Source: Candidatus Aminicenantes bacterium (GTDB lineage: Bacteria; Acidobacteriota; Aminicenantia; JAMOAD01). From it: a DNA stretch of 64,000 nucleotides. Location of the stretch: the NCBI GenBank assembly GCA_027061995.1, contig JAMOUT010000075.1, forward strand, positions 92 to 64,091, written 5' to 3'. The notes under the pieces were generated by a model that worked only from the letters and a program-made list of their open reading frames with translations, had not been told where the DNA came from and searched no databases. The position numbers and the translations under genes are program-made. This document shows positions 1 to 64,000 of this stretch, piece by piece. How positions within the stretch are numbered: position 1 is the stretch's first letter; every line of letters starts with the position of its first letter.

Positions 1-72
1 TTTCTTCGATAATCCCCAATCTATTCATTTTGACAGGGTTTACAATAATATTTGCTCTGCTCTCAATAAAAT

Positions 73-124
73 TCTTTAACATTGAAAAAACTTAAAGAGA
101 TTGAAGTTAAAGCATATTCGGGGA
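73..124. repeat. Left copy of a ~52-bp imperfect direct repeat (ttaacattgaaaaaacttaaagagatNgaagtNaaagcatattcggg) flanking the TA cassette
   Basis: The same ~50 nt string with 3-4 mismatches recurs at 764-815. Seen directly in the sequence. Confidence 0.6.
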
Positions 125-185
125 TTATTAAAAATATTTTGTCTTATGATTTTTTTTATGCTATAATTTTTATAGGAGACAATAG

Positions 186-383
186 ATGAGAGTAATTATT
201 GATATTGAGGATAATAAAAAAGGGAAATCTTTTATTGAATTTATTAAAGAGCTTCCCTTTATAAAATTTAAGATTAAAGAGGATGGCAAAAGGGATAAAA
301 AAGGGGAATTTAGCGAATTATTCGGAATATGGAAAAACAGAGATATTACAAAGGAAAGTTTAAGAGAGGAAGCGTGGAGATAA
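186..383 (+). CDS. Putative antitoxin (VapB-like) of a type II TA pair
   Basis: A 65-aa charged ORF lies 3 nt upstream of a PIN-domain ORF, which is typical antitoxin-toxin operon geometry. There is no recognisable fold signature, so the call rests on position only. Confidence 0.45.
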   Translation: MRVIIDIEDNKKGKSFIEFIKELPFIKFKIKEDGKRDKKGEFSELFGIWKNRDITKESLREEAWR

Positions 384-386
384 TCA

Positions 387-758
387 ATGATTCTCTGCGA
401 TACTGATGTTATTATTGAGTATCTGAAAGGAAGCAAAAAGGCGAAAAGAGAACTTGAAAAAATAAAACTTAATAACATAACCCTTAGTAGTATAACTTTA
501 ATGGAAATTTATTTTGGAGCATTAAATAAAAAAGAGCTAAATAATATAAAAAGAGTTTTGGAAAATTTTAATATTTTAAAAGTTAACGAAGATATATCGG
601 ATCTGTCTATTGACTTAATTTTAAAGTATTCAAAAAGTCATGGTTTAAGGATTCCCGATTCATTAATAGGAGCTACGGCAATTTATTATGATGTCCCTCT
701 TTTTACATATAATACAAAAGATTTTCATTTTATTGAAAATTTAAGACTTTATAAATAA
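387..758 (+). CDS. vapC: PIN-domain ribonuclease toxin (VapC-like)
   Basis: N-terminal MILCDTDVIIEY carries the conserved Asp at position 5. It also has the PDSLIGATA and TYNTKDF acidic motifs characteristic of PIN/VapC. It is ~120 aa and tightly coupled to a small upstream ORF. Confidence 0.75.
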   Translation: MILCDTDVIIEYLKGSKKAKRELEKIKLNNITLSSITLMEIYFGALNKKELNNIKRVLENFNILKVNEDISDLSIDLILKYSKSHGLRIPDSLIGATAIYYDVPLFTYNTKDFHFIENLRLYK

Positions 759-763
759 TTTTT

Positions 764-815
764 AACATTGAAAAAACTTAAAGAGATAAAAGTCAAAGCA
801 TATTCGGGTTATAAA
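764..815. repeat. Right copy of the direct repeat flanking the TA cassette; overlaps the 5' end of ORF 768..1010
   Basis: Near-identical to 73-124. Confidence 0.6.
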
Positions 816-1010
816 GGAGATGAAAAACCTGTAAGTTTTAATTATCAAGGGGATGATTACAGTGTAAAAGAGATAATGGAATCCTGCAAACTATCTGAAA
901 AAAACAGCGCAATAATTTATAATGTTTTTAAAATCAAAACAACCGAAGGTAAAATTTTCAAACTTTATTATGATGATATATCCTGTAAATGGTTTTTGAA
1001 AACGGATTGA
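768..1010 (+). CDS. Hypothetical small protein (80 aa); 5' end duplicated at 73-124
   Basis: The ORF has a TTG start and no obvious RBS. Its first ~16 codons are duplicated upstream of the TA cassette, so it may be a disrupted or re-started gene. Confidence 0.3.
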   Translation: MKKLKEIKVKAYSGYKGDEKPVSFNYQGDDYSVKEIMESCKLSEKNSAIIYNVFKIKTTEGKIFKLYYDDISCKWFLKTD

Positions 1011-1013
1011 ACT

Positions 1014-2123
1014 CTATTTTAGTAAAGCTGTATATTCAAACCCTACCATAAAAGCATAACCTTTTTCCCCGTTTCTCCACGGTTCTTTGTATTCTCTTTC
1101 ATTTTCTTTGATTCCCGTTATTATCATGGAAAGATTTTTTGTCAGTGTTTTTCTGATTTTAAGAATAAATCTTTTTATATTTTGATCATGATAAATATTC
1201 CCTATTTTCTGCGGATAATACTCTCCGTAAGAGAGATTTATTATATTGCCCCTGTTTTCAAATTTAAAATTCAGATATCCCCCTCTTCCCTCTATCGGGG
1301 TTTTAAATTTATAAAAAATATTTCTGTAATAATAACTTTTATCCCAAAATATCTCATCTTCATTAAATTCCCGGTGAAACCCGTATTGATCATAGATAGC
1401 TTCTCCCGAAAGAGAAAAATGCCCGATTTTTAAAAGAAAATCAGCCCCGAGGTGGTTTTTGTATTCTTTTTGTTGCTCTGAGCCTATCCCATCATGAGCT
1501 TTTACGGAAACTCCGAGTTTAAAAAAATTAAAATCAAAACCGAATCTTGCTATTCCCGCTTTAAAAGAGTTTGTATCTCTGTTCTCTTCCCCATTGACAA
1601 TCGCAAGATCTATGGAAAATATAAACGGTTTCCAATGAAAAAAAACACCTGTTTCTCTTAATAAAATCGCTTCATCTCTTATAAAAGGGGAGCCGAATTT
1701 ATAATTATTTAAAAACAGAGGATAATTTATTCTGCCGAAGGGAGTTGGTTTTTTCCCGATTGATATTAACATATTTTTATTTTTATATCCTATTTCAATC
1801 TTTGATATCTCAAATGTCGGGATATTAAAATTTTCAATATAATTCTTTCTTTCACTGTCCATTAAAATATTTTTTCCGTAAGATTGATTTAAAAAAAATT
1901 CTGATTCTACGAAAAAGGAGTGACTTGAAATCTGTTTTTCTATATCTATTTTTATAACGGCTTCAACCCCGAAGGTCATCTCAAGCCCGCTCCAAAATAT
2001 CCGTTGGTCATTAACTAAATATCCCCTGAATACAGCGGAAATATCCATATCAGGTTTTTCGGAGGATAAAACCAAAGGTTGAATACAAAAAAACAGGATA
2101 AAAATAATAAGTATCTTTTTCAT
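1014..2123 (-). CDS. Secreted or outer-membrane hypothetical protein with N-terminal signal peptide
   Basis: MKKILIIFILFFCIQPLVLS looks like a signal peptide. The rest is rich in aromatic/glycine residues with alternating hydrophobic positions, consistent with a beta-rich OM protein. The product is not recognised. Confidence 0.45.
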   Translation of the reverse strand: MKKILIIFILFFCIQPLVLSSEKPDMDISAVFRGYLVNDQRIFWSGLEMTFGVEAVIKIDIEKQISSHSFFVESEFFLNQSYGKNILMDSERKNYIENFNIPTFEISKIEIGYKNKNMLISIGKKPTPFGRINYPLFLNNYKFGSPFIRDEAILLRETGVFFHWKPFIFSIDLAIVNGEENRDTNSFKAGIARFGFDFNFFKLGVSVKAHDGIGSEQQKEYKNHLGADFLLKIGHFSLSGEAIYDQYGFHREFNEDEIFWDKSYYYRNIFYKFKTPIEGRGGYLNFKFENRGNIINLSYGEYYPQKIGNIYHDQNIKRFILKIRKTLTKNLSMIITGIKENEREYKEPWRNGEKGYAFMVGFEYTALLK

Positions 2124-2252
2124 ATCGAAAAAATATTATAAAAAAAGATAATGGTTGTCAATATCAAGAGTTTAAAATATGTTGAAACTTATTGCTTCTT
2201 GACCAAAGCCCGATGTTAAACTATAATCAATTTACTATTAAAGGAGATTATT

Positions 2253-2720
2253 ATGGATAAAATCAATAGGATTATAGCTACCTTTTTTTACACGGGTTAT
2301 CTTCCGATAGCTCCCGGAACTTGGGCATCTTTGTTTACAACAATTATTCTGTTTTTTGTTCTCAAAACCCTGACACTTCCCATGTATCTGTTTGTTTTGG
2401 TATTTATTTTTATTATCGGAAGTGTGATATCCGATTATCTTTCAAAAAAATATAATGTTGAAGATCCGAGATGGATAGTTATTGACGAGGTCGTCGGGAT
2501 ATTGGTAACATTCCTTCCTTTCTATTATAAAGTTGTTTTTAATCCCAAGGCTCTGATAGTCGGGTTTTTCCTGTTCAGAATTTTTGATGTTATAAAACCT
2601 TTTCCTGTCAGCTGCGCCGATAAAAAAATCAAAAACGGATTCGGCATTATGTTTGACGATGTTCTTGCGGGAGTTTATGCGTCTATATTATTATTTTTGT
2701 TGAGAGGCTTTCTTGTATGA
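2253..2720 (+). CDS. pgpA: Phosphatidylglycerophosphatase A
   Basis: PgpA-family motifs are present: GTWASLF, IDEVVG and RIFDVIKPFP. The size is ~155 aa and an RBS (aaggag) precedes the ATG. Confidence 0.75.
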   Translation: MDKINRIIATFFYTGYLPIAPGTWASLFTTIILFFVLKTLTLPMYLFVLVFIFIIGSVISDYLSKKYNVEDPRWIVIDEVVGILVTFLPFYYKVVFNPKALIVGFFLFRIFDVIKPFPVSCADKKIKNGFGIMFDDVLAGVYASILLFLLRGFLV

Positions 2721-3958
2721 GAGCTGAAATCATAGCAATCGGCTCCGAACTTTTAACCCCGTATAAAACTGATACAAACTCATTGTATCTGACGGAAAAA
2801 CTTCTTGAAACCGGGATAAAAACAGATTATAAAACAATTGTCGGAGACAGTAGAGAAACTCTTTATAAAGCTGTAAAAGATGCTTCAAAAAGGGTTCAAC
2901 TAATAATTACGACAGGGGGATTAGGGCCTACGGAAGATGATATAACGAGAGAGGTTGTCGCTAATTTTCTTAAAAAAGAGTTAATTCTGCATGAAGATAT
3001 AGTTTCGGATATAAAAAAACATTTTTCATTCAGAAAACTCAAGATGCCTGAAATAAATATAAGGCAGGGTTTTGTGATTGACGGAGCCGAAATAATTAAA
3101 AACAGTGTAGGGACCGCCCCCGGGCAATGGTATGAAGATGAGAACATTAAAATTGCGATTCTTCCGGGTCCTCCTTCCGAGATGAAACCTATGGTTGAAA
3201 ATTTTCTGCTTAAAAAATTAAAAAAATATTCCTCTTTTCATTATAAAACAAGGAGCATGCGAATAGTAGGACTTACAGAATCCGCAGTTGAAGAAAAAAT
3301 AGAGGATATAATATCGGGATTAAAAAATCCGTGGGTTAATATACTCGCAATTCCCGGCCAGATAGAGATTAATATTATGGCACGGGGAAAAGAGGGCAAA
3401 GATGAAGCTCTTTTAAAAGGGGAAGAGGTTTTTAAAAAAGTTTACGATAGATTGAAAGAACATGTTTTTACACTTCAAAAGGATAAATTTGAAAAAGTTA
3501 TAGGAGAGATGCTTTTAAAATCAAAAAGGGATATCGCTGTTGCCGAAAGCTGCACGGGTGGTCTTCTTGCAAACAGAATAACGGATATATCGGGAAGTTC
3601 CGCTTATTTTGAAAGGGGTGTTGTTTCATATTCTAACAGAGCAAAGATAGAGATGTTAAAGGTAAAACAAGAGACAATCGAAAAGCATGGGGCTGTTTCA
3701 AAAGAGACCGCAAAAGAGATGGCGGAAGGGATAAGAAAACTTGCTGATACGCACTATGGAATCGGGATTACGGGGATAGCCGGACCTACCGGAGGAACTA
3801 TGGAAAAACCGGTGGGCCTTGTTTATATATCTCTTTCAACTCCCGAAAAAACCGAAGTTTTTCAATACAGATTCATAGGGAGAAGGGAAAAAATAAAATG
3901 GCAATCATCTCAACAAGCTCTTTATCATCTTTGGAAAGATTTGAAAGGGGATGAATAA
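2717..3958 (+). CDS. cinA: CinA-family protein (MoCF-binding N-domain plus C-terminal nicotinamide-nucleotide amidohydrolase domain)
   Basis: The N-terminus MRAEIIAIGSELLTPYKTDTN is typical of CinA. It has the C-terminal CinA/PncC domain and is ~410 aa. Confidence 0.85.
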   Translation: MRAEIIAIGSELLTPYKTDTNSLYLTEKLLETGIKTDYKTIVGDSRETLYKAVKDASKRVQLIITTGGLGPTEDDITREVVANFLKKELILHEDIVSDIKKHFSFRKLKMPEINIRQGFVIDGAEIIKNSVGTAPGQWYEDENIKIAILPGPPSEMKPMVENFLLKKLKKYSSFHYKTRSMRIVGLTESAVEEKIEDIISGLKNPWVNILAIPGQIEINIMARGKEGKDEALLKGEEVFKKVYDRLKEHVFTLQKDKFEKVIGEMLLKSKRDIAVAESCTGGLLANRITDISGSSAYFERGVVSYSNRAKIEMLKVKQETIEKHGAVSKETAKEMAEGIRKLADTHYGIGITGIAGPTGGTMEKPVGLVYISLSTPEKTEVFQYRFIGRREKIKWQSSQQALYHLWKDLKGDE

Positions 3959-4883
3959 TCGCTGTTTTCTCGGGCTTGGTTCTAATCTCGGGGATAAAAA
4001 AGAAAATCTCCGAAAAGCAAAAGAACTTTTAATACAAAAAAATATCAAAATAATTAATGAATCCACTATATATGAAACCAAACCAATGTATTATTCGGAG
4101 CAGGATAATTTTCTCAATCAGGTTATCGAGGTTAAAACAGATTATCAGCCCGATGAATTATTGGAAATAATATCCGAGATAGAAAAAAAATTAAAAAGGG
4201 TCAGAAAAATAAAATACGGTCCGAGAACAATTGATATCGATATCCTGTTCTACGGTGATAAGATAATAATGAGAGAAAATTTGATAATTCCTCACCATAG
4301 AATCATTGAGAGAGAATTTGTTCTTGAGCCCCTTTGTGAAATTGCCGGAGATTTTATCCATCCCGAACACAGAAAAACAATGTGCGAACTCAAGGAGGAA
4401 CTTATCCGAGAAAACAGGAAAACAAAATTTTTATGCGATGCAATGCTTGGTGATATTGCCGAATGGTTAAGATTAACGGGGTTTTTTGTTTTTTATAATC
4501 CTGATGCGGATGATAATGAATTGGTCAGGCTCTCCTCCGAAAAAGGGTATATACTTTTAACTCGTGATAAAGAATTGTCAAAAAGGAAAAATATAAATGC
4601 TTTATATATAGAATCAAAAGAATTCAAGGGAACAATCAGAGAAATTTTTAAAAAACTTAAACTTTCCATAGATGAAAAAGATATTTTTTCAAGATGCCCG
4701 ATATGCGGAGAAAAACTGATTGATATTGATAAAGATGAAGTCAAACTTTTTATTCCCATTAGAATTTATGAAGAGCATGATAAATTCAAAATGTGCAGAA
4801 AATGTGAGAAAATCTATTGGAAAGGGGAAAAATATAAAAATTTATACAATCAATATCTTGAAATAAAAGATATCTTAGAGTAA
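3951..4883 (+). CDS. folK: Fusion of 6-hydroxymethyl-7,8-dihydropterin pyrophosphokinase (HPPK, FolK) with a C-terminal Mut7-C/DUF82 PIN-like RNase domain and zinc ribbon
   Basis: The N-terminal half has HPPK motifs (GLGSNLGD, ETKPM, GPRTIDIDILFYGD, HPRxxEREFVLxPL). The C-terminal half (FLCDAMLGDIAEWLRLTGF...LLTRDKEL) plus CPICG...CRKCEK matches Mut7-C architecture. Confidence 0.7.
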   Translation: MNNRCFLGLGSNLGDKKENLRKAKELLIQKNIKIINESTIYETKPMYYSEQDNFLNQVIEVKTDYQPDELLEIISEIEKKLKRVRKIKYGPRTIDIDILFYGDKIIMRENLIIPHHRIIEREFVLEPLCEIAGDFIHPEHRKTMCELKEELIRENRKTKFLCDAMLGDIAEWLRLTGFFVFYNPDADDNELVRLSSEKGYILLTRDKELSKRKNINALYIESKEFKGTIREIFKKLKLSIDEKDIFSRCPICGEKLIDIDKDEVKLFIPIRIYEEHDKFKMCRKCEKIYWKGEKYKNLYNQYLEIKDILE

Positions 4884-4910
4884 AACATTACTTGTTTTAC
4901 TCTAAGATAT
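4870..4910. terminator. 18-bp perfect inverted repeat (hairpin) between convergent genes, overlapping the folK-fusion stop codon
   Basis: atatcttagagtaaaaca-ttact-tgttttactctaagatat. There is no long T-run, so it may act as a bidirectional terminator or as an RNA-stability element. Confidence 0.45.
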
Positions 4911-4947
4911 AACAATATTCTTTGATTCGGATAAAAAATTGTTTTAT

Positions 4948-6075
4948 TTATGCTGCCGCTGTTTTTTGTCCCTTCTTTTTAAATATAAGAAAGATTCCTC
5001 CTATAACAAGAACGGATACAACGAGAAGCGCTATAAGGCTATGGGCAATCATGGACACAATGATTATTATCAAACTAAAAATAAGTGCAAGAATAAAAGT
5101 TGCTATTCCTACCACGCTCCTTGTAACACTCCCGAGAAAAGGCAATATATCAAGTATTGCAAACAGAGGTCCGAAAAGAGCTTGAAATCCTCCCCACATT
5201 AAGAGGAATCCTATCAATCTCATTATCCATAACCAGAATTTATATTCTGTTTTCATGGTTGAAACAGCATCCTCTCTCGAACCATAAAACAATCTGTATA
5301 ATCTTTTCTTTCCTTTATAATAATAGGGAACAATATTTGAGCCCTCAATTTTACCGAAGATGGTTCCGTTAAAAGATTTATCCAAAGCACTATAACTTAT
5401 TTTCACATCTCCGAGCTTAGGTGAGGACAAAGAACCCTCCCCTTTATATATAATCCCGTTTGAAAGATACCCGTCTATATAATCATTGATTAACATCTCT
5501 TCAGTAATTGCAAGAGGATGAGAGGCGGGTAGGACAACCGATTTAATATCAATATTATAAACCCCGATTTTACCTGTTTCAGCTGTCCAAGTTTTCGGCT
5601 CCACCGGTAAAGGGGGATTTTCATGCCCTTGAGGGTGTTTGAAATTACTTGAATCCTGAGGTGAGCGTGTCCATCTTTTCAGATATTTGTAAGTTATAAC
5701 TTTTTCGGTTTTTCCGCCGAGTTTTTTCTTTGATTTTGTGCTTTTTTCTTCAACCCAAGCATACATCTCAACGGACCGGGACAACCTGGTATAAGGACCG
5801 GGTTTGATATAATCGGGATCACCGATATTTCCTTCACTTTCAAAAGTTCCCGTAATTGAAACAAATTTCCCGTTTAACGAAGGATCTAATTTTTCCGCTG
5901 AAGCGGGAATACTCATCTTTTCCGCAGCTTTACCCATGTTAACTCTTCCCTCGTTTTTCCAGAGAATAACAATAGCAATAATAATCATAATAATTCCGCC
6001 GAGAATCCCTTTAATGGAATTTCCGATATTACTACCTAAACCAATGGTTTCTTTTTCAGTAAATACATCCGGCAT
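4948..6075 (-). CDS. Integral membrane protein (N-terminal TM, large extracytoplasmic domain, C-terminal TM cluster), possibly TMEM43/DUF1625-like
   Basis: Hydrophobic segments lie near residue 25 and in the last ~100 aa. The family assignment is tentative. Confidence 0.4.
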   Translation of the reverse strand: MPDVFTEKETIGLGSNIGNSIKGILGGIIMIIIAIVILWKNEGRVNMGKAAEKMSIPASAEKLDPSLNGKFVSITGTFESEGNIGDPDYIKPGPYTRLSRSVEMYAWVEEKSTKSKKKLGGKTEKVITYKYLKRWTRSPQDSSNFKHPQGHENPPLPVEPKTWTAETGKIGVYNIDIKSVVLPASHPLAITEEMLINDYIDGYLSNGIIYKGEGSLSSPKLGDVKISYSALDKSFNGTIFGKIEGSNIVPYYYKGKKRLYRLFYGSREDAVSTMKTEYKFWLWIMRLIGFLLMWGGFQALFGPLFAILDILPFLGSVTRSVVGIATFILALIFSLIIIIVSMIAHSLIALLVVSVLVIGGIFLIFKKKGQKTAAA

Positions 6076-6206
6076 ACTACCTCCTTGTCTTTTATAATTT
6101 TACAAAAGAATATTAGCAAAAAAAAGATTTGATTTCAATAAAGTTTAAAAGATTTTATATGGTTCTCAAAATAATGATTTTAACTATTAAATATTCTATA
6201 ATGTTT

Positions 6207-6932
6207 TTATCTTGTTGTCATGAAATATAGATGATCCTGATAATAAAAATCTATTTTAGAACCGGGTGCGGTATATTCGGATAATCTGAAATGCCCCATG
6301 GGACCGACAACTTCAATATCAAATCTGTATTTTGTTCCAATTTTAAAAAGGGCCTTATCAATCTCTATACTTTCTCCGACAATGGTTCTATTAAAAATAG
6401 TCCTTCCCCCTTTTTTAAACTCTGTTATAGTTACTCTTGTATTCAACACTCTTCCCGTATAATTCCATCTAAATCTTATCGTTCTTGATAGAGTTCTTCC
6501 ACCTACGGGTATAACCGCATTCGGCTGAGGGAAAACCCATTCGATGATATTGTTAATTCTATATGTTCCGAGGATAATAGGTTTGCTTCTCCTTCTTTCT
6601 TTTGATATGGATGGAGATTGAAGATATGATATTATAATTTTTTTACCCGGTTGGACTTCATAATGGTAAGAAGTTCCGCTTGAATAATACCCCGCACCTC
6701 CTCCTTTAATTAATAATTCATTTAAGAAAATTTTAATATCATCTACTTTAACTCCCCCTCTGGTTATATTCAATGCTACATTAAGATATCCGAGATATGC
6801 AGAAAATCCTACAACTTTTAATTTTTTTGTAAGAGGAATTATTCTTGTTCTCGCTGAAACTTGTGAGATAAATGAAAAAAACAGAATCAATAAAAGAAAG
6901 ATGATTAGCATTTTTTGTTTTAAAAATTTCAT
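6207..6932 (-). CDS. Secreted hypothetical protein
   Basis: The signal peptide MKFLKQKMLIIFLLLILFFSFISQVSA is the only recognisable feature. No domain was identified. Confidence 0.45.
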   Translation of the reverse strand: MKFLKQKMLIIFLLLILFFSFISQVSARTRIIPLTKKLKVVGFSAYLGYLNVALNITRGGVKVDDIKIFLNELLIKGGGAGYYSSGTSYHYEVQPGKKIIISYLQSPSISKERRRSKPIILGTYRINNIIEWVFPQPNAVIPVGGRTLSRTIRFRWNYTGRVLNTRVTITEFKKGGRTIFNRTIVGESIEIDKALFKIGTKYRFDIEVVGPMGHFRLSEYTAPGSKIDFYYQDHLYFMTTR

Positions 6933-7151
6933 TTTATTCTCCTTTTATAATATAATAAAATATATAATCAATTTTCATACCGTAAGTTAAACAATGGAAA
7001 ACCTTGATATTAGTAAGTCCCTTGGTGGAAAATAAGTTATTCTTCGACAATTCTGTTTGAATAAATACAGAAATGACGAATTAAAATATTTTAATTCGAT
7101 TAATGAAATGATGTTATCTGAAATACATTATTTTAAACGCGAAAAAGTAAT

Positions 7152-8018
7152 TCAATTAATTTTGTTCAGATATTCCCCGTATTCATTATTAATCTCTTTT
7201 GCGAGTCTCAAAAGTTGCTTTTTATCTATATACCCCATTTTATATGCTATCTCTTCAATACAGGCGATTTTAAACCCTTGTCTCTCCTCTATGGTCTTAA
7301 TGAAAATCGATGCATCTATCAAGGATTCATAAGTTCCCGTATCAAGCCATGCATATCCTCTTCCGAGAAGCTCCACTTTTAATTTTCCTTTTTTAAGAAA
7401 TTCCTGATTTACGGCGGTTATTTCAAGCTCTCCCCTTTTTGATGGTTTTATTTTTTTCGCTATATCAATAACACTATTATCATATATATATAAACCTGTT
7501 ACCGCATAATTGCTTTCGGGATTTTGCGGTTTTTCCTCAATACTTGTAACATTGCCGTTTTTATCAAATTTAACAACTCCGTATCTTTCGGGGTCCTTTA
7601 CAAAATATCCGAAAACCACCCCGCCACCATTTTTCTCAACATGTTTTATTCCCGCGGTTAATATATCGGGAAGTCCGTGCCCGTAAAAAATATTATCTCC
7701 GAGAATCATTGCAATGCTATCGGAGCCAATGAACTGTTCCCCAATTATAAATGCCTGAGCAAGCCCCTCGGGTTTCGGTTGCACCTGATAAGATATCTTT
7801 AATCCTATCTGTGAACCATCATTAAGAAGTTCTTTAAATTTGGGTGTATCTTCCGGTGTCGATATTATAAGTATCTCTTTAATCCCCGAAAGCATCAATA
7901 CTGAAAGAGGGTAATAAATCATGGGTTTATTATAAACCGGAAGAAGTTGTTTACTTACGACCTTTGTTATAGGGTTAAGCCTTGAACCTGTTCCTCCGGC
8001 TAAAATTATCCCTTTCAC
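7152..8018 (-). CDS. rmlA: Glucose-1-phosphate thymidylyltransferase
   Basis: [38 protein letters not shown] is a near-canonical RmlA/RfbA N-terminus. The size is 288 aa. Confidence 0.9.
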
Positions 8019-8033
8019 TTTTTCTCCCTAAAT

Positions 8034-8768
8034 TTATAAATCCTTATAAAATCTTTTTTTAACATATTCAAACACAATATCAGCGGATTCTTCTATTGTA
8101 AGTTTTTCAGTATCAAGCAGGATTTCAGGATTTGCAGGTTCATCATAATCATCGGAAACTCCCGTAAAATTTTTTCTTTTTCCTTCAAGAGCCTCTTTGT
8201 AAACCCCTTTATCATCTCTTTTAATACATGTTTCAACGGAAGCTTTAACGAAAATTTCAATGAAATTCTTTGTCATCTCTTTAACACAATCTCGCGTCTC
8301 CTTATAGGGAGACACGAATGAAGCAACGACAGAGATTGAATTTTTTTGAAGAATCTTTATAAGAATTCCCACCCTTTTAAGATGAAGTTTTCTGCTTTCT
8401 CTGTCAAACCCGATTTCAGGAAGAAGATCTCTTATATCTTTACTATCTATTCTTTCAATGGGGATATACTCCCATTTTTTCAGTTTTTCATATACTTTAT
8501 CAGCTATTACGGTTTTCCCTGATTTGGGGAGCCCCGTAAACCATAGAACAAATGGTTCAATTTTTTTCTTTCCTATTTTGACTTTATTCCACAATCTTTC
8601 ATGAAGAAAATAAACCATTATTTTAATAACAAGTTCGATAAGTCCGGCAGCTATCGCCAGATCAAGTCTTCCGAAAAAAACAAAAATAATAATTGTTGTC
8701 GTTAAAGTGGCAAAAAATCTCCATGAAATCGCTTTTAAAAGTGATCTGAGTTTTGTTTCAATATACAT
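8034..8768 (-). CDS. cysC: Adenylylsulfate (APS) kinase with N-terminal ~70-aa two-helix membrane segment (DUF2061-like)
   Basis: A P-loop (GLPKSGKT) and the APS-kinase motif SFVSPYKETRD are present. The N-terminus MYIETKLRSLLKAISWRFFATLTTTIIIFVF... is hydrophobic. Confidence 0.75.
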   Translation of the reverse strand: MYIETKLRSLLKAISWRFFATLTTTIIIFVFFGRLDLAIAAGLIELVIKIMVYFLHERLWNKVKIGKKKIEPFVLWFTGLPKSGKTVIADKVYEKLKKWEYIPIERIDSKDIRDLLPEIGFDRESRKLHLKRVGILIKILQKNSISVVASFVSPYKETRDCVKEMTKNFIEIFVKASVETCIKRDDKGVYKEALEGKRKNFTGVSDDYDEPANPEILLDTEKLTIEESADIVFEYVKKRFYKDL

Positions 8769-8870
8769 TTATGAATTATAAATCAATGAATGAGCTTTGT
8801 AAAGATAGCCATATAAACTTCTTAATATGTATAGTAAAACAGTATTTAAATATTTTCTTTATACAAATAT

Positions 8871-10562
8871 TTAAAACTTCCTGAATTTTAAGATAGTAGC
8901 CACATATTGATTTTTATAAATCAGTTGCTTTTTAATTTTAAAATATCTTCCTTTCTTACTCTCTTTAAATAACATCCTCTTTAGTGCGACTTCTCCTGGC
9001 CTATCAATCGGATTCATATATCCGTCAAAAATTATATACTTAATTTTATATTTAATTATTTTTTTTAAAAAGAAATTCACAAGTTTATTATAATTATCAT
9101 AAATACTTTTCGTTTTAGGGATAAAATATATAATATTAACCTTTTTATTGAGATAATATCTGACGGTTGTTAAAGTGGAAAAGACGGCAATTCGGTCACC
9201 GGGTTTGATATGATTATTGTTAAGCCATTTTGCAATAACATAAGCCCCCCTATTAGGTGATAATAGATTGTATTTATACGCTTTTTTATAAGAGATTAAA
9301 TATATGTTCATAAAAAAAACAAAAAACAATATAAAAAAAATAGCTTTTTCGAAGATATGGATTCTATAATCTTTTATAAACAGATAAATGATAGGTGCGA
9401 TAAAAACAATGGAGATTAAGATAATGCTCGGAACAATAATTAATTTTACGAAACAGATATATAATACAAACAGATACAATATTATTCTTAAATAAAAAAA
9501 CGATTTTCCTTTTAACTTTTCTTTTAAGACTTTCAAACCATAAAACAATCCTACAAAACTTACGAAATAAAAGAGATAAATAAAAGATAAAAATCTTCGT
9601 ATATGGTGACTCGAAGATAAGGAAAATCTGTGAACCGTAAAAATATACCCTTTTGCAATAAAAAAGATACATTCATATAGTAAAACGGAAATGGCAAATC
9701 TTTTGTTTTTTTTATACAGATAATAAAAACCTACGGCAAATAAAATAATTAAAATAAACAGAAAACCCCAATGGATAAAAAGGGGTAATTTAGCAGGTAT
9801 AAAAAATAGAATAGCTGAATATATAATTGAAAAAAGTTGAAGCGGATTTTTAATAAAATAAAGGTATGATTTGGAATCAAAAATATATTGAATTTTTGAG
9901 ATTAATCTTGGGACTAATTTTATATAGAAAACCAGAAGTCCACCCGATATTATTAGAATAAACATAAGATATTTAACCCATATTTTTTTCTTAATCCTGA
10001 TGAAATTTACTATGTAACTAAAAAACAACAATATCCCCTCAAATCTTGTAAACACTCCCAATAAACTTGAGACAAACGAGGCGACATTTTTTTCTGTAAG
10101 AAAAAAATAAAATGATAATACAACAAAAAAAAGATAAAGAGAATCTGTCGTAGGGAACACAAAAAACTGTAAAAAAGGACTACTTAAAATAAAAATAACT
10201 CCAATAGAATAAAAATTCTCGGTGGTTTCTTTAAAAAGTTTGTATGAGAAAAATACAATCCCTACACTTGATAAAAAAGATATTAATTTTGCCCCGATAA
10301 TAAACCCATCATAATTAGAAAAGAGTAGATTAATAAAAGAACCAAGTATCCATAAAAATACGGGGAACAGAGGAGGAATAAATTTAAGTTTTAAATTGCC
10401 TGCAAATAATTTTTCAGCAGCAAAACAATATTTATAAAAATCGGGAGGAGCGAGATTTGTTATTTTAAAAAGTAATATTCCATTTAAAAAAGAGAACATT
10501 ATCAAGAAAAAAAGCGGGTTTTTTATAAGATTCAGTATCCTTTTTCTTATCTTTCCCATCAT
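8871..10562 (-). CDS. Polytopic membrane protein, GT-C-like (ArnT/PMT/oligosaccharyltransferase-like) with C-terminal soluble domain
   Basis: There are >10 predicted TM helices followed by a ~130-aa hydrophilic C-terminus. It sits in the glycan locus. The fold assignment is by architecture only. Confidence 0.4.
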   Translation of the reverse strand: MMGKIRKRILNLIKNPLFFLIMFSFLNGILLFKITNLAPPDFYKYCFAAEKLFAGNLKLKFIPPLFPVFLWILGSFINLLFSNYDGFIIGAKLISFLSSVGIVFFSYKLFKETTENFYSIGVIFILSSPFLQFFVFPTTDSLYLFFVVLSFYFFLTEKNVASFVSSLLGVFTRFEGILLFFSYIVNFIRIKKKIWVKYLMFILIISGGLLVFYIKLVPRLISKIQYIFDSKSYLYFIKNPLQLFSIIYSAILFFIPAKLPLFIHWGFLFILIILFAVGFYYLYKKNKRFAISVLLYECIFFIAKGYIFTVHRFSLSSSHHIRRFLSFIYLFYFVSFVGLFYGLKVLKEKLKGKSFFYLRIILYLFVLYICFVKLIIVPSIILISIVFIAPIIYLFIKDYRIHIFEKAIFFILFFVFFMNIYLISYKKAYKYNLLSPNRGAYVIAKWLNNNHIKPGDRIAVFSTLTTVRYYLNKKVNIIYFIPKTKSIYDNYNKLVNFFLKKIIKYKIKYIIFDGYMNPIDRPGEVALKRMLFKESKKGRYFKIKKQLIYKNQYVATILKFRKF

Positions 10563-10593
10563 TTTATATTATAAATTATATAAAATTTTTCAT

Positions 10594-11748
10594 CTATTTA
10601 TTTTCTTTCCCACCTTCAAGCAAAAAGGATAATAATGAAAAAAATAAAATTGAGAAAAAGAAAGCAGAAAAAATAATCAGTTTTTTATTTGTTTTTACCG
10701 GCCGGGCAGAAATAGTCAGGGGAGGATTAAATCTTATATCTTCATTATATACTTTTTTAAATTTTTCCACAGCCACGGATAGATCATTGTAAACTTTCTT
10801 TCCGATATCCCCTTTTAAATCAAGTTTTTTTAAAAAAAAGTCAAATTCTTTTAAAAATGTTCTATAAACATGAACAACCGTTTTCTTGTCTATTATCTTT
10901 TGTTTTAGCTCCCGAAAAAAAATAATTTTTATCTGTTCAATATCTTTATTCCTTTTATAAAAAGCCAAACTTTGTTTTAAATCGGCAATCTGAGACTCAA
11001 TCCCAACTATCTGATTTACGGGGGAAAGATACCTGTATCCCCCGTTATCCGTTGATACTAACTGAAAAGAATTCATTTTCCTTGAGTCAGGGTATTTTTT
11101 TAATATCATTAAGATATCCCCTTTCTTTTTCTCCAATAAATTTATATTAAATTTAGCATGAAATGTCTTATCATTATATTTTACGATCAAATCTTTGGAA
11201 CGATAATAATTAGAAGAAATATAATCATAAATCTTCTTATCAACAATGGATTCTCGAATAAAAGATCCAAGTAATTTGACAATTTCACCTGTTTTTTCAG
11301 GATTTTTGCATCTGTGTGAGATTTTTACCCCTATTATAAAATTTACTGTTTCATCCTTTATTTTACCAAAATTCTTTATATCTTCTTTTGTATATGCATA
11401 AATAGGCTTTATTGCTTTGCTCGGATTCACCTTTTTCATTCCGTCTATAATAAGACGGAGTTTATTTTTATCTTTCACATTATTGGATAAGAACCGATAA
11501 AAATTATCACGATCAGTGAATATCAAAGAATAATCCTTATAATCAATTAATGAAATTTTTTTACCTTTAGTTGAGAATCTCAAAATACCGTTGCATTTGT
11601 AATATTTAGGTAACATAAAAACAATAACAACGGACAAGAAAGTAATAATAAAAACACCCGATAAAATAAACAACTTTCTTTTCCATAAAATTCTAAACAA
11701 GTCAAATAAATCAATCTCATCATTAATATTTGTTTTTTCATTATTCAT
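10594..11748 (-). CDS. Wzz-like polysaccharide chain-length determinant / co-polymerase
   Basis: The N-terminus IDLFDLFRILWKRKLFILSGVFIITFL...PKYY matches the Wzz motif. A second TM lies at the extreme C-terminus. Confidence 0.55.
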   Translation of the reverse strand: MNNEKTNINDEIDLFDLFRILWKRKLFILSGVFIITFLSVVIVFMLPKYYKCNGILRFSTKGKKISLIDYKDYSLIFTDRDNFYRFLSNNVKDKNKLRLIIDGMKKVNPSKAIKPIYAYTKEDIKNFGKIKDETVNFIIGVKISHRCKNPEKTGEIVKLLGSFIRESIVDKKIYDYISSNYYRSKDLIVKYNDKTFHAKFNINLLEKKKGDILMILKKYPDSRKMNSFQLVSTDNGGYRYLSPVNQIVGIESQIADLKQSLAFYKRNKDIEQIKIIFFRELKQKIIDKKTVVHVYRTFLKEFDFFLKKLDLKGDIGKKVYNDLSVAVEKFKKVYNEDIRFNPPLTISARPVKTNKKLIIFSAFFFSILFFSLLSFLLEGGKENK

Positions 11749-11773
11749 AATCTTCCTCCGTATTTTAATAGGG

Positions 11774-12835
11774 TTAAAATTTTACATAATCTTTATAAGT
11801 CAATTTTATACCGGTTTCCAATGAGGTTTTTGCTTTCCAACCCAAATTATTTATCTTGGAAACATCAAGGAGTTTTCTCGGTGTTCCATCCGGTTTTGAG
11901 CTATCCCAATCAAGCTTTCCGTCAAACTCTACGATAGTTTTTACAATTTCGGCGAGTTTTTTTATTGTAATATCTTCCCCTGTTCCTATATTAATAAGCT
12001 CTCCTATATCATTATAATCGTATTTTTTCATAAGAAAAACAACTGCTTCCGCCAAATCATCAACAAATAAAAATTCCCTCTTCGGGGAACCGGTTCCCCA
12101 TAATTTAACAAAAACTTGCCCGTCATCTCCTTTTAAAATCCCGAATTTTTCAAGAAATTTCTTAATCTCCCCATCATTACCGGATAAAGGGAATTCTTTC
12201 ATCGGTCTCTTTTTAAAATCTTCTCTTATCTCCGAGAATTTGTCTTCGGATAATAATTTTGCAAGATGGAATTTCCTTATTAAGGCAGGCAAAACATGGG
12301 AGTTAAACAAATCATAATTATCGTTCCGACCATATAAGTTAGTGGGTTGAACAGCAAGATAATCCGTTCCATACTGCTCATTATAGTATCTGCACATCTT
12401 AATCCCCGCTATTTTTGCAAGAGCATAAGCTTCGTTTGTAGGTTCGAGAGGAGAGGTTAAAAGGGACTCCTCTTTCATAGGTTGAGGTGCAAGTCTCGGA
12501 TATATGCAAGAGCTTCCGAGAAAAAGAAGTTTTCGGACTCCGAACTTATATGCGGAATGAATTATATTTACCTGAATCAGAAGATTATTATAGATAAATT
12601 CGGCGGGATATGTTTTGTTTGACATAATCCCTCCCACTTTCGCAGCAGCAAGAAAAACATAATCGGGTTTTTCTTTTTCAAAAAAATCCTCAACGACTTT
12701 TTGTCTTTCCAAATCAAGTTCTGTATGGGTTTTAAGAATCAGGTTTTTGTAACCTTTTTTATTTAACTCTCTGACAATAGCTGAACCTACAAGCCCCTTA
12801 TGTCCTGCCACATAGATTTTATCCTCTTTTTTCAT
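11774..12835 (-). CDS. fcl: GDP-L-fucose synthase (GDP-4-keto-6-deoxymannose 3,5-epimerase/4-reductase)
   Basis: [19 protein letters not shown]...[32 protein letters not shown]...[31 protein letters not shown] is a close match to Fcl/GMER. Confidence 0.8.
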
Positions 12836-12856
12836 TTATACCTCCTCGGAAATTTT

Positions 12857-14140
12857 CTATAAAAAATATCCCTCTAACTCTTTTCCCACATCATGTATAA
12901 AAGGATGTCCTTCAAGAGCAAATCCATATGAATCAAGAAGAAGAGCGTTATCCTGTGAATGCATCCCTTCAAAAATAGATTCGGAATATTTTTCTTTTTT
13001 GGTAATTCCCGCTTTTAAATCAAACCCGTAGTTTGACAAAAGAACAATGTCGGGAGCTTTATCAAAGTATTTACCTTTGTAAATCTCCTCTTTGAAAAAA
13101 ACCTCTTTTATCACTTGCTTATTTTCTATTTCCAAACTTAAAAATCTCTTTTTTATCTCTTCTCTTATTTTATCATAATTTTTTTTCTTCACTTTTCCTT
13201 TTCCGTATTTACCTTCAAGATGTATGTATATTCTTGAAGGATCAAGAGCAAAAACAGTGGAATTTTCATCTATGCTCTTAAGATTTTTCGGATTTTCATC
13301 ATTAAATTTCAGATACCCCCACTCCTTGAGATATTGAGAAAGGTAAACCTCATATTTTAAAGAGGTGAAACCATGATCGGATAAGATTATAAAGGGAATC
13401 CCTTTTTTATCCATCTCATCGGTAATTTCACCTATTATTTCATCAACTTTTTTATAATACCCTATAAAATCATTATGGTTCGGATGGTTCAAATCATCTT
13501 TTGCCTTAAATAAAAAATGGTGAAGTCTGTCTGTTCCCGTTATGATAAAATAAAAAAGATTCCATTTTTCTTTTATCAGTTTTTTATACAATAAATATCT
13601 TTTATCAAGTGTCTCGTGAAGTTCTTTCATAAAATATTTTTTATCCTTTTTCCCCAAAGCTGTGTCAACATCAACCTTATAATCAATCTCTTTAAGATAT
13701 GATAAAAAATTCTTAGGATATACCGCGTTTTCCAAATCAAGAGCAACAAAACCGGAGATAAGATAACCGTTAATTTTTCTGACAGGATAAGTATTGGGAA
13801 GGTTTATTACAATGGATTTTTTTCCTTTTTTTTCTATCTTTTCCCACATTGTTTTAACAGGTAAAAGGGGAAAAGTGGGAAATCTATAACCGTAATTTTT
13901 ATTATTTATCTCCATGAATCCGTATATACCGTGTTCACCCGGATTCATTCCTGTCATAAAAGATGTCCATGAAACAGAGGAAATTTCGGGAACAGGAACC
14001 TGTGTTTTAATAAATTTGTATTTTTCAATCAATCTTTTAAAATTCGGCATTATCCCTTTTTCCGCAAATTCCTTAACAAGTTCAAAAGGAACACCGTCAA
14101 TCCCTATAATCATAAATTTTCTTGTTTTTTTAAAAAGCAT
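12857..14140 (-). CDS. Alkaline-phosphatase-superfamily enzyme (type I phosphodiesterase / nucleotide pyrophosphatase-like)
   Basis: MIIGIDGVPFEL...PVPEISSVSWTSFMTGMNPGEHGI is the PF01663-like metal-site region. The start is chosen at the internal Met preceded by GAGGGAA. The ORF track extends to 14167, so an alternative start at 14110 is possible. Confidence 0.5.
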   Translation of the reverse strand: MLFKKTRKFMIIGIDGVPFELVKEFAEKGIMPNFKRLIEKYKFIKTQVPVPEISSVSWTSFMTGMNPGEHGIYGFMEINNKNYGYRFPTFPLLPVKTMWEKIEKKGKKSIVINLPNTYPVRKINGYLISGFVALDLENAVYPKNFLSYLKEIDYKVDVDTALGKKDKKYFMKELHETLDKRYLLYKKLIKEKWNLFYFIITGTDRLHHFLFKAKDDLNHPNHNDFIGYYKKVDEIIGEITDEMDKKGIPFIILSDHGFTSLKYEVYLSQYLKEWGYLKFNDENPKNLKSIDENSTVFALDPSRIYIHLEGKYGKGKVKKKNYDKIREEIKKRFLSLEIENKQVIKEVFFKEEIYKGKYFDKAPDIVLLSNYGFDLKAGITKKEKYSESIFEGMHSQDNALLLDSYGFALEGHPFIHDVGKELEGYFL

Positions 14141-15113
14141 TCTTCCCTCTTTTTTTAAACCAATCATAGGTTAATTCAAGCCCCTTCTTCAAATTAATAT
14201 CAGGTTTAAACTCTAAAATTTTGTTTGCTTTTCGGATAGATGTCCAATTTCTCCTTATTTCCCCTTTTCTTTCAGGTTTATATTCCACTATTACATCCTC
14301 TTTGACAATATCTTTAATATATTTAACAAGTTGATTCACCGAAGTTTCCACTCCTGTTCCGAGTTGAAAAATCTCCCCACCGACTCCTTTTTTTTCTATC
14401 GCCCTTATAATCACATTCGCAAGATCTCCGGCATAAATAAAATCTCTTGTTTGATTGCCGTCCCCGTAAATATAGATACTCTTTTTCCCCATAATCCTTT
14501 TTAAAAATTCCGCCACTACACTCCCCTTATGATAGGAGTAAATACCATAAACATTTGAGAATCTCAAAACAACGGTATTAACTCCAAAGCTTCCGTAAAA
14601 AGCCTTGCAATACCCTTCTCCCGCTAACTTTGATGCCCCGTAAGGTGAAAGGGGGGAGGGGATTTTACCCTCATCAAGAGGGGGAAGTTGCTCTCCGAGC
14701 GGTGCGGCGGAGGAAGAAAAAACAAATTTCTTAATCTTATATTTTACGGAATAATTTAAAAGATTTAATATCCCCATAATATTTATCTCAGCATCACTAA
14801 AAGGGTTTTCAATGGAAGGAATTACCCCTGTTTGAGCCGCAAGATGAACAACAAAATCAGTTGCTTCAAAAATATTATCAAGCTTTTTATCTCTTACATC
14901 CCCTTTTATAAAGATAACATCCGCTTTTTCAGATAATCTTTCCGAATATTCAGCTTTATTTTTTTTTACTATATCTTTCAACAACTCCAAATTACCCGAT
15001 GAAAGATTATCAAGAATTATAATTTTATATTTTCCGATTTTTAAAATATAATCCGTAAGATTTAATCCTACAAACCCTGCTCCGCCTGAAATTAAGATTG
15101 TCTTTTTCATCAT
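14130..15113 (-). CDS. NAD-dependent nucleotide-sugar epimerase/dehydratase (GalE-like)
   Basis: Rossmann motif ILISGGAGFVGLNL. It belongs to the SDR extended family and is ~330 aa. Confidence 0.75.
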   Translation of the reverse strand: MMKKTILISGGAGFVGLNLTDYILKIGKYKIIILDNLSSGNLELLKDIVKKNKAEYSERLSEKADVIFIKGDVRDKKLDNIFEATDFVVHLAAQTGVIPSIENPFSDAEINIMGILNLLNYSVKYKIKKFVFSSSAAPLGEQLPPLDEGKIPSPLSPYGASKLAGEGYCKAFYGSFGVNTVVLRFSNVYGIYSYHKGSVVAEFLKRIMGKKSIYIYGDGNQTRDFIYAGDLANVIIRAIEKKGVGGEIFQLGTGVETSVNQLVKYIKDIVKEDVIVEYKPERKGEIRRNWTSIRKANKILEFKPDINLKKGLELTYDWFKKRGKNAF

Positions 15114-15745
15114 TTTAATATCTCTCTTAATACTATGAAGAACTGATTAAAATGCCTCCATGCAATCCCACGAGGTTTTTCAACCGGAATCTCTTTAATA
15201 TTAATCTCTTTTATTCTTGCCCTTTTTTTATAAAAAAATAAAACAAAAACTCCGCATGTGCATCCCCCTTTTAATTCTTCAATACCGTTCGCGAATGATT
15301 TTCTAAATGCTCTAAAGCCTGTCCCAGCATCATAAACACCTGTTTTAAGCCTTGTGATAAAAGAGATAATTCTTTCCGATATTCTGGGAATCTTTCTTCT
15401 TCTGCCGAGAACAAGGTCAGCTTTATCGTCGATAATCGGTTTTACAAGTTCTGAAATTCTGTTAGCAGGATGCTCGCCGTCAGCATCAATTGTTACTATA
15501 ATATCAGAATCTATTAAATTTATCCCTTTTATTATGTTTTTAAGATATCCTAAATTTCTCGAATTTTTTATAACCTTCGCCCCTTTTTCTTCCGATATTT
15601 GAGAAGTATTATCTTTACTTGCATCATCTATTACAACAACTTCATCAACATGTTTTTTTACATCATCTATAACTTTACCTATTCTTTTCTCTTCATTATA
15701 AGCGGGGATAAGCGCTGTAACTTTATACCTGTTATTTATTCCCAT
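15110..15745 (-). CDS. Family 2 glycosyltransferase (DPM1-like, polyprenyl-phosphate sugar synthase type)
   Basis: VTALIPAYNEE...VVVIDDASKDNT...TIDADGEHP are GT2 DxD-type motifs. It is a short 211-aa form. Confidence 0.7.
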   Translation of the reverse strand: MGINNRYKVTALIPAYNEEKRIGKVIDDVKKHVDEVVVIDDASKDNTSQISEEKGAKVIKNSRNLGYLKNIIKGINLIDSDIIVTIDADGEHPANRISELVKPIIDDKADLVLGRRRKIPRISERIISFITRLKTGVYDAGTGFRAFRKSFANGIEELKGGCTCGVFVLFFYKKRARIKEINIKEIPVEKPRGIAWRHFNQFFIVLREILK

Positions 15746-16079
15746 TATTTATTATTTTTATCGCATCATCTATAAGATTTGCGAGTTGCTTTTTTGATGA
15801 TGCTCCTATAATCTCTTTAATTTTCTTTCTCCCTTTAACAATCATGTAAGAGGGAACTCCCTGTATATCATAATCTCTTGCAATTTTTTTATTGATATCA
15901 ACATTCACTTTTACAAACTCAACTTTATCTTTATACATCTCAATTATATTGTTTAACAGAGGCTCCATCATTCTGCAAGGGGGACACCATACAGCCCAAA
16001 AATCAATAAAAACAGGCTTTGAACAATTTAATACTTTATCATAAAATTCCTTTTCATCGATAGTTTTAAGATCCCACAT
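15732..16079 (-). CDS. trxA: Thioredoxin
   Basis: The WCPPC active site (FWAVWCPPCRMMEP) is present. The size is 115 aa. Confidence 0.85.
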   Translation of the reverse strand: MWDLKTIDEKEFYDKVLNCSKPVFIDFWAVWCPPCRMMEPLLNNIIEMYKDKVEFVKVNVDINKKIARDYDIQGVPSYMIVKGRKKIKEIIGASSKKQLANLIDDAIKIINNGNK

Positions 16080-16095
16080 CTTATATATCCTTAAA

Positions 16096-17562
16096 TTAAA
16101 ATTTATCTATTATCTCAATGACTTTTGATTCTCTCTTCTCCCCCGACCAATGAGTTTTAGGAAGAATGACATGTTTTTTCTCCTCAATCCTTGCTTTAAT
16201 ATGAGGTTTTGTCAAAAGTTTAAACATTCTGTATATCTCCTCTTCAAGTTTAACATTGGGTTTAAAACCGAATTTATCGGGAAGATTTTTATATATGGCT
16301 TCATAAGGGTGTTCGTCAGCTTCGACTCTCGGATTTTCAAGTCTCTGAATCTTGGGAGCTAATCCGAATTCCTCTTTTCCGATTTTCGCCACGGTTGTAG
16401 CAAGTTCATACAGGGAATAAACCCCGGATAATTGGTTTACAACATCATAAACTCCCGGTGCCGGTGGATTATTTATAAGCCTTGTCATACATTGCATAGC
16501 ATCAGACAGAGCAAGAAACCCTCTCTTCTGATGTCCCGAACCATACAGAGTTAGGGGAATATCCACAATCGCTTGAGCAACGAACCTGTTTATAACTGTT
16601 CCAAACCATTCATCAACATCAAACCTTGTCCTTAAATCATCATCCTCTTCAAAAGCGGGAATATGAACTCCGTAGATAACTCCTTGCATTATGTCATAAG
16701 ATCTGAGCCACCAGTATTTACAAGCTTCGTAAACATTAAAAGTATCCTGCACTTTAGAAACATGGTAAAAACTAACGGGATCTCTCGGGGTTAATTCTCC
16801 TCCGAGACTCCACTCTCTATCTCCCCATTTTAAAACAGCGTCAGCGGGGAAAAGCCCCTCGAAAATAGGTCTTCCCGTAAGAGGAGTCCCGTATTCTCCC
16901 ATTGTTCCCAACTTTATTAAAGGGGTATTCGGAACAATATCCTTTATGGCGAAAAGGAGTCTTAGCGTTCCCATAACATTGTTGGTTTGAACAAAAACAG
17001 CATGCTCATCATCCACCATACTGTAAGGCGCAGACGGGTTTTCAGCATAATGAACTATCACATCGGGTTTTACCTCTTCAAGAAACTCCCTTAATCTGTT
17101 TCTATCCAAAAGATTTATCTCTCTGAAATTTATATTAATCCCGAGAACCTCTTTTGCTTTTCTTAATCTTTGTGTCATTCTTGCTATGGGAACTATTGTA
17201 TGAGAGCCTTTTTCCTTAACCCAATTTCTCCTGCTGTAATTATCTATTCCGCTTATCTCATAACCCAAACCACCGAGCCAAAGAGCAAGAGACCACCCGA
17301 GATAGCCGTCTATACCGAGTATCATAACTTTCATCTTTTTTAATTTATATCCGTATTCAGATTTTTCCCACTCGGGACATTCCTCAAAATTTACTGAAGA
17401 CGGGTCAAAAAAACCGAGGTCAGGTCTCCTTTTACACGAGCCCATATTAAACCCCTCTTCCACCTCACCGGCACTCTGTCCGCAAGCTCTGAAATCAACA
17501 CCGCCTTTAAATTCAAACATCGGACAATTCCAACATGTGTTATCAGCATTATGTTCATTCAT
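16096..17562 (-). CDS. sqdB: UDP-sulfoquinovose synthase-like enzyme (SQD1/SqdB/Agl3 family) with ~75-aa Cys-rich N-terminal extension
   Basis: MILGIDGYLGWSLALWL...IDNYSRR...TIVPIARMTQRL...VVHYAENPSAPYSM and FYHVSKVQD parallel the SQD1 motifs (GGDGYCGW, IDNLxRR, TPIASI, VVHFGEQRSAPYSM, YHLSKVHD). The extension carries C10, C13, C27, C43 and C62. Confidence 0.65.
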   Translation of the reverse strand: MNEHNADNTCWNCPMFEFKGGVDFRACGQSAGEVEEGFNMGSCKRRPDLGFFDPSSVNFEECPEWEKSEYGYKLKKMKVMILGIDGYLGWSLALWLGGLGYEISGIDNYSRRNWVKEKGSHTIVPIARMTQRLRKAKEVLGININFREINLLDRNRLREFLEEVKPDVIVHYAENPSAPYSMVDDEHAVFVQTNNVMGTLRLLFAIKDIVPNTPLIKLGTMGEYGTPLTGRPIFEGLFPADAVLKWGDREWSLGGELTPRDPVSFYHVSKVQDTFNVYEACKYWWLRSYDIMQGVIYGVHIPAFEEDDDLRTRFDVDEWFGTVINRFVAQAIVDIPLTLYGSGHQKRGFLALSDAMQCMTRLINNPPAPGVYDVVNQLSGVYSLYELATTVAKIGKEEFGLAPKIQRLENPRVEADEHPYEAIYKNLPDKFGFKPNVKLEEEIYRMFKLLTKPHIKARIEEKKHVILPKTHWSGEKRESKVIEIIDKF

Positions 17563-17654
17563 TAGATATCTCCTCCCTATTTAATAATTATATTTTATCA
17601 TAAAAAGCCATTAAATAATAATATTAATACTAATTTACAGTTAATTTTATGGAG

Positions 17655-19013
17655 CTATCTTCCATTAAAATTTAGGACTGTTTTTATTGTTTTAATTAAA
17701 ATAATCAAATCAAAAATAAAACTCATATTTTTTATATAGTATAATTCATACTTAAATTTTTCCATTTGTTGTTCTACGGTATTGATATATCCCATTTTTA
17801 CCTGCGACCAACCGGTAAGTCCGGGCTTGATAAAAAATCTCAAATCATAGAAAGGGATTTTCTCTTTCAGCATATCTGCAAAATATTTTCTTATCGGTCT
17901 ATTCCCGATTAAACTCATATCTCCCTTTAGGACATTAATTAATTGAGGTAATTCATCAAGCCTTGAAAATCTAAGAAATTTTCCTATTTTTGTTATTCTC
18001 GGATCATTTTTCCCGGACCATTTAGGTCCTGTTTCCTTTTCAGCATCAATAATCATAGTTCTGAATTTTATTAATTTAAAAGGTTTTTTATACCATCCCA
18101 ACCTCTCTTGTATAAAAAATACGGGTCCCCTTGAAGTAAGCTTAATTAAAAGGGGGATTATAAGAAAAACAGGAGATGAAAAAGCCAAGATTAATAGAGA
18201 TATTATAATATCAAACAATCTTTTAAGTTTATAATAAGAGGAGATATTAATAAGATAATTTTTTTCATAAACAATATGCCAAACATTCTCAAAGCTTATA
18301 TCAAAAATTTTCCCTGATAAACTCATATAAAAATTATCAAAATCATATATAAAAAATCCTTTGAATTTCAGTTCTATTATCTCTTCCATTTTATATTTTA
18401 TCTCTTTATTTTCGAGAGAGATAACAATGATATCATCTTTTCTGAAATTGCTTTCTATTTGTTCCACAAAACTCTTTATTTTATCATCGGTAACAAACTC
18501 AAACATAAAAAGAGGATTATTTTCAAATTCATTAATAATTATCTTTTGCAGCTTTTTCGAAAACCCTAAAAAAAACACCCTTTGTTTATTAATCTTTCTT
18601 TCAAATTTTGAGTAGAAAAAAAATCTTTGCAGTATAAGAAGGAGAAAATAAAAAGGAAAAATTAAAATAAATACCAATCTTCCGATAAAATAATACGGGA
18701 TAAAATAAAATATAAAACCAATAAAAATTGATACGAATACCAAAGAAAAGAAGATTTTAACAATATTCTTACTAAAATTACCAATCTCCCATCTTTCGTA
18801 AACTCCGAAAATATAAAAAGACAAAATTACCAAGGGAGATAAAATAAGATAAACGAGTAATATTTTTCTTAGAAGAACGCAAGAAAACACACTGCTATCA
18901 TACAAAGTTCTCGCAAAATAAGACAATATAATAGCCAATAAAAGAATTATTTGGTCCAAAAGGAGTAATTTAACCCTTACCTTGTTAAAAATATATGAAA
19001 AATAATCCTTCAT
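17655..19013 (-). CDS. Polyprenyl-phosphate hexose-1-phosphate transferase (WbaP/ExoY 'bacterial sugar transferase' family), initiating enzyme
   Basis: The C-terminal domain FDIIISLLILAFSSPVFLIIPLLIKLTSRGPVFFIQERLG...FKLIKFRTM...DELPQLINVLKGDMSLIGNRP is canonical PF02397. N-terminal TM helices are present. Confidence 0.85.
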   Translation of the reverse strand: MKDYFSYIFNKVRVKLLLLDQIILLLAIILSYFARTLYDSSVFSCVLLRKILLVYLILSPLVILSFYIFGVYERWEIGNFSKNIVKIFFSLVFVSIFIGFIFYFIPYYFIGRLVFILIFPFYFLLLILQRFFFYSKFERKINKQRVFFLGFSKKLQKIIINEFENNPLFMFEFVTDDKIKSFVEQIESNFRKDDIIVISLENKEIKYKMEEIIELKFKGFFIYDFDNFYMSLSGKIFDISFENVWHIVYEKNYLINISSYYKLKRLFDIIISLLILAFSSPVFLIIPLLIKLTSRGPVFFIQERLGWYKKPFKLIKFRTMIIDAEKETGPKWSGKNDPRITKIGKFLRFSRLDELPQLINVLKGDMSLIGNRPIRKYFADMLKEKIPFYDLRFFIKPGLTGWSQVKMGYINTVEQQMEKFKYELYYIKNMSFIFDLIILIKTIKTVLNFNGR

Positions 19014-20224
19014 TTTTCAATCAAAGACTTAAATGTATTATAATATTTTTCAATACTCTTTTTTCTGTCATATCTCTCAACAAAAATTTTTCTCAATGAT
19101 TTACCCTCCTCTTTTACAAGTTCTTTATTACTATAATATAACATAATATTTTCAATAAATCCATCCGAATCCCCTTCTTTAACAAATTTTCCGAGCTTGA
19201 ATTCATTAATAAAGTTAAAAATTTCATTCTCCTTATCACCGACTAAAATAAAAGGCTTGCCTACCGCAATAATTCCGTAAAACTTGGAGGGAAGCAATAA
19301 TCCTCCGATACCCTCTTTAATACTGATAAGAGATATATCCGCCATATTAAGGCTAAAATTCAAATCATTATACCTTTGATAAGGAAGAATCATTACATTT
19401 TTCAAACTATATTTTTTAATAAAATCTACTATCTGCTTTTTTTTAACTCCTCCGCCGATAAATTGGAAAATGATATTTTTTTCATTTTTGAATTTTTTAA
19501 TACCTTCTAATATGGTTTTAAACTCATGCCCCAGCCCCATATTTCCGGAATATTGAACTATGAATTTATCTTTTAGTGAAAATTTTTTAACGAACGGATT
19601 ATCTTCTTTTTTAACAGGAAAAAGCTTGTTTCCATCGGACCAATTAGGAATTATATTTATTTTATTTTTGTCAATATTATAATTGTTTAAAATAGTTTCT
19701 TTCATTTTATCTCCGAGAGAAATAACTTTATCCGCTCCGTTGAAAATCGTATTATTAATTTTTCTCAAAACTTTTGAAAAAACGGAATTCCCTCTCAACA
19801 TTTTTAACCGAATTTCTAATTCAGGGTGTAAATCTTCCACAACATATATTATTTTCGCTTTCTTTATTTTTCCCAGTAAAACCCCCACAAGAGCAATCAT
19901 CGGGGGCGAGGAAAAAACCATTATTATATCAATATTCTTAATAAACAAACCTTTGAATAAGACATTTATAAAAAAAGTTAACATCTCCGCTAATCTGTAA
20001 AACGAGGATCTGTTTTTCCCGTAAATATTATTAACTCTGTGAATTTTAATCCCTTTATATTCCTCAAATTTCTTATGTTTTTTCTCTCCATTATAACTAT
20101 TTCTCGAACATACAACAGATATATTAACACCTTTCGCTACCAAATCCTCGGATAATTCTGTTAAGAGTTGAGGAACGGAAGTGATATCAGGATAAAAATA
20201 TCTGTTAATTATTAGTATTCTCAA
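19010..20224 (-). CDS. Family 4 glycosyltransferase
   Basis: The N-terminus MRILIINRYFYPDITSVPQ is typical GT4. A C-terminal EX7E-like region is present. Confidence 0.75.
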   Translation of the reverse strand: MRILIINRYFYPDITSVPQLLTELSEDLVAKGVNISVVCSRNSYNGEKKHKKFEEYKGIKIHRVNNIYGKNRSSFYRLAEMLTFFINVLFKGLFIKNIDIIMVFSSPPMIALVGVLLGKIKKAKIIYVVEDLHPELEIRLKMLRGNSVFSKVLRKINNTIFNGADKVISLGDKMKETILNNYNIDKNKINIIPNWSDGNKLFPVKKEDNPFVKKFSLKDKFIVQYSGNMGLGHEFKTILEGIKKFKNEKNIIFQFIGGGVKKKQIVDFIKKYSLKNVMILPYQRYNDLNFSLNMADISLISIKEGIGGLLLPSKFYGIIAVGKPFILVGDKENEIFNFINEFKLGKFVKEGDSDGFIENIMLYYSNKELVKEEGKSLRKIFVERYDRKKSIEKYYNTFKSLIEK

Positions 20225-20239
20225 TTCTAATTTGTCTCC

Positions 20240-21418
20240 TTAAGTTTCACTATCTAATACTTTCTTTAATAATTTGATTATTCTGTTTGCCCTTTCCTCC
20301 TGGGAAGGAAAACTTTTTAATCTTTCATACCCTTTCTTCTTTAAATTATCCTGTAAATTAACATCTTTAATCAATTTATCAATTAGAAGAGCAGCTTTTT
20401 TACTCTTATAAGGATTAACATAAACCGCTGCATCTTTGCATATTTCTCTTGAAAATTTTTTATTTGAAACCACCAATGGTTTTCCACTCGCAAAAGCTTC
20501 AAGATAAGTAGCTGAAAAAGTTTCCAGTATGCTCGGAACAAAGACTATTTCGGCCTTTTCGTATAAGCCATATACCTCTTCATACGAATATGAACCGATG
20601 TTCTTAACAACATCACATACTTTATTCTTTTTTATTCTTTTCTTTACCTTTTTCCACACTTTTCCACTCTTCTTTAAAGTCAGAATAAAATTAAATTTAT
20701 AATCAGCTATTTCTTTTAATTCTTTTGCAATTGAGGGTATGGTTACATATGCTTTATGATAATAATCAGCACCAGGGCAAAAAATAACAAAATTCTTGTT
20801 AGGCTTTATTACCTCTTTTCCTTTTTGCAACCAGTTCTTATAATCATCAATAAATATTCTGTCAAAAGCATTCGGAATAACATAAGTCTTTTTTTCCGAG
20901 ATGAAGAGTCTTTTACAAAAGTTTTTTTTAGATTCTTCGGTTTGAAAAATCCAATGATCAGCCATTCTCGCATAATACATCTGATATAAGGTTAAAAGGA
21001 ATCTTTTTAGAATAGAAAAGAGATCTCCGAATACAAGAAAACTTCTAATATCTGAATGTGTTATATACGGATTACTGATTCCGAGAATATGTTTGATATT
21101 GAAATTAACATAAGCAGGGCCTGCCATAGTATAAACAGCATTTATATTATTTTGTTCGATAATTGCTATCAGATGTTTTCTACTTTTTTTATCTTTTGAG
21201 GGACTCTTGTGAAATACAAAGATTCTATCATTTTCCACCCCCCAACTTTTTAACAATTCAAAAACAGGTAAAGAAACCGCAAAAAACCATTTAATATCTC
21301 CTTTCCCCTTTATGAGAATATGCTTGATAAACAAAGCTGAATTTTTTAGAGGTCCCCCCATTATGTTCGTAGTCGAATTAAATAATATTCTTTTTTTTTC
21401 ATATGTCATCAAAAACAC
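20240..21418 (-). CDS. Glycosyltransferase (GT4-like C-terminal domain)
   Basis: EIVFVPSILETFSATYLEAFASGKPLVVSN resembles the GT4 donor-binding region. Confidence 0.55.
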   Translation of the reverse strand: MFLMTYEKKRILFNSTTNIMGGPLKNSALFIKHILIKGKGDIKWFFAVSLPVFELLKSWGVENDRIFVFHKSPSKDKKSRKHLIAIIEQNNINAVYTMAGPAYVNFNIKHILGISNPYITHSDIRSFLVFGDLFSILKRFLLTLYQMYYARMADHWIFQTEESKKNFCKRLFISEKKTYVIPNAFDRIFIDDYKNWLQKGKEVIKPNKNFVIFCPGADYYHKAYVTIPSIAKELKEIADYKFNFILTLKKSGKVWKKVKKRIKKNKVCDVVKNIGSYSYEEVYGLYEKAEIVFVPSILETFSATYLEAFASGKPLVVSNKKFSREICKDAAVYVNPYKSKKAALLIDKLIKDVNLQDNLKKKGYERLKSFPSQEERANRIIKLLKKVLDSET

Positions 21419-22543
21419 CTATTCTATGGAAACAACCGTTTGTTTTTTAAAAATAATATCGTAAATTTTTTCATATTTTCTTACCATCTTATCAATAGAA
21501 AACCGTTTTGATATTTTTCTTCGTGCATTTTTCCCAATCAAAATTCTTTTTTGCTTATCTTCCAATAAATTAATTATTTTCTTTGAAAAAGTATTATGAT
21601 CATTTATATCTACGAGAATACCATCAATATCATTTTCTATTAATTCTCTGTTAGCGGGGATGTCGGTTGTAATTACAGGTAATGAATAAGCCATAGCTTC
21701 GGAAACAGCGTTTGAAAATCCTTCTGAAAAAGTATGTAACACGAAAATATCGGACATTCTATATAAAGGTTCAATTGCTTTAACATTTCCCGGAAACTTT
21801 ATAAAATTTTCCAGACCTTTAGATTTAACAAAAGCCTCAACATTCTTTTTCAAAGGGCCGTCACCGGCAATAAAAAGATATATTTCCCTTTTTTCAAGTA
21901 TTTTACTGATTATCTTTACTAATACCTGATGTCCTTTTAACTCATCAAAACGACCGACACTTAGAATAATTGGGATTCCATCTTTTAAAAAATACTTTTT
22001 TAATGTTTCTTTTGGGGGAGAATAATGATTATTATTAACTTCCGGTACTCCATTGTAAACTATTCCTATTTTTCCTCTTTCTATTTTTAAGAAATCAACA
22101 CAATTGTTTTTAATTGCCTTTGAATTTACTACAACAAAATCAGCAACCCTGTGAGAAAACAAATCACAAATAGTCCATTTATTAAAATAACTAAAATGTT
22201 CTCCTCGCTGAGATGTTATTAATGAAATTTTTTTCCCCATGAACAACTTAATCATGCCCCCAAAAAAATTAGCTGTTGGTAATATAGTATGAACAATATC
22301 TATTTTTTTATCCTCAATAATTTTTTTTATTTGCCAAAATGATCCTATTATATTTTTGTAGTTTTTCACTCTAACAATATTTACCGAATCTTTTACTTCC
22401 TCGACAAAACTATTTTCATTGGTAAGCAGAATCAGATTTGGGGAAAAGGTGTTTTTATCAAGATTGTTTAACAAATATACAAGCTGTCGTTCAGATCCGC
22501 CTGTTTTTAAGGAGGGAATCATTAAGAGTAAATTAATTTTCAT
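21419..22543 (-). CDS. Family 4 glycosyltransferase
   Basis: KTGGSERQLVYLLNNL is at the N-terminus, followed by a C-terminal GT4 domain FSEGFSNAVSEAMAYSLPVITTD. Confidence 0.8.
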   Translation of the reverse strand: MKINLLLMIPSLKTGGSERQLVYLLNNLDKNTFSPNLILLTNENSFVEEVKDSVNIVRVKNYKNIIGSFWQIKKIIEDKKIDIVHTILPTANFFGGMIKLFMGKKISLITSQRGEHFSYFNKWTICDLFSHRVADFVVVNSKAIKNNCVDFLKIERGKIGIVYNGVPEVNNNHYSPPKETLKKYFLKDGIPIILSVGRFDELKGHQVLVKIISKILEKREIYLFIAGDGPLKKNVEAFVKSKGLENFIKFPGNVKAIEPLYRMSDIFVLHTFSEGFSNAVSEAMAYSLPVITTDIPANRELIENDIDGILVDINDHNTFSKKIINLLEDKQKRILIGKNARRKISKRFSIDKMVRKYEKIYDIIFKKQTVVSIE

Positions 22544-23909
22544 TGGATGAGAGATAAATGATTATCTGAAAAACAAAAACAAAGATTAGAAAAGGGAGTA
22601 AAAAAAAGGTTAACATTGAAATAGCACTTGCAAAATTTCTTGAAACAGAGAAAAAAATTAGTGTAACTATCAAAAGACTATAACCTATAAACTTAATCCT
22701 ACTTACCCTTAGCATTTTACAATACAAAATCTTTAATAATACTCCAAATAAAATAAATTCGAGAAAAAACAAGTTTTCTCCGAAATTCAATATAGAAGTT
22801 CCCAGCAAACTTGCATTATAAGTTATTCCAAATTCCTTATTTTTCGGAAAAAAATACTCATTGTAAAATTTTACAATACTAAAATTCGGCTTATTTTTCC
22901 AAATAAATTTTGGAACGAAGATTAAAACAGAGTGAAGATAGTTTCTCCCGTAGAAACGAATATCTAACGGATGGGTTAAGATAACAACATATTGCTCAGT
23001 GCTATAAAACATTTTTGTAATAATTCCTCTTAATTTTATGTCCATGCTTTTTTCATATTCTTTTTTTATATAATAGGATCTGAACACATGAAAAAGGAAA
23101 AATAACAAAAAAATAAAAAAGGATAAAAACATAATTTTCCTAAGTCTTATTTTCTTTATCTTATAATGGTAAATCATTAAAATCACTAAAATCGGTACGA
23201 ACACATGCCCTCTACTTCCCTCGAAAAGATACACTATCAAAAAAAAGCCAGTTAGAACGATTGTTAAAAAAGTAATTTTCTTATTTTTCAAATATGAAAA
23301 ATAGAAAAACATTATCATTCCAATAGGAGAAAAAAAACTCATCAAGAACAAAAATCCATGTCCACTAATGAAAAAAGTTCTTCTACCTAGATGGGTGAAA
23401 AAATAAATGGGATCAGACTTAATAATAAGAAAAAAAGAAAGAAAACCTGACAAAACAAATAGAATGGATAATATCTGACCATATAGATACCATCTGGTAG
23501 GAAGTTCGGGGGGTAACTTCTTTGAAACATCCCGCGAACTTTTTATCAAATATCCCATGTAAAAAGATAAAACAGCTATATTTATAAAAAAAAACATTTT
23601 AATTGCAAATGTAGTATTAAAAATATCTTTTGAAATATTTAGTGTGGGACCGTAAATAGTAATAAAGATAGGATGTATTAAATAAAAAAGCTGAAAAAGA
23701 AAAAGAAACAAAATGAAAGGGGAAAAGATATCGGTTAATCTGTTTTTCAAGAGTGTTAAAGGAATAATCCATTGAAAAAAAACACTTTCCGTAATTAAGA
23801 AATAAAGAAATATTGGAGATTTTTCTGAAAAAGTGAAAAATAAAAAATTTATAGAAACCATTATTAAATAATAAAAAACAAGATTAATCTTTTGTTTCTC
23901 TATCTTCAT
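22533..23909 (-). CDS. Polytopic membrane protein, candidate O-antigen/oligosaccharide repeat-unit polymerase (Wzy-like)
   Basis: There are ~10-12 TM helices with one larger loop. The start is chosen at the Met after GGAGGA (23909); the ORF track extends to 23957. The call rests on position within a Wzx/Wzy-type locus. Confidence 0.45.
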   Translation of the reverse strand: MKIEKQKINLVFYYLIMVSINFLFFTFSEKSPIFLYFLITESVFFQWIIPLTLLKNRLTDIFSPFILFLFLFQLFYLIHPIFITIYGPTLNISKDIFNTTFAIKMFFFINIAVLSFYMGYLIKSSRDVSKKLPPELPTRWYLYGQILSILFVLSGFLSFFLIIKSDPIYFFTHLGRRTFFISGHGFLFLMSFFSPIGMIMFFYFSYLKNKKITFLTIVLTGFFLIVYLFEGSRGHVFVPILVILMIYHYKIKKIRLRKIMFLSFFIFLLFFLFHVFRSYYIKKEYEKSMDIKLRGIITKMFYSTEQYVVILTHPLDIRFYGRNYLHSVLIFVPKFIWKNKPNFSIVKFYNEYFFPKNKEFGITYNASLLGTSILNFGENLFFLEFILFGVLLKILYCKMLRVSRIKFIGYSLLIVTLIFFSVSRNFASAISMLTFFLLPFLIFVFVFQIIIYLSSNEN

Positions 23910-25801
23910 AATAAAGAAATTTCCTCCGCCCATTTTAAAAACACATAAATAGTCCAAAGCTCAACACTAAAATTCTCTTTTTTATTGGAAAGGATGTTTT
24001 TAAGTTCCTTTTCGTTAAAAAAAATACTGGTTTTTTGGGGAAAGTTATTTAGATAGTGCACAATTTCATCTCGGACAAAGTTTTTCACCCATTTTTTTAA
24101 AGGAATACCAAATCCTTTCTTAGGTAAAGAAAATAATTCCTCTGGAATCTTATCTTTAAATGTTTCTTTTAATATCCACTTTGAAATGTTTCCCTTTAAT
24201 TTATATTCGGTAGGTATTTTCAAAGCAAATTCCACTATTCTATGGTCAAGGATAGGGACCCTAACTTCCAATGAATTTAACATACTCATCCTATCTACTT
24301 TTGTAAGTATGTCATTGACCATATAATTTTTTAAATCATGACACATATTCCATTGAGGAAGAGAAAACTCTTTCGTTAGATTTAGTTGCCCTGTGAAAAT
24401 AGAGGGGGAATAATTCTCTTCTATTTCTCTTTTAAATCCTTTACTATACAGAGATTTCTTTATTATTTTAGTCACCTGAAACATATGAGATATTATTTGC
24501 TCATCTCCCCTGGACGATAAAATTTCACAAAACTTGTATAATCTTCTTTTCTTTTTCGTAAAGTGAGAAACAAATTTCATAGTAGGACATAAAATTATCT
24601 TTTCTGATAAAAACCTTAAAGCATAAGGAATTTTTAAGTATTTTTCAAAATACTTTGAAAACATGTAAGGCCTTACATAACCCCCGAAATTTTCGTCTCC
24701 TCCGTCTCCGGAAAGCGAAACAGTAACTTTTTCTCGGGCATATTTTGAGACAAGATATGTAGGAATCATAGAATGGTCTGCAAACGGCTCATCCATCTGG
24801 TAAATTAGTTCCGGTATTATATCCCTAAAATTATCAAAAGATAAAATTTCTTCCGTATGCTCCGTTCCATACTTTTCCGCGGTCAATCTAGCATACTCTC
24901 TTTCATCTTTCTCCCCCTCAAAACCAATTGTAAAAGTTTTTACTGGTTTTGACGAAAGCTCAGCCATAGTGGCAACAACTATTGTTGAATCTATCCCACC
25001 GGAAAGAAAAGCACCCAGCGGCACATCGGAAATCATCCTTTTTTTTACCGAATCTTTCATCAATCCTCTCAAGATTTCTTTAATTTCGTTTATGTCTGTA
25101 ATTTTATCCCTACATGAACAATCTATCTCCCAGTATTTTATTTTTTTTATCGCCCCTGTTTTTAAATCATACCTAAGGTAATGGCCAGGTTCAAGTTTAT
25201 AGGAGTTTTTAAAAACTGTTGAGGGGTAAGGAATATATCCTAGAGAAAAGTAATCATTCAAACTTACAAAATCAATCTCTTTATCAAAATTTTGTAACTT
25301 GAAGAGGGCTTTAAGCTCAGAGGAAAAAGCCAATTGGCCCCCTTTATAAAAATAGAAAACAGGCTTTATACCTATTCTGTCTCTTATAAGGTATAGGATT
25401 CTATTTTTTAAATCAAGCAATCCAATAGCAAACATCCCATTAAGTTTGTTTACAAAATCAATTCCCCATTCTCTGTAAGCTTTCAGAATAACTTCGGTAT
25501 CCGATTTGGTTTTAAAAGAATATCCACCCTTTATAAGCTTTTCCCTAATCTCAAGGAAATTATATATTTCTCCATTAAAAACAATTACAAGATCATCTTC
25601 ATCTGACATAGGTTGATTTGCAGTGTCTGACAAATCAATAATGCTCAATCGCCTGTGTCCCAAACCTACCCATTTACCAGATGCTTGCGCTACAAAACTA
25701 CCTTCAGCATCCGGTCCTCGGTGTTTTATCTCTCCCGCCATTACAAGAAGCTCTTTTTTTTCTATCTTGTTAATGGAAATAACCCCACAAATCCCGCACA
25801 T
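23906..25801 (-). CDS. asnB: Asparagine synthase (glutamine-hydrolysing) homologue, probable sugar amidotransferase
   Basis: MCGICG is the N-terminal nucleophile. The SGGIDS PP-loop motif is present. The size is 631 aa. Confidence 0.85.
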   Translation of the reverse strand: MCGICGVISINKIEKKELLVMAGEIKHRGPDAEGSFVAQASGKWVGLGHRRLSIIDLSDTANQPMSDEDDLVIVFNGEIYNFLEIREKLIKGGYSFKTKSDTEVILKAYREWGIDFVNKLNGMFAIGLLDLKNRILYLIRDRIGIKPVFYFYKGGQLAFSSELKALFKLQNFDKEIDFVSLNDYFSLGYIPYPSTVFKNSYKLEPGHYLRYDLKTGAIKKIKYWEIDCSCRDKITDINEIKEILRGLMKDSVKKRMISDVPLGAFLSGGIDSTIVVATMAELSSKPVKTFTIGFEGEKDEREYARLTAEKYGTEHTEEILSFDNFRDIIPELIYQMDEPFADHSMIPTYLVSKYAREKVTVSLSGDGGDENFGGYVRPYMFSKYFEKYLKIPYALRFLSEKIILCPTMKFVSHFTKKKRRLYKFCEILSSRGDEQIISHMFQVTKIIKKSLYSKGFKREIEENYSPSIFTGQLNLTKEFSLPQWNMCHDLKNYMVNDILTKVDRMSMLNSLEVRVPILDHRIVEFALKIPTEYKLKGNISKWILKETFKDKIPEELFSLPKKGFGIPLKKWVKNFVRDEIVHYLNNFPQKTSIFFNEKELKNILSNKKENFSVELWTIYVFLKWAEEISLL

Positions 25802-25820
25802 TTTTTCTCCTTATTAAGTC

Positions 25821-26717
25821 TTAAATACCCTCAATAAATTCTTCAATTTCAGCACCTTTATTTAACCTATCCCTTAAAATAAGCTTGTTATTATTTTTTT
25901 GAAATACAGAAAGATTTTCTTTCTCTCTATTCTCTGTTATGAATAGGAGTCCGTCATCCTTTAATATGAGTTTTAGATTATTAACAATGTTTATAATCTC
26001 TTTTTTCTTCAAATAAACAAGGTTTAAAACATTTGCCACCTTAATAATATCAAGCTGCTCATGATTCCATGGTTCGGAGGTATCCCACTGTTCAATCCGT
26101 ATTTTGTCACTTTCTTCGACAAGTTTAAGAATCCTCCGATCCAAAAGCACAACATCCCTCCCGCTGTCTATATATCTTTTTTGATATTTCTTCCCTTTCA
26201 TCCTAAAATATCTTTTAGCAAGAAAAAAAACAGGAAAAAAACTTTTTTTATCAAGTAGAAAAGTCCAATGTTTATTGGCAACAATAAAGGATTTTCCCTT
26301 GGTATCATAAAAAAAGAAAGAGTTCTTTACTTTTACTATCTTCACATTAAATAAATAATCAGTTAAGTAAAAAGTTAAAAGATGTTTACGAAGCCTATAA
26401 AAAAGATATAATGATGAGACTCCCGTTGAAGCACCGACTTCCAATAAATTCACTTTTTTGGATTTAATTGTTTTTAGAATCAATTCATCTGTAAGTAAGT
26501 TTCTTTTATATAGAGTTGTTTTCCATGTTTTTTTATAGTAAATATGAGAAACTAATTCATTAAATTCTTCATTATCCAATTCCTCGGAATAAAATAATTT
26601 GTAAAGTGGAGGAATCTTAGGAAAAATATTTTTGAAAAGAAGATTGTTCCCATTATTATTATAATATATTAACGAATTTTTTATAAGAAAGTTTTTCAAG
26701 TTTTTCATTATATTCAT
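25821..26717 (-). CDS. Hypothetical protein, possible divergent SAM-dependent methyltransferase
   Basis: LEVGASTGVSS resembles MTase motif I. The rest is not recognised. Confidence 0.3.
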   Translation of the reverse strand: MNIMKNLKNFLIKNSLIYYNNNGNNLLFKNIFPKIPPLYKLFYSEELDNEEFNELVSHIYYKKTWKTTLYKRNLLTDELILKTIKSKKVNLLEVGASTGVSSLYLFYRLRKHLLTFYLTDYLFNVKIVKVKNSFFFYDTKGKSFIVANKHWTFLLDKKSFFPVFFLAKRYFRMKGKKYQKRYIDSGRDVVLLDRRILKLVEESDKIRIEQWDTSEPWNHEQLDIIKVANVLNLVYLKKKEIINIVNNLKLILKDDGLLFITENREKENLSVFQKNNNKLILRDRLNKGAEIEEFIEGI

Positions 26718-27472
26718 TTTTTTCTACCAATCACAACAAAATACGACCCTATTTTTAATGAATCAACAATCTTAAAAGGAAGTAACCATTTCATGGTTCT
26801 GTTCCCTAACCAATTATAATATCTATAAATTTTTTTTAAAAGTTTTCTTTTTCTAAAATTATAACCCAAGGAGATTAGTCCTATTTCCCTTAATTCCAAA
26901 ACTTCCAAATTGTTTTTTTCATAAACCTTTTTCAAATCTTTCTTATCAATAATAATATGTTTGTTAAATACCTCCTCGTCCAAAACTTTCTGAATTTTCC
27001 CCTGAATTCCCGTTAACTTAGGAACTCCGGTTATCAAAAGCCCGTCTTTTTTCAAAAAGGAAGAAAAAACCTTTATTATCTCATTATAATCCTCAAAATG
27101 TTCTATTACTCCAAAAGATGAGACTATATCAAATTTCTCTGAAAAATTCTCACCAAGTTTTGTAAAATCATTTTTCACAATATTAGCCTTTATATTTTCA
27201 AATCTTAGCCTATCCTTTATCAATTTTATGCCAGCATCAGAATAATCAACTCCCCATACTTCATAGCCATAGAACTTTTTAAAATATATAATCCATCTCG
27301 AATCTCCGCATCCGAGTTCAAGATACGAAAGATGACTTCCTTGTTTCAAAATTTCCTTAAAAATTTCAATTAGATGTTTCTCAATAATTCCATATCCACT
27401 CTTTTGCACAATTCTTGGCTTCCTCTTTTTTCCATAGTAGCTTTCCCAAAAAGTTTTATCGGTAAGTTTCAT
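26714..27472 (-). CDS. Class I SAM-dependent methyltransferase
   Basis: Motif I YLELGCGDSRW is present. The acidic motif VWGVDYSD follows with typical spacing. Confidence 0.7.
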   Translation of the reverse strand: MKLTDKTFWESYYGKKRKPRIVQKSGYGIIEKHLIEIFKEILKQGSHLSYLELGCGDSRWIIYFKKFYGYEVWGVDYSDAGIKLIKDRLRFENIKANIVKNDFTKLGENFSEKFDIVSSFGVIEHFEDYNEIIKVFSSFLKKDGLLITGVPKLTGIQGKIQKVLDEEVFNKHIIIDKKDLKKVYEKNNLEVLELREIGLISLGYNFRKRKLLKKIYRYYNWLGNRTMKWLLPFKIVDSLKIGSYFVVIGRKK

Positions 27473-27474
27473 TG

Positions 27475-28350
27475 TTAGTATTCCACTTTTTCCAATGAAA
27501 ACTCATCGGAAATCAGGGAAAAAGACCCCCCTATTATAGATGTTTTTGAAAAACATTTCCTATATAAAGCATAAAAAAGAATCATAATTTTAAAAGGAAT
27601 ACAAGAAAACAAATAATAGAGAAACAAACTTTTCACATCGAACCATTTGCCATATCTTTCTTTCTCCTCTCTATTAGAAAAACTGGTGTTCTTCCTATAA
27701 CTTACATCTAAAAAACATTCTTTAAATTCAATACCGGCAAATTCAAAGATTTTTATCAAAAGCTCAATATTTTTATTTTTAATGTCGGAATATTTGATAA
27801 AAAATACAGGAAATTTCCGAATTATTTTTTTCCTTGCTTTTTTTGATAAAATATAAAGAAGAACCTCTCTTGTCAAAGAACCCTTTATTCCTATTTTCTT
27901 TTGAAAATTAATCGCTGATTTAACATTATCAAGAAAAGCTCTTTCTATAATTATAAAGTTAGCATCAGGAAATTTTTTTTTGAGCTTAAAAAAATTTAAT
28001 ATGTGAGCTTTTTGTAACCACGCTTTTCCCCCTTCTTTTCTTGTGAAAGCATCCATGACAAACTCAAATACGGTGAGATAATCCTTAAAACGATTTTCAT
28101 ACAAAAGCTTCTTCTCAAGCCCTGTCAACCTGAAAAAATCACCCGAAGTAAAAGTTTCAACAAAAGCAATATAGTTATCAATCCTATTCAAAGTACCAAA
28201 AATCGATGGGAAAACTTCAAAAAGATTTGTTTCTACTATACCTCTGTGATATTCACTCTGTATGCCTTTAACTTTATCAGAGTTAAGAATAATATTCGAC
28301 AACCATTTTGTTCCCGAACGGTCTTTTCCTAATACAAAAATCCTTTTCAT
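27475..28350 (-). CDS. Sulfotransferase (PAPS-dependent)
   Basis: The N-terminal 5'-PSB-like loop VLGKDRSGTKWL matches sulfotransferase GxxRSGTT. The size is ~290 aa. APS kinase is encoded in the same locus. Confidence 0.55.
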   Translation of the reverse strand: MKRIFVLGKDRSGTKWLSNIILNSDKVKGIQSEYHRGIVETNLFEVFPSIFGTLNRIDNYIAFVETFTSGDFFRLTGLEKKLLYENRFKDYLTVFEFVMDAFTRKEGGKAWLQKAHILNFFKLKKKFPDANFIIIERAFLDNVKSAINFQKKIGIKGSLTREVLLYILSKKARKKIIRKFPVFFIKYSDIKNKNIELLIKIFEFAGIEFKECFLDVSYRKNTSFSNREEKERYGKWFDVKSLFLYYLFSCIPFKIMILFYALYRKCFSKTSIIGGSFSLISDEFSLEKVEY

Positions 28351-28352
28351 CT

Positions 28353-29858
28353 TTAACTACCTCCGAATATTCTACCTTTTATTGCATGAAACACAAATTG
28401 ATCCTCTTTTGGTAATTTAAATATGATTAAAAACAAAAAATACAAAGCAAGTTCTATGAAAATAGCGGTAACCAAAAAAAAGAAAGGAGCTTTTAGCAAA
28501 TAAATAAAATTTTTAAAAATAACAATAAATGCCAATGGAAAAATTAAGGACAATATTGGTTTTAAGTATTCTCTATCTAAAGGAAATATCCCAACAACAC
28601 TCTTGATATAAAACATCTTAATAAAATTAAAACCAATCAAACTAACCCCTGTGGATATACAAGCCCCAACTATTCCGTACTTGGGAATAAGTAAATAATT
28701 CAAAACTATATTGATTAAAACCATTGGTACCGAAAATAATAATTCTTTTTCTCTTTTCCCCAACATAATAAGCACATTTCCGACAGAGCCGGAAAATGAT
28801 AAAATTAACCAAATAATTGAAAAAATTATCAAGATAACCATACCTTGTCTATATTCCTTCTTAAAAACGCCCAAGATAATATCACTGTTTACGATAAAAA
28901 ACACGGAAAAAGGAAGAGTTAAGGTAAAAATCCATCTTGATACGATTTTGAACAACTTGTCTGCTTCTACGAATTCCTTTTTTACAAACAAGGAAGACAG
29001 AACAGGCGAGAAAATAGAATTAAATGAAAACCAAAATAAAAACAGTAAATAGCTAATTCTATAAACAAAAGAATAGATCCCCACTGATTTTGAAGTTTTA
29101 AAATAACCGAGCATAATAATATCTGTTTTATTTAAAATCATCACTGTAAAATACAAAAGAAGTATTGGAAAAGAGAACTTCAGTAACTCTTTTCCATCCC
29201 CTTTAACTTTTTTTAAGAAGACTTTAATGTTTAGCCTATAATTTAAAAGATAGAAACCGATGAAAACTGAAATCAAAGTAGAAAAAAGAAAAGCATAAAC
29301 AGCTGAATATAATCCAAACCCCAAATAATAAAGAAAAAGAAAAAGACCTAATGAAGATATTGGCTGAAGAATATCCTTTAAAAAAGCTGAATATTTCAAT
29401 TCCTTAAAACCTCTGAAAAAGGAGACTATCATGATTAACATTGCTTGAAAGACTAATACCAAGGAAAACAACCTTAGCAAACCAACCAAATCTTTATTCT
29501 TAAAAATATAGATGGAGACCTCTCTTGATGAAAAAAACATTAGCATCGCAAAAATTAAACTTAAGAAAAAAACAAAGAAGATCGAGAATCTTATTACCCA
29601 TTCTGTTTTTTCCAAATCCTTTTTCTCCATATATTCAGATATATATTTCACCGCTGTCATATTAAGACCGAAAATAGATAATACCGTTAAAACATTAACA
29701 ATGCTTAGCCCGAGACTATAGAGCCCGTATGATGCAGCTCCCAACAAATTTGCAATTAACAAATGATACAATGTCCTAAAAAAAGTTCCACCGAGCTGTC
29801 CTCCAAAACTTATCCCAGCATTCTTAACAATTAATTTAAGATTATCTTTCATATACAA
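28353..29858 (-). CDS. wzx: Wzx-type oligosaccharide flippase (MOP/PST family)
   Basis: It is 501 aa with ~12-14 TM helices. The N-terminal region is typical of the polysaccharide biosynthesis protein family. Confidence 0.7.
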   Translation of the reverse strand: MYMKDNLKLIVKNAGISFGGQLGGTFFRTLYHLLIANLLGAASYGLYSLGLSIVNVLTVLSIFGLNMTAVKYISEYMEKKDLEKTEWVIRFSIFFVFFLSLIFAMLMFFSSREVSIYIFKNKDLVGLLRLFSLVLVFQAMLIMIVSFFRGFKELKYSAFLKDILQPISSLGLFLFLYYLGFGLYSAVYAFLFSTLISVFIGFYLLNYRLNIKVFLKKVKGDGKELLKFSFPILLLYFTVMILNKTDIIMLGYFKTSKSVGIYSFVYRISYLLFLFWFSFNSIFSPVLSSLFVKKEFVEADKLFKIVSRWIFTLTLPFSVFFIVNSDIILGVFKKEYRQGMVILIIFSIIWLILSFSGSVGNVLIMLGKREKELLFSVPMVLINIVLNYLLIPKYGIVGACISTGVSLIGFNFIKMFYIKSVVGIFPLDREYLKPILSLIFPLAFIVIFKNFIYLLKAPFFFLVTAIFIELALYFLFLIIFKLPKEDQFVFHAIKGRIFGGS

Positions 29859-29861
29859 ATG

Positions 29862-31355
29862 TTATTCAACATAGCCTAATGATTTTATTTTCCGAATCTC
29901 TTTTTCCGAGGCTTTTTTCACGGTTGTTTTCCTTTTGATTTTCTTAAGCAGTTTGAATAAAATCCCTTTATATTTTCTTCTCAGAGATGTTCCCCTTAGT
30001 AAACTGTGAATCTCGTAAGGGTCATCAATTATGTTAAAGAATTCTTCAACACCGGTAGTCTTATAAATGTAATGATATCTTTTATCAATTATAGAATATT
30101 TATCACCTTTTTCATAAACAACATAATCCGGTATTTTTTTTAGCTGTTTTCTTGTTTTAAATACTTCCCTTTGTGCGAAGGAAAATGATTTATTGTATTT
30201 CTTGCCTGAGTTATAAATAAAGTGAATCAATGATTTCCCACTTAAAGTATCTTTTTCTTTATTATTCAGACTTAGAAGATCAATAATCGTAGGTAAAATA
30301 TCCGGATGTTCAACTACTTCGGTTATTTTCTTACCCATCTCTTTGTTGTTAAAATAGAAAATCAAAGGAATATGGATATGCTCCTTATATATATGTTTTG
30401 CATGAGTAAACCAATTATGATTGCCTAAACCTTCACCATGATCTCCGGTTATAATCCATAATGAATGTTTATTTAATCCTTTTTTTTCAAAATAAAAAAA
30501 AATTTCTCTTAAAACAGAATCCATATACATTATCTCTGCATCATAAAGATTAATCTGTTCATACATTATATCAATAGCACTCATTCCTTCATGTTTTAAA
30601 TCTCCCATCTCCTTAAAATATCTATTTTTCTCTCTATGTTTAAAAACTTCACCTTTGTAAACAAGGGGATTAATTCTATGTTCTTTTTCCCAAAAGTTTA
30701 TCATTTTCCTCTTATCTGTCAGGTTTTTAATCTTAGATAAAAAAATATTTGGAGGATAATAAGGTCTATGGGGATCAAACAGGTGAATCCAAATAAAGTG
30801 CTTATCTTTATTCTCTTTTTTTTTAAAACTTGAAAAATATTCCTTTATTTTCCGAAAAGTCAGTTTTGCATCTCTGTATTTTTTACCATATTTCTTTTTA
30901 ATCCTCGGGTCAATAGGTTCATTGTAAAAATCAAACCCTTGATATAAATTACATGCTCCAAACAAACCAACACTTGTAAAAGCATAAGTTTTAAACCCCT
31001 TTTCTTTTAAAATCTCAGCTATTGTTTGAAATCTCTCATCTAATTTAAACCAATTTTTCAAAACCCCGTGAATGCGAGGATAAAGCCCTGTGAAAATTGA
31101 TGAGTGAGCAGGGGCAGTCGAAGCAATGTTGGAGTAAGCATTATTAAAAATAATTCCTTCTTTAGCAAGATTATCAATGAATGGTGTTATTTTTCTTGGA
31201 TAACCATAGCAGCTTAAATGATCGGCTCTCAGAGTATCAATGGTTATTAAGAAGATATGATCTACCCTTATTTTCCCCCGTTTTTTTAACAAATAATAAG
31301 AAACAGATAACAATATTAATAATAGAGTGAAAAATAATAGTGTCTTTTTGTTCAT
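29862..31355 (-). CDS. Sulfatase-family (alkaline phosphatase superfamily) hydrolase/transferase, probably a phospho-substituent transferase rather than a true sulfatase
   Basis: A signal/TM segment is followed by ITIDTLRADHLSCYGYPR (the sulfatase metal site). The CxPxR formylglycine motif is absent (STAPAHSS instead). Confidence 0.55.
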   Translation of the reverse strand: MNKKTLLFFTLLLILLSVSYYLLKKRGKIRVDHIFLITIDTLRADHLSCYGYPRKITPFIDNLAKEGIIFNNAYSNIASTAPAHSSIFTGLYPRIHGVLKNWFKLDERFQTIAEILKEKGFKTYAFTSVGLFGACNLYQGFDFYNEPIDPRIKKKYGKKYRDAKLTFRKIKEYFSSFKKKENKDKHFIWIHLFDPHRPYYPPNIFLSKIKNLTDKRKMINFWEKEHRINPLVYKGEVFKHREKNRYFKEMGDLKHEGMSAIDIMYEQINLYDAEIMYMDSVLREIFFYFEKKGLNKHSLWIITGDHGEGLGNHNWFTHAKHIYKEHIHIPLIFYFNNKEMGKKITEVVEHPDILPTIIDLLSLNNKEKDTLSGKSLIHFIYNSGKKYNKSFSFAQREVFKTRKQLKKIPDYVVYEKGDKYSIIDKRYHYIYKTTGVEEFFNIIDDPYEIHSLLRGTSLRRKYKGILFKLLKKIKRKTTVKKASEKEIRKIKSLGYVE

Positions 31356-31398
31356 TTAAAATAGTCCTTCTTTGTCATAAACAGGTAATTTCTTGCCA

Positions 31399-32430
31399 TT
31401 AATTATTTTCTTTAAAAACATAATATTCTAAATACCATTCTACAAATTTTTTAATCCCTTCCTCAACTGATATAGAAGGTTTATAATTAAAATCTTTTAT
31501 TAGCTCCGATACATCTGCAAATGTCTTTGAAACATCCCCCGGCTGCATCGGTAAAAAATTCTTTTTTGCCTCTTTTCCCGTTATTTTTTCAATAGCTTTT
31601 ATGAAATCCATTAAACCCACGGGGCTACTGTTTCCGATATTATAGATTTTATAAATCTCTTTTTGTTTTTCTCCGTATCGGATTATCTTAAAAACCCCTT
31701 CGATTATATCATCTATATATGTAAAATCTCTTTCCATCTTGCCGTAATTATAGACATCAATTGGTTTATTCTCAGAAATCGCTTTGACAAATTTGAAAAG
31801 TGCCATGTCGGGTCTTCCCCATGGCCCGTAAACAGTAAAGAATCTTAATCCGGTTGTTTTTAAATCGAAGAGGTGACTGTAAGTATGCGCAAAAAGCTCG
31901 TCAGCTTTTTTTGTAGCTGCATAAAGTGATATGGGCTTATCAACATTATCGGTTTCCTTAAAAGGGATTTCTTTGTTTAAACCGTAAACCGACGAAGAGC
32001 TTGCATAAACAAGATGTTTAATATTATTTTTTTTACCGGCTTCAAGAATATTCATAAAACCCAAAATATTGCTGTTTATATATGAGTATGGATGAGTTAT
32101 GCTGTATCTGACCCCTGCCTGAGCCGCAAGATTGCAAACCATATCGAATTTTTCATTTTCAAAAAGGGAATCTACCTTTTCCTTATCTTCAAGATTAAGT
32201 TTAATAAATCTATAATTCTTGTATTTTGAGGATTTTATCAATTTGTCATATTCTATATTCTTCCTCTCTATACCACTCTCTTTCAATCTGCCGTATTTAA
32301 GCTCCACATCATAATAATCATTTATATTATCAAGACCAACTATCTCATAATTTTCAAGGGAAAGTCTTTTTACAAGATGAAAACCAATAAATCCTGCTGT
32401 TCCGGTGATTAAAATCTTATTTTTACTCAT
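31399..32430 (-). CDS. NAD-dependent epimerase, UDP-glucuronate 4-epimerase-like (CapI/Gla family)
   Basis: KILITGTAGFIGFHLVKRL...VGLDNINDYYDVELKYGRL is the characteristic N-terminus of the UDP-GlcA/GalA epimerase subgroup. Confidence 0.7.
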   Translation of the reverse strand: MSKNKILITGTAGFIGFHLVKRLSLENYEIVGLDNINDYYDVELKYGRLKESGIERKNIEYDKLIKSSKYKNYRFIKLNLEDKEKVDSLFENEKFDMVCNLAAQAGVRYSITHPYSYINSNILGFMNILEAGKKNNIKHLVYASSSSVYGLNKEIPFKETDNVDKPISLYAATKKADELFAHTYSHLFDLKTTGLRFFTVYGPWGRPDMALFKFVKAISENKPIDVYNYGKMERDFTYIDDIIEGVFKIIRYGEKQKEIYKIYNIGNSSPVGLMDFIKAIEKITGKEAKKNFLPMQPGDVSKTFADVSELIKDFNYKPSISVEEGIKKFVEWYLEYYVFKENN

Positions 32431-32602
32431 GTTCTATCTCCAAAATCATATAAGACAGGCTACCGCCCTTAACTTTTTTATTAATATTCATCTATTATCT
32501 TAATTAAAACCATAATAATTATAACAAATAATTATAACAATAATACCCTATTATGACAAGACTACTATATTCTCATACCCTAAAAATCGAATAATAAAAA
32601 CA

Positions 32603-32634
32603 AAAAAAGCCCTTCCGAAAGGAAGGGCTTTTTT
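32603..32634. terminator. Bidirectional rho-independent terminator (A-run, aagcccttcc-gaaa-ggaagggctt, T-run)
   Basis: A GC-rich 10-bp stem is flanked by A and T runs. It separates the family array from the glycan locus. Confidence 0.65.
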
Positions 32635-32653
32635 ATAAATTAATTTTTAGATC

Positions 32654-33793
32654 TTATCTTCTCCTCTTCATTTCTTTACCTTTAAGATTAATTTCCGTAG
32701 AAGCAAGGACTTCATGAGTTTCAGCATTCCTGTAAACAACCTTAAATCCTCCGATTCCGGGGCCAAGCTTCATGCCTGTATTTATTGTTACAAATCTCTT
32801 ATTAGTTCTCATCCCTAATCTTCTTTTCGCAATAAATCTTCCCGTTTCTCCCTTTAATACAAGACCTCTTTTTGTAATTTTCCCGATTGTTTTAATAGGC
32901 TCTTCTCCTCTATACAAAACTATTTCTATTTCGGCTCCACCTTTCGCTAATCTTTCTCTGAAAACAGGATTTTCAAATCTTTTAAGTTTATTAATTTCCA
33001 ATCTTAAGCATTGAGGACAATAGGGACCGGGCTGCGGACCATCAGGACCAAAAGGACCCCAAGGACCCCAACCTATAATTATGCGAGCATTTCTGAGTTT
33101 TTCTATAATCCACGGATCAATATGGATACCGTTATCACTGCAGTTATCACTAATTGTAAAAACATCGCCATTGTCATAGACAGCATTATCAACGGTTTTT
33201 ACTCTTACTACATAAGAACCATTGGGAATAGTGTTAGGAATTGTCCATGAGAAAGAACCGTCATTGGCAGTCGGATTTACTATGATAGTTTGCAAAGTAG
33301 TCAAATCAGTCTTATATAGCGTAATCTTAACACTATCATTCATGCTACCGCTCTTTGTCCATCTGATTGTGTGAGAACTTCCTTTCTCTAAACAATCTCC
33401 ACTACGCGGATCGGTTACCGTAATCGTGCCACCCGTCGGAGCAGATGTTGCGATATTGAAAACATCACTATCATCATAAACCTGATTATCAATTGTCTTT
33501 ACCCTGACAATATACTGACCGTTAGGAATGGAATTAGGAATTGTCCATGAGAAGGAACCATCATTAGCGGTCGGCCTAACTATTATCATTTGTAATGTCG
33601 TATGATCGGGTTTATACAGCGTAATTTTAACATTATTGTCCATACTACCGCTCTTTGTCCATCTGATAGTATATGTGCTTCCCTTGTGCCATGTTGAGCC
33701 CGAGTGGGGATTTGTTACTGTTATGCTTTGTGCATAACTCATTGCAGTTATGAAAACCGCAATCAATAAAAACAATAAAACTTTTTTCTTCAT
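32654..33793 (-). CDS. Secreted modular protein, family member 1: signal peptide, 2x Kre9/KNH-like ~90-aa domains, variable Gly/Pro-rich C-terminus
   Basis: The start is set at ATG 33793 after GGAGG. The signal peptide is MKKKVLLFLLIAVFITAMSYAQS. The repeats read ITVTNPHSGSTWHKGSTYTIRWTKSGSMDNNVKITLYKPDHTTLQMIIVRPTANDGSFSWTIPNSIPNGQYIVRVKT. Confidence 0.8.
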   Translation of the reverse strand: MKKKVLLFLLIAVFITAMSYAQSITVTNPHSGSTWHKGSTYTIRWTKSGSMDNNVKITLYKPDHTTLQMIIVRPTANDGSFSWTIPNSIPNGQYIVRVKTIDNQVYDDSDVFNIATSAPTGGTITVTDPRSGDCLEKGSSHTIRWTKSGSMNDSVKITLYKTDLTTLQTIIVNPTANDGSFSWTIPNTIPNGSYVVRVKTVDNAVYDNGDVFTISDNCSDNGIHIDPWIIEKLRNARIIIGWGPWGPFGPDGPQPGPYCPQCLRLEINKLKRFENPVFRERLAKGGAEIEIVLYRGEEPIKTIGKITKRGLVLKGETGRFIAKRRLGMRTNKRFVTINTGMKLGPGIGGFKVVYRNAETHEVLASTEINLKGKEMKRRR

Positions 33794-33828
33794 TTGAAAA
33801 CCTCCTTTAGTTTTTAATAAATAGTATA

Positions 33829-33845
33829 TGCATTTTTTGTGCCAT
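33829..33845 (-). promoter_or_regulatory. Sigma54-like -24/-12 element (minus strand reads TGGCACaaaaaaTGCA)
   Basis: The GG-N10-GC spacing is exact. It lies ~40 bp upstream of the start codon. The homologous element is conserved upstream of all family members. Confidence 0.45.
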
Positions 33846-33918
33846 AGCGCATTATTTAAGAAAACGGTTGATATCATTGCATTTTATTTTGTCCACCACT
33901 ATTCATCAAACAACCGAA

Positions 33919-33958
33919 CGACAGAATTGTCGGCCGGTTAGACAAAAATGTCGGCCGG
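33919..33958. promoter_or_regulatory. Tandem palindromic upstream sites (cGACAgaatTGTCggccgg / GACAaaaaTGTCggccgg), candidate enhancer/UAS
   Basis: A GACA-N4-TGTC dyad recurs upstream of every family member, 70-110 bp from the -24/-12 element. Confidence 0.45.
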
Positions 33959-34045
33959 TTTTAAAATTATTGACAAAAATGTTAATCTTCTCCGGAATTG
34001 TTTTCCCCTTTTGGCTATAATTATATTTGATTTCGCGTATTGATT

Positions 34046-34082
34046 TAAAAAAAAAGCCGCCTTTTCATCTGAAAAGGCGGCT
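34046..34082 (-). terminator. Rho-independent terminator of family member 2 (agccgccttttc-atct-gaaaaggcggct followed by a T-run on the minus strand)
   Basis: A 12-bp GC-rich stem is followed by a run of 9 T on the coding strand. Confidence 0.7.
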
Positions 34083-34103
34083 TATATATCTGATACGGTT
34101 TTT

Positions 34104-35621
34104 TTATTTCAGCATATCATTAATTGCTTTTCCACTTTTACTCATACTATTGTTATTCGGATTACAATCATCATTAGTTTTAAGATTATCAGCTCCTATA
34201 TCAGGGTCATATGTAAGATAAACTTTGAATGTGGGCGGAAACTCCCCTTCATTCGGAGAACTCGAATTCCAATCCATCTCATAGTTTATTGTGATAGTTT
34301 CTCCCGCTTTAAGATTCTGAAAATTTTTCGTTTTTAAGGGATGAGTAGGATCTCCCATATCCATAACTATCATCTGTTGGTTAGGGTGGCTTATGTAATC
34401 CGCATTGCCCACATTCTTAACTACCCCTGTAATTCTGACTTTCCCTCTGAATTGACTATACTTTCTTACTATACTAAATTTTATATCCACTACGGCAAGG
34501 TCAGGACACTTTTTAGTAAGCCTTGCATTTTGTAAAATCTTAGGGTTAATTGTAGTAATAAGTGAATTATTATAAACTCTTCCATGCTCCATACCTTTAA
34601 CTTTTAGTTCCTTTTCACCTATCGGGTTTTTACCGGAAAAAACCACCAATTTGTAACCGCGAGGATTCCTTCCCATCATTTCCTTTTGTTTAGGTGTTAA
34701 TCTTAAATCAAACATGCTCGGCATACTATTAAAAAAGACTCCTCCTCTTTTTACCATAGGTCTGAATACACCAAAATTATAAATGACCTCTCTTCCTTTC
34801 ATCAACTTTATAGTTACCGGCTGTTTAATGTTTGATTTCTCAAGAGCATTTTTAATACCACCGATTCCACGAATTCTGGGACCCGGTCCGTGCATGTAAA
34901 TAGCAAGTTCGGCAAGATTCAGGCTTGCACGAAAACGCCCGAAGTCAATAGAAGGAATTCCACTATCACAATTATTACTAATAGAAAAAATGTCACTATC
35001 ATCATATACGGTATTGTCAACTGTTTTTACTCTTACAACATAAGAACCTTCGGGAATAGAGTTCGGGACTACCCAAGTATAAGCACCATCATTGGCAGTC
35101 GGGTTTACTATGATAGTTTGTAAAGTAGTCAAATCAGTCTTATATAGCGTAATCTTAACACTATCATTCATACTACCGCTCTTTGTCCATGTGATCGTGT
35201 GAGAACTTCCTTTTTTCCAACAATCTCCACTATGCGGATCGGTTACCGTAATCGTGCCACCCGTCGGAGCAGGTGTTGCGATATTAAAAACAACACTATC
35301 ATCATAAACAGCATTGTCCATTGTCTTTACTCGGACAATATACTGGCCATCAGGAATGGAATTGGAAACCACCCACGAGAAAATGCCGTCATTAGCAGTC
35401 GGCCTAACTATTATCATTTGTAATGTCGTATGATCGGGTTTATACAGCGTAATTTTAACATTATTATCCATACTACCGCTCTTTGTCCAAGTGATATTAT
35501 AAGTGTTTCCCTTATACCATGTTGAACCCGAGTGGGGATTTGTAACGGTAATGCTTTGAGCATAACTAAAGGCAATCATAAAAACTGCAATTAAAAAAAT
35601 CATTAAAACTCTTTTCTTCAT
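34104..35621 (-). CDS. Secreted modular protein, family member 2: signal peptide, 2x Kre9/KNH-like domains, C-terminal CARDB-like domain
   Basis: MKKRVLMIFLIAVFMIAFSYAQS is followed by the same tandem domains. The C-terminal CPDLAVVDIKF...ITGVVKNVGNAD resembles CARDB. Confidence 0.8.
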   Translation of the reverse strand: MKKRVLMIFLIAVFMIAFSYAQSITVTNPHSGSTWYKGNTYNITWTKSGSMDNNVKITLYKPDHTTLQMIIVRPTANDGIFSWVVSNSIPDGQYIVRVKTMDNAVYDDSVVFNIATPAPTGGTITVTDPHSGDCWKKGSSHTITWTKSGSMNDSVKITLYKTDLTTLQTIIVNPTANDGAYTWVVPNSIPEGSYVVRVKTVDNTVYDDSDIFSISNNCDSGIPSIDFGRFRASLNLAELAIYMHGPGPRIRGIGGIKNALEKSNIKQPVTIKLMKGREVIYNFGVFRPMVKRGGVFFNSMPSMFDLRLTPKQKEMMGRNPRGYKLVVFSGKNPIGEKELKVKGMEHGRVYNNSLITTINPKILQNARLTKKCPDLAVVDIKFSIVRKYSQFRGKVRITGVVKNVGNADYISHPNQQMIVMDMGDPTHPLKTKNFQNLKAGETITINYEMDWNSSSPNEGEFPPTFKVYLTYDPDIGADNLKTNDDCNPNNNSMSKSGKAINDMLK

Positions 35622-35657
35622 TTGAAAACCTCCTATAGTTCCTTAATAAACAGTATA

Positions 35658-35674
35658 TACATTTTTTGTGCCAT
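35658..35674 (-). promoter_or_regulatory. Sigma54-like -24/-12 element (TGGCACaaaaaaTGTA)
   Basis: Paralogous to 33829-33845, with GT in place of GC at -12. Confidence 0.4.
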
Positions 35675-35750
35675 AGAGCATTATTTTAGAAAACGGTTGA
35701 TATCATTGCTTTTAATTTTGTTCTCCCTTATGCACTAAACGATGAATCGA

Positions 35751-35785
35751 CTAATATGTCGCCTAAACAGACAGAAATGTCAGTC
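35751..35785. promoter_or_regulatory. GACAgaaaTGTC dyad plus half-site, candidate UAS
   Basis: Same position relative to the promoter as in member 1. Confidence 0.4.
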
Positions 35786-35841
35786 AATTTTAAAATTATT
35801 TTCCCCTTTTGGATATGATTATGTTGCTTTAATATTGATTT

Positions 35842-35874
35842 AAAAAAGCCGCCTTTTCGTTGGAAAAGGCGGCT
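35842..35874 (-). terminator. Rho-independent terminator of family member 3 (agccgccttttc-gttg-gaaaaggcggct)
   Basis: The stem is nearly identical to the terminator at 34055-34082, so it was duplicated along with the gene. Confidence 0.7.
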
Positions 35875-35896
35875 CTATCTCTGAGACAGTTTTTAT

Positions 35897-37651
35897 TTAT
35901 TCAATAAAATCAAATACTGTGATATAGGTGCCTTCAACATTATGAGCCTTGATTGCTTTACTTGAAATAACATGGTTTTTATCTTTTATAACAAGCGCAT
36001 ACTTTATTAGCTTTCCGCACGGAGCTCTCTTAACCTTAACAACATATTTGTTGCTATACGGATAATAACAGGTAGAATTCATCATCTTTTTGTTTATGGG
36101 AATCTCTTTCAATCTTTCCCATGTTTTTGTTTTTTCTCTGTAATATTTAATATATGCTTCTTCGGCTCCGACAAAATCATACAGGAATGCAACCGTTCCT
36201 TCATTATGGTAAGTCACTCCTGTTTCAACTTTTTTTGTTTGATCGACGATTTTAAAACTTTTGATATAAGGTTTGCGTTTAACCCAAAGAATTGAATAAG
36301 AATTATTGTCTTTTCCTATTGATTCCATTTCGATTGTTATATCTCTGTATTTATCATGAATTTGAAAGGAACCTATGCTTGAGTCTTTTTTACTATCATA
36401 TGTTACCCAATTCTTTTTAGTTTTAGTATCATATATTTTACCCCTTACAGCATCAACAAAATTATAATAGATTAAAGGTGGAATTTGTCCGCAATTCACC
36501 CAAACAGTTTTATTTTTGGTATCTTTAAAAAAAAGTTTTGATTTTATATTTATATCTCCTCGCTTAACCTTTAAGTTTAACAAAGCCTTATTGTTATCTT
36601 CGTTCGCTTCGTCAATCAATCTGCTTGAATCAACCATAACCTGAAGAGTATAATAACCGGCTTTAGTATATTTAATATTGTTTAACCTGATAACAATTTG
36701 CTCATTCCTTTTTAAACCATATTTCACAAATCCTTTTGATATGCTATTGTCATTATTATAAGCATAGGTTTTAAAAAATTTATCTGCCGGAATATCATTC
36801 CCGATATTCTTTATTGTTACTTTAATGGAAAAAGGTCTGTTTGAATACAAGGTGGAAGGCTCTGTTTCAACTTTTATAATTTTAAGATCAGGTTTGTATT
36901 CCATGAATTTTTGCAATGGCTCCGCGAGAGTATTATTATATGTTTTTAATGTTGCAGTTTCCGGTTGATTATAATTGTCTTTGATAAAATCTGTCAAAGA
37001 ACTTCTTTTAATTGTAAAAACAGCACTATCATCATATACCTTGTTATTCATCGTTTTCACTCGGATAATATACTGTCCATCAGGTATGGAATTAGGAATT
37101 GTCCATGAGAAGGAACCATCATTGACGGTCGGCCTAACTATTATCATTTGTAATGTCGTATGATCGGGTTTATACAGCGTAATTTTAACATTATTGTCCA
37201 TGCTACCGCTCTTTGTCCATCTGATTGTGTGAGAACTTCCTTTCTCTAAACAATCTCCACTATGCGGATCGGTTACCGTAATCGTGCCACCCGTCGGAGC
37301 AGGTGTTGCGATATTAAAAACAACACTATCATCATAAACCTGATTATCAATTGTCTTTACCCTGACAATATACTGACCGTTAGGAATGGAATTAGGAATT
37401 GTCCATGAGAAGGAACCATCATTAGCGGTCGGCCTAACTATTATCATTTGTAATGTCGTATGATCGGGTTTATACAGCGTAATTTTAACATTATTGTCCA
37501 TACTACCGCTCTTTGTCCATCCGATAGTATATGTGCTTCCCTTGTGCCATGTCGAGCCCGAGTGGGGATTTGTAACGGTAATGCTTTGGGCATAACTAAA
37601 GGCAATCATAAAAACTGCAATTAACAATAACATTAATACTTTTCTTTTCAC
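35897..37651 (-). CDS. Secreted modular protein, family member 3: signal peptide, 2x Kre9/KNH-like domains, long variable C-terminus with CARDB-like segment
   Basis: MKRKVLMLLLIAVFMIAFSYAQS is the signal peptide (GTG start). KPDLKIIKVETEPSTLYSNRPFSIKVTIKNIGN is CARDB-like. The protein is 584 aa. Confidence 0.8.
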   Translation of the reverse strand: MKRKVLMLLLIAVFMIAFSYAQSITVTNPHSGSTWHKGSTYTIGWTKSGSMDNNVKITLYKPDHTTLQMIIVRPTANDGSFSWTIPNSIPNGQYIVRVKTIDNQVYDDSVVFNIATPAPTGGTITVTDPHSGDCLEKGSSHTIRWTKSGSMDNNVKITLYKPDHTTLQMIIVRPTVNDGSFSWTIPNSIPDGQYIIRVKTMNNKVYDDSAVFTIKRSSLTDFIKDNYNQPETATLKTYNNTLAEPLQKFMEYKPDLKIIKVETEPSTLYSNRPFSIKVTIKNIGNDIPADKFFKTYAYNNDNSISKGFVKYGLKRNEQIVIRLNNIKYTKAGYYTLQVMVDSSRLIDEANEDNNKALLNLKVKRGDINIKSKLFFKDTKNKTVWVNCGQIPPLIYYNFVDAVRGKIYDTKTKKNWVTYDSKKDSSIGSFQIHDKYRDITIEMESIGKDNNSYSILWVKRKPYIKSFKIVDQTKKVETGVTYHNEGTVAFLYDFVGAEEAYIKYYREKTKTWERLKEIPINKKMMNSTCYYPYSNKYVVKVKRAPCGKLIKYALVIKDKNHVISSKAIKAHNVEGTYITVFDFIE

Positions 37652-37687
37652 TCTTAATTCCTCCTTTAATTTTAATAAAAAAAATAT

Positions 37688-37703
37688 TCAATTTTTATAC
37701 CAA
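37688..37703 (-). promoter_or_regulatory. Sigma54-like element (TGGTATaaaaaTTGA)
   Basis: Conserved position. The region 37652-37710 is identical to 42305-42362. Confidence 0.35.
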
Positions 37704-37775
37704 AACATATTCTTCGGAAAAATATTTAACCGCCTCGTTCTTTATAAAAAAACAAAATACTACCTTAAATAGATT

Positions 37776-37810
37776 GACGACAATATTGTCTTATTAAAAA
37801 CAATTTTGTC
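37776..37810. promoter_or_regulatory. GACgACAATATTGTC palindrome plus ACAATTTTGTC, candidate UAS
   Basis: A perfect 12-bp dyad GACAATATTGTC is present. Confidence 0.45.
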
Positions 37811-38042
37811 TATAATCTATACAAAGGTGTTGGCATTTGTTTTGTTCCTTATGATTTTCCCCTTTTTATTTTATCTTTGATACATCCGTCTCGGTTTTTT
37901 AATATATTAAAAAGAATCATAATAAGAATATTATATTTACCCGTCTCATTCTCTTATGAATTTAATATTTCACAAAGAGTAAATAAAATATGACAAAAAA
38001 TTCTCTGAAACATCATTATTATTTTTATCTTACCCCGCCAGT

Positions 38043-38078
38043 AAAAAAAAAGAGGGCAAACTTCGTTTGCCCTCTTTT
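38043..38078. terminator. Bidirectional rho-independent terminator (aaagagggcaaac-ttcg-tttgccctcttt)
   Basis: A 13-bp stem is flanked by A-run and T-run, downstream of family member 4. Confidence 0.7.
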
Positions 38079-38106
38079 TATATCTTCGTTTTGTTATTAT
38101 TTCCTA

Positions 38107-39423
38107 CTATCTCTCCAGAACCTCTATCTCCATATAAACATTATCATAATAATCAACACACTTGTTATTATTATGAGAAAAGCTCTCATCCACTCCGGTG
38201 AAAATTATTCCGTGATTGAAAGAGGGATTTCTAACCCATTTTCTAACCAAAGACGATAAATTTCCCTGTGGATTTTCAATAAGCTCAATAGAAGCATTAA
38301 ACAGGTTACTAAAAGGTTTTGTGACCCTGTAAATTCTTAAGCCACAATAGTTCCCCTTATAATGATGGTAGTGAAGGGTAGCTTTTGTTATCAAACCTTT
38401 ACCCTTTAGCTTACTTACATCGAAAAAAGCATGGGCACGGTATGCTTCTCCATAATAATTATATGTTATCGAATCTTCTTTATAAGTATTTGCATAACCA
38501 ACCCTTAATTTTCCGTTACCAGGATCATCATATTTAAACCCCAGCACAAAAGGCGCTCCACCAATTATTGATGATTTTTTCTTATTTTTCCAATGATAAG
38601 TGTTCGTTGTTTTCGCATAAATTTTGTATTTATGAGTTTTTATAGAAGCAAAAATATGAAATGGCTTACTATATCCTACAGCACCATCCTTTTTCCTGAC
38701 TATTTTAATCCTATGATCTCCTATATATTTTATAACATTAGCAAACAGTCTCTCAGGAATCTTCCAATCATAAGTCTTAAGTTTTGATTTATCCCCCCAA
38801 CGAGAAAGGCTAATAAAACCTGCTCTAATAACCTTTTCGACCTCTTTTTTATCAAAACTCACAAGATAAATAGCAAATTCTTCTCCAGATTTTCCTTCCC
38901 ACTTAATCGTCATTGTGGAACCTTCCTTCCACTTGCCTCCGGTAGGACTAATAATGTTAATGGTCTTTAATTTGCCGTTTTTACCGGGATTCACCGCATC
39001 AAGAATGGCGCCAATGTTTTTACTATTATCAGGCTTAATTATGCCCGCATATTTTCCAACATTGGATAAAGAGTCAATTTTAAACACTTCTCCATCATCA
39101 TACACAGAATTATCCATTGTCTTAACTCTTACTAAGTATTTACCGCTCGGGATACTATTCGGGATTGTCCATAAAAATGACCCATTGTTGGGAGTAGGTT
39201 TTGCGATAATATAAATAAGAGACTTATGATCAGGTTTATAAAGAGTGATTTTAACCTGTGAATCCATGTTTCCACTCTTACTCCAAACAATCTTATAGGT
39301 ATTGCCTTTAATCCAGGTATTTTGGGAATTAGGCTTTTTGACAGTTATTGTCCCTGAACCTGAATAAGCAAATGCAACAAAAAATAAAATGACCACAACA
39401 AAAATTAAAAGTTTTTTTCTCAT
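38107..39423 (-). CDS. Secreted modular protein, family member 4: signal peptide, 1 divergent Kre9/KNH-like domain, different C-terminal beta-rich region
   Basis: The start is set at ATG 39423 after GAGGAGG. The signal peptide is MRKKLLIFVVVILFFVAFAYSGSG. The domain reads ITVKKPNSQNTWIKGNTYKIVWSKSGNMDSQVKITLYKPDHKSLIYIIAKPTPNNGSFLWTIPNSIPSGKYLVRVKT. Confidence 0.75.
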   Translation of the reverse strand: MRKKLLIFVVVILFFVAFAYSGSGTITVKKPNSQNTWIKGNTYKIVWSKSGNMDSQVKITLYKPDHKSLIYIIAKPTPNNGSFLWTIPNSIPSGKYLVRVKTMDNSVYDDGEVFKIDSLSNVGKYAGIIKPDNSKNIGAILDAVNPGKNGKLKTINIISPTGGKWKEGSTMTIKWEGKSGEEFAIYLVSFDKKEVEKVIRAGFISLSRWGDKSKLKTYDWKIPERLFANVIKYIGDHRIKIVRKKDGAVGYSKPFHIFASIKTHKYKIYAKTTNTYHWKNKKKSSIIGGAPFVLGFKYDDPGNGKLRVGYANTYKEDSITYNYYGEAYRAHAFFDVSKLKGKGLITKATLHYHHYKGNYCGLRIYRVTKPFSNLFNASIELIENPQGNLSSLVRKWVRNPSFNHGIIFTGVDESFSHNNNKCVDYYDNVYMEIEVLER

Positions 39424-39455
39424 TATAACCTCCTCTAAAAAAGTAAAAAAGTTTA

Positions 39456-39471
39456 TCAATTTTCATGCCAA
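39456..39471 (-). promoter_or_regulatory. Sigma54-like element (TGGCATgaaaaTTGA)
   Basis: Matches TGGCAYG-N4-TTGM. The gene start lies ~35 bp downstream. Confidence 0.4.
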
Positions 39472-39532
39472 AGTTTAAAACCATTGAATACACCAATATT
39501 TAACAAATAAAAAAAGATTTCTAAAAAATTTT

Positions 39533-39570
39533 GCCGACAATATTGTATGATAAAAAACATTTTTGTCGGG
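39533..39570. promoter_or_regulatory. GCCGACAATATTGTA and ACATTTTTGTCGGG dyads, candidate UAS
   Basis: Same motif class as the other members. Confidence 0.4.
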
Positions 39571-40858
39571 TTTCACTTGTTGAAAACTAAATGATAAATG
39601 TTATTTCGCCTGTTTTTTACACACGCCACCCAGCACTTTCTTTAAACAACCATAATAATTATTCTGCCGCTTCCATATAACTCTTAACCAAAGTTTCATA
39701 AAGATTTCTTTATCAGGAACCAACAGTTAAAACACTTTCATAATTACAATAAAATAATATTAAAACTATGACCATATCTTTCTCTTCAACTGTTTTTTTT
39801 CTTTTTGAATGTATTCAAAAGTTTTTTAGTTTACCTGTCATCTTTATTTTTTACCTTCCCTTTTTTATTTATTAAAAATTGCATAACTTCAAACTTTCAA
39901 CTTTGTTTTTGCACGATTGTTTCTTTCTTTATCTTCCCTAACAGTATGATAAGGGGCTATCTTATCTCAAGCCAAACATCTTTTAAGATATAAATCCACT
40001 CTTTTCTTTCTACAGCGTTAAATTTCCCGAGGGCAATTGATAGGATATTGAGGTATTTTATTCCTTTGGTTTATATAAAGAATTTATGTTTAGTAGGTTC
40101 CAAGACTTTTTCCCTATATTTTTACGCCACCTCATACTTTTTCTTTACTAATTATTAACTTTCGGAGTCATTAACCATACAATGAGATCATGTAGAGTTT
40201 CTCTTGATACAGTCATATCTTTACGCTTGCATTCATCTCCCCGTTTTTTGACCACCTTATGGTATATGAATGAACACTCTTCATACCAAGTATTACACAA
40301 TATCGAAGCTGTTACTATAATACTCTGCAAATGCCCCAGAGAGGATAAACATCATAATAAATAAACATTATAATTTTTTTTCTATCATTTTAGACATACA
40401 AAATTCATGAAATATAGGTTTAATCTTTATGCCATACTATTTATTATTATATTAATGCTTTAAATATTATTTAATAACTATATTTAAACTATTTTTAATA
40501 ATTAATTTGCAAGGTTAGCTAAAAAAAGACAAAAAAATCTATAAATAATTATATTTATACATTGCTGTCCTATAAGATTCAGAGTGTCCAAAAGAGAGTA
40601 ATATCAAGAGTTAACGAAAAAGATAAGTAAGATTTCTTTTTTTACTCTATTAAAAAAGTTAATCAATTTTCATATAATTAGTCCTTTCTAATTATTAGTC
40701 GAGTGTTCTCCTTATGAAAAAATTAAAATTTTGTAATGACGGCGGTTAAACATCTCGGATATACAATTTTCTTTTGAAAATATAGCAGAATCAACAATCG
40801 TTTTTTTGTCCAAAAAAATCCTTTCATTTTTCCTTTCTTTTATATTATTAAAATTTTT

Positions 40859-42304
40859 TTAATTAGAGCATTTTTTCTTTCCTGTATTATGAACAGGTGC
40901 TCCCACACCTACAACTTTTATATAAGTTTTAACTAAATTGTTCCCAATAGAACGCTCCGCACAATCACTGTTAATCGGGCAAACTACATAAACAGCAACT
41001 TTTCTTACCCCCGATAAAAACCATCTGTTCTCTACAGTATAGGATCTATGACCTCCCGGAGAGATTTTTGGTAAACTAAAAATTTTGGGAGGGTCCGGAG
41101 GGAGAGTGGGATCATGCACTATATTCTTTATCAAAATCTGTAAATTACATCTACTGCAGGAATTTTGATCTCCGATGTTTTTTACATCAACATTTAATAT
41201 TACTTTTTTACCGGGAGCCACCTCTTTTTTATCATCCACACAAACAATAAGATCAGGAAGACCTTTTGTAAAAATTGTCTTTATAATTTTATTATTATCA
41301 TACCTCTTTTCTCGAACTCCTCTGCTCTCATTAACAGTATAAGTAAAAATGTATCTACCCTTCTTCTTAAAATAAAAATCAGCTTTCCAATTAACACTTC
41401 CACCTCGAGAAATATTAGAAAAGATATGTTTTATCACTTTTGTATAATTTTCAGGTCCATTAACAACAAGTTTTGTTTCAACATTATTCACACCCTTTAA
41501 ACCCATATTCCCCACTTTAACTTTAAACTCAGTTTTATTAACAGTTCCTCCGACAGGTGCAAGAGAGGCCTCCCGAATATAAAGATCGGGTAGAGATATA
41601 ATTTCTGTAGCCGGGTTGTTCCCAATGATAATATTGTCAAGAAGATTATCAATATAAAAAAGTTTGCTCTCTGTTGAAATTCCCCCTCCTATAGTTTTTA
41701 TTTTAATTAAATATTTTCCATTATCCAAAACTGACGGAATCCTCCACATATAAAAATTTTCCCCGAGATTATTTTCACAAGATGAGACAACATCCATAAC
41801 AAAGGATACGCCATGTCCAGCTTGCTTATAAAGCTTAATTTTCACCTGTGAAGACATATCCCCTTCCCTTTTCCATCTTATTTTATAAGTTCTGTTCTTT
41901 CTTAATTTTTCTCCACTTAAAGGGAAAATCATGGTTAGCTTAGGTTGAATAACCGATTCAGAGATTGTAAAATTATCGGAATCATCATAAACCTGATTAT
42001 CAATTGTCTTTACCCTGACAATATACTGACCGTTAGGAATGGAATTAGGAATTGTCCATGAGAAGGAACCATCATTAGCGGTCGGCCTAACTATTATCAT
42101 TTGTAATGTCGTATGATCGGGTTTATACAGCGTAATTTTAACATTATTGTCCATACTACCGCTCTTTGTCCATCCGATAGTATATGTGCTTCCCTTGTGC
42201 CATGTCGAGCCCGAGTGGGGATTTGTAACGGTAATGCTTTGGGCATAACTAAAGGCAATCATAAAAACTGCAATTAACAATAACATTAATACTTTTCTTT
42301 TCAC
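40859..42304 (-). CDS. Secreted modular protein, family member 5: signal peptide, 1 canonical plus 1 divergent Kre9/KNH-like domain, 2 CARDB-like domains, Cys-rich C-terminus
   Basis: The 5' ~350 nt are identical to member 3. LPDLYIREASLAPVGG...KVKVGNMG and LPDLIVCVDDKKEVAPGKKVILNVDVKNIGD are CARDB-like. Confidence 0.8.
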   Translation of the reverse strand: MKRKVLMLLLIAVFMIAFSYAQSITVTNPHSGSTWHKGSTYTIGWTKSGSMDNNVKITLYKPDHTTLQMIIVRPTANDGSFSWTIPNSIPNGQYIVRVKTIDNQVYDDSDNFTISESVIQPKLTMIFPLSGEKLRKNRTYKIRWKREGDMSSQVKIKLYKQAGHGVSFVMDVVSSCENNLGENFYMWRIPSVLDNGKYLIKIKTIGGGISTESKLFYIDNLLDNIIIGNNPATEIISLPDLYIREASLAPVGGTVNKTEFKVKVGNMGLKGVNNVETKLVVNGPENYTKVIKHIFSNISRGGSVNWKADFYFKKKGRYIFTYTVNESRGVREKRYDNNKIIKTIFTKGLPDLIVCVDDKKEVAPGKKVILNVDVKNIGDQNSCSRCNLQILIKNIVHDPTLPPDPPKIFSLPKISPGGHRSYTVENRWFLSGVRKVAVYVVCPINSDCAERSIGNNLVKTYIKVVGVGAPVHNTGKKKCSN

Positions 42305-42339
42305 TCTTAATTCCTCCTTTAATTTTAATAAAAAAAATA

Positions 42340-42355
42340 TTCAATTTTTATGCCA
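42340..42355 (-). promoter_or_regulatory. Sigma54-like element (TGGCATaaaaaTTGA)
   Basis: Identical context to member 3. Confidence 0.4.
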
Positions 42356-42430
42356 AAATGTTTTATTTGTTAAAAATATCATAAAATATTAAATAACATT
42401 AAAAACAATTTTTTTGGTAACAAGTAAAAT

Positions 42431-42448
42431 ACAACAATTTTGTCGATT
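42431..42448. promoter_or_regulatory. ACAACAATTTTGTCG dyad, candidate UAS
   Basis: Same motif class. Confidence 0.35.
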
Positions 42449-42612
42449 CAAATACAATTACAATAAGTGGCCTTCATGTAGAACAATCACGGTTTTCAAC
42501 CAAAATATCTTTTTGTTAAAATTAATATAAGTATTTAGTAATAGAAAAGCGTTCATTGCTAAAATTATAATATAAAATAAAAGATAAAAACATCCCTGAA
42601 TAACAAGTTTAT

Positions 42613-43869
42613 CTATTTCAATTTGAACACATGGATAATGGGTTTATCCTTATCAACATAAGGTTCCGCAATATAAAGATATCCCCTATCTCTATCAAAA
42701 GCAACAGCTCCCAAATGATCTTTTTGCTGATTGGAATTTATATGAAAAAGATATTTATCTATGTTCAAACTTGTGTATGGCTGAGGTTCATAAGGTTTAG
42801 ACCTTCCTTCTATGACCTTTTTAAAATCATCGGGATCATAAAACAGGATAATGCCGTCAAGATAGGTTGACCACCAACCTCTATTATCACATTCAAGACA
42901 GGGTCCATCCTGATTCCCGTACCAGCACTCACCTCTCCCCTTTGTTCCAACAAAAACAACGGCAGCTTTATCTCCCTTGGTCAACCATACGGCTCCCTGC
43001 CATTCATCCGAATTATGATAATTTTTCATCTTGTGTTGAGTTTGATCAAGATCCTCTGTTGAAGTATATTTTAAAAGAGTTTTAAAATTGAGTTTTGTCC
43101 CGTTTGAGGGGGGATTACCCTGTTTCCAGGGGGCGACGGCAAAGAGAGAAGGTCCTTGTCCCGACCACCCTCCGTCTCTGAATCTTCCTGTGGCAAGCTG
43201 ATAACCATCTATATATTCATCAGCCCAATTTTTCGGAATTTCAAACATATAATCATTAGTGCAATATTCATGATGAGGTGTATCAATATACCAATTACCC
43301 GCTTTTTTTGGATTTGATAAATCAAGTTCACACCGGCCGTGAGTTAGATCGGAAGGTTCCTGATAATGTTGTCCGATACAGAAATAGAGTTTTGCCGAAT
43401 TTTGATTTTCCTGCTTGGGAAGATATGTAATGCCCACTCTCGGAATCTCATAATTTGAGATATTAAGGATATCCTTGAATTTCTGTATTGTTTTTGCTCT
43501 CGGTAATTCGGAAAGAACCTTATTTTTTGAAATAACGGGTTTTGGAATACTTATTTCCGATATTCTATATTCCCAAGCATGTCCTGTTCCATAAAGGGAA
43601 CCCGGGTATCCGTCATTTTCTCCGTTTTTATCCCCTTCGGGACAATAAGTAAGAGCAAATCCTCCCCATTCCCAACTGTTAACTATCTCTCCTGTTCCAT
43701 CAGGCAATCTGAATGCTCCCATATACTCCAAATCGGAAGGTTGTATCAGTTGAGTGGGGATAGGGATGTTACTATTATTCGTATCTTCATCATTACCATT
43801 TTCAGTAGCTTTATTGCAATTGAACGCTAATAAAATTAAAAACAAAAATAATATAAAATATTTTTTCAT
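42613..43869 (-). CDS. Secreted hypothetical protein (signal peptide; unrelated to the family) embedded in the array
   Basis: MKKYFILFLFLILLAFNCNK has a signal peptide with a non-canonical lipobox. No Kre9-like domain is present. It starts 13 bp after the upstream terminator. Confidence 0.5.
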   Translation of the reverse strand: MKKYFILFLFLILLAFNCNKATENGNDEDTNNSNIPIPTQLIQPSDLEYMGAFRLPDGTGEIVNSWEWGGFALTYCPEGDKNGENDGYPGSLYGTGHAWEYRISEISIPKPVISKNKVLSELPRAKTIQKFKDILNISNYEIPRVGITYLPKQENQNSAKLYFCIGQHYQEPSDLTHGRCELDLSNPKKAGNWYIDTPHHEYCTNDYMFEIPKNWADEYIDGYQLATGRFRDGGWSGQGPSLFAVAPWKQGNPPSNGTKLNFKTLLKYTSTEDLDQTQHKMKNYHNSDEWQGAVWLTKGDKAAVVFVGTKGRGECWYGNQDGPCLECDNRGWWSTYLDGIILFYDPDDFKKVIEGRSKPYEPQPYTSLNIDKYLFHINSNQQKDHLGAVAFDRDRGYLYIAEPYVDKDKPIIHVFKLK

Positions 43870-43881
43870 TTTAAATAACCC

Positions 43882-43910
43882 AAAGCGGGAGAGTTTTACT
43901 CTCCCGCTTT
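43882..43910 (-). terminator. Rho-independent terminator of family member 6 (aaagcgggagag-tttt-actctcccgcttt)
   Basis: A 12-bp GC-rich stem is followed by U-rich sequence on the minus strand. Confidence 0.6.
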
Positions 43911-43928
43911 ATTTATTATATACAGATA

Positions 43929-45353
43929 TCAGAACAAACGAACGCCTACTCTATAGCGATTATTCTCCTTATCAGATTCGCATCTTGTAATTCTACTTGT
44001 GATGGTTATATACATAGTATAGTGTCCCGCTTTTAATCTGGGATGAACAGAATGTTTTTTGCTCGGGTGACCGAATATTTTATTAAAGCTTATCACTTTT
44101 TCTTCATTACGATCAAACTTGAATGGCCCATAAGTTCCATTGGCACCTTCTATTTCTTGAAAACCACCCTTATAAAGTTCCCATTTTACAAATACATTAT
44201 ACAAAGATGAATAACCGGAACCTCCTGCTTTGGCATGAATTTTAAATTTCACTCGCCAGCGATGGGAAGGTCTTCCGTAAACTTTTTTAATTTTAAAATC
44301 ACTTATTCTGGTAATCATCAAATCTGCATCAGTTACATATATTTTCTTAATTAGTTTATTGTTTCTTTCATCTGTTTCAGTAATTTCGTTCTCAGGATCA
44401 ACTTGTATATAAACGCTTGTTCCGCAAAGATTAACGCCTTCCAAATCCGAGCGATGAACAAGGCATATGTTAAGTTGACTGTTAGCGTTTAATCGGATAT
44501 TATCCTTATTTATATTAAAACGCCTCATAGGCTGATTGTCGGGAATAACTAAAACGCGATACTTAAAAGGTCCATTATAAGCGCTATAATAATTTTTTAT
44601 ATTAGCTCCGATACATCCGTCAAAAGATCTTGAGAAAAAGATATCTTTCACTTCGAAATCGCGCATAATTCTAAGGTTGTGCCCCAGATAATCTCCAAGG
44701 GTACTGCTTGCTATATTAAAAATTTCGCTATCATCATATACGGCATTATCCATTGTCTTTACCCTTACTACATACTGTCCATTAGGTACACTTGAAGGAA
44801 TACTCCATGAATACGAACCATTATTTGCTGTCGGTCTTACTATTATTGTCTCAAGAGTTTCTCCATCAGTATGGTAAAGCGTTATCTTTACCTGACTATC
44901 CATTGCTCCTGTCTTAGTCCATCTTATCGTATAAGAATGACTGTCTCCTTTATACCATGTTTCTCTACTAGGAGAGGTTACATTTATTGATGCTGCGGGC
45001 GCATTGGCGATAGTAAAAACAGCACTTTCTCCGTAAACGGCATTATCCATAGTTTTTACTCTTACTACATACTGACCTGCATGAACGCTTGTCGGAATAC
45101 TCCATGAATACGAACCATTATTTGCTGTTGGTCTTACTATTATTGTCTCAAGAGTTTCTCTGTCAGTATGGTAAAGAGTTATCTTTACCTGACTATCCAT
45201 TGCTCCTGTCTTAGTCCATCTTATCGTATAAGAATGACTGTCTCCTTTATACCATGTTTCTCCCGAATGTGGGGAAGTTACTGTTATTGTCTGTGAAAAA
45301 CATAGTACCCCCATAATCATTACTACAAAAAACAAAAATAATTTTTTCTTCAT
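43929..45353 (-). CDS. Secreted modular protein, family member 6: signal peptide, 2x Kre9/KNH-like domains (divergent subtype), variable C-terminus
   Basis: The signal peptide is MKKKLFLFFVVMIMGVLCFSQT. The repeats read ITVTSPHSGETWYKGDSHSYTIRWTKTGAMDSQVKITLYHTD.ETLETIIVRPTANNGSYSWSIP.SV..GQYVVRVKT. Confidence 0.8.
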   Translation of the reverse strand: MKKKLFLFFVVMIMGVLCFSQTITVTSPHSGETWYKGDSHSYTIRWTKTGAMDSQVKITLYHTDRETLETIIVRPTANNGSYSWSIPTSVHAGQYVVRVKTMDNAVYGESAVFTIANAPAASINVTSPSRETWYKGDSHSYTIRWTKTGAMDSQVKITLYHTDGETLETIIVRPTANNGSYSWSIPSSVPNGQYVVRVKTMDNAVYDDSEIFNIASSTLGDYLGHNLRIMRDFEVKDIFFSRSFDGCIGANIKNYYSAYNGPFKYRVLVIPDNQPMRRFNINKDNIRLNANSQLNICLVHRSDLEGVNLCGTSVYIQVDPENEITETDERNNKLIKKIYVTDADLMITRISDFKIKKVYGRPSHRWRVKFKIHAKAGGSGYSSLYNVFVKWELYKGGFQEIEGANGTYGPFKFDRNEEKVISFNKIFGHPSKKHSVHPRLKAGHYTMYITITSRITRCESDKENNRYRVGVRLF

Positions 45354-45392
45354 GATCTTTTACCTCCTTTATTTGTTAATATAATAACCTTA

Positions 45393-45407
45393 TCAAATTC
45401 TATGCCA
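45393..45407 (-). promoter_or_regulatory. Sigma54-like element (TGGCATagaatTTGA)
   Basis: Conserved motif and spacing. Confidence 0.4.
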
Positions 45408-45480
45408 CAATCTCTTTTGCGATAAAAAAGCTTAATTCTATTCTTTCTTCAGGAAAACAACTTTTTCATTTTTTTATAAT

Positions 45481-45517
45481 TTCGACATTATTGTTATATT
45501 AACAACGAAATTGTTAA
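45481..45517. promoter_or_regulatory. TTCGACATTATTGTT / AACAACGAAATTGTT degenerate dyads, candidate UAS
   Basis: Degenerate version of the GACA-N4-TGTC site. Confidence 0.3.
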
Positions 45518-46288
45518 GCTTTTCAATTAAATTCTTTTATTTCGAAACAGTACTATAAGCTTATAATCAGAGTTATCAATTTTATTCTATATAAATCTGT
45601 TGAAAGAGAAAAAGCGACACCTCATATATATTCACTTATATTAATTATTCCTTTAGTATTAGTTAGCAAAACTTTAACTCCCTTATAGTCGAACAATTTT
45701 AACCGGAGTAATCTTATCTTCCCTTTTTTATCAATCTTAGGGATATTGTTTTCCTGCTTTTTACTCAAAAAAATATTATTCTTTATTATTAGTCGGTAAT
45801 TTAGTTATACAATTAACAAAACGGTCAAATCCTTTTAAATATTCTTTATTATATTAAAGGGTGTTACATATAAATTTTTTAACATGGTTAATTATTGCAG
45901 GCTCACAATGATTTTAAAAAACTGTGATAAAAATACAAATATTTTTGAGCCTACTTAAATATATTTTTTTTAAACATTAAAATTAACTATAATTCAATCT
46001 TAATTGTATTAACTGCGGGAGCAAAACGAATTTTACTTTCCAAAACCCCTGTTTTAGCAATTACAATAAGTTTAGGACATACTCTTTTATGGATACCGAA
46101 AAATAATTTTTATGTGCTTAATTTAATTTCCCCTTTACAAATATTAGCACAATGATTTGATTTGTCTGTTTCCAATCGAATATCTTTTCCCTTTTTATCT
46201 TTACTCTTATTTTTTATTTTTTACCGCATTTTCTTCTCTTTCTCATTCTTTAAACATTATTAAAAACAAACTATTTCACTTCCCCTTA

Positions 46289-47317
46289 TTAATTATCAGA
46301 ACCTGAGTTAAATTTTGTTTTATTTATAATTGTTTTCTTTGTCTTTATCTTTTTTAAAGGAGATACCGATAGCTTTGTAATAGTAAAAACTCCGCTATCA
46401 TCAGAATATTTACCATCCTTTGTTCTTATCCTGATAAAATATTTACCCGAGGGAATAGTTGCGGGAATCTTCCACTTATAATCTTTTGCACTGGTTGGAT
46501 ATCGTCTTGTTATAATAGTTTGCAATTTTTTATTATCCGCTCTGTAAAGAGAAAGCTCAATGTAAGGATCAAGCTTTGACAATGACATTGTAAACCATCC
46601 GATATCATATTTCAGACCTTGATACCATTTAAAGCCTTTTTCAGGGGTTTGTAATTTTAAGGTAGGTGGAATATCAAGTATATAAAAAACATCACTGAAA
46701 GCAGAGACTCTCCCATCCGTGGTTATTACTTTAACAACATACTGTCCTTCAGGTATTGAAGAAGAAATATTCCATCTATAATTACCACTGTTCCGCACTC
46801 TTCTTGCAATTTCGGTTTGTAAAGTTCTTTTATCAGGCTTAAATAAAAATATGTTCACATATCTGTCCATGGAAAACAAACGCATCCAGGCTATGTCAAG
46901 CACATCCAATCCTTTATAAAATTTTTGATTTTTATAAGGAGCTTGAATAGCTATGGCAGGTGCAGGCTCTTTAACAGTAAAGTATCCGCTGTTCCCTGAA
47001 ACAGCAGTATTAGTCCCTACTATTTTTATATAATAGGAGCCCGGTTTTAAATTTGTCGGAACTAACCATTTGTAATTTCCATTATTAAAAACATTATTTC
47101 CTATGTCCAGCACTTTCCCTTGTTTATCACACAAATAGATATTAATATGAGAAATAATGTGTTTTTTAATTGTCATTTTCCATTTTACCGGAACATATGA
47201 TTCCCAAGTCCAAACACTTCCTGATTTGGGAGAAACCACATTAATTCTACCCGCAGAATAGAGCACACTTCCTAACACAAAGAGGACCAACAAACTTACA
47301 AAAATTTTTTTGTTCAT
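46289..47317 (-). CDS. Secreted modular protein, family member 7: signal peptide plus 3 divergent Kre9/KNH-like domains, short basic C-terminus
   Basis: The signal peptide is MNKKIFVSLLVLFVLGSVLYSAG. Three repeats follow the pattern W..G..Y.I.W......YV.I.L....K.LQT.I.RR......Y.W.I....P.G.Y.V.V.T.DG. Confidence 0.7.
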   Translation of the reverse strand: MNKKIFVSLLVLFVLGSVLYSAGRINVVSPKSGSVWTWESYVPVKWKMTIKKHIISHINIYLCDKQGKVLDIGNNVFNNGNYKWLVPTNLKPGSYYIKIVGTNTAVSGNSGYFTVKEPAPAIAIQAPYKNQKFYKGLDVLDIAWMRLFSMDRYVNIFLFKPDKRTLQTEIARRVRNSGNYRWNISSSIPEGQYVVKVITTDGRVSAFSDVFYILDIPPTLKLQTPEKGFKWYQGLKYDIGWFTMSLSKLDPYIELSLYRADNKKLQTIITRRYPTSAKDYKWKIPATIPSGKYFIRIRTKDGKYSDDSGVFTITKLSVSPLKKIKTKKTIINKTKFNSGSDN

Positions 47318-47340
47318 TTTAACCTCCTAATAAAAAGCTA

Positions 47341-47356
47341 TCAAATACCATGCCAA
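47341..47356 (-). promoter_or_regulatory. Sigma54-like element (TGGCATggtatTTGA)
   Basis: Conserved motif ~25 bp upstream of the start codon. Confidence 0.4.
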
Positions 47357-47444
47357 AAAAAGATACCTCTCCATAAATAAATTTATTGTTTTTACTATTA
47401 CTTTCTTTCAGGGCAATCTTTACCTCAAGTATCTATCGCCATTT

Positions 47445-47475
47445 ATGTCGATATGCATACATTTTTGTCAATTTT
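47445..47475. promoter_or_regulatory. ATGTCGATAT / CATTTTTGTCAA partial dyads, candidate UAS
   Basis: Weaker version of the site. Confidence 0.25.
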
Positions 47476-47689
47476 AAAAGTTCAATTACTTCTTAACTGA
47501 TTTTCAAAATATTCTTAATTTCCTGTCCACACTTTAAGAAAATGCGTCTTTTGGATTATATAAATTTAAAAAAAGAAAATTAATCTATGGCTTGCTGCTA
47601 CTACCATTAAGTTTTTTATTTTTAAAATATTGGATTTATTGCTTTCTCTTGCACTATTATAAAGGTAAACTTTCATTTAAATTCATACA

Positions 47690-47880
47690 TCTTTCAGTGA
47701 ATGGAACCATGGAGTTCTCTTACAAAATGAATCTTTCCAGACCCCGGAAGGAGTAAGTATATCATGGTGAGTCATTCCTTTTGTCCGTATATAGAATCTT
47801 AATTTTGCAGCATCGGATATTTTTGTTCCTATATTTCTAATTCCCACAAAAATATTACTTCTAAAAAAGGTTCCTATACT
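47690..47880 (-). pseudogene. Decayed remnant of a further family member (CARDB-like fragment ...VGIRNIGTKISDAAKLRFYI...) retaining its own promoter/UAS
   Basis: The minus-strand translation gives a CARDB-like NIGxxxxxAxxxxxxFY segment before stop codons. The conserved promoter motif lies at 47901-47916 and a perfect palindrome at 47984-47999, with no intact ORF. Confidence 0.4.
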
Positions 47881-47900
47881 TTCTTAAATTAAATTTGTTT

Positions 47901-47916
47901 TCAAAATATCATGCCA
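47901..47916 (-). promoter_or_regulatory. Orphan sigma54-like element (TGGCATgatatTTTG) upstream of the remnant
   Basis: Same motif as the other members, with no intact downstream gene. Confidence 0.35.
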
Positions 47917-47983
47917 TAATAATTCTGTATCATAAAAAGTTATTAATATTTACTAATAGAGCAATGAACCATCATCATGTAAC

Positions 47984-48014
47984 ACGACAATATTGTCGTT
48001 CAGGGAACAAAATT
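47984..48014. promoter_or_regulatory. Perfect 16-bp palindrome ACGACAATATTGTCGT plus AACAAAATTGTA, candidate UAS
   Basis: This is the best copy of the dyad in the window. Confidence 0.45.
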
Positions 48015-48046
48015 GTAAGCAAATTGATTAACAAAAAACCATGTTT

Positions 48047-48529
48047 TTAACTCTGAACTTTATCTCTCTTTTTACTTTTTCTCACAAGATACAACCCTAT
48101 GATAATAACAAATATCACTATGGTATTTGTTGCAATCTCTTTTATGTATAAATCCATGGAATCGGGGGTAATATTTTCTATAGGTTTTGCGGATAAAATT
48201 AAAATTTTTCTGACACTTGATATTATCCCTATAATTAAAAAGGGCTCCACATTAATATTCTTTGTTTTAAGATAATCATAAATAAGCCACAGAACTTCGA
48301 GAATAATCATTGCAAGAAGAAGTTCATGCAAAATAATCACGGAACTTTCAATTAAATCTTTCGTTTCCACATATTTGTTTATCCCTTTTATAATGGAATG
48401 AATAACAACCGCAAAAGCGGTAATCAGAAGAACAAAAGCTATAAAAACATGGATATAATCATCAATTTTTTCAAGAAAACTAACAATCTTTTTTGAAAGC
48501 ATATTTTTTAATAACAAATTAAGAAACAA
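48047..48529 (-). CDS. Small integral membrane protein (4 TM), possibly PsiE-like
   Basis: 160 aa with four hydrophobic helices and a basic C-terminus. The family assignment is tentative. Confidence 0.4.
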   Translation of the reverse strand: MFLNLLLKNMLSKKIVSFLEKIDDYIHVFIAFVLLITAFAVVIHSIIKGINKYVETKDLIESSVIILHELLLAMIILEVLWLIYDYLKTKNINVEPFLIIGIISSVRKILILSAKPIENITPDSMDLYIKEIATNTIVIFVIIIGLYLVRKSKKRDKVQS

Positions 48530-48745
48530 ATGTCAAATAAGCGAACTATTTTCTTCCATATTACTTGTTCTGATAATTAACAACCGTCTTTTTTGATATT
48601 CTGTCCCTGTAAATTTCAGGGACAAAAGTGAACTTATTTAATTTTATAATATTTATCAGGTTTATGTTATAATATCACTTTTATGAAATACGGATATTTT
48701 CTATCATATAATTAAAATATAAAAAATCGGAGAAGGGAAATCATT

Positions 48746-50563
48746 ATGAAAAAAATTAGGAATATTGCAATTATCGCACATGTTGATCATGGAAAGACAA
48801 CTTTGATTGATGCGATTTTAAAACAAACGGGTGTTTTCAGACAGAATCAGAAGATTGAAGAGAGGGTAATGGATTCAAATACTCTTGAAAAGGAGAGGGG
48901 GATAACGATTTTTTCAAAAAACGCATCATTTTTTTATAAAGATTATAAGATAAATATTGTGGATACTCCCGGGCATGCTGATTTTGGCGGAGAGGTTCAA
49001 AGAATCCTGAATATGGTGGATTCAGTTTTATTATTGGTAGATGCTTTTGAGGGTCCGATGCCTCAGACAAAATATGTTCTGAAAAAATCTCTTGAAAAAG
49101 GGTTGAATCCCATTGTTGTGATAAATAAGATTGACAGAGTTAATGCAAAACCCGAGGAGGTTTTGGATGCTGTTCTTGATCTGTTTATAGAATTAAATGC
49201 AAATGATAATCAACTTGATTTTCCCGTTGTTTATGCCACTGCAAAGGATGGAATAGCAAAATATGAGCTTTCCGATTCAAACAATGACTTAACTCCGCTC
49301 TTTGAAACAATAATATCCAATGTAAAGGAACCGGAAGGAGATGTTAATAAACCTCTTCAACTCTTAATTTCAACTATCGGATATGATAATTACATAGGTA
49401 AAATAGGGACGGGGAAAATTATAAACGGTAAAGTAAAAAAGGGGGAAGAGGTATTACTTATCAATAAAAAAGAGGAAAAACTATTATTTAAAATTTCGGA
49501 AGTTTTTACTTATAGCGGAATAAAAAGGGTGAGCATAAAGGAGGCTCATGCGGGAGACATTGTATCCATAGCAGGGACAAATTCAATAGATATAGGAAAC
49601 AGTATAACGGACAAAGAACACCCTGTCTTATTGCCCTCCATTGATATTGATGAACCGACAATGGCGATGACCTTTATGGTAAATGATTCCCCGTTTGCGG
49701 GTAAAGACGGGAAATATATCTCATCAAGACAAATCCTTGAAAGGCTTGAAAGGGAGCTTTTATCAAATGTAAGCTTAAAACTTGAAGAAACGGAATCAAA
49801 AGGGGCTTTTATTCTGAAAGGGAGAGGAACACTGCAATTGTCAATATTAATTGAAAATATGAGAAGAGAGGGATATGAATTTCAAGTTTCAAAACCGAAA
49901 GTGATTTATAAAAATATAGACGGAAAACAGTATGAACCTATGGAACTTGCGGTTATAGATGTCGCCGAGGAGTATTCGGGCGTTGTTATCGAAATGTTCG
50001 GATTAAGAAAAGGGGAGCTTCAAAATATGATTCATTATAACAATGGTTATATAAGGCTGGAGTTTAAAATTCCGGCGAGAGGTCTTATTGGGTTAAACGG
50101 AGAATTTTTAACGGCAACAAGAGGAACCGGAATATTAAATCATACTTTTCTTAAATATGAACCGGACAAAGGGGAGATAAACAAGAATCAAAAAGGGGTT
50201 CTTGTATCATTGACAGCCGGAACATCGGTGGCTTATGCCCTGTTTAATCTTCAAGCAAGGGGAACTATGTTTATAAATCCGGGAGTGGCTGTTTATCCGG
50301 GTTTGATAATAGGGGAACATAGTAAAGATAATGATTTAACCGTTAATGTGTGTAAAACAAAAAAGCTGACTAATATGAGAGCCGCAGGCTCCGATGATGC
50401 CATTAAGCTTAATCCCCCGAAAAGATTTACTTTAGAGCAAGCTCTTGAATATATAGAAGATGATGAGCTTTTGGAGATAACACCAAAAAATATCAGAATG
50501 AGAAAAAAAATATTGGATGCGAATAAGAGGAAAAAAAACATTAGATTTGAAAAAGCGGTGTAA
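48746..50563 (+). CDS. typA: Translational GTPase TypA/BipA
   Basis: AHVDHGKTTL, DTPGHADF and NKIDR are the G-motifs. The length of 605 aa and the domain order are typical of BipA. The RBS ggagaaggg is present. Confidence 0.95.
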   Translation: MKKIRNIAIIAHVDHGKTTLIDAILKQTGVFRQNQKIEERVMDSNTLEKERGITIFSKNASFFYKDYKINIVDTPGHADFGGEVQRILNMVDSVLLLVDAFEGPMPQTKYVLKKSLEKGLNPIVVINKIDRVNAKPEEVLDAVLDLFIELNANDNQLDFPVVYATAKDGIAKYELSDSNNDLTPLFETIISNVKEPEGDVNKPLQLLISTIGYDNYIGKIGTGKIINGKVKKGEEVLLINKKEEKLLFKISEVFTYSGIKRVSIKEAHAGDIVSIAGTNSIDIGNSITDKEHPVLLPSIDIDEPTMAMTFMVNDSPFAGKDGKYISSRQILERLERELLSNVSLKLEETESKGAFILKGRGTLQLSILIENMRREGYEFQVSKPKVIYKNIDGKQYEPMELAVIDVAEEYSGVVIEMFGLRKGELQNMIHYNNGYIRLEFKIPARGLIGLNGEFLTATRGTGILNHTFLKYEPDKGEINKNQKGVLVSLTAGTSVAYALFNLQARGTMFINPGVAVYPGLIIGEHSKDNDLTVNVCKTKKLTNMRAAGSDDAIKLNPPKRFTLEQALEYIEDDELLEITPKNIRMRKKILDANKRKKNIRFEKAV

Positions 50564-50690
50564 ACACGCTTGATCTGTTTATTCCAAATATATTAACAAT
50601 ATATCTATTATTATTTTCATTAAAAAATTTTAAAAAGGCTTCTTTAAAAAACAATTAAATAGTGATAATATTATTAATGTAGGAGGAGAT

Positions 50691-52799
50691 ATGAGGAAGA
50701 ATATCAAAACTTTTATAATAATTTTGTTTTTACTATTTTCATCCTCTTTAATAAATGCGGATCGAAAAAAGAATATAAAAACAAAAATAAATAATGTTAG
50801 AACGCTGCATTATGACCTGAATCTTATTGTAAAACCGGAACTTAAGTATCTTTCGGGGTCTCTTGAAATGAATTTCCATCAGGTTAAAGAAGCTTTTTTT
50901 CTCCTTGATAAACGAGCAATGATTTCAAGGATTACTACGGACAGCACTAAAACAAGGATTAAACTTATAAAGGATATGAATACAATAAAGAAATTGAAAT
51001 TTAATAGTGAGATAAAGATAGAGGATATATTAAATAATGTAAAAATTTATCTTGTTTATCTTGACGATGAAAAAGATAATTTCTCAAAACTTACGATAGA
51101 TTACAGAATAATATATAGCGGCAATACAAACAATCGAATGGATTTCTCTCATCTTGAAATTCAAGGAAATAATTCGGGAATAATCAATAAAAAGGGGATA
51201 TATCTTGTCGGTGGAAGTTATTGGTATCCCTATTTTCCTGGACCTTTGGGGACTTACAAACTGAAGGTTAATATATCCAAACCTTACTCTGTTGTATCGG
51301 AAGGAGAGATGACTATGCTTGATCAAGGTTTAAACAGAGTTTTTTCCTTTAATGTTTTTTATCCTCTTGAATTTCTTGACCTTGTCGGGGGGGATTATAT
51401 TGTAAATGAAGAAAGTTATAAAGGGAAAAAGATAGGAACATATTTCTTTCTTCCCGACTCCAAATATTCCGATATGTATATAAAAAAGACAAAAGAATTT
51501 TTGGATCTTTATGAAACTTTGTTTACTCCCTACCCTTTTACAAAATTCTTAATAGTTGAAAATTTTCTTCAGACGGGTTACGGAATGTCCTCTTTTACAC
51601 TTCTCGGAAACAGAGTTATCCCTCTTCCGTTTATTGTTACAACCTCTCTCGGTCATGAGATTTTACATAATTGGTGGGGTAATTCCGTTTATGTTGATTA
51701 TTCTCAAGGAAATTGGTGCGAAGGGCTTACGGTTTTGTATGCGGATTATTATTATGCGAATCAAAGAAACAAAGGAAAAGATTATAGGTTTCAGATATTA
51801 AAGGATTATTATTCTTATGTAAACAATGACAATGAGATTGCAATAAAAGATTTTTTATCAAGGACAAATCCTGCCGATAGAACAATAGGTTACGGCAAGA
51901 GTATGATGTTTTTTTATATGTTAAGAAATTTAATCGGTAAAGAAAACTTTGAACAGGGATTAAAAGAATTTGCCGTAAAATACAGATTTAGGAAAGCTTC
52001 TTTTTCCGATATTAAAAATATTATGGAGAAATATTATAAACAAGACCTGGGATGGTTTTTCGAGCAGTGGATAAACAGAAAGGGAGCGATTCAATTAAAA
52101 ATAGAATTATTAAACAAGAGAAAAAGAGTAAAGGAATATATAGTGGAGATTAGAATATCTCAGCTTCAAGAGGGTCCCCCCTATATTTCAGATATCCCGA
52201 CAAAAATAACCTCTGCAAACGGAGAAAGTATAAAATATAATATAAAAATTAATGAAAAGGTTCAGGAGATAAAGCTTGCTTTTAACCAAAATCCTGTTAC
52301 CATACAGTTTGATCCTGACTATGAGTTATTCAGAAAACTTTATAAGTCCGAAGTCCCCCCCTCAATCTCCATTTTCATTGGTAAAGATCCCGTCTCCATA
52401 GAAACATCGGGAAGCAGATTTGCCGAGAGAATAAAAAATAATTTTCCGAATAAAAAAATTCAACCTGACGGGTTAAACAAAGTAATAATTAACCCTTCTT
52501 TTGAGGTTATGAAAGAAAAATTGAGCAGAGCCGGATTCTATGTAAAGGGAAACAAAGTGGAAATAAACGGATATTATTATGATATAAGAGAGCTTAATAT
52601 TGTTTTAACGAATAAAGAGGGGGATTTGTTTTACCTTTTGATATACTCGACTAATTTTGATTTTCCCGAAAAAACACTGTATAAAATTACCCACTATGGT
52701 AAATACGGAGTTCTTATTTGGGACAAAAACCTAACTCTTATTAAAAAGGTTCTACTCAAACCGAGAGTTTTTCCTTTAAGGATTAACTTGGGTAATTAA
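50691..52799 (+). CDS. Secreted zinc metallopeptidase, M1 (aminopeptidase N)-like
   Basis: A signal peptide is present. GHEILHNWWGN...E gives HExxH-X18-E, and YAD lies downstream as in M1. Confidence 0.6.
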   Translation: MRKNIKTFIIILFLLFSSSLINADRKKNIKTKINNVRTLHYDLNLIVKPELKYLSGSLEMNFHQVKEAFFLLDKRAMISRITTDSTKTRIKLIKDMNTIKKLKFNSEIKIEDILNNVKIYLVYLDDEKDNFSKLTIDYRIIYSGNTNNRMDFSHLEIQGNNSGIINKKGIYLVGGSYWYPYFPGPLGTYKLKVNISKPYSVVSEGEMTMLDQGLNRVFSFNVFYPLEFLDLVGGDYIVNEESYKGKKIGTYFFLPDSKYSDMYIKKTKEFLDLYETLFTPYPFTKFLIVENFLQTGYGMSSFTLLGNRVIPLPFIVTTSLGHEILHNWWGNSVYVDYSQGNWCEGLTVLYADYYYANQRNKGKDYRFQILKDYYSYVNNDNEIAIKDFLSRTNPADRTIGYGKSMMFFYMLRNLIGKENFEQGLKEFAVKYRFRKASFSDIKNIMEKYYKQDLGWFFEQWINRKGAIQLKIELLNKRKRVKEYIVEIRISQLQEGPPYISDIPTKITSANGESIKYNIKINEKVQEIKLAFNQNPVTIQFDPDYELFRKLYKSEVPPSISIFIGKDPVSIETSGSRFAERIKNNFPNKKIQPDGLNKVIINPSFEVMKEKLSRAGFYVKGNKVEINGYYYDIRELNIVLTNKEGDLFYLLIYSTNFDFPEKTLYKITHYGKYGVLIWDKNLTLIKKVLLKPRVFPLRINLGN

Positions 52800-52987
52800 A
52801 AAATATAAGATATTTAATCTCACCTTTCAACGGTTTATTCTATTTTTGTCTTAAACCTTTCTTAATACAAAAGATAGTTTATCATCTTGTTTTATGGCAT
52901 TTGTAATTTCAAACTTGTTATTTTCCTTGACAAAAAACGGTTTTTTTTATATGCTTGATAACAATTTATTTTATTATGGAAGGGAAA

Positions 52988-54319
52988 ATGAATAAAAAAA
53001 CATTTCCGAAAGGTATTCATCCTCCTGATAAAAAGGAGCTTTCTAAAGATTTTAAAACAGAGTTTTTTCCGGCTCCCTCTACAATCGTTATACCTCTTCA
53101 TCAACATATCGGAGCTCCCGCAGAACCGCTTGTCAACAAAAAAGACAGGGTTCTGAAAGGGCAAAAGATAGGTGAAGCCAAAGGATTTATATCAGCCCCG
53201 ATTCATGCGTCCGTATCGGGAACAGTTAAATCGATTGAGCCTCATCTTACTCCGAGTGGGAAAAAAATTATGTCTGTTATCATAACTAATGATGGAGAAG
53301 ATGAAATTCATCCGGACATTAAGCCATTAAAAGATGATATTTCATCATATTCTCCCGAAGAGGTTAGAACAGCTGTCCGAGATGCCGGAATCGTTGGTTT
53401 GGGTGGAGCTGCATTCCCCACTTCGGTGAAACTTTCACCCCCCAAGGAATTTCCTGTTGACACTGTAATACTCAATGGTGCCGAATGCGAGCCTTATCTT
53501 ACAACAGACTACAGGTTGATGCTTGAAAAAACCGATGAACTTATTATCGGTGCAGAGATTCTTAAAGAAACTGTCGGAGCCTCTAAAATCTATATTGGAA
53601 TTGAAGATAATAAAGAGGATTTGATTTCTCTTTACGCTGAAAAATTGAAAGGAAGAGCTGATTTTGAGGTTGCCCCGTTAAAGACAAAGTATCCTCAAGG
53701 GGGAGAAAAAATGTTGGTAAAAGCTATTCTCGGAAGAGAAGTTCCGACCGGCGGACTTCCTTTTCATGTCGGAGTTCTCGTTCAAAATGTGGGCACAACC
53801 TATGCTGTTTATGAAACACTGAAAACAGGAATGCCCCTTATTGAAAGAGGACTAACCATTACCGGAGAAGGGATAAAAACACCTAAGAATCTGTCTGTCA
53901 GAATAGGAACTATGTTTAAGGATATTGTTGAATTTTCCGGCGGATATGCGGGGAATCCCGGCAAACTTATAATGGGCGGCCCCATGATGGGAATTTCCCA
54001 ATATACTGACAATGTTCCCGTTATAAAAGCTACTTCGGGAATTCTTGTTCTTCCCGATGAAGAGATTCCACATAAAAAAGAGTATCCTTGTATAAGCTGT
54101 AATTCTTGTGTTGATCATTGCCCTATGAACCTTGTTCCTACAAGAATAGTGAAGTTAGCACAGAATAAACTATTTGAAGAATCTAAAAAATGGGGACTTC
54201 TTGATTGTATTGAATGCGGAACCTGTTCTTATGTGTGCCCCGCGAATATCCCTCTCGTTCATTGGATTAGATACGGTAAAAACGAATTAATGAAATTAAG
54301 AAAAAAATCGGAGAAATAA
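52988..54319 (+). CDS. rnfC: Rnf electron transport complex subunit C
   Basis: GLGGAAFPT is the NADH-binding region. Two 4Fe-4S motifs are present (CISCNSCVDHCP, CIECGTCSYVCP). The start is set at the ATG after GGAAGGG; the ORF track begins at the TTG at 52955. Confidence 0.9.
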   Translation: MNKKTFPKGIHPPDKKELSKDFKTEFFPAPSTIVIPLHQHIGAPAEPLVNKKDRVLKGQKIGEAKGFISAPIHASVSGTVKSIEPHLTPSGKKIMSVIITNDGEDEIHPDIKPLKDDISSYSPEEVRTAVRDAGIVGLGGAAFPTSVKLSPPKEFPVDTVILNGAECEPYLTTDYRLMLEKTDELIIGAEILKETVGASKIYIGIEDNKEDLISLYAEKLKGRADFEVAPLKTKYPQGGEKMLVKAILGREVPTGGLPFHVGVLVQNVGTTYAVYETLKTGMPLIERGLTITGEGIKTPKNLSVRIGTMFKDIVEFSGGYAGNPGKLIMGGPMMGISQYTDNVPVIKATSGILVLPDEEIPHKKEYPCISCNSCVDHCPMNLVPTRIVKLAQNKLFEESKKWGLLDCIECGTCSYVCPANIPLVHWIRYGKNELMKLRKKSEK

Positions 54320-54320
54320 G

Positions 54321-55292
54321 ATGGAAAAACAATATGCAAGTGATTTTAAAATATCCTCTTCTCCCCATTTGAGAGGGAAAGAGAGTGTCCCAAAAATTAT
54401 GTATTGGGTAGTTGGTATTCTAATGCTTCCCGTTGCATCCTCGATTTATTTTTTCGGAATGAATGCTGTCCGAATTCTCCTTATCTCCGTTATTGTTTCT
54501 CTTTTGACCGAATATATATTTCTTGTGTCAAGAAAAAAAGATATATCATTGCTTTTCGATGGATCTGCTATCATTACGGGTATCCTTCTTGCACTTACTT
54601 TACCTCCGGGACTCAAAAGTTCTTATGTTGTGATAGGAGCCTTCGTATCAATAGCTCTCGGAAAACAGGTTTTCGGAGGACTCGGCTATAACATGTTTAA
54701 CCCCGCTCTTGTCGGGAGGGCTTTTCTTCAAGCATCTTTTCCCGTTGCGATGACAACCTGGATTCCACCTGTAATACAAAAGATGGTTGATGCAAAAACA
54801 TTTGCAACCCCTCTCGGAGGTTTTAAATTCTCCCATATTTTAACCCCTTATAAAAATCTTCTTATCGGCAATACCGGAGGTTCTTTGGGAGAAACATCGG
54901 CTATTCTTTTAATAGTCGGGGGAATTATCCTTTTAATAAAAAAATATATTGACTGGAAAATTCCTACGGGAATTTTATTAACGGTTTTTGTTTTAGAGGG
55001 AGGTTTATATCTTATTAATCCCGAAAAATATGCGAACCCTCTGTTTCATATTTTAGCGGGCGGTCTTTTACTCGGAGCTTTTTTTATGGCAACCGATATG
55101 GTTACATCTCCGATTACACCGAAAGGGACATGGATATATGCTGTCGGAATAGGTGTTCTTGTCGTATTAATAAGAGTATTCGGAGGGTTACCCGAAGGGG
55201 TAATGTATTCAATTTTAATAATGAATGCGTTTGTTCCATTGTTAAATAGATATACAAGACCCAAAATACTCGGCGAAGGGGGTAAAAAATGA
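54321..55292 (+). CDS. rnfD: Rnf complex subunit D
   Basis: Polytopic NqrB/RnfD family. Operon context supports the call. Confidence 0.85.
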   Translation: MEKQYASDFKISSSPHLRGKESVPKIMYWVVGILMLPVASSIYFFGMNAVRILLISVIVSLLTEYIFLVSRKKDISLLFDGSAIITGILLALTLPPGLKSSYVVIGAFVSIALGKQVFGGLGYNMFNPALVGRAFLQASFPVAMTTWIPPVIQKMVDAKTFATPLGGFKFSHILTPYKNLLIGNTGGSLGETSAILLIVGGIILLIKKYIDWKIPTGILLTVFVLEGGLYLINPEKYANPLFHILAGGLLLGAFFMATDMVTSPITPKGTWIYAVGIGVLVVLIRVFGGLPEGVMYSILIMNAFVPLLNRYTRPKILGEGGKK

Positions 55293-55855
55293 AATCAAGA
55301 ATCTATATGGTTTTTGTATTGACTTTTGTTGCGGTTATTTCAAGCGGCCTCCTTGCTTATTTTGCGGTTTATACTCAACCTTACATTGAAAAAAACAAGA
55401 AGAAAGAGATAGACAAGGCGATAATGGAGGTTATTCCCGGAGTAAAACAAAGTGAGCCCATAGTTAATGAAAGTAAATTCAAAATTTTTAAAGGGCTTGA
55501 TGAAAAAGGGGAAATTATAGGTTATGCCGTTTATACCATTGGAACCGGTTTTCAGGATATGATTACCGTTATGTTCGGCATAGATAAAGATTTGAAAACT
55601 CTCTTTAGCCTTAAAGTCCTTGATCAAAAAGAGACTCCGGGGCTTGGAGCCAAGATAACGGATGATACTGAATTTTTAAGATTTTGGAAGAATAGAAATA
55701 TAGAAGAAGGGATTAGATTGGCTAAACATCTAAAAGAGATGAAAGAATTAAAAATTAATGAAGTTAATGCTATTTCAGGAGCAACAATCTCTTCGAGAGC
55801 GGTCGTTAAAATAATTAATGATGCTCTGCAAAAAGTTAAAAAGGAGGTCAAATAA
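55289..55855 (+). CDS. rnfG: Rnf complex subunit G (FMN-binding)
   Basis: An N-terminal TM is present. SGATISSRAV is the FMN-attachment Thr motif. Confidence 0.85.
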   Translation: MKSRIYMVFVLTFVAVISSGLLAYFAVYTQPYIEKNKKKEIDKAIMEVIPGVKQSEPIVNESKFKIFKGLDEKGEIIGYAVYTIGTGFQDMITVMFGIDKDLKTLFSLKVLDQKETPGLGAKITDDTEFLRFWKNRNIEEGIRLAKHLKEMKELKINEVNAISGATISSRAVVKIINDALQKVKKEVK

Positions 55856-56469
55856 TGGCTTCTAAAGAAAATAGTTATTTTTCGGATTTTATAAAAGGTT
55901 TATGGAAGGAAAATCCCGTTCTTGTTCAATTTCTCGGGATGTGTCCCACGCTTGCCGTTACAAATGCGGTCGTAAATGCCATAGCAATGTCCGCGGCTGT
56001 TATTTTTGTTCTTGTGGCTTCGGCGATAATAATCTCCCTAATTAGAAAATTTATCCCGGCGCAAGTGAGAATAGCGTCTTTTATTGTTGTAATAGCCACC
56101 TTTGTTACCATGGCTGACCGATATCTTGCCGCATTTTATCCTGAGCTTAGTAAAGCTCTCGGTCCTTTCATCCCTCTTATTGTTGTTAATTGTATAATCC
56201 TCGGAAGGATGGAGGCTTTTGCTTCTAAAAATAATGTTGGTCGCTCTATTCTTGATGCTCTCGGTATGAGTTTCGGTTTTGCGATAGGCTTATTATTAAT
56301 GAGCACTTTCAGAGAGATTCTCGGGAATGGAACATGGCTCGGTTATGAAGTTCTCGGAAATTGGTGGGATAAATGGATGGTTATGATTCTTCCTCCCGGA
56401 GCATTTCTCACACTCGGAACAATAGTAGGTGTCTCAAAATTCCTGCAGACTAAATTTAAAAAGGCATAA
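55855..56469 (+). CDS. rnfE: Rnf complex subunit E
   Basis: NqrD/RnfE family with motif GMCPTLAVT. Confidence 0.85.
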   Translation: MASKENSYFSDFIKGLWKENPVLVQFLGMCPTLAVTNAVVNAIAMSAAVIFVLVASAIIISLIRKFIPAQVRIASFIVVIATFVTMADRYLAAFYPELSKALGPFIPLIVVNCIILGRMEAFASKNNVGRSILDALGMSFGFAIGLLLMSTFREILGNGTWLGYEVLGNWWDKWMVMILPPGAFLTLGTIVGVSKFLQTKFKKA

Positions 56470-56480
56470 GGAGGTTGTAA

Positions 56481-57056
56481 ATGAATTTATTAATAATTTT
56501 TATCTCTGCATTACTGATAAATAATTTTGTTCTCTCCTATTTCCTCGGGATATGTCCTTTTCTCGGAGTTTCAAATAAATTAAGCTCTGCTGTTTCGATG
56601 GGAATGGCGGTTACTTTTGTTATGACGATTACAGCTGTTGTTACATGGCCTATATATCATCTTATTCTTGTCCCCTATCATTTGGAATTTCTTGAAATTG
56701 TCTCTTTTATACTTGTTATCGCAGCACTTGTTCAATTCGTTGAGATGTTTATAAGAAAAACATCCGAATCATTGTATGAAGCGCTGGGGATATATCTTCC
56801 GTTAATAACAACTAATTGCGCTATCCTTGGTTTTGCTTTAATAGCCGTTCTAAAAAACTATACATATTTGGAAACGATTGTATTCGGAGTTGCCGCAGGA
56901 CTCGGATTTACTCTTGCCCTTGTTATTATGGCGGGGATAAGGGAGGAACTTGATTTTGCGGATGTTCCCGAATCTTTGAAAGGACCCGGGATAACTCTTC
57001 TTGTCGCTGGAATACTTGCCCTGTCTTTTATGGGTTTTGCAGGACTTATAAAGTGA
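56481..57056 (+). CDS. rnfA: Rnf complex subunit A
   Basis: NqrE/RnfA family with motif LGICPFLGVS. Confidence 0.85.
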   Translation: MNLLIIFISALLINNFVLSYFLGICPFLGVSNKLSSAVSMGMAVTFVMTITAVVTWPIYHLILVPYHLEFLEIVSFILVIAALVQFVEMFIRKTSESLYEALGIYLPLITTNCAILGFALIAVLKNYTYLETIVFGVAAGLGFTLALVIMAGIREELDFADVPESLKGPGITLLVAGILALSFMGFAGLIK

Positions 57057-57063
57057 GGTTAAA

Positions 57064-57921
57064 ATGTCTGTATTAATAATATCAATAATAACGCTGGGAG
57101 CACTTGCTTTACTTTTTGCAGTGATTCTTGCCATAGCCGATATTAAATTAAGAGTTGAAGTAGATCCTAAAATAGAGGAGATAGACGGGATTTTACCGCA
57201 GGCAAATTGCGGTGGATGCGGATACCCTGGTTGTAAAAATTATGCGACTGCTATCGTGAACAAGGGAGAGGATATAAACAAGTGTGCCCCCGGAGGTCAG
57301 GAAATAACCGATTTGATTGCTAAGATAATGGGACTTGAAGCAACGGCTACCGAAAAAGTGGTTGCAAGAGTTCATTGCAGAGGAACCGAGGAAGCCGCTA
57401 AAAGAAAAGGGGTATATGAAGGAGTTAAAACATGTCGAGCGGTTGCATTGGTAGGCTCGGGAGACAAACTTTGCGATTGGGGTTGTCTCGGATACGGAGA
57501 TTGCGAGGAGGAATGTCCTTTTGACGCTATCACAATGACTGACGAGGGTTTACCATATGTTGACGAAGAAAAATGCACGGGATGCGGAATATGTGTTGAT
57601 GTTTGCCCTAAAGATATACTCGAGCTTCATCCTATTGATGAAAATATTATGATTTTTTGCAGATCTCAGGATCCTCCGAAACAATCAAGGGCTGTATGCA
57701 AAAACGCTTGTATCGCATGTAATATATGTGTAAGGAAATGCCCGACAGGGGCTCTTGAAATGGGAAATAATTTGGTTGAAGTTGTTGAACCTGAAAAATT
57801 CACAGAAGAGTGTTACGGAGGAATAGATAAATGTCCTACGGGAGCGATTAATTTTGTTCATCCCGAAAAAATTAAAAGAGAAAATAAAACAGTTGAAATA
57901 ATAATAAAGAAAAAGGAATGA
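57064..57921 (+). CDS. rnfB: Rnf complex subunit B (polyferredoxin)
   Basis: An N-terminal TM is followed by a CxxC..C cluster and multiple 4Fe-4S ferredoxin motifs. Confidence 0.85.
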   Translation: MSVLIISIITLGALALLFAVILAIADIKLRVEVDPKIEEIDGILPQANCGGCGYPGCKNYATAIVNKGEDINKCAPGGQEITDLIAKIMGLEATATEKVVARVHCRGTEEAAKRKGVYEGVKTCRAVALVGSGDKLCDWGCLGYGDCEEECPFDAITMTDEGLPYVDEEKCTGCGICVDVCPKDILELHPIDENIMIFCRSQDPPKQSRAVCKNACIACNICVRKCPTGALEMGNNLVEVVEPEKFTEECYGGIDKCPTGAINFVHPEKIKRENKTVEIIIKKKE

Positions 57922-58334
57922 AAAAAGAGGAAGGAATAATCACACGAATAGAGGGTAAATTCGCTTATGTAAAACCTTCTGATCCGGCTCTGTGTAAAAA
58001 ATGCTCCCTTTCCGCATTATGCGCAATGAATTCATCTCAAGAGATTAAGATGATAAATATTGCAGGTGCAAAGGAAAAAGATAGTGTTATTTTTGATTTG
58101 GATTTTGATGAATTAAACACAAGATTTATTAAATTCTTAACCTTTGCCCTTTTTATGCTACTCGCAGGTCTTTTGATAGGATATGTGATAGGTCAAAAAA
58201 CAGGTATTCAAAAAGAGGTATTATCTGTAATGGGCGGAGGTTTATTCTTATTCTTCGTATATTTAATCTATAATAATAAAGAAAAAGATGAGAAAAAATT
58301 ACCAAAAATCGTAGAAATACAAAAGGAGGAATAA
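57918..58334 (+). CDS. RseC/MucC-family small membrane protein (SoxR-reducing/Rnf-associated)
   Basis: An N-terminal Cys motif (CKKCSLSALC) is followed by two C-terminal TM helices. It is translationally coupled to rnfB (ATGA overlap). Confidence 0.55.
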   Translation: MKKEEGIITRIEGKFAYVKPSDPALCKKCSLSALCAMNSSQEIKMINIAGAKEKDSVIFDLDFDELNTRFIKFLTFALFMLLAGLLIGYVIGQKTGIQKEVLSVMGGGLFLFFVYLIYNNKEKDEKKLPKIVEIQKEE

Positions 58335-58335
58335 A

Positions 58336-59088
58336 ATGGGAATTACAAGAAGAGATTTTTTAAAAGTATTGGGAGTTTCGACGCTACCTTTGTTAAACTT
58401 TAAAAATATTATAAATGACAACAAGGAGTTGGAATTCAAAATTATAACGGCAAAACCCGTTGAATCATTGGTTTTATTATTAAATCAATTAAAAAACTCG
58501 GGTGAAAAGAATATATCTTTATACGGAGTAAACGGAGAAGCCTTAAATATCCTGAAATATGTTCTCAACAGAACCAAAAGCGGTATATATAAGGGAGGAT
58601 CTAACTCTTTATGGAATTCCTCTTTGATGGCTGTTCTGGAAGTTAAAAGAGTTGCATATACAAAACCGGGATTTACAATGTTATCCGACAATAGAATTCT
58701 CGACCCGAGAACCGGAGCCTTTTCAAATATAGCAGGAAAAATATATTCCGAGGATAAAGCCGACTATGAAATCACATTAAAAATAAGCTCTATTGCCGAT
58801 AAGACTGTAAAAAAACCGGGGACAAAAGCTAAAATCTTGATAAACGGAAGAACGAAAGGTTTTATTAACCTAAGTAAGAATGAAAAACTCTCATTTTCAA
58901 CAAATCTCGGAAAAATTAAAATAGTATCCGAATCGGGTAAAGTCAGAGTTGAGGAAAGTTCTTGTAAACATAAAATTTGTATGCATAGAGGTGCTATATC
59001 AAATGGCGGAGAGAAATTAATTTGCGCACCCCAAAAAGTTATTGTGGAGGTTGTAGGAAAATCCATAGTTGACTCGATTGTAGGTTAA
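58336..59088 (+). CDS. Tat-signal exported hypothetical protein with C-terminal Cys cluster
   Basis: MGITRRDFLKVLGV is a twin-arginine motif. The C-terminal CKHKICMH...LICAP is a Cys cluster. The family is not recognised. Confidence 0.45.
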   Translation: MGITRRDFLKVLGVSTLPLLNFKNIINDNKELEFKIITAKPVESLVLLLNQLKNSGEKNISLYGVNGEALNILKYVLNRTKSGIYKGGSNSLWNSSLMAVLEVKRVAYTKPGFTMLSDNRILDPRTGAFSNIAGKIYSEDKADYEITLKISSIADKTVKKPGTKAKILINGRTKGFINLSKNEKLSFSTNLGKIKIVSESGKVRVEESSCKHKICMHRGAISNGGEKLICAPQKVIVEVVGKSIVDSIVG

Positions 59089-59097
59089 CAAAATTTA

Positions 59098-60384
59098 ATG
59101 AACAAATCTTTATCTCTTGTTTTCATAATATTGGTAAGTATTATTTCATTTTCTTCCGATTTTAATAAATATTTTGAAAATAACACATTATTTATAAATC
59201 TTACTCATTCGGGAAATGCAATAAGGGAAGAATATTCAATAAAAAATTTCAGACAAACGGATTTTTGGGCAGGTCCGTTAAACAATATCATTGATGATAT
59301 GGCTTTGGGCAAATATAAATTCGAGGTTTATGACAATGATTCAAATAAACTTATTTATTCCACATCTTATTCATCACTTTTTAGCGAATGGCAAACTATC
59401 GAAGAATCAAAAAGACTTTATAAAAGTTTTGAAGAAACAGTCAAAATCCCTTTTCCGAAAAAAACAGTTAGGATAAAAATACTCTCAAGAGATAAAAAAG
59501 GAAGATTTAAACAGGTTTTTTCCTTTGATTTTAATAAATCAAAGGATATTATTAGTAAGGAAATACCTTTAAACCATAGAATAATAAAATTCGGTAAAAT
59601 AAAAGATTGTAATAAAGCGGTTGATATTTTAATTATTGGAGAAGGATATTTAAAATCTGATAAAAATAAGTTTAAAAAAGATTTTTACAAGTTCTCAAAA
59701 GAGTTTTTTTCCATTAGCCCTTATAAAAATAACCGAGATAAAATCAATATCAGAGGGTTGTTTATCCCTTCGCAAGAGAGAGAACCGGATGATCCCGAAA
59801 GAGATATTTATCATAGGACAATGTTTGACACTACCTTTTATACTTTTAAATTACCCCGATATCTTAATTCGTTCTCAATTCATAAACTTTATTTTTTTGC
59901 TTCTGCTGTTCCTTATGATACTATAATGATTATGGTAAACACAAAAAAATATGGAGGAGCGGGAATTTATAATTTTTATTCTATATTTCCCTCAGACAAC
60001 AAGGCTTCAAAATATGTTTTTCTTCATGAATTCGGACATAATTTCGGAGGTCTGGGAGATGAATATTATTCATCAAAAGTAACTTATTCCGATTTTTATC
60101 CGAAAGGGGTTGAACCATGGGAGCCTAACATAACCGCTTTATTAAGTAAAAAAGTGAAATGGCAAAAATTTATTACAAAAAACATCCCCGTTCCCACACC
60201 TGATATAAAAAAATACAGAGATAAAGTCGGCGCTTTCGAAGGAGCGGGATATGTGGCGAGAGGATTATACAGACCTACGAATAATTGCATTATGTATAAT
60301 AAAGATGCGGGTAAATTTTGCCCTGTTTGTGAGCATGCGATTAAGCGAAGAATAAAATTTTATTCAGATGAAAAATATAAATAA
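59098..60384 (+). CDS. Secreted zinc metallopeptidase, M64 (IgA-peptidase)-like
   Basis: A signal peptide is present. HEFGHNFGGLGDEYY matches the M64 HExxH...DEY signature. Confidence 0.55.
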   Translation: MNKSLSLVFIILVSIISFSSDFNKYFENNTLFINLTHSGNAIREEYSIKNFRQTDFWAGPLNNIIDDMALGKYKFEVYDNDSNKLIYSTSYSSLFSEWQTIEESKRLYKSFEETVKIPFPKKTVRIKILSRDKKGRFKQVFSFDFNKSKDIISKEIPLNHRIIKFGKIKDCNKAVDILIIGEGYLKSDKNKFKKDFYKFSKEFFSISPYKNNRDKINIRGLFIPSQEREPDDPERDIYHRTMFDTTFYTFKLPRYLNSFSIHKLYFFASAVPYDTIMIMVNTKKYGGAGIYNFYSIFPSDNKASKYVFLHEFGHNFGGLGDEYYSSKVTYSDFYPKGVEPWEPNITALLSKKVKWQKFITKNIPVPTPDIKKYRDKVGAFEGAGYVARGLYRPTNNCIMYNKDAGKFCPVCEHAIKRRIKFYSDEKYK

Positions 60385-60393
60385 GGAAAAAAA

Positions 60394-60690
60394 ATGATAA
60401 TACAGTGTCCGAATTGCGGAGTTGATCAAGAGTTTGATAAGGATTACCCTTATTGTTCCAACTGCGGATTATATCTTAATCCTGATGAAAAGAAAAAGAG
60501 AAAAAACACTGCGGGAGAAAACATAAAAGGGGTGGGGATAATTATGTTTTTTCTTTTTATTTTACTATTCTTTTTCGTATCAAGATTTTACGGAGGAGCG
60601 GGAATGATAATCTCTTTTCTCGTTTTTCTTCTCGGTGTTGTCCGTAAAAACAATGAAAAAGATAAAAAAATGCCTGAAAGTGATGGTTAA
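60394..60690 (+). CDS. Zinc-ribbon membrane protein
   Basis: CPNCG...CSNCG is a zinc ribbon. One TM is present. Confidence 0.4.
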   Translation: MIIQCPNCGVDQEFDKDYPYCSNCGLYLNPDEKKKRKNTAGENIKGVGIIMFFLFILLFFFVSRFYGGAGMIISFLVFLLGVVRKNNEKDKKMPESDG

Positions 60691-61340
60691 AGATAATAAA
60701 TATTATCCGATATGAATTTGATGATATCCATATTATGAGATATGAAAATCAAAGTGAAGCCATAAGTTTTTTTTAGTCTGAGAATAAGTTCTATGATTTG
60801 AGCTTGTAATATAACATCAAGACCTCTTAATACTTCATCCATAACTATAAGCTCCGGCATCAGTATAAGAGCTCTTGCAATCGATATTCGTTGTCTTTGT
60901 CCTCCGCTCATCTCATACGGGTATCTTTTCAGAAAATCCTCCGTTAAACCGACAGCTTCAAGAGCTTCAACCACTTTACCCCTTTTATAAGGAAGTTTAT
61001 GAATTATGTAAGGCTCTTTCATGATAAATTCAACATTATATTTTGGATTAAAACTTGAAGAGGAGTTTTGTAAAACTATCTGAATCTTTTTTCTGAAAGC
61101 TTTCATATTATGCTTCATCCATTCGGAGACTTTCACCCCTTTAAACAGAATATCTCCCGTATCCAGTTTTTCAAGACCCAATAAAATTTTTGCAAGAGTG
61201 GATTTTCCTTTTCCCGAAGGACCGACAATTGAAAAAATTTCTCCTGTCTTAACCTTAAAATTTACATCTTTCAAGATTATCTTATCTTCGTATTTTTTTG
61301 AAAGATTAATTACCTCTATAATCGATTCTTTATTTCTCAC
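60687..61340 (-). CDS. ABC transporter ATP-binding protein
   Basis: Walker A (GPSGKGKST), the signature LSGGQRQRISIARAL and Walker B (LIVMDE) are present. Confidence 0.9.
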   Translation of the reverse strand: MRNKESIIEVINLSKKYEDKIILKDVNFKVKTGEIFSIVGPSGKGKSTLAKILLGLEKLDTGDILFKGVKVSEWMKHNMKAFRKKIQIVLQNSSSSFNPKYNVEFIMKEPYIIHKLPYKRGKVVEALEAVGLTEDFLKRYPYEMSGGQRQRISIARALILMPELIVMDEVLRGLDVILQAQIIELILRLKKTYGFTLIFISHNMDIIKFISDNIYYL

Positions 61341-62461
61341 TTAAGTAATTCTTCCCTTTTAAATTCCCTTTTCATGGAAAATTCACTCATATCAAAGGAA
61401 AAACTATTGTCCATAATATAATTAGCCAGTAATTTCCCTGTTGCAGGTCCTAACATAAAACCGTGTCCGCTCATTCCTCCCGCAATAAAGTATCCCTCTA
61501 TATCCGTTTTATCTATAATCGGATTACCGTCAGGAGTCATTGTGTATGAACCCGCCCATTGTCTTAACACCTGTGCTTTTTTAATATCGGGAACTAATCT
61601 GACAGCTCTTCTGCTCATCTCATACAAAAACTCAAAAGATTCATTAGTTGATTTCCCCGGATGACTCGGTTTCGGGGTATAGCATCCTATTATTTGTCCG
61701 TTTAATCTCTGATTGAAATAACAACCGTCTTTTCTATAATCAACAAGCATCGGATCAAAAAACTTTTTCAATCGAGTTGTTATAAATGCTTCATGCTTTT
61801 CAGGTGCAAAGGGGAGGGGATAATCTATTGTCATTGACAGGTCTCCGGCCCAGGGACCTGCGGCATTTATAACAATATCACTTTCTATTATTTTTCCGTC
61901 TTTAAGTTTAACCCCTTTAATTTTACCTCCCTTTTCCAATAATGTTTCAACTTCAGTGTCCATTCTAATTTCCCCTCTGTTTTTTATTATCCCTTTAAAG
62001 TATCCTTTTAAAACAAGAAAAGGGTAAGCCTGCCCGTCTTCATTTGAATAAGCTCCTCCTATAACTCCGTCGGTATTCATCTGCGGAACAAGTTTTTTAA
62101 TCTTTCGGGGATCCAGATAATCGACTTTTATTCCGAAATTTTTTTGAAGTTCTATATTCTTTTTAAAAATTTTCACCTCATCATCGGTAAAAGCAAGAAG
62201 GAGGTAACCTGTTTGAGCATATTCAACCGAAAAACCGAATTCTTTTTCCATCTCTTTAAAAAGCCTGACACTTTCCATTGCAAGTTTAATTGTTCCCGGA
62301 GTGGAAAATTGTTGTCTGATTCCCCCTATACATCTACCGGTGGAACCGCTGCCAATATGGCTTTTTTCAAGCAGCAGGATTTTTTTCTTTTTAGAAAGAT
62401 AGTATCCTGTTGATAAGCCTAATATTCCGCCTCCAACTATTATAGCATCATATTTTTCCAT
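61337..62461 (-). CDS. FAD-dependent oxidoreductase (DAO family, glycine/D-amino-acid/sarcosine oxidase-like)
   Basis: YDAIIVGGGILGLSTGYYL is a dinucleotide-binding motif. The size is 374 aa. Confidence 0.75.
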   Translation of the reverse strand: MEKYDAIIVGGGILGLSTGYYLSKKKKILLLEKSHIGSGSTGRCIGGIRQQFSTPGTIKLAMESVRLFKEMEKEFGFSVEYAQTGYLLLAFTDDEVKIFKKNIELQKNFGIKVDYLDPRKIKKLVPQMNTDGVIGGAYSNEDGQAYPFLVLKGYFKGIIKNRGEIRMDTEVETLLEKGGKIKGVKLKDGKIIESDIVINAAGPWAGDLSMTIDYPLPFAPEKHEAFITTRLKKFFDPMLVDYRKDGCYFNQRLNGQIIGCYTPKPSHPGKSTNESFEFLYEMSRRAVRLVPDIKKAQVLRQWAGSYTMTPDGNPIIDKTDIEGYFIAGGMSGHGFMLGPATGKLLANYIMDNSFSFDMSEFSMKREFKREELLK

Positions 62462-62621
62462 TAATCACCTCGTCAATATAATATGATTTTAATAAAAAAC
62501 AGAGATTAATTCAATAAAACAAGAAACAAATTAACTTTAATTGATACGATTCATTCTATGAATTAAAATATGCGAATAAGTAAATTTGGAGATATTATCT
62601 GATTTTTGATATAATTCCAGT

Positions 62622-63485
62622 ATGAAGGATAATATTAAATATGAGATAAAAAATTACTTTTTTATTGTTATAGGGTCACTCATTTTAGCACTCTCATATG
62701 CTCTGTTTATAATCCCTTTCCATATTGTTCCCGGAGGTGTTTCAGGGATCGCTATTATATTAAACTACTTTTTCAAAACTCCTGTTGGAATCGTAACAAT
62801 AATATTAAATCTTCCCATACTATATATTGGGGTAAAAAAACTCGGGAGAGATTATGGAGTTAAATCAGTGGTCGGGATTGCTCTGTCATATCTTACAATA
62901 GATTTGTTTTACGAACTTCTGGGTTTTAAAAATATACACGCAACTAACAACGAGATTCTTGCAGCAATTTACGGTGGTGTTTTGCTTGGGGTAGGCTTAG
63001 GTATCGTTTTCAAAGGGAGAGCTTCCACCGGAGGAACGGATGTTATAGGGATGATAATCAACAAATATACGGGAATAAGTATAGGTATGGCTATTTTATT
63101 TATTGATTCTATCATAATATCAGGATCCGGCTTTGCTTATAAAAGCCTTGAAGCCCCCCTTATAGGATATCTTACCCTTTTCGTATCAAGTAAAGCGATT
63201 GATTTTATACTCGAAGGGTGGAATTATGCTAAAATGGCTTTTATAATCACGGATAAGGATGAAGAGGTCAGAAAATTGATTTCTGACACTATTAACAGAA
63301 GCGGAACAATTTTTCACGGAGAAACTCTTTATAAAAGGGAGAATAAAAATATTATTATGACAGTTATCACAAGAAAACAGTTTCCCACTCTAAGGCAGGA
63401 GATAAGAAAAATTGATCCGGATGCATTTGTTATAATAACAGATGTTTACGAAGTTCTCGGAAAGGGTTTTAGAAAAAGGATATAA
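62622..63485 (+). CDS. YitT-family membrane protein (DUF161 plus C-terminal DUF2179)
   Basis: Five TM helices are followed by a soluble C-terminal domain. The length is typical. Confidence 0.7.
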   Translation: MKDNIKYEIKNYFFIVIGSLILALSYALFIIPFHIVPGGVSGIAIILNYFFKTPVGIVTIILNLPILYIGVKKLGRDYGVKSVVGIALSYLTIDLFYELLGFKNIHATNNEILAAIYGGVLLGVGLGIVFKGRASTGGTDVIGMIINKYTGISIGMAILFIDSIIISGSGFAYKSLEAPLIGYLTLFVSSKAIDFILEGWNYAKMAFIITDKDEEVRKLISDTINRSGTIFHGETLYKRENKNIIMTVITRKQFPTLRQEIRKIDPDAFVIITDVYEVLGKGFRKRI

Positions 63486-63944
63486 TTATTTTTTTCTCCA
63501 AATCGATTGTTTTCGTTTAACAAGCTCTTCTATGGGAACTCCCAATTTAACAAGGGTGTTTTTTATTGATATTTTAAGATCGGGAATAGATTGATTATAA
63601 AGTTCCATAAGCAATGGTTTTGCTTCCGTAATATTCAGCAGGGTAATCAAATCCAATAAAACCACTCTTGTTTCTCTCTTTTGAAAAGGATTTTTCATCT
63701 CATTAAGGAGATATTTTTTTATAAACTCCTTTTCCCTTTGTTTTAAAATAGAACTATCTTTTCTCAAAATTTCCCTGACTTTGAATATTATATTTTTATC
63801 TGTTTTTAATTTATTTATCGTAAGTATAAGTTCCTCTCTTAGTGTTTTCTTAAATTCAAGGTTTTTATATCTTTTTTCCATCTCTTTTTCAACATCCTTA
63901 ATCATCCTTATTATATCCGTCATATCTTTTGATAGATTTAACAA
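63486..63944 (-). CDS. Hypothetical charged/alpha-helical protein
   Basis: ORF only. No motif was recognised. Confidence 0.3.
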   Translation of the reverse strand: MLNLSKDMTDIIRMIKDVEKEMEKRYKNLEFKKTLREELILTINKLKTDKNIIFKVREILRKDSSILKQREKEFIKKYLLNEMKNPFQKRETRVVLLDLITLLNITEAKPLLMELYNQSIPDLKISIKNTLVKLGVPIEELVKRKQSIWRKK

Positions 63945-64000
63945 AAGCTTTTGTTTATCTTTTAATTCCCCTATTATAAGTTTTTTTTGTTGTTTGGAGG

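Follow-up and report, generated by a model that had tools for sequence, protein, structure and literature searches.

Promoters recognised by sigma-54 (RpoN) have the −24/−12 consensus TGGCAC-N5-TTGCW, in which the C at −12 is nearly invariant in classical compilations, and the upstream activator sequence of NifA is TGT-N10-ACA. An in-vitro transcription library for P. putida sigma-54 had TTGAAT as a core −12 motif and TTGGTA as a core −24 motif (PMC11997794). TGT/ACA half-sites are common in the motifs of Desulfovibrio enhancer-binding proteins (PMC4641369), and activation by GnfM of Geobacter sulfurreducens needs both of two sites, at −128 to −112 and −105 to −89 (PMC2995071). At the scale of a whole regulon, the PEP-CTERM/PrsK-PrsR-PrsT system of Proteobacteria places an activator-site motif and then a sigma-54 motif before each gene (Haft et al., 2006; PMC1569441).

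A comparable design is present in an uncultured low-GC bacterium, where the genes of a secreted Ig-like repeat protein family each have their own sigma-54-type promoter and, about 100 bp upstream, activator sites that are usually paired. The motifs themselves are a confirmed observation, and sigma-54 is the factor that they suggest. Judging from sequence, we place at about 0.77 the probability that the family genes are single-gene transcription units under sigma-54 (RpoN), enhancer-dependent promoters, and that together they form one signal-dependent regulon. By analogy of design, the closest counterpart is the PEP-CTERM/PrsR regulon, whose numerous and varied secreted proteins likewise have signal peptides and are mostly encoded in single-gene operons with long upstream regions, and which adjoins exopolysaccharide genes; the array described here adjoins a sulfated-exopolysaccharide locus. 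The two systems differ, however, in protein family (here Kre9_KNH/CARDB), in host (here non-proteobacterial and low-GC) and in activator motif (that of PEP-CTERM contains TTTACA), and unlike in the PEP-CTERM system, neither a PEP-CTERM tail nor an exosortase was found here, nor were PrsK/PrsR genes.

Within the 64-kb stretch of DNA that was analysed (the window), elements of the form TGG(C/T)A(C/T)-N5-(T/A)TG(A/C/T) occur, always on the minus strand, before all seven of the intact family genes, before a decayed pseudogene and as an orphan promoter. A sequence-only reading of the same DNA had placed a −24/−12-type element before each family gene, and the promoter and dyad sequences that it quoted are all present on the minus strand; its gene 1 element, given as 33829–33845, was one base off. 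Gene 1 (32654–33793), which encodes a signal peptide and two Kre9_KNH Ig-like domains, is preceded by TGGCACaaaaaaTGCA (GG-N10-GC; 33829–33844), starting 51 nt before the ATG at 33793, and by an enhancer region (33921–33982) with three ACA-N4-TGT dyads (33973–33982, 33942–33951 and 33921–33930) centred 133, 102 and 81 bp upstream of TGG. Gene 2 (34104–35621) has the element TGGCACaaaaaaTGTA (35658–35673) and, at 35750–35780, a perfect dyad (35771–35780) and a 5/6 dyad (35750–35759) 21 bp apart. Gene 3 (35897–37651; two Kre9_KNH domains and CARDB) has TGGTATaaaaaTTGAA (37687–37702) and an enhancer region (37780–37830) whose dyads, at 37821–37830, 37800–37809 and 37780–37789, include GACAATATTGTC; gene 5 (40859–42304), with the same domains, has TGGCATaaaaaTTGAA (42340–42355) and a single dyad, cgACAaaatTGTtg (42434–42443), centred 83 bp upstream of TGG. 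At gene 4 (38107–39423), TGGCATgaaaaTTGAT (39455–39470) is accompanied by two perfect dyads 20 bp apart (39537–39566). Genes 7 (43929–45353) and 8 (46289–47317; three Kre9_KNH domains) carry TGGCATagaatTTGAT (45392–45407) and TGGCATggtatTTGAT (47340–47355), each with a perfect and a 5/6 dyad 20 bp apart (45485–45494 and 45505–45514 within 45485–45514 for gene 7; 47459–47468 and 47439–47448 within 47439–47468 for gene 8). The orphan element TGGCATgatatTTTGA (47901–47916) has no intact gene downstream; a weak remnant of the family C-terminal domain lies there (47629–47865, minus strand; tblastn, 33% identity over 81 aa, E=1e-5), and its enhancer region (47987–48016) has a dyad pair with 20-bp spacing, to which the 16-bp perfect palindrome ACGACAATATTGTCGT (47984–47999) belongs. 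The decayed ninth copy, TGGCATaaagaTTAA / TGGCATaaagaTTAAA (40419–40434), has a G to A change at −13 and sits upstream of a pseudogene fragment, a Kre9_KNH domain remnant detected by tblastn on the minus strand at 40180–40272. Terminators lie downstream of genes 1, 2, 4 and 7. In the −24/−12 elements the T of TGG is 38–54 nt from the start codon.

Dyads at enhancer distance, often in tandem, had also been claimed, and their centres indeed lie 71–133 bp upstream of the T of TGG, mostly in pairs 20–21 bp apart. Both motifs far exceed chance in the window, as had been argued for the dyads: TGGCAY-N5-WTGH occurs seven times against 0.8 expected (0 of 100 shuffles reached seven), with six of the seven matches being these family promoters, and GACA-N4-TGTC occurs five times against 0.21 expected, always within the family cluster. 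Ubiquity of the dyad across unrelated DNA, named beforehand as evidence that would count against an enhancer role, was not seen: 17 of the 18 ACA-W4-TGT matches in the window (2.5 expected) fall between 33.6 and 48.4 kb, 11 of the 18 in family upstream regions. The window holds only about six independent promoters, because genes 3 and 5, and genes 1 and 2, are recent duplicates. The promoters of genes 3 and 5 are not independent, since positions −55 to +326, counted from the start codon, are nearly identical in the two (their enhancer regions differ), and a resemblance is also visible between the upstream regions of genes 1 and 2.

Five other low-GC metagenomic contigs show the same promoter and dyad design before homologous genes, the rest of the upstream DNA being unalignable. 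The related bins were labelled ‘Aminicenantes’ and ‘Dojkabacteria’ by their submitters. The conservation set comprises 30 promoters before family genes (window plus L002, L003, L004, L006, L009, L012 and L117; six contigs) and amounts to 29 independent sequence clusters. Two blocks with an invariant 5-nt spacer form the sole conserved island in these 30 regions: the information is centred on TGGCAy(r)AAA.TTGA, rising to 2.6 bits at its GG and its −13 G, against flanks of about 0–0.3 bits and a weak T-tract of 0.4–0.6 bits near −17. The only other upstream signal is a mildly conserved T-rich patch at +21 to +25, with just the ribosome-binding site downstream; no IHF site is conserved between enhancer and promoter in this profile. 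The T of TGG lies 45–54 nt from the start codon in 26 of the 30 promoters, and 27 have a dyad site 55–115 bp upstream. Across the set there are 40 perfect ACA-N4-TGT sites (1.2 expected) and 22 pairs spaced 20–21 bp apart, and the dyads are helically phased relative to the −24 element (period peak 10.25 bp, R=0.52, Rayleigh p about 2e-5; p about 5e-4 with proximal dyad sites only). That every family member carries this architecture is true in the window and has to be limited to it, because a few family genes in relatives with intergenic gaps below 60 bp lack a promoter of their own and look operonic.

The resemblance to sigma-54 promoters lies in the GG and TTG blocks with their invariant 5-nt spacer, the lack of a −35/−10 pair and the activator sites about 100 bp upstream, as well as in the TGGCAC, TGGCAT and TGGTAT forms and the TTGC of some family copies. 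Perhaps these are instead promoters of the sigma-70 family, with TTGGCA or TTGA(A/T)(A/T) serving as −35 and the dyads binding an ordinary class I activator or repressor. With its preceding T the first block does read TTGGCA (5/6 matches to TTGACA), the second is often TTGAAT or TTGATA, a simple scan scores GTGGCA-16-TATTAT at gene 7 and TTGATA-17-TAAAAT at gene 8, and the T-rich patch follows TGG by 21–25 nt. We nevertheless consider this improbable: the base preceding TGG is unconserved (0.1 bit), neither block has a recurrent −10 with the obligatory A2/T6 at a distance of 16–18 bp, and the ribosome-binding site (in gene 8, the start codon) occupies the place where a −10 would have to lie, 17 bp past TTGA. 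Whichever block served as −35, the other, with its 2.6 bits and fixed spacer, would be left unexplained, and both the TTGCA in relatives and the occurrence of the same design at canonical sigma-54 promoters speak against it. The earlier remark that no convincing sigma-70 pair is present was borne out: the family genes have no recurrent −35/−10 pair, in contrast to the neighbouring polysaccharide operon with its own near-perfect sigma-70 promoter.

A metagenome scan for a dyad followed by TGGCAY-N5-TTG and GGAGG recovered 116 distinct promoters. These are mostly canonical, with C at −12 in 88 of the 108 that have a called start codon, and mostly precede amtB (Amt), nifH (NifH), glnB (P-II), glnA (GlnA) and a NifB-like radical-SAM gene. 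In 40 promoters a second dyad, which the scan pattern did not require, is offset by exactly ±20 bp, and in 28 by −29 to −32 bp, while other offsets have counts of about one; 13 of the loci also encode a GAFTGA/GSFTGA enhancer-binding protein, most with a Fis-type helix-turn-helix. The sigma-54 reading is thus supported, because canonical TGGCAC-N5-TTGC promoters of amtB, nifH, glnB and glnA carry the same paired dyads; this identity of design is, like the motifs, their geometry, conservation and phasing, a matter of observation. The family dyads share their half-site triplets with the NifA site and the Desulfovibrio motifs, and the inner half-sites of the 20-bp pairs are TGT-N10-ACA exactly. 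Unlike the NifA site, however, the symmetric unit here, ACA-N4-TGT, has the order of its half-sites reversed; it can stand alone and extends to CGACA-N4-TGTCG, and the targets are surface proteins rather than nitrogen genes. In arrangement the dyads resemble the sites of the NtrC-type GnfM, which lie near −97 and −120, about two helical turns apart and upstream of −24/−12, although the spacing there is 23 bp versus 20–21 bp in the family.

It is also conceivable, but again improbable, that the promoter is of sigma-54 type but a repressor or an unrelated regulator uses the dyads as its operators; the true activator site would then be missing or lie elsewhere. Many helix-turn-helix families could bind a palindrome as short and AT-rich as ACA-N4-TGT, and an activator gene was not found nearby: the 64-kb window, the 10 kb past its right end and about 95 kb of related contigs contain neither rpoN nor a GAFTGA activator gene. 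Yet the location, about −85 to −130 relative to the predicted start, the spacing of 20–21 bp within pairs and the phasing on the helix all match the requirements of looping activators. Canonical sigma-54 promoters show the identical arrangement, with an enhancer-binding protein encoded at 13 of these loci, and no other upstream motif is conserved.

Very unlikely, in our view, is the reading that the −24/−12 resemblance of the two-block element is coincidental and that the factor recognising it is not one of the known types of sigma factor, but for example a transcription factor specific to the lineage or a sigma factor not yet described. In its favour, rpoN was not found in the window and related contigs, and the −12 C is mostly absent: 23 of the 30 family promoters have A at this position, 4 have C and 3 have T, unlike the scan promoters with their predominant C, and the family spacer is A-rich. 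Against it stand the exact GG-N10-G register in 29 independent promoters, the canonical variants in relatives (TTGCA in L004) and the co-occurrence of the element with the enhancer-site type of true sigma-54 promoters. The earlier caveat over GA at −12 is answered because TTGAAT is a functional sigma-54 −12 motif in vitro, and TTGGTA is a functional variant likewise (PMC11997794). The fixed spacer, TTGCA in relatives, phased paired dyads and canonical counterparts favour the original proposal of sigma-54 and an enhancer-binding protein, whose predictions were borne out wherever they could be tested. That the motifs are functionless leftovers of 5′-region gene duplication or conversion is scarcely credible, for all the likeness upstream of genes 3 and 5 and of genes 1 and 2, since the conservation profile keeps the motif positions alone across 29 independent upstream regions, the dyads shift by helical-turn steps with their sequence kept, and the copy at the pseudogene no longer has its −13 G.

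We infer the sigma factor, the activator class, the start site and an inducing signal along the following lines. Sigma-54 RNA polymerase would bind TGGCA(C/T)-N5-TTG(A/C/T) as a closed complex unable to open alone, and an NtrC/NifA-class enhancer-binding protein with a Fis-type helix-turn-helix would bind the (C)GACA-N4-TGT(C)(G) dyads, usually two sites 20–21 bp apart, centred about 70–105 bp upstream of the −24 element on the same helix face. The activator would then oligomerise, contact the polymerase by looping of the AT-rich spacer and drive promoter opening with ATP. Transcription is predicted to start about 11–13 nt past the −12 base, within the conserved T-rich patch, giving a leader of about 20–28 nt (about 12 nt for gene 8) with a GGAGG ribosome-binding site. 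Because one activator site is common to all copies, the secreted Kre9_KNH/CARDB surface-protein array may behave as one signal-dependent regulon. We postulate, then, tight on/off control of a well-known kind, here acting on a new gene family.

Seven genes for secreted proteins lie on the minus strand between 32.6 and 47.3 kb of the window, which derives from a metagenome assembly and has a G+C content of about 30%. The contig it comes from measures 120,289 bp, and the Logan sample SRR7968104 contains identical pieces. Each product combines a signal peptide with two or three Kre9_KNH Ig-like domains, its C-terminal part being variable and often including CARDB, and hairpins resembling terminators follow genes 1, 2, 4 and 7 (that of gene 1 at 32603-32634, minus strand). 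The sequence-only reading had proposed that every member of this family is preceded by a -24/-12 element with palindromic dyads farther upstream, and this observation is confirmed. All of the sequences it quoted are present in the window, where TGGCAY-N5-WTGH has seven matches against 0.8 expected, six of the seven being family promoters; gene 3 carries a TGGTAT variant. From the start of the element to the start codon the distance is 38-54 nt. Two copies are found away from intact genes: a decayed one, TGGCATaaagaTTAA, at 40419-40434, which has lost the G at -13 and lies upstream of a Kre9-domain fragment (40180-40272), and an orphan promoter at 47901-47916, followed by a weak remnant of the family's C-terminal domain. 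The dyads stand up equally well, with five occurrences of GACA-N4-TGTC in the window against 0.21 expected, all inside the cluster, and 18 of ACA-W4-TGT against 2.5 expected, only one of them outside 33.6-48.4 kb. Their centres lie 71-133 bp before the element, mostly as pairs 20-21 bp apart, in keeping with the upstream placement first described.

A block common to genes 3 and 5 (37326-37706 and 41979-42359, minus strand) is near-identical, with four mismatches, and runs from -55, exactly at the promoter element, to +326, with divergence on both sides, and the difference between TGGTAT and TGGCAT is one of the four. The block indicates a recent duplication or gene conversion of a 5' module, and the two promoters are therefore counted as one evolutionary observation; the enhancer regions of the two genes are unlike each other. 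The array also holds one unrelated gene (42613-43869, minus strand), which encodes a predicted lipoprotein of 418 aa without a Pfam match. It lies 59 bp past the terminator-like hairpin of gene 7 and lacks a separate promoter element, and a homologue occupies the same position at 15481-16692 of another family locus, L006.

Relatives of the array were found by a family-alignment scan of species-representative genomes, which returned three loci in two low-GC bins, labelled by their submitters 'Candidatus Aminicenantes' and 'Candidatus Dojkabacteria'. From protein search and contig look-ups came a further array, in GCA_027031485.1, with 13 or more family genes, and a scan of JGI metagenomes added two further family loci. 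The resulting comparative set comprises 30 promoters before family genes, in 29 independent sequence clusters. Aligned at TGG, they hold most of their information in TGGCAy(r)AAA.TTGA: the GG and the G at -13 carry 2.6 bits each and lie exactly 10 bp apart with an invariant spacer, and the C of the element, which was not selected for, carries 2.1 bits. The flanks fall to about 0-0.3 bits, with a weak T-tract near -17 at 0.4-0.6 bits, and apart from a T-rich patch at +21 to +25 from TGG the upstream regions show no other signal; beyond the patch comes just the ribosome-binding site. A sigma-54 start, predicted 11-13 nt past the -12 position, would fall in this conserved patch. Degenerate TGGAAT and TGGGAT forms also occur among the relatives, and a few family genes behind very short intergenic gaps lack the element and look co-transcribed.

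The main caveat of the sequence-only reading was the A at -12, and it is indeed the usual base there, with A in 23 of the 30 promoters, C in four and T in three; one of the promoters with C, at another family locus, L004, is TGGCATaaaatTTGCA, which is canonical throughout. Pseudomonas putida sigma-54 has been studied with an in-vitro transcription library (2025), in which the core -12 motifs were TTGAAT and TTGCAT and the core -24 motifs TTGGTA and TTGGCA (PMC11997794). These are exactly the variants found at the family promoters, and their function in vitro goes a long way towards answering the caveat.

The arrangement of the dyads is just as regular across the family. Perfect ACA-N4-TGT sites number 40 over the 30 promoters, against 1.2 expected; a site lies 55-115 bp upstream of TGG in 27 of them, and 22 pairs of sites are spaced by 20-21 bp. 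The centres cluster at about 61, 72, 82, 92 and 102 bp upstream of TGG, a periodicity of about 10.25 bp (R=0.52, Rayleigh p ~2e-5) that persists when only the proximal site of each promoter is used (p ~5e-4). An activator that acts by looping needs to keep to one face of the helix, its distance shifting by whole turns. In the pairs spaced by 20 bp, the inner half-sites form TGT-N10-ACA, the classical NifA site. Published enhancers offer parallels: several enhancer-binding-protein motifs of Desulfovibrio are built of TGT and ACA half-sites (PMC4641369), and Geobacter GnfM has two sites, at -128 to -112 and -105 to -89, both of which are required (PMC2995071). A candidate target sequence for the DNA-binding domains of an activator is ACGACAATATTGTCGT. 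At gene 1 (33931-33962, minus strand) the two proximal dyads lie within a direct repeat, aaccggccgaca...aaccggccgaca, whose ccggcc core is GC-rich amid 30% G+C; the repeat is not seen at the other promoters.

Taken as a whole, these features point to sigma-54 promoters that depend on an enhancer-binding protein, as the sequence-only reading had it, and we put the probability of this at roughly three in four. Two other possibilities, that the dyads are bound by something other than an enhancer-binding protein and that the two-block element is read by an unknown factor, are unlikely, and what counts against both is the outcome of the JGI metagenome scan. There, a pattern of dyad, N50-80, TGGCAY-N5-TTG, N18-34 and GGAGG was found at 120 loci or more, and the matches listed comprise 116 distinct promoters, 108 of them with a called start codon. 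Most of these listed matches lie on mid- or high-GC contigs and have the canonical TGGCAC-N5-TTGC; of the 108, 88 have C at -12 and nine have A, one of these nine preceding a P-II gene. Downstream, among the matches listed, are at least 22 ammonium transporters, at least four NifH, at least three P-II proteins, at least two glutamine synthetases and at least two NifB-like radical-SAM proteins, and Pfam confirmed representatives of these gene classes. GAFTGA or GSFTGA activators are encoded at 13 or more of the listed loci, most with a Fis-type helix-turn-helix. Given how abundant true sigma-54 promoters are, chance must account for some of the single dyads in this set, and the informative signal is therefore a second dyad that the pattern did not request: among the 116 distinct promoters listed, 40 have it exactly +/-20 bp away and 28 have it at -29 to -32 bp, each other offset occurring about once. 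The design seen in the window is thus that of bona fide sigma-54 promoters elsewhere.

Sigma-70 readings of either block are rejected. Each would leave the other conserved block unexplained; moreover, TGG is preceded by a variable base, neither block has a recurrent, suitably spaced -10 with A2/T6, and candidate -10 boxes overlap the ribosome-binding site or the start codon. No recurrent sigma-70 -35/-10 pair was found at the family promoters. The organism does use ordinary promoters beside the array, since a near-perfect extended sigma-70 promoter, TTGTCA-17-TG-TATAAT, lies at 32531-32559 (minus strand), past the terminator of gene 1 and before the polysaccharide operon. An RNA element is not supported, as an Rfam scan of the window gave no match. 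Conservation left over from duplication is dismissed, because the 29 independent regions agree at the motif positions alone and the G at -13 is gone from the pseudogene copy.

Some features of the scan loci are worth recording in their own right. Promoters of amtB, glnB, glnA, nifH and nifB-like genes from diverse uncultured bacteria (L011-L130) carry dyads paired at exactly 20 bp, centred about 61 and 81 bp before TGG. The pairs have the look of an enhancer for some widespread nitrogen regulator, for which no match among named regulators was found. A secreted protein of about 145 aa without a Pfam match recurs, at least 11 times among the matches listed, behind canonical sigma-54 promoters with paired dyads on many mid-GC contigs (for example L115:7567-8001, L026:2939-3373, L084 and L129), and several of these contigs encode a GAFTGA or GSFTGA activator a few kilobases off. 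On a contig of 35% GC, a FliL gene (L099:1486-1980) is preceded by TGGCATaatttTTGA and one dyad, a second low-GC context with A at -12, here at a classical sigma-54 target, the flagellar genes.

The window and all 131 loci were translated in six frames, and within this lineage's approximately 170 kb neither an RpoN box nor a GAFTGA loop was found. The 10 kb past the right end of the window (L005) encode CheA, a CheW-receiver protein, a GGDEF protein and ExbD after an Rnf operon; no regulator of interest was found there, and this stretch of 20 kb has no -24/-12 matches. ExbD, the chemotaxis genes and the Rnf complex suggest that the host is a motile diderm anaerobe rather than a member of the CPR, despite the label of one bin.

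Directly downstream of the array, on the same strand, lies a polysaccharide locus (7152-32430, minus strand) encoding epimerases, a sulfatase, a Wzx flippase, a sulfotransferase, a methyltransferase, AsnB, glycosyltransferases, a Wzy-type polymerase, a priming transferase and Wzz. It also includes what we take by eye to be an APS kinase-like gene (8034-8768) and an RmlA gene. The sulfotransferase and sulfatase-family protein (Pfam), together with the APS kinase-like gene, suggest that the exopolysaccharide is sulfated. On a syntenic contig reached by protein search and contig look-up the polysaccharide genes are again preceded by a family gene; the order of family gene, epimerase, sulfatase and flippase is kept at L009. 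In organisation, the array comes closest to the PEP-CTERM/PrsR regulon, in which many secreted proteins are encoded in single-gene operons with adjoining polysaccharide genes, each gene having an activator motif and a sigma-54 motif (PMC1569441). The array works alike but is not a member. No Pfam or NCBIfam model matched a PEP-CTERM tail (PEP motif, transmembrane helix, basic cluster) on the family proteins, whose C-termini are heterogeneous, and no exosortase (EpsH), histidine kinase or response regulator was found among the 20 of 27 genes in 1-32.4 kb (all of the polysaccharide block but one) scanned against Pfam or NCBIfam, which gave the types named above or no match; membership is rejected on the lack of a tail and of an exosortase among the genes scanned.

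The shared type of enhancer raises the possibility that the array is under nitrogen-status control. It is tempting to go further, in a proposal that we consider unlikely as a whole: paired ACA-N4-TGT would be the enhancer through which a nitrogen-status activator, widespread and apparently undescribed, controls amtB, glnB, glnA and nifH in many lineages of uncultured anaerobes; this low-GC lineage would have put that activator, or a close paralogue, in charge of switching on a whole battery of variable surface Ig-like proteins, tying surface remodelling to nitrogen limitation; and the sigma-54 of the lineage would have a relaxed or shifted -12 preference, with TTGA favoured over TTGC. In the literature searched, we found no paper that joins Aminicenantes with sigma-54.

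The paired enhancer, common to nitrogen-assimilation promoters in many metagenomes, offers a motif with which regulons of uncultured taxa can be predicted, and this by-product may outdo the locus itself in usefulness. The family promoters are natural examples with A in place of the 'invariant' -12 C in most copies, in agreement with the in-vitro data. They also carry an organisation of the PEP-CTERM/PrsR type over to another protein family in another lineage, and the array fits the proposal, cited in PMC4641369, that sigma-54 governs the bacterial exterior. For this uncultured low-GC bacterium, the result is a concrete regulon model in which an Ig-like array beside an exopolysaccharide locus would be expressed in an all-or-none, enhancer-dependent manner.
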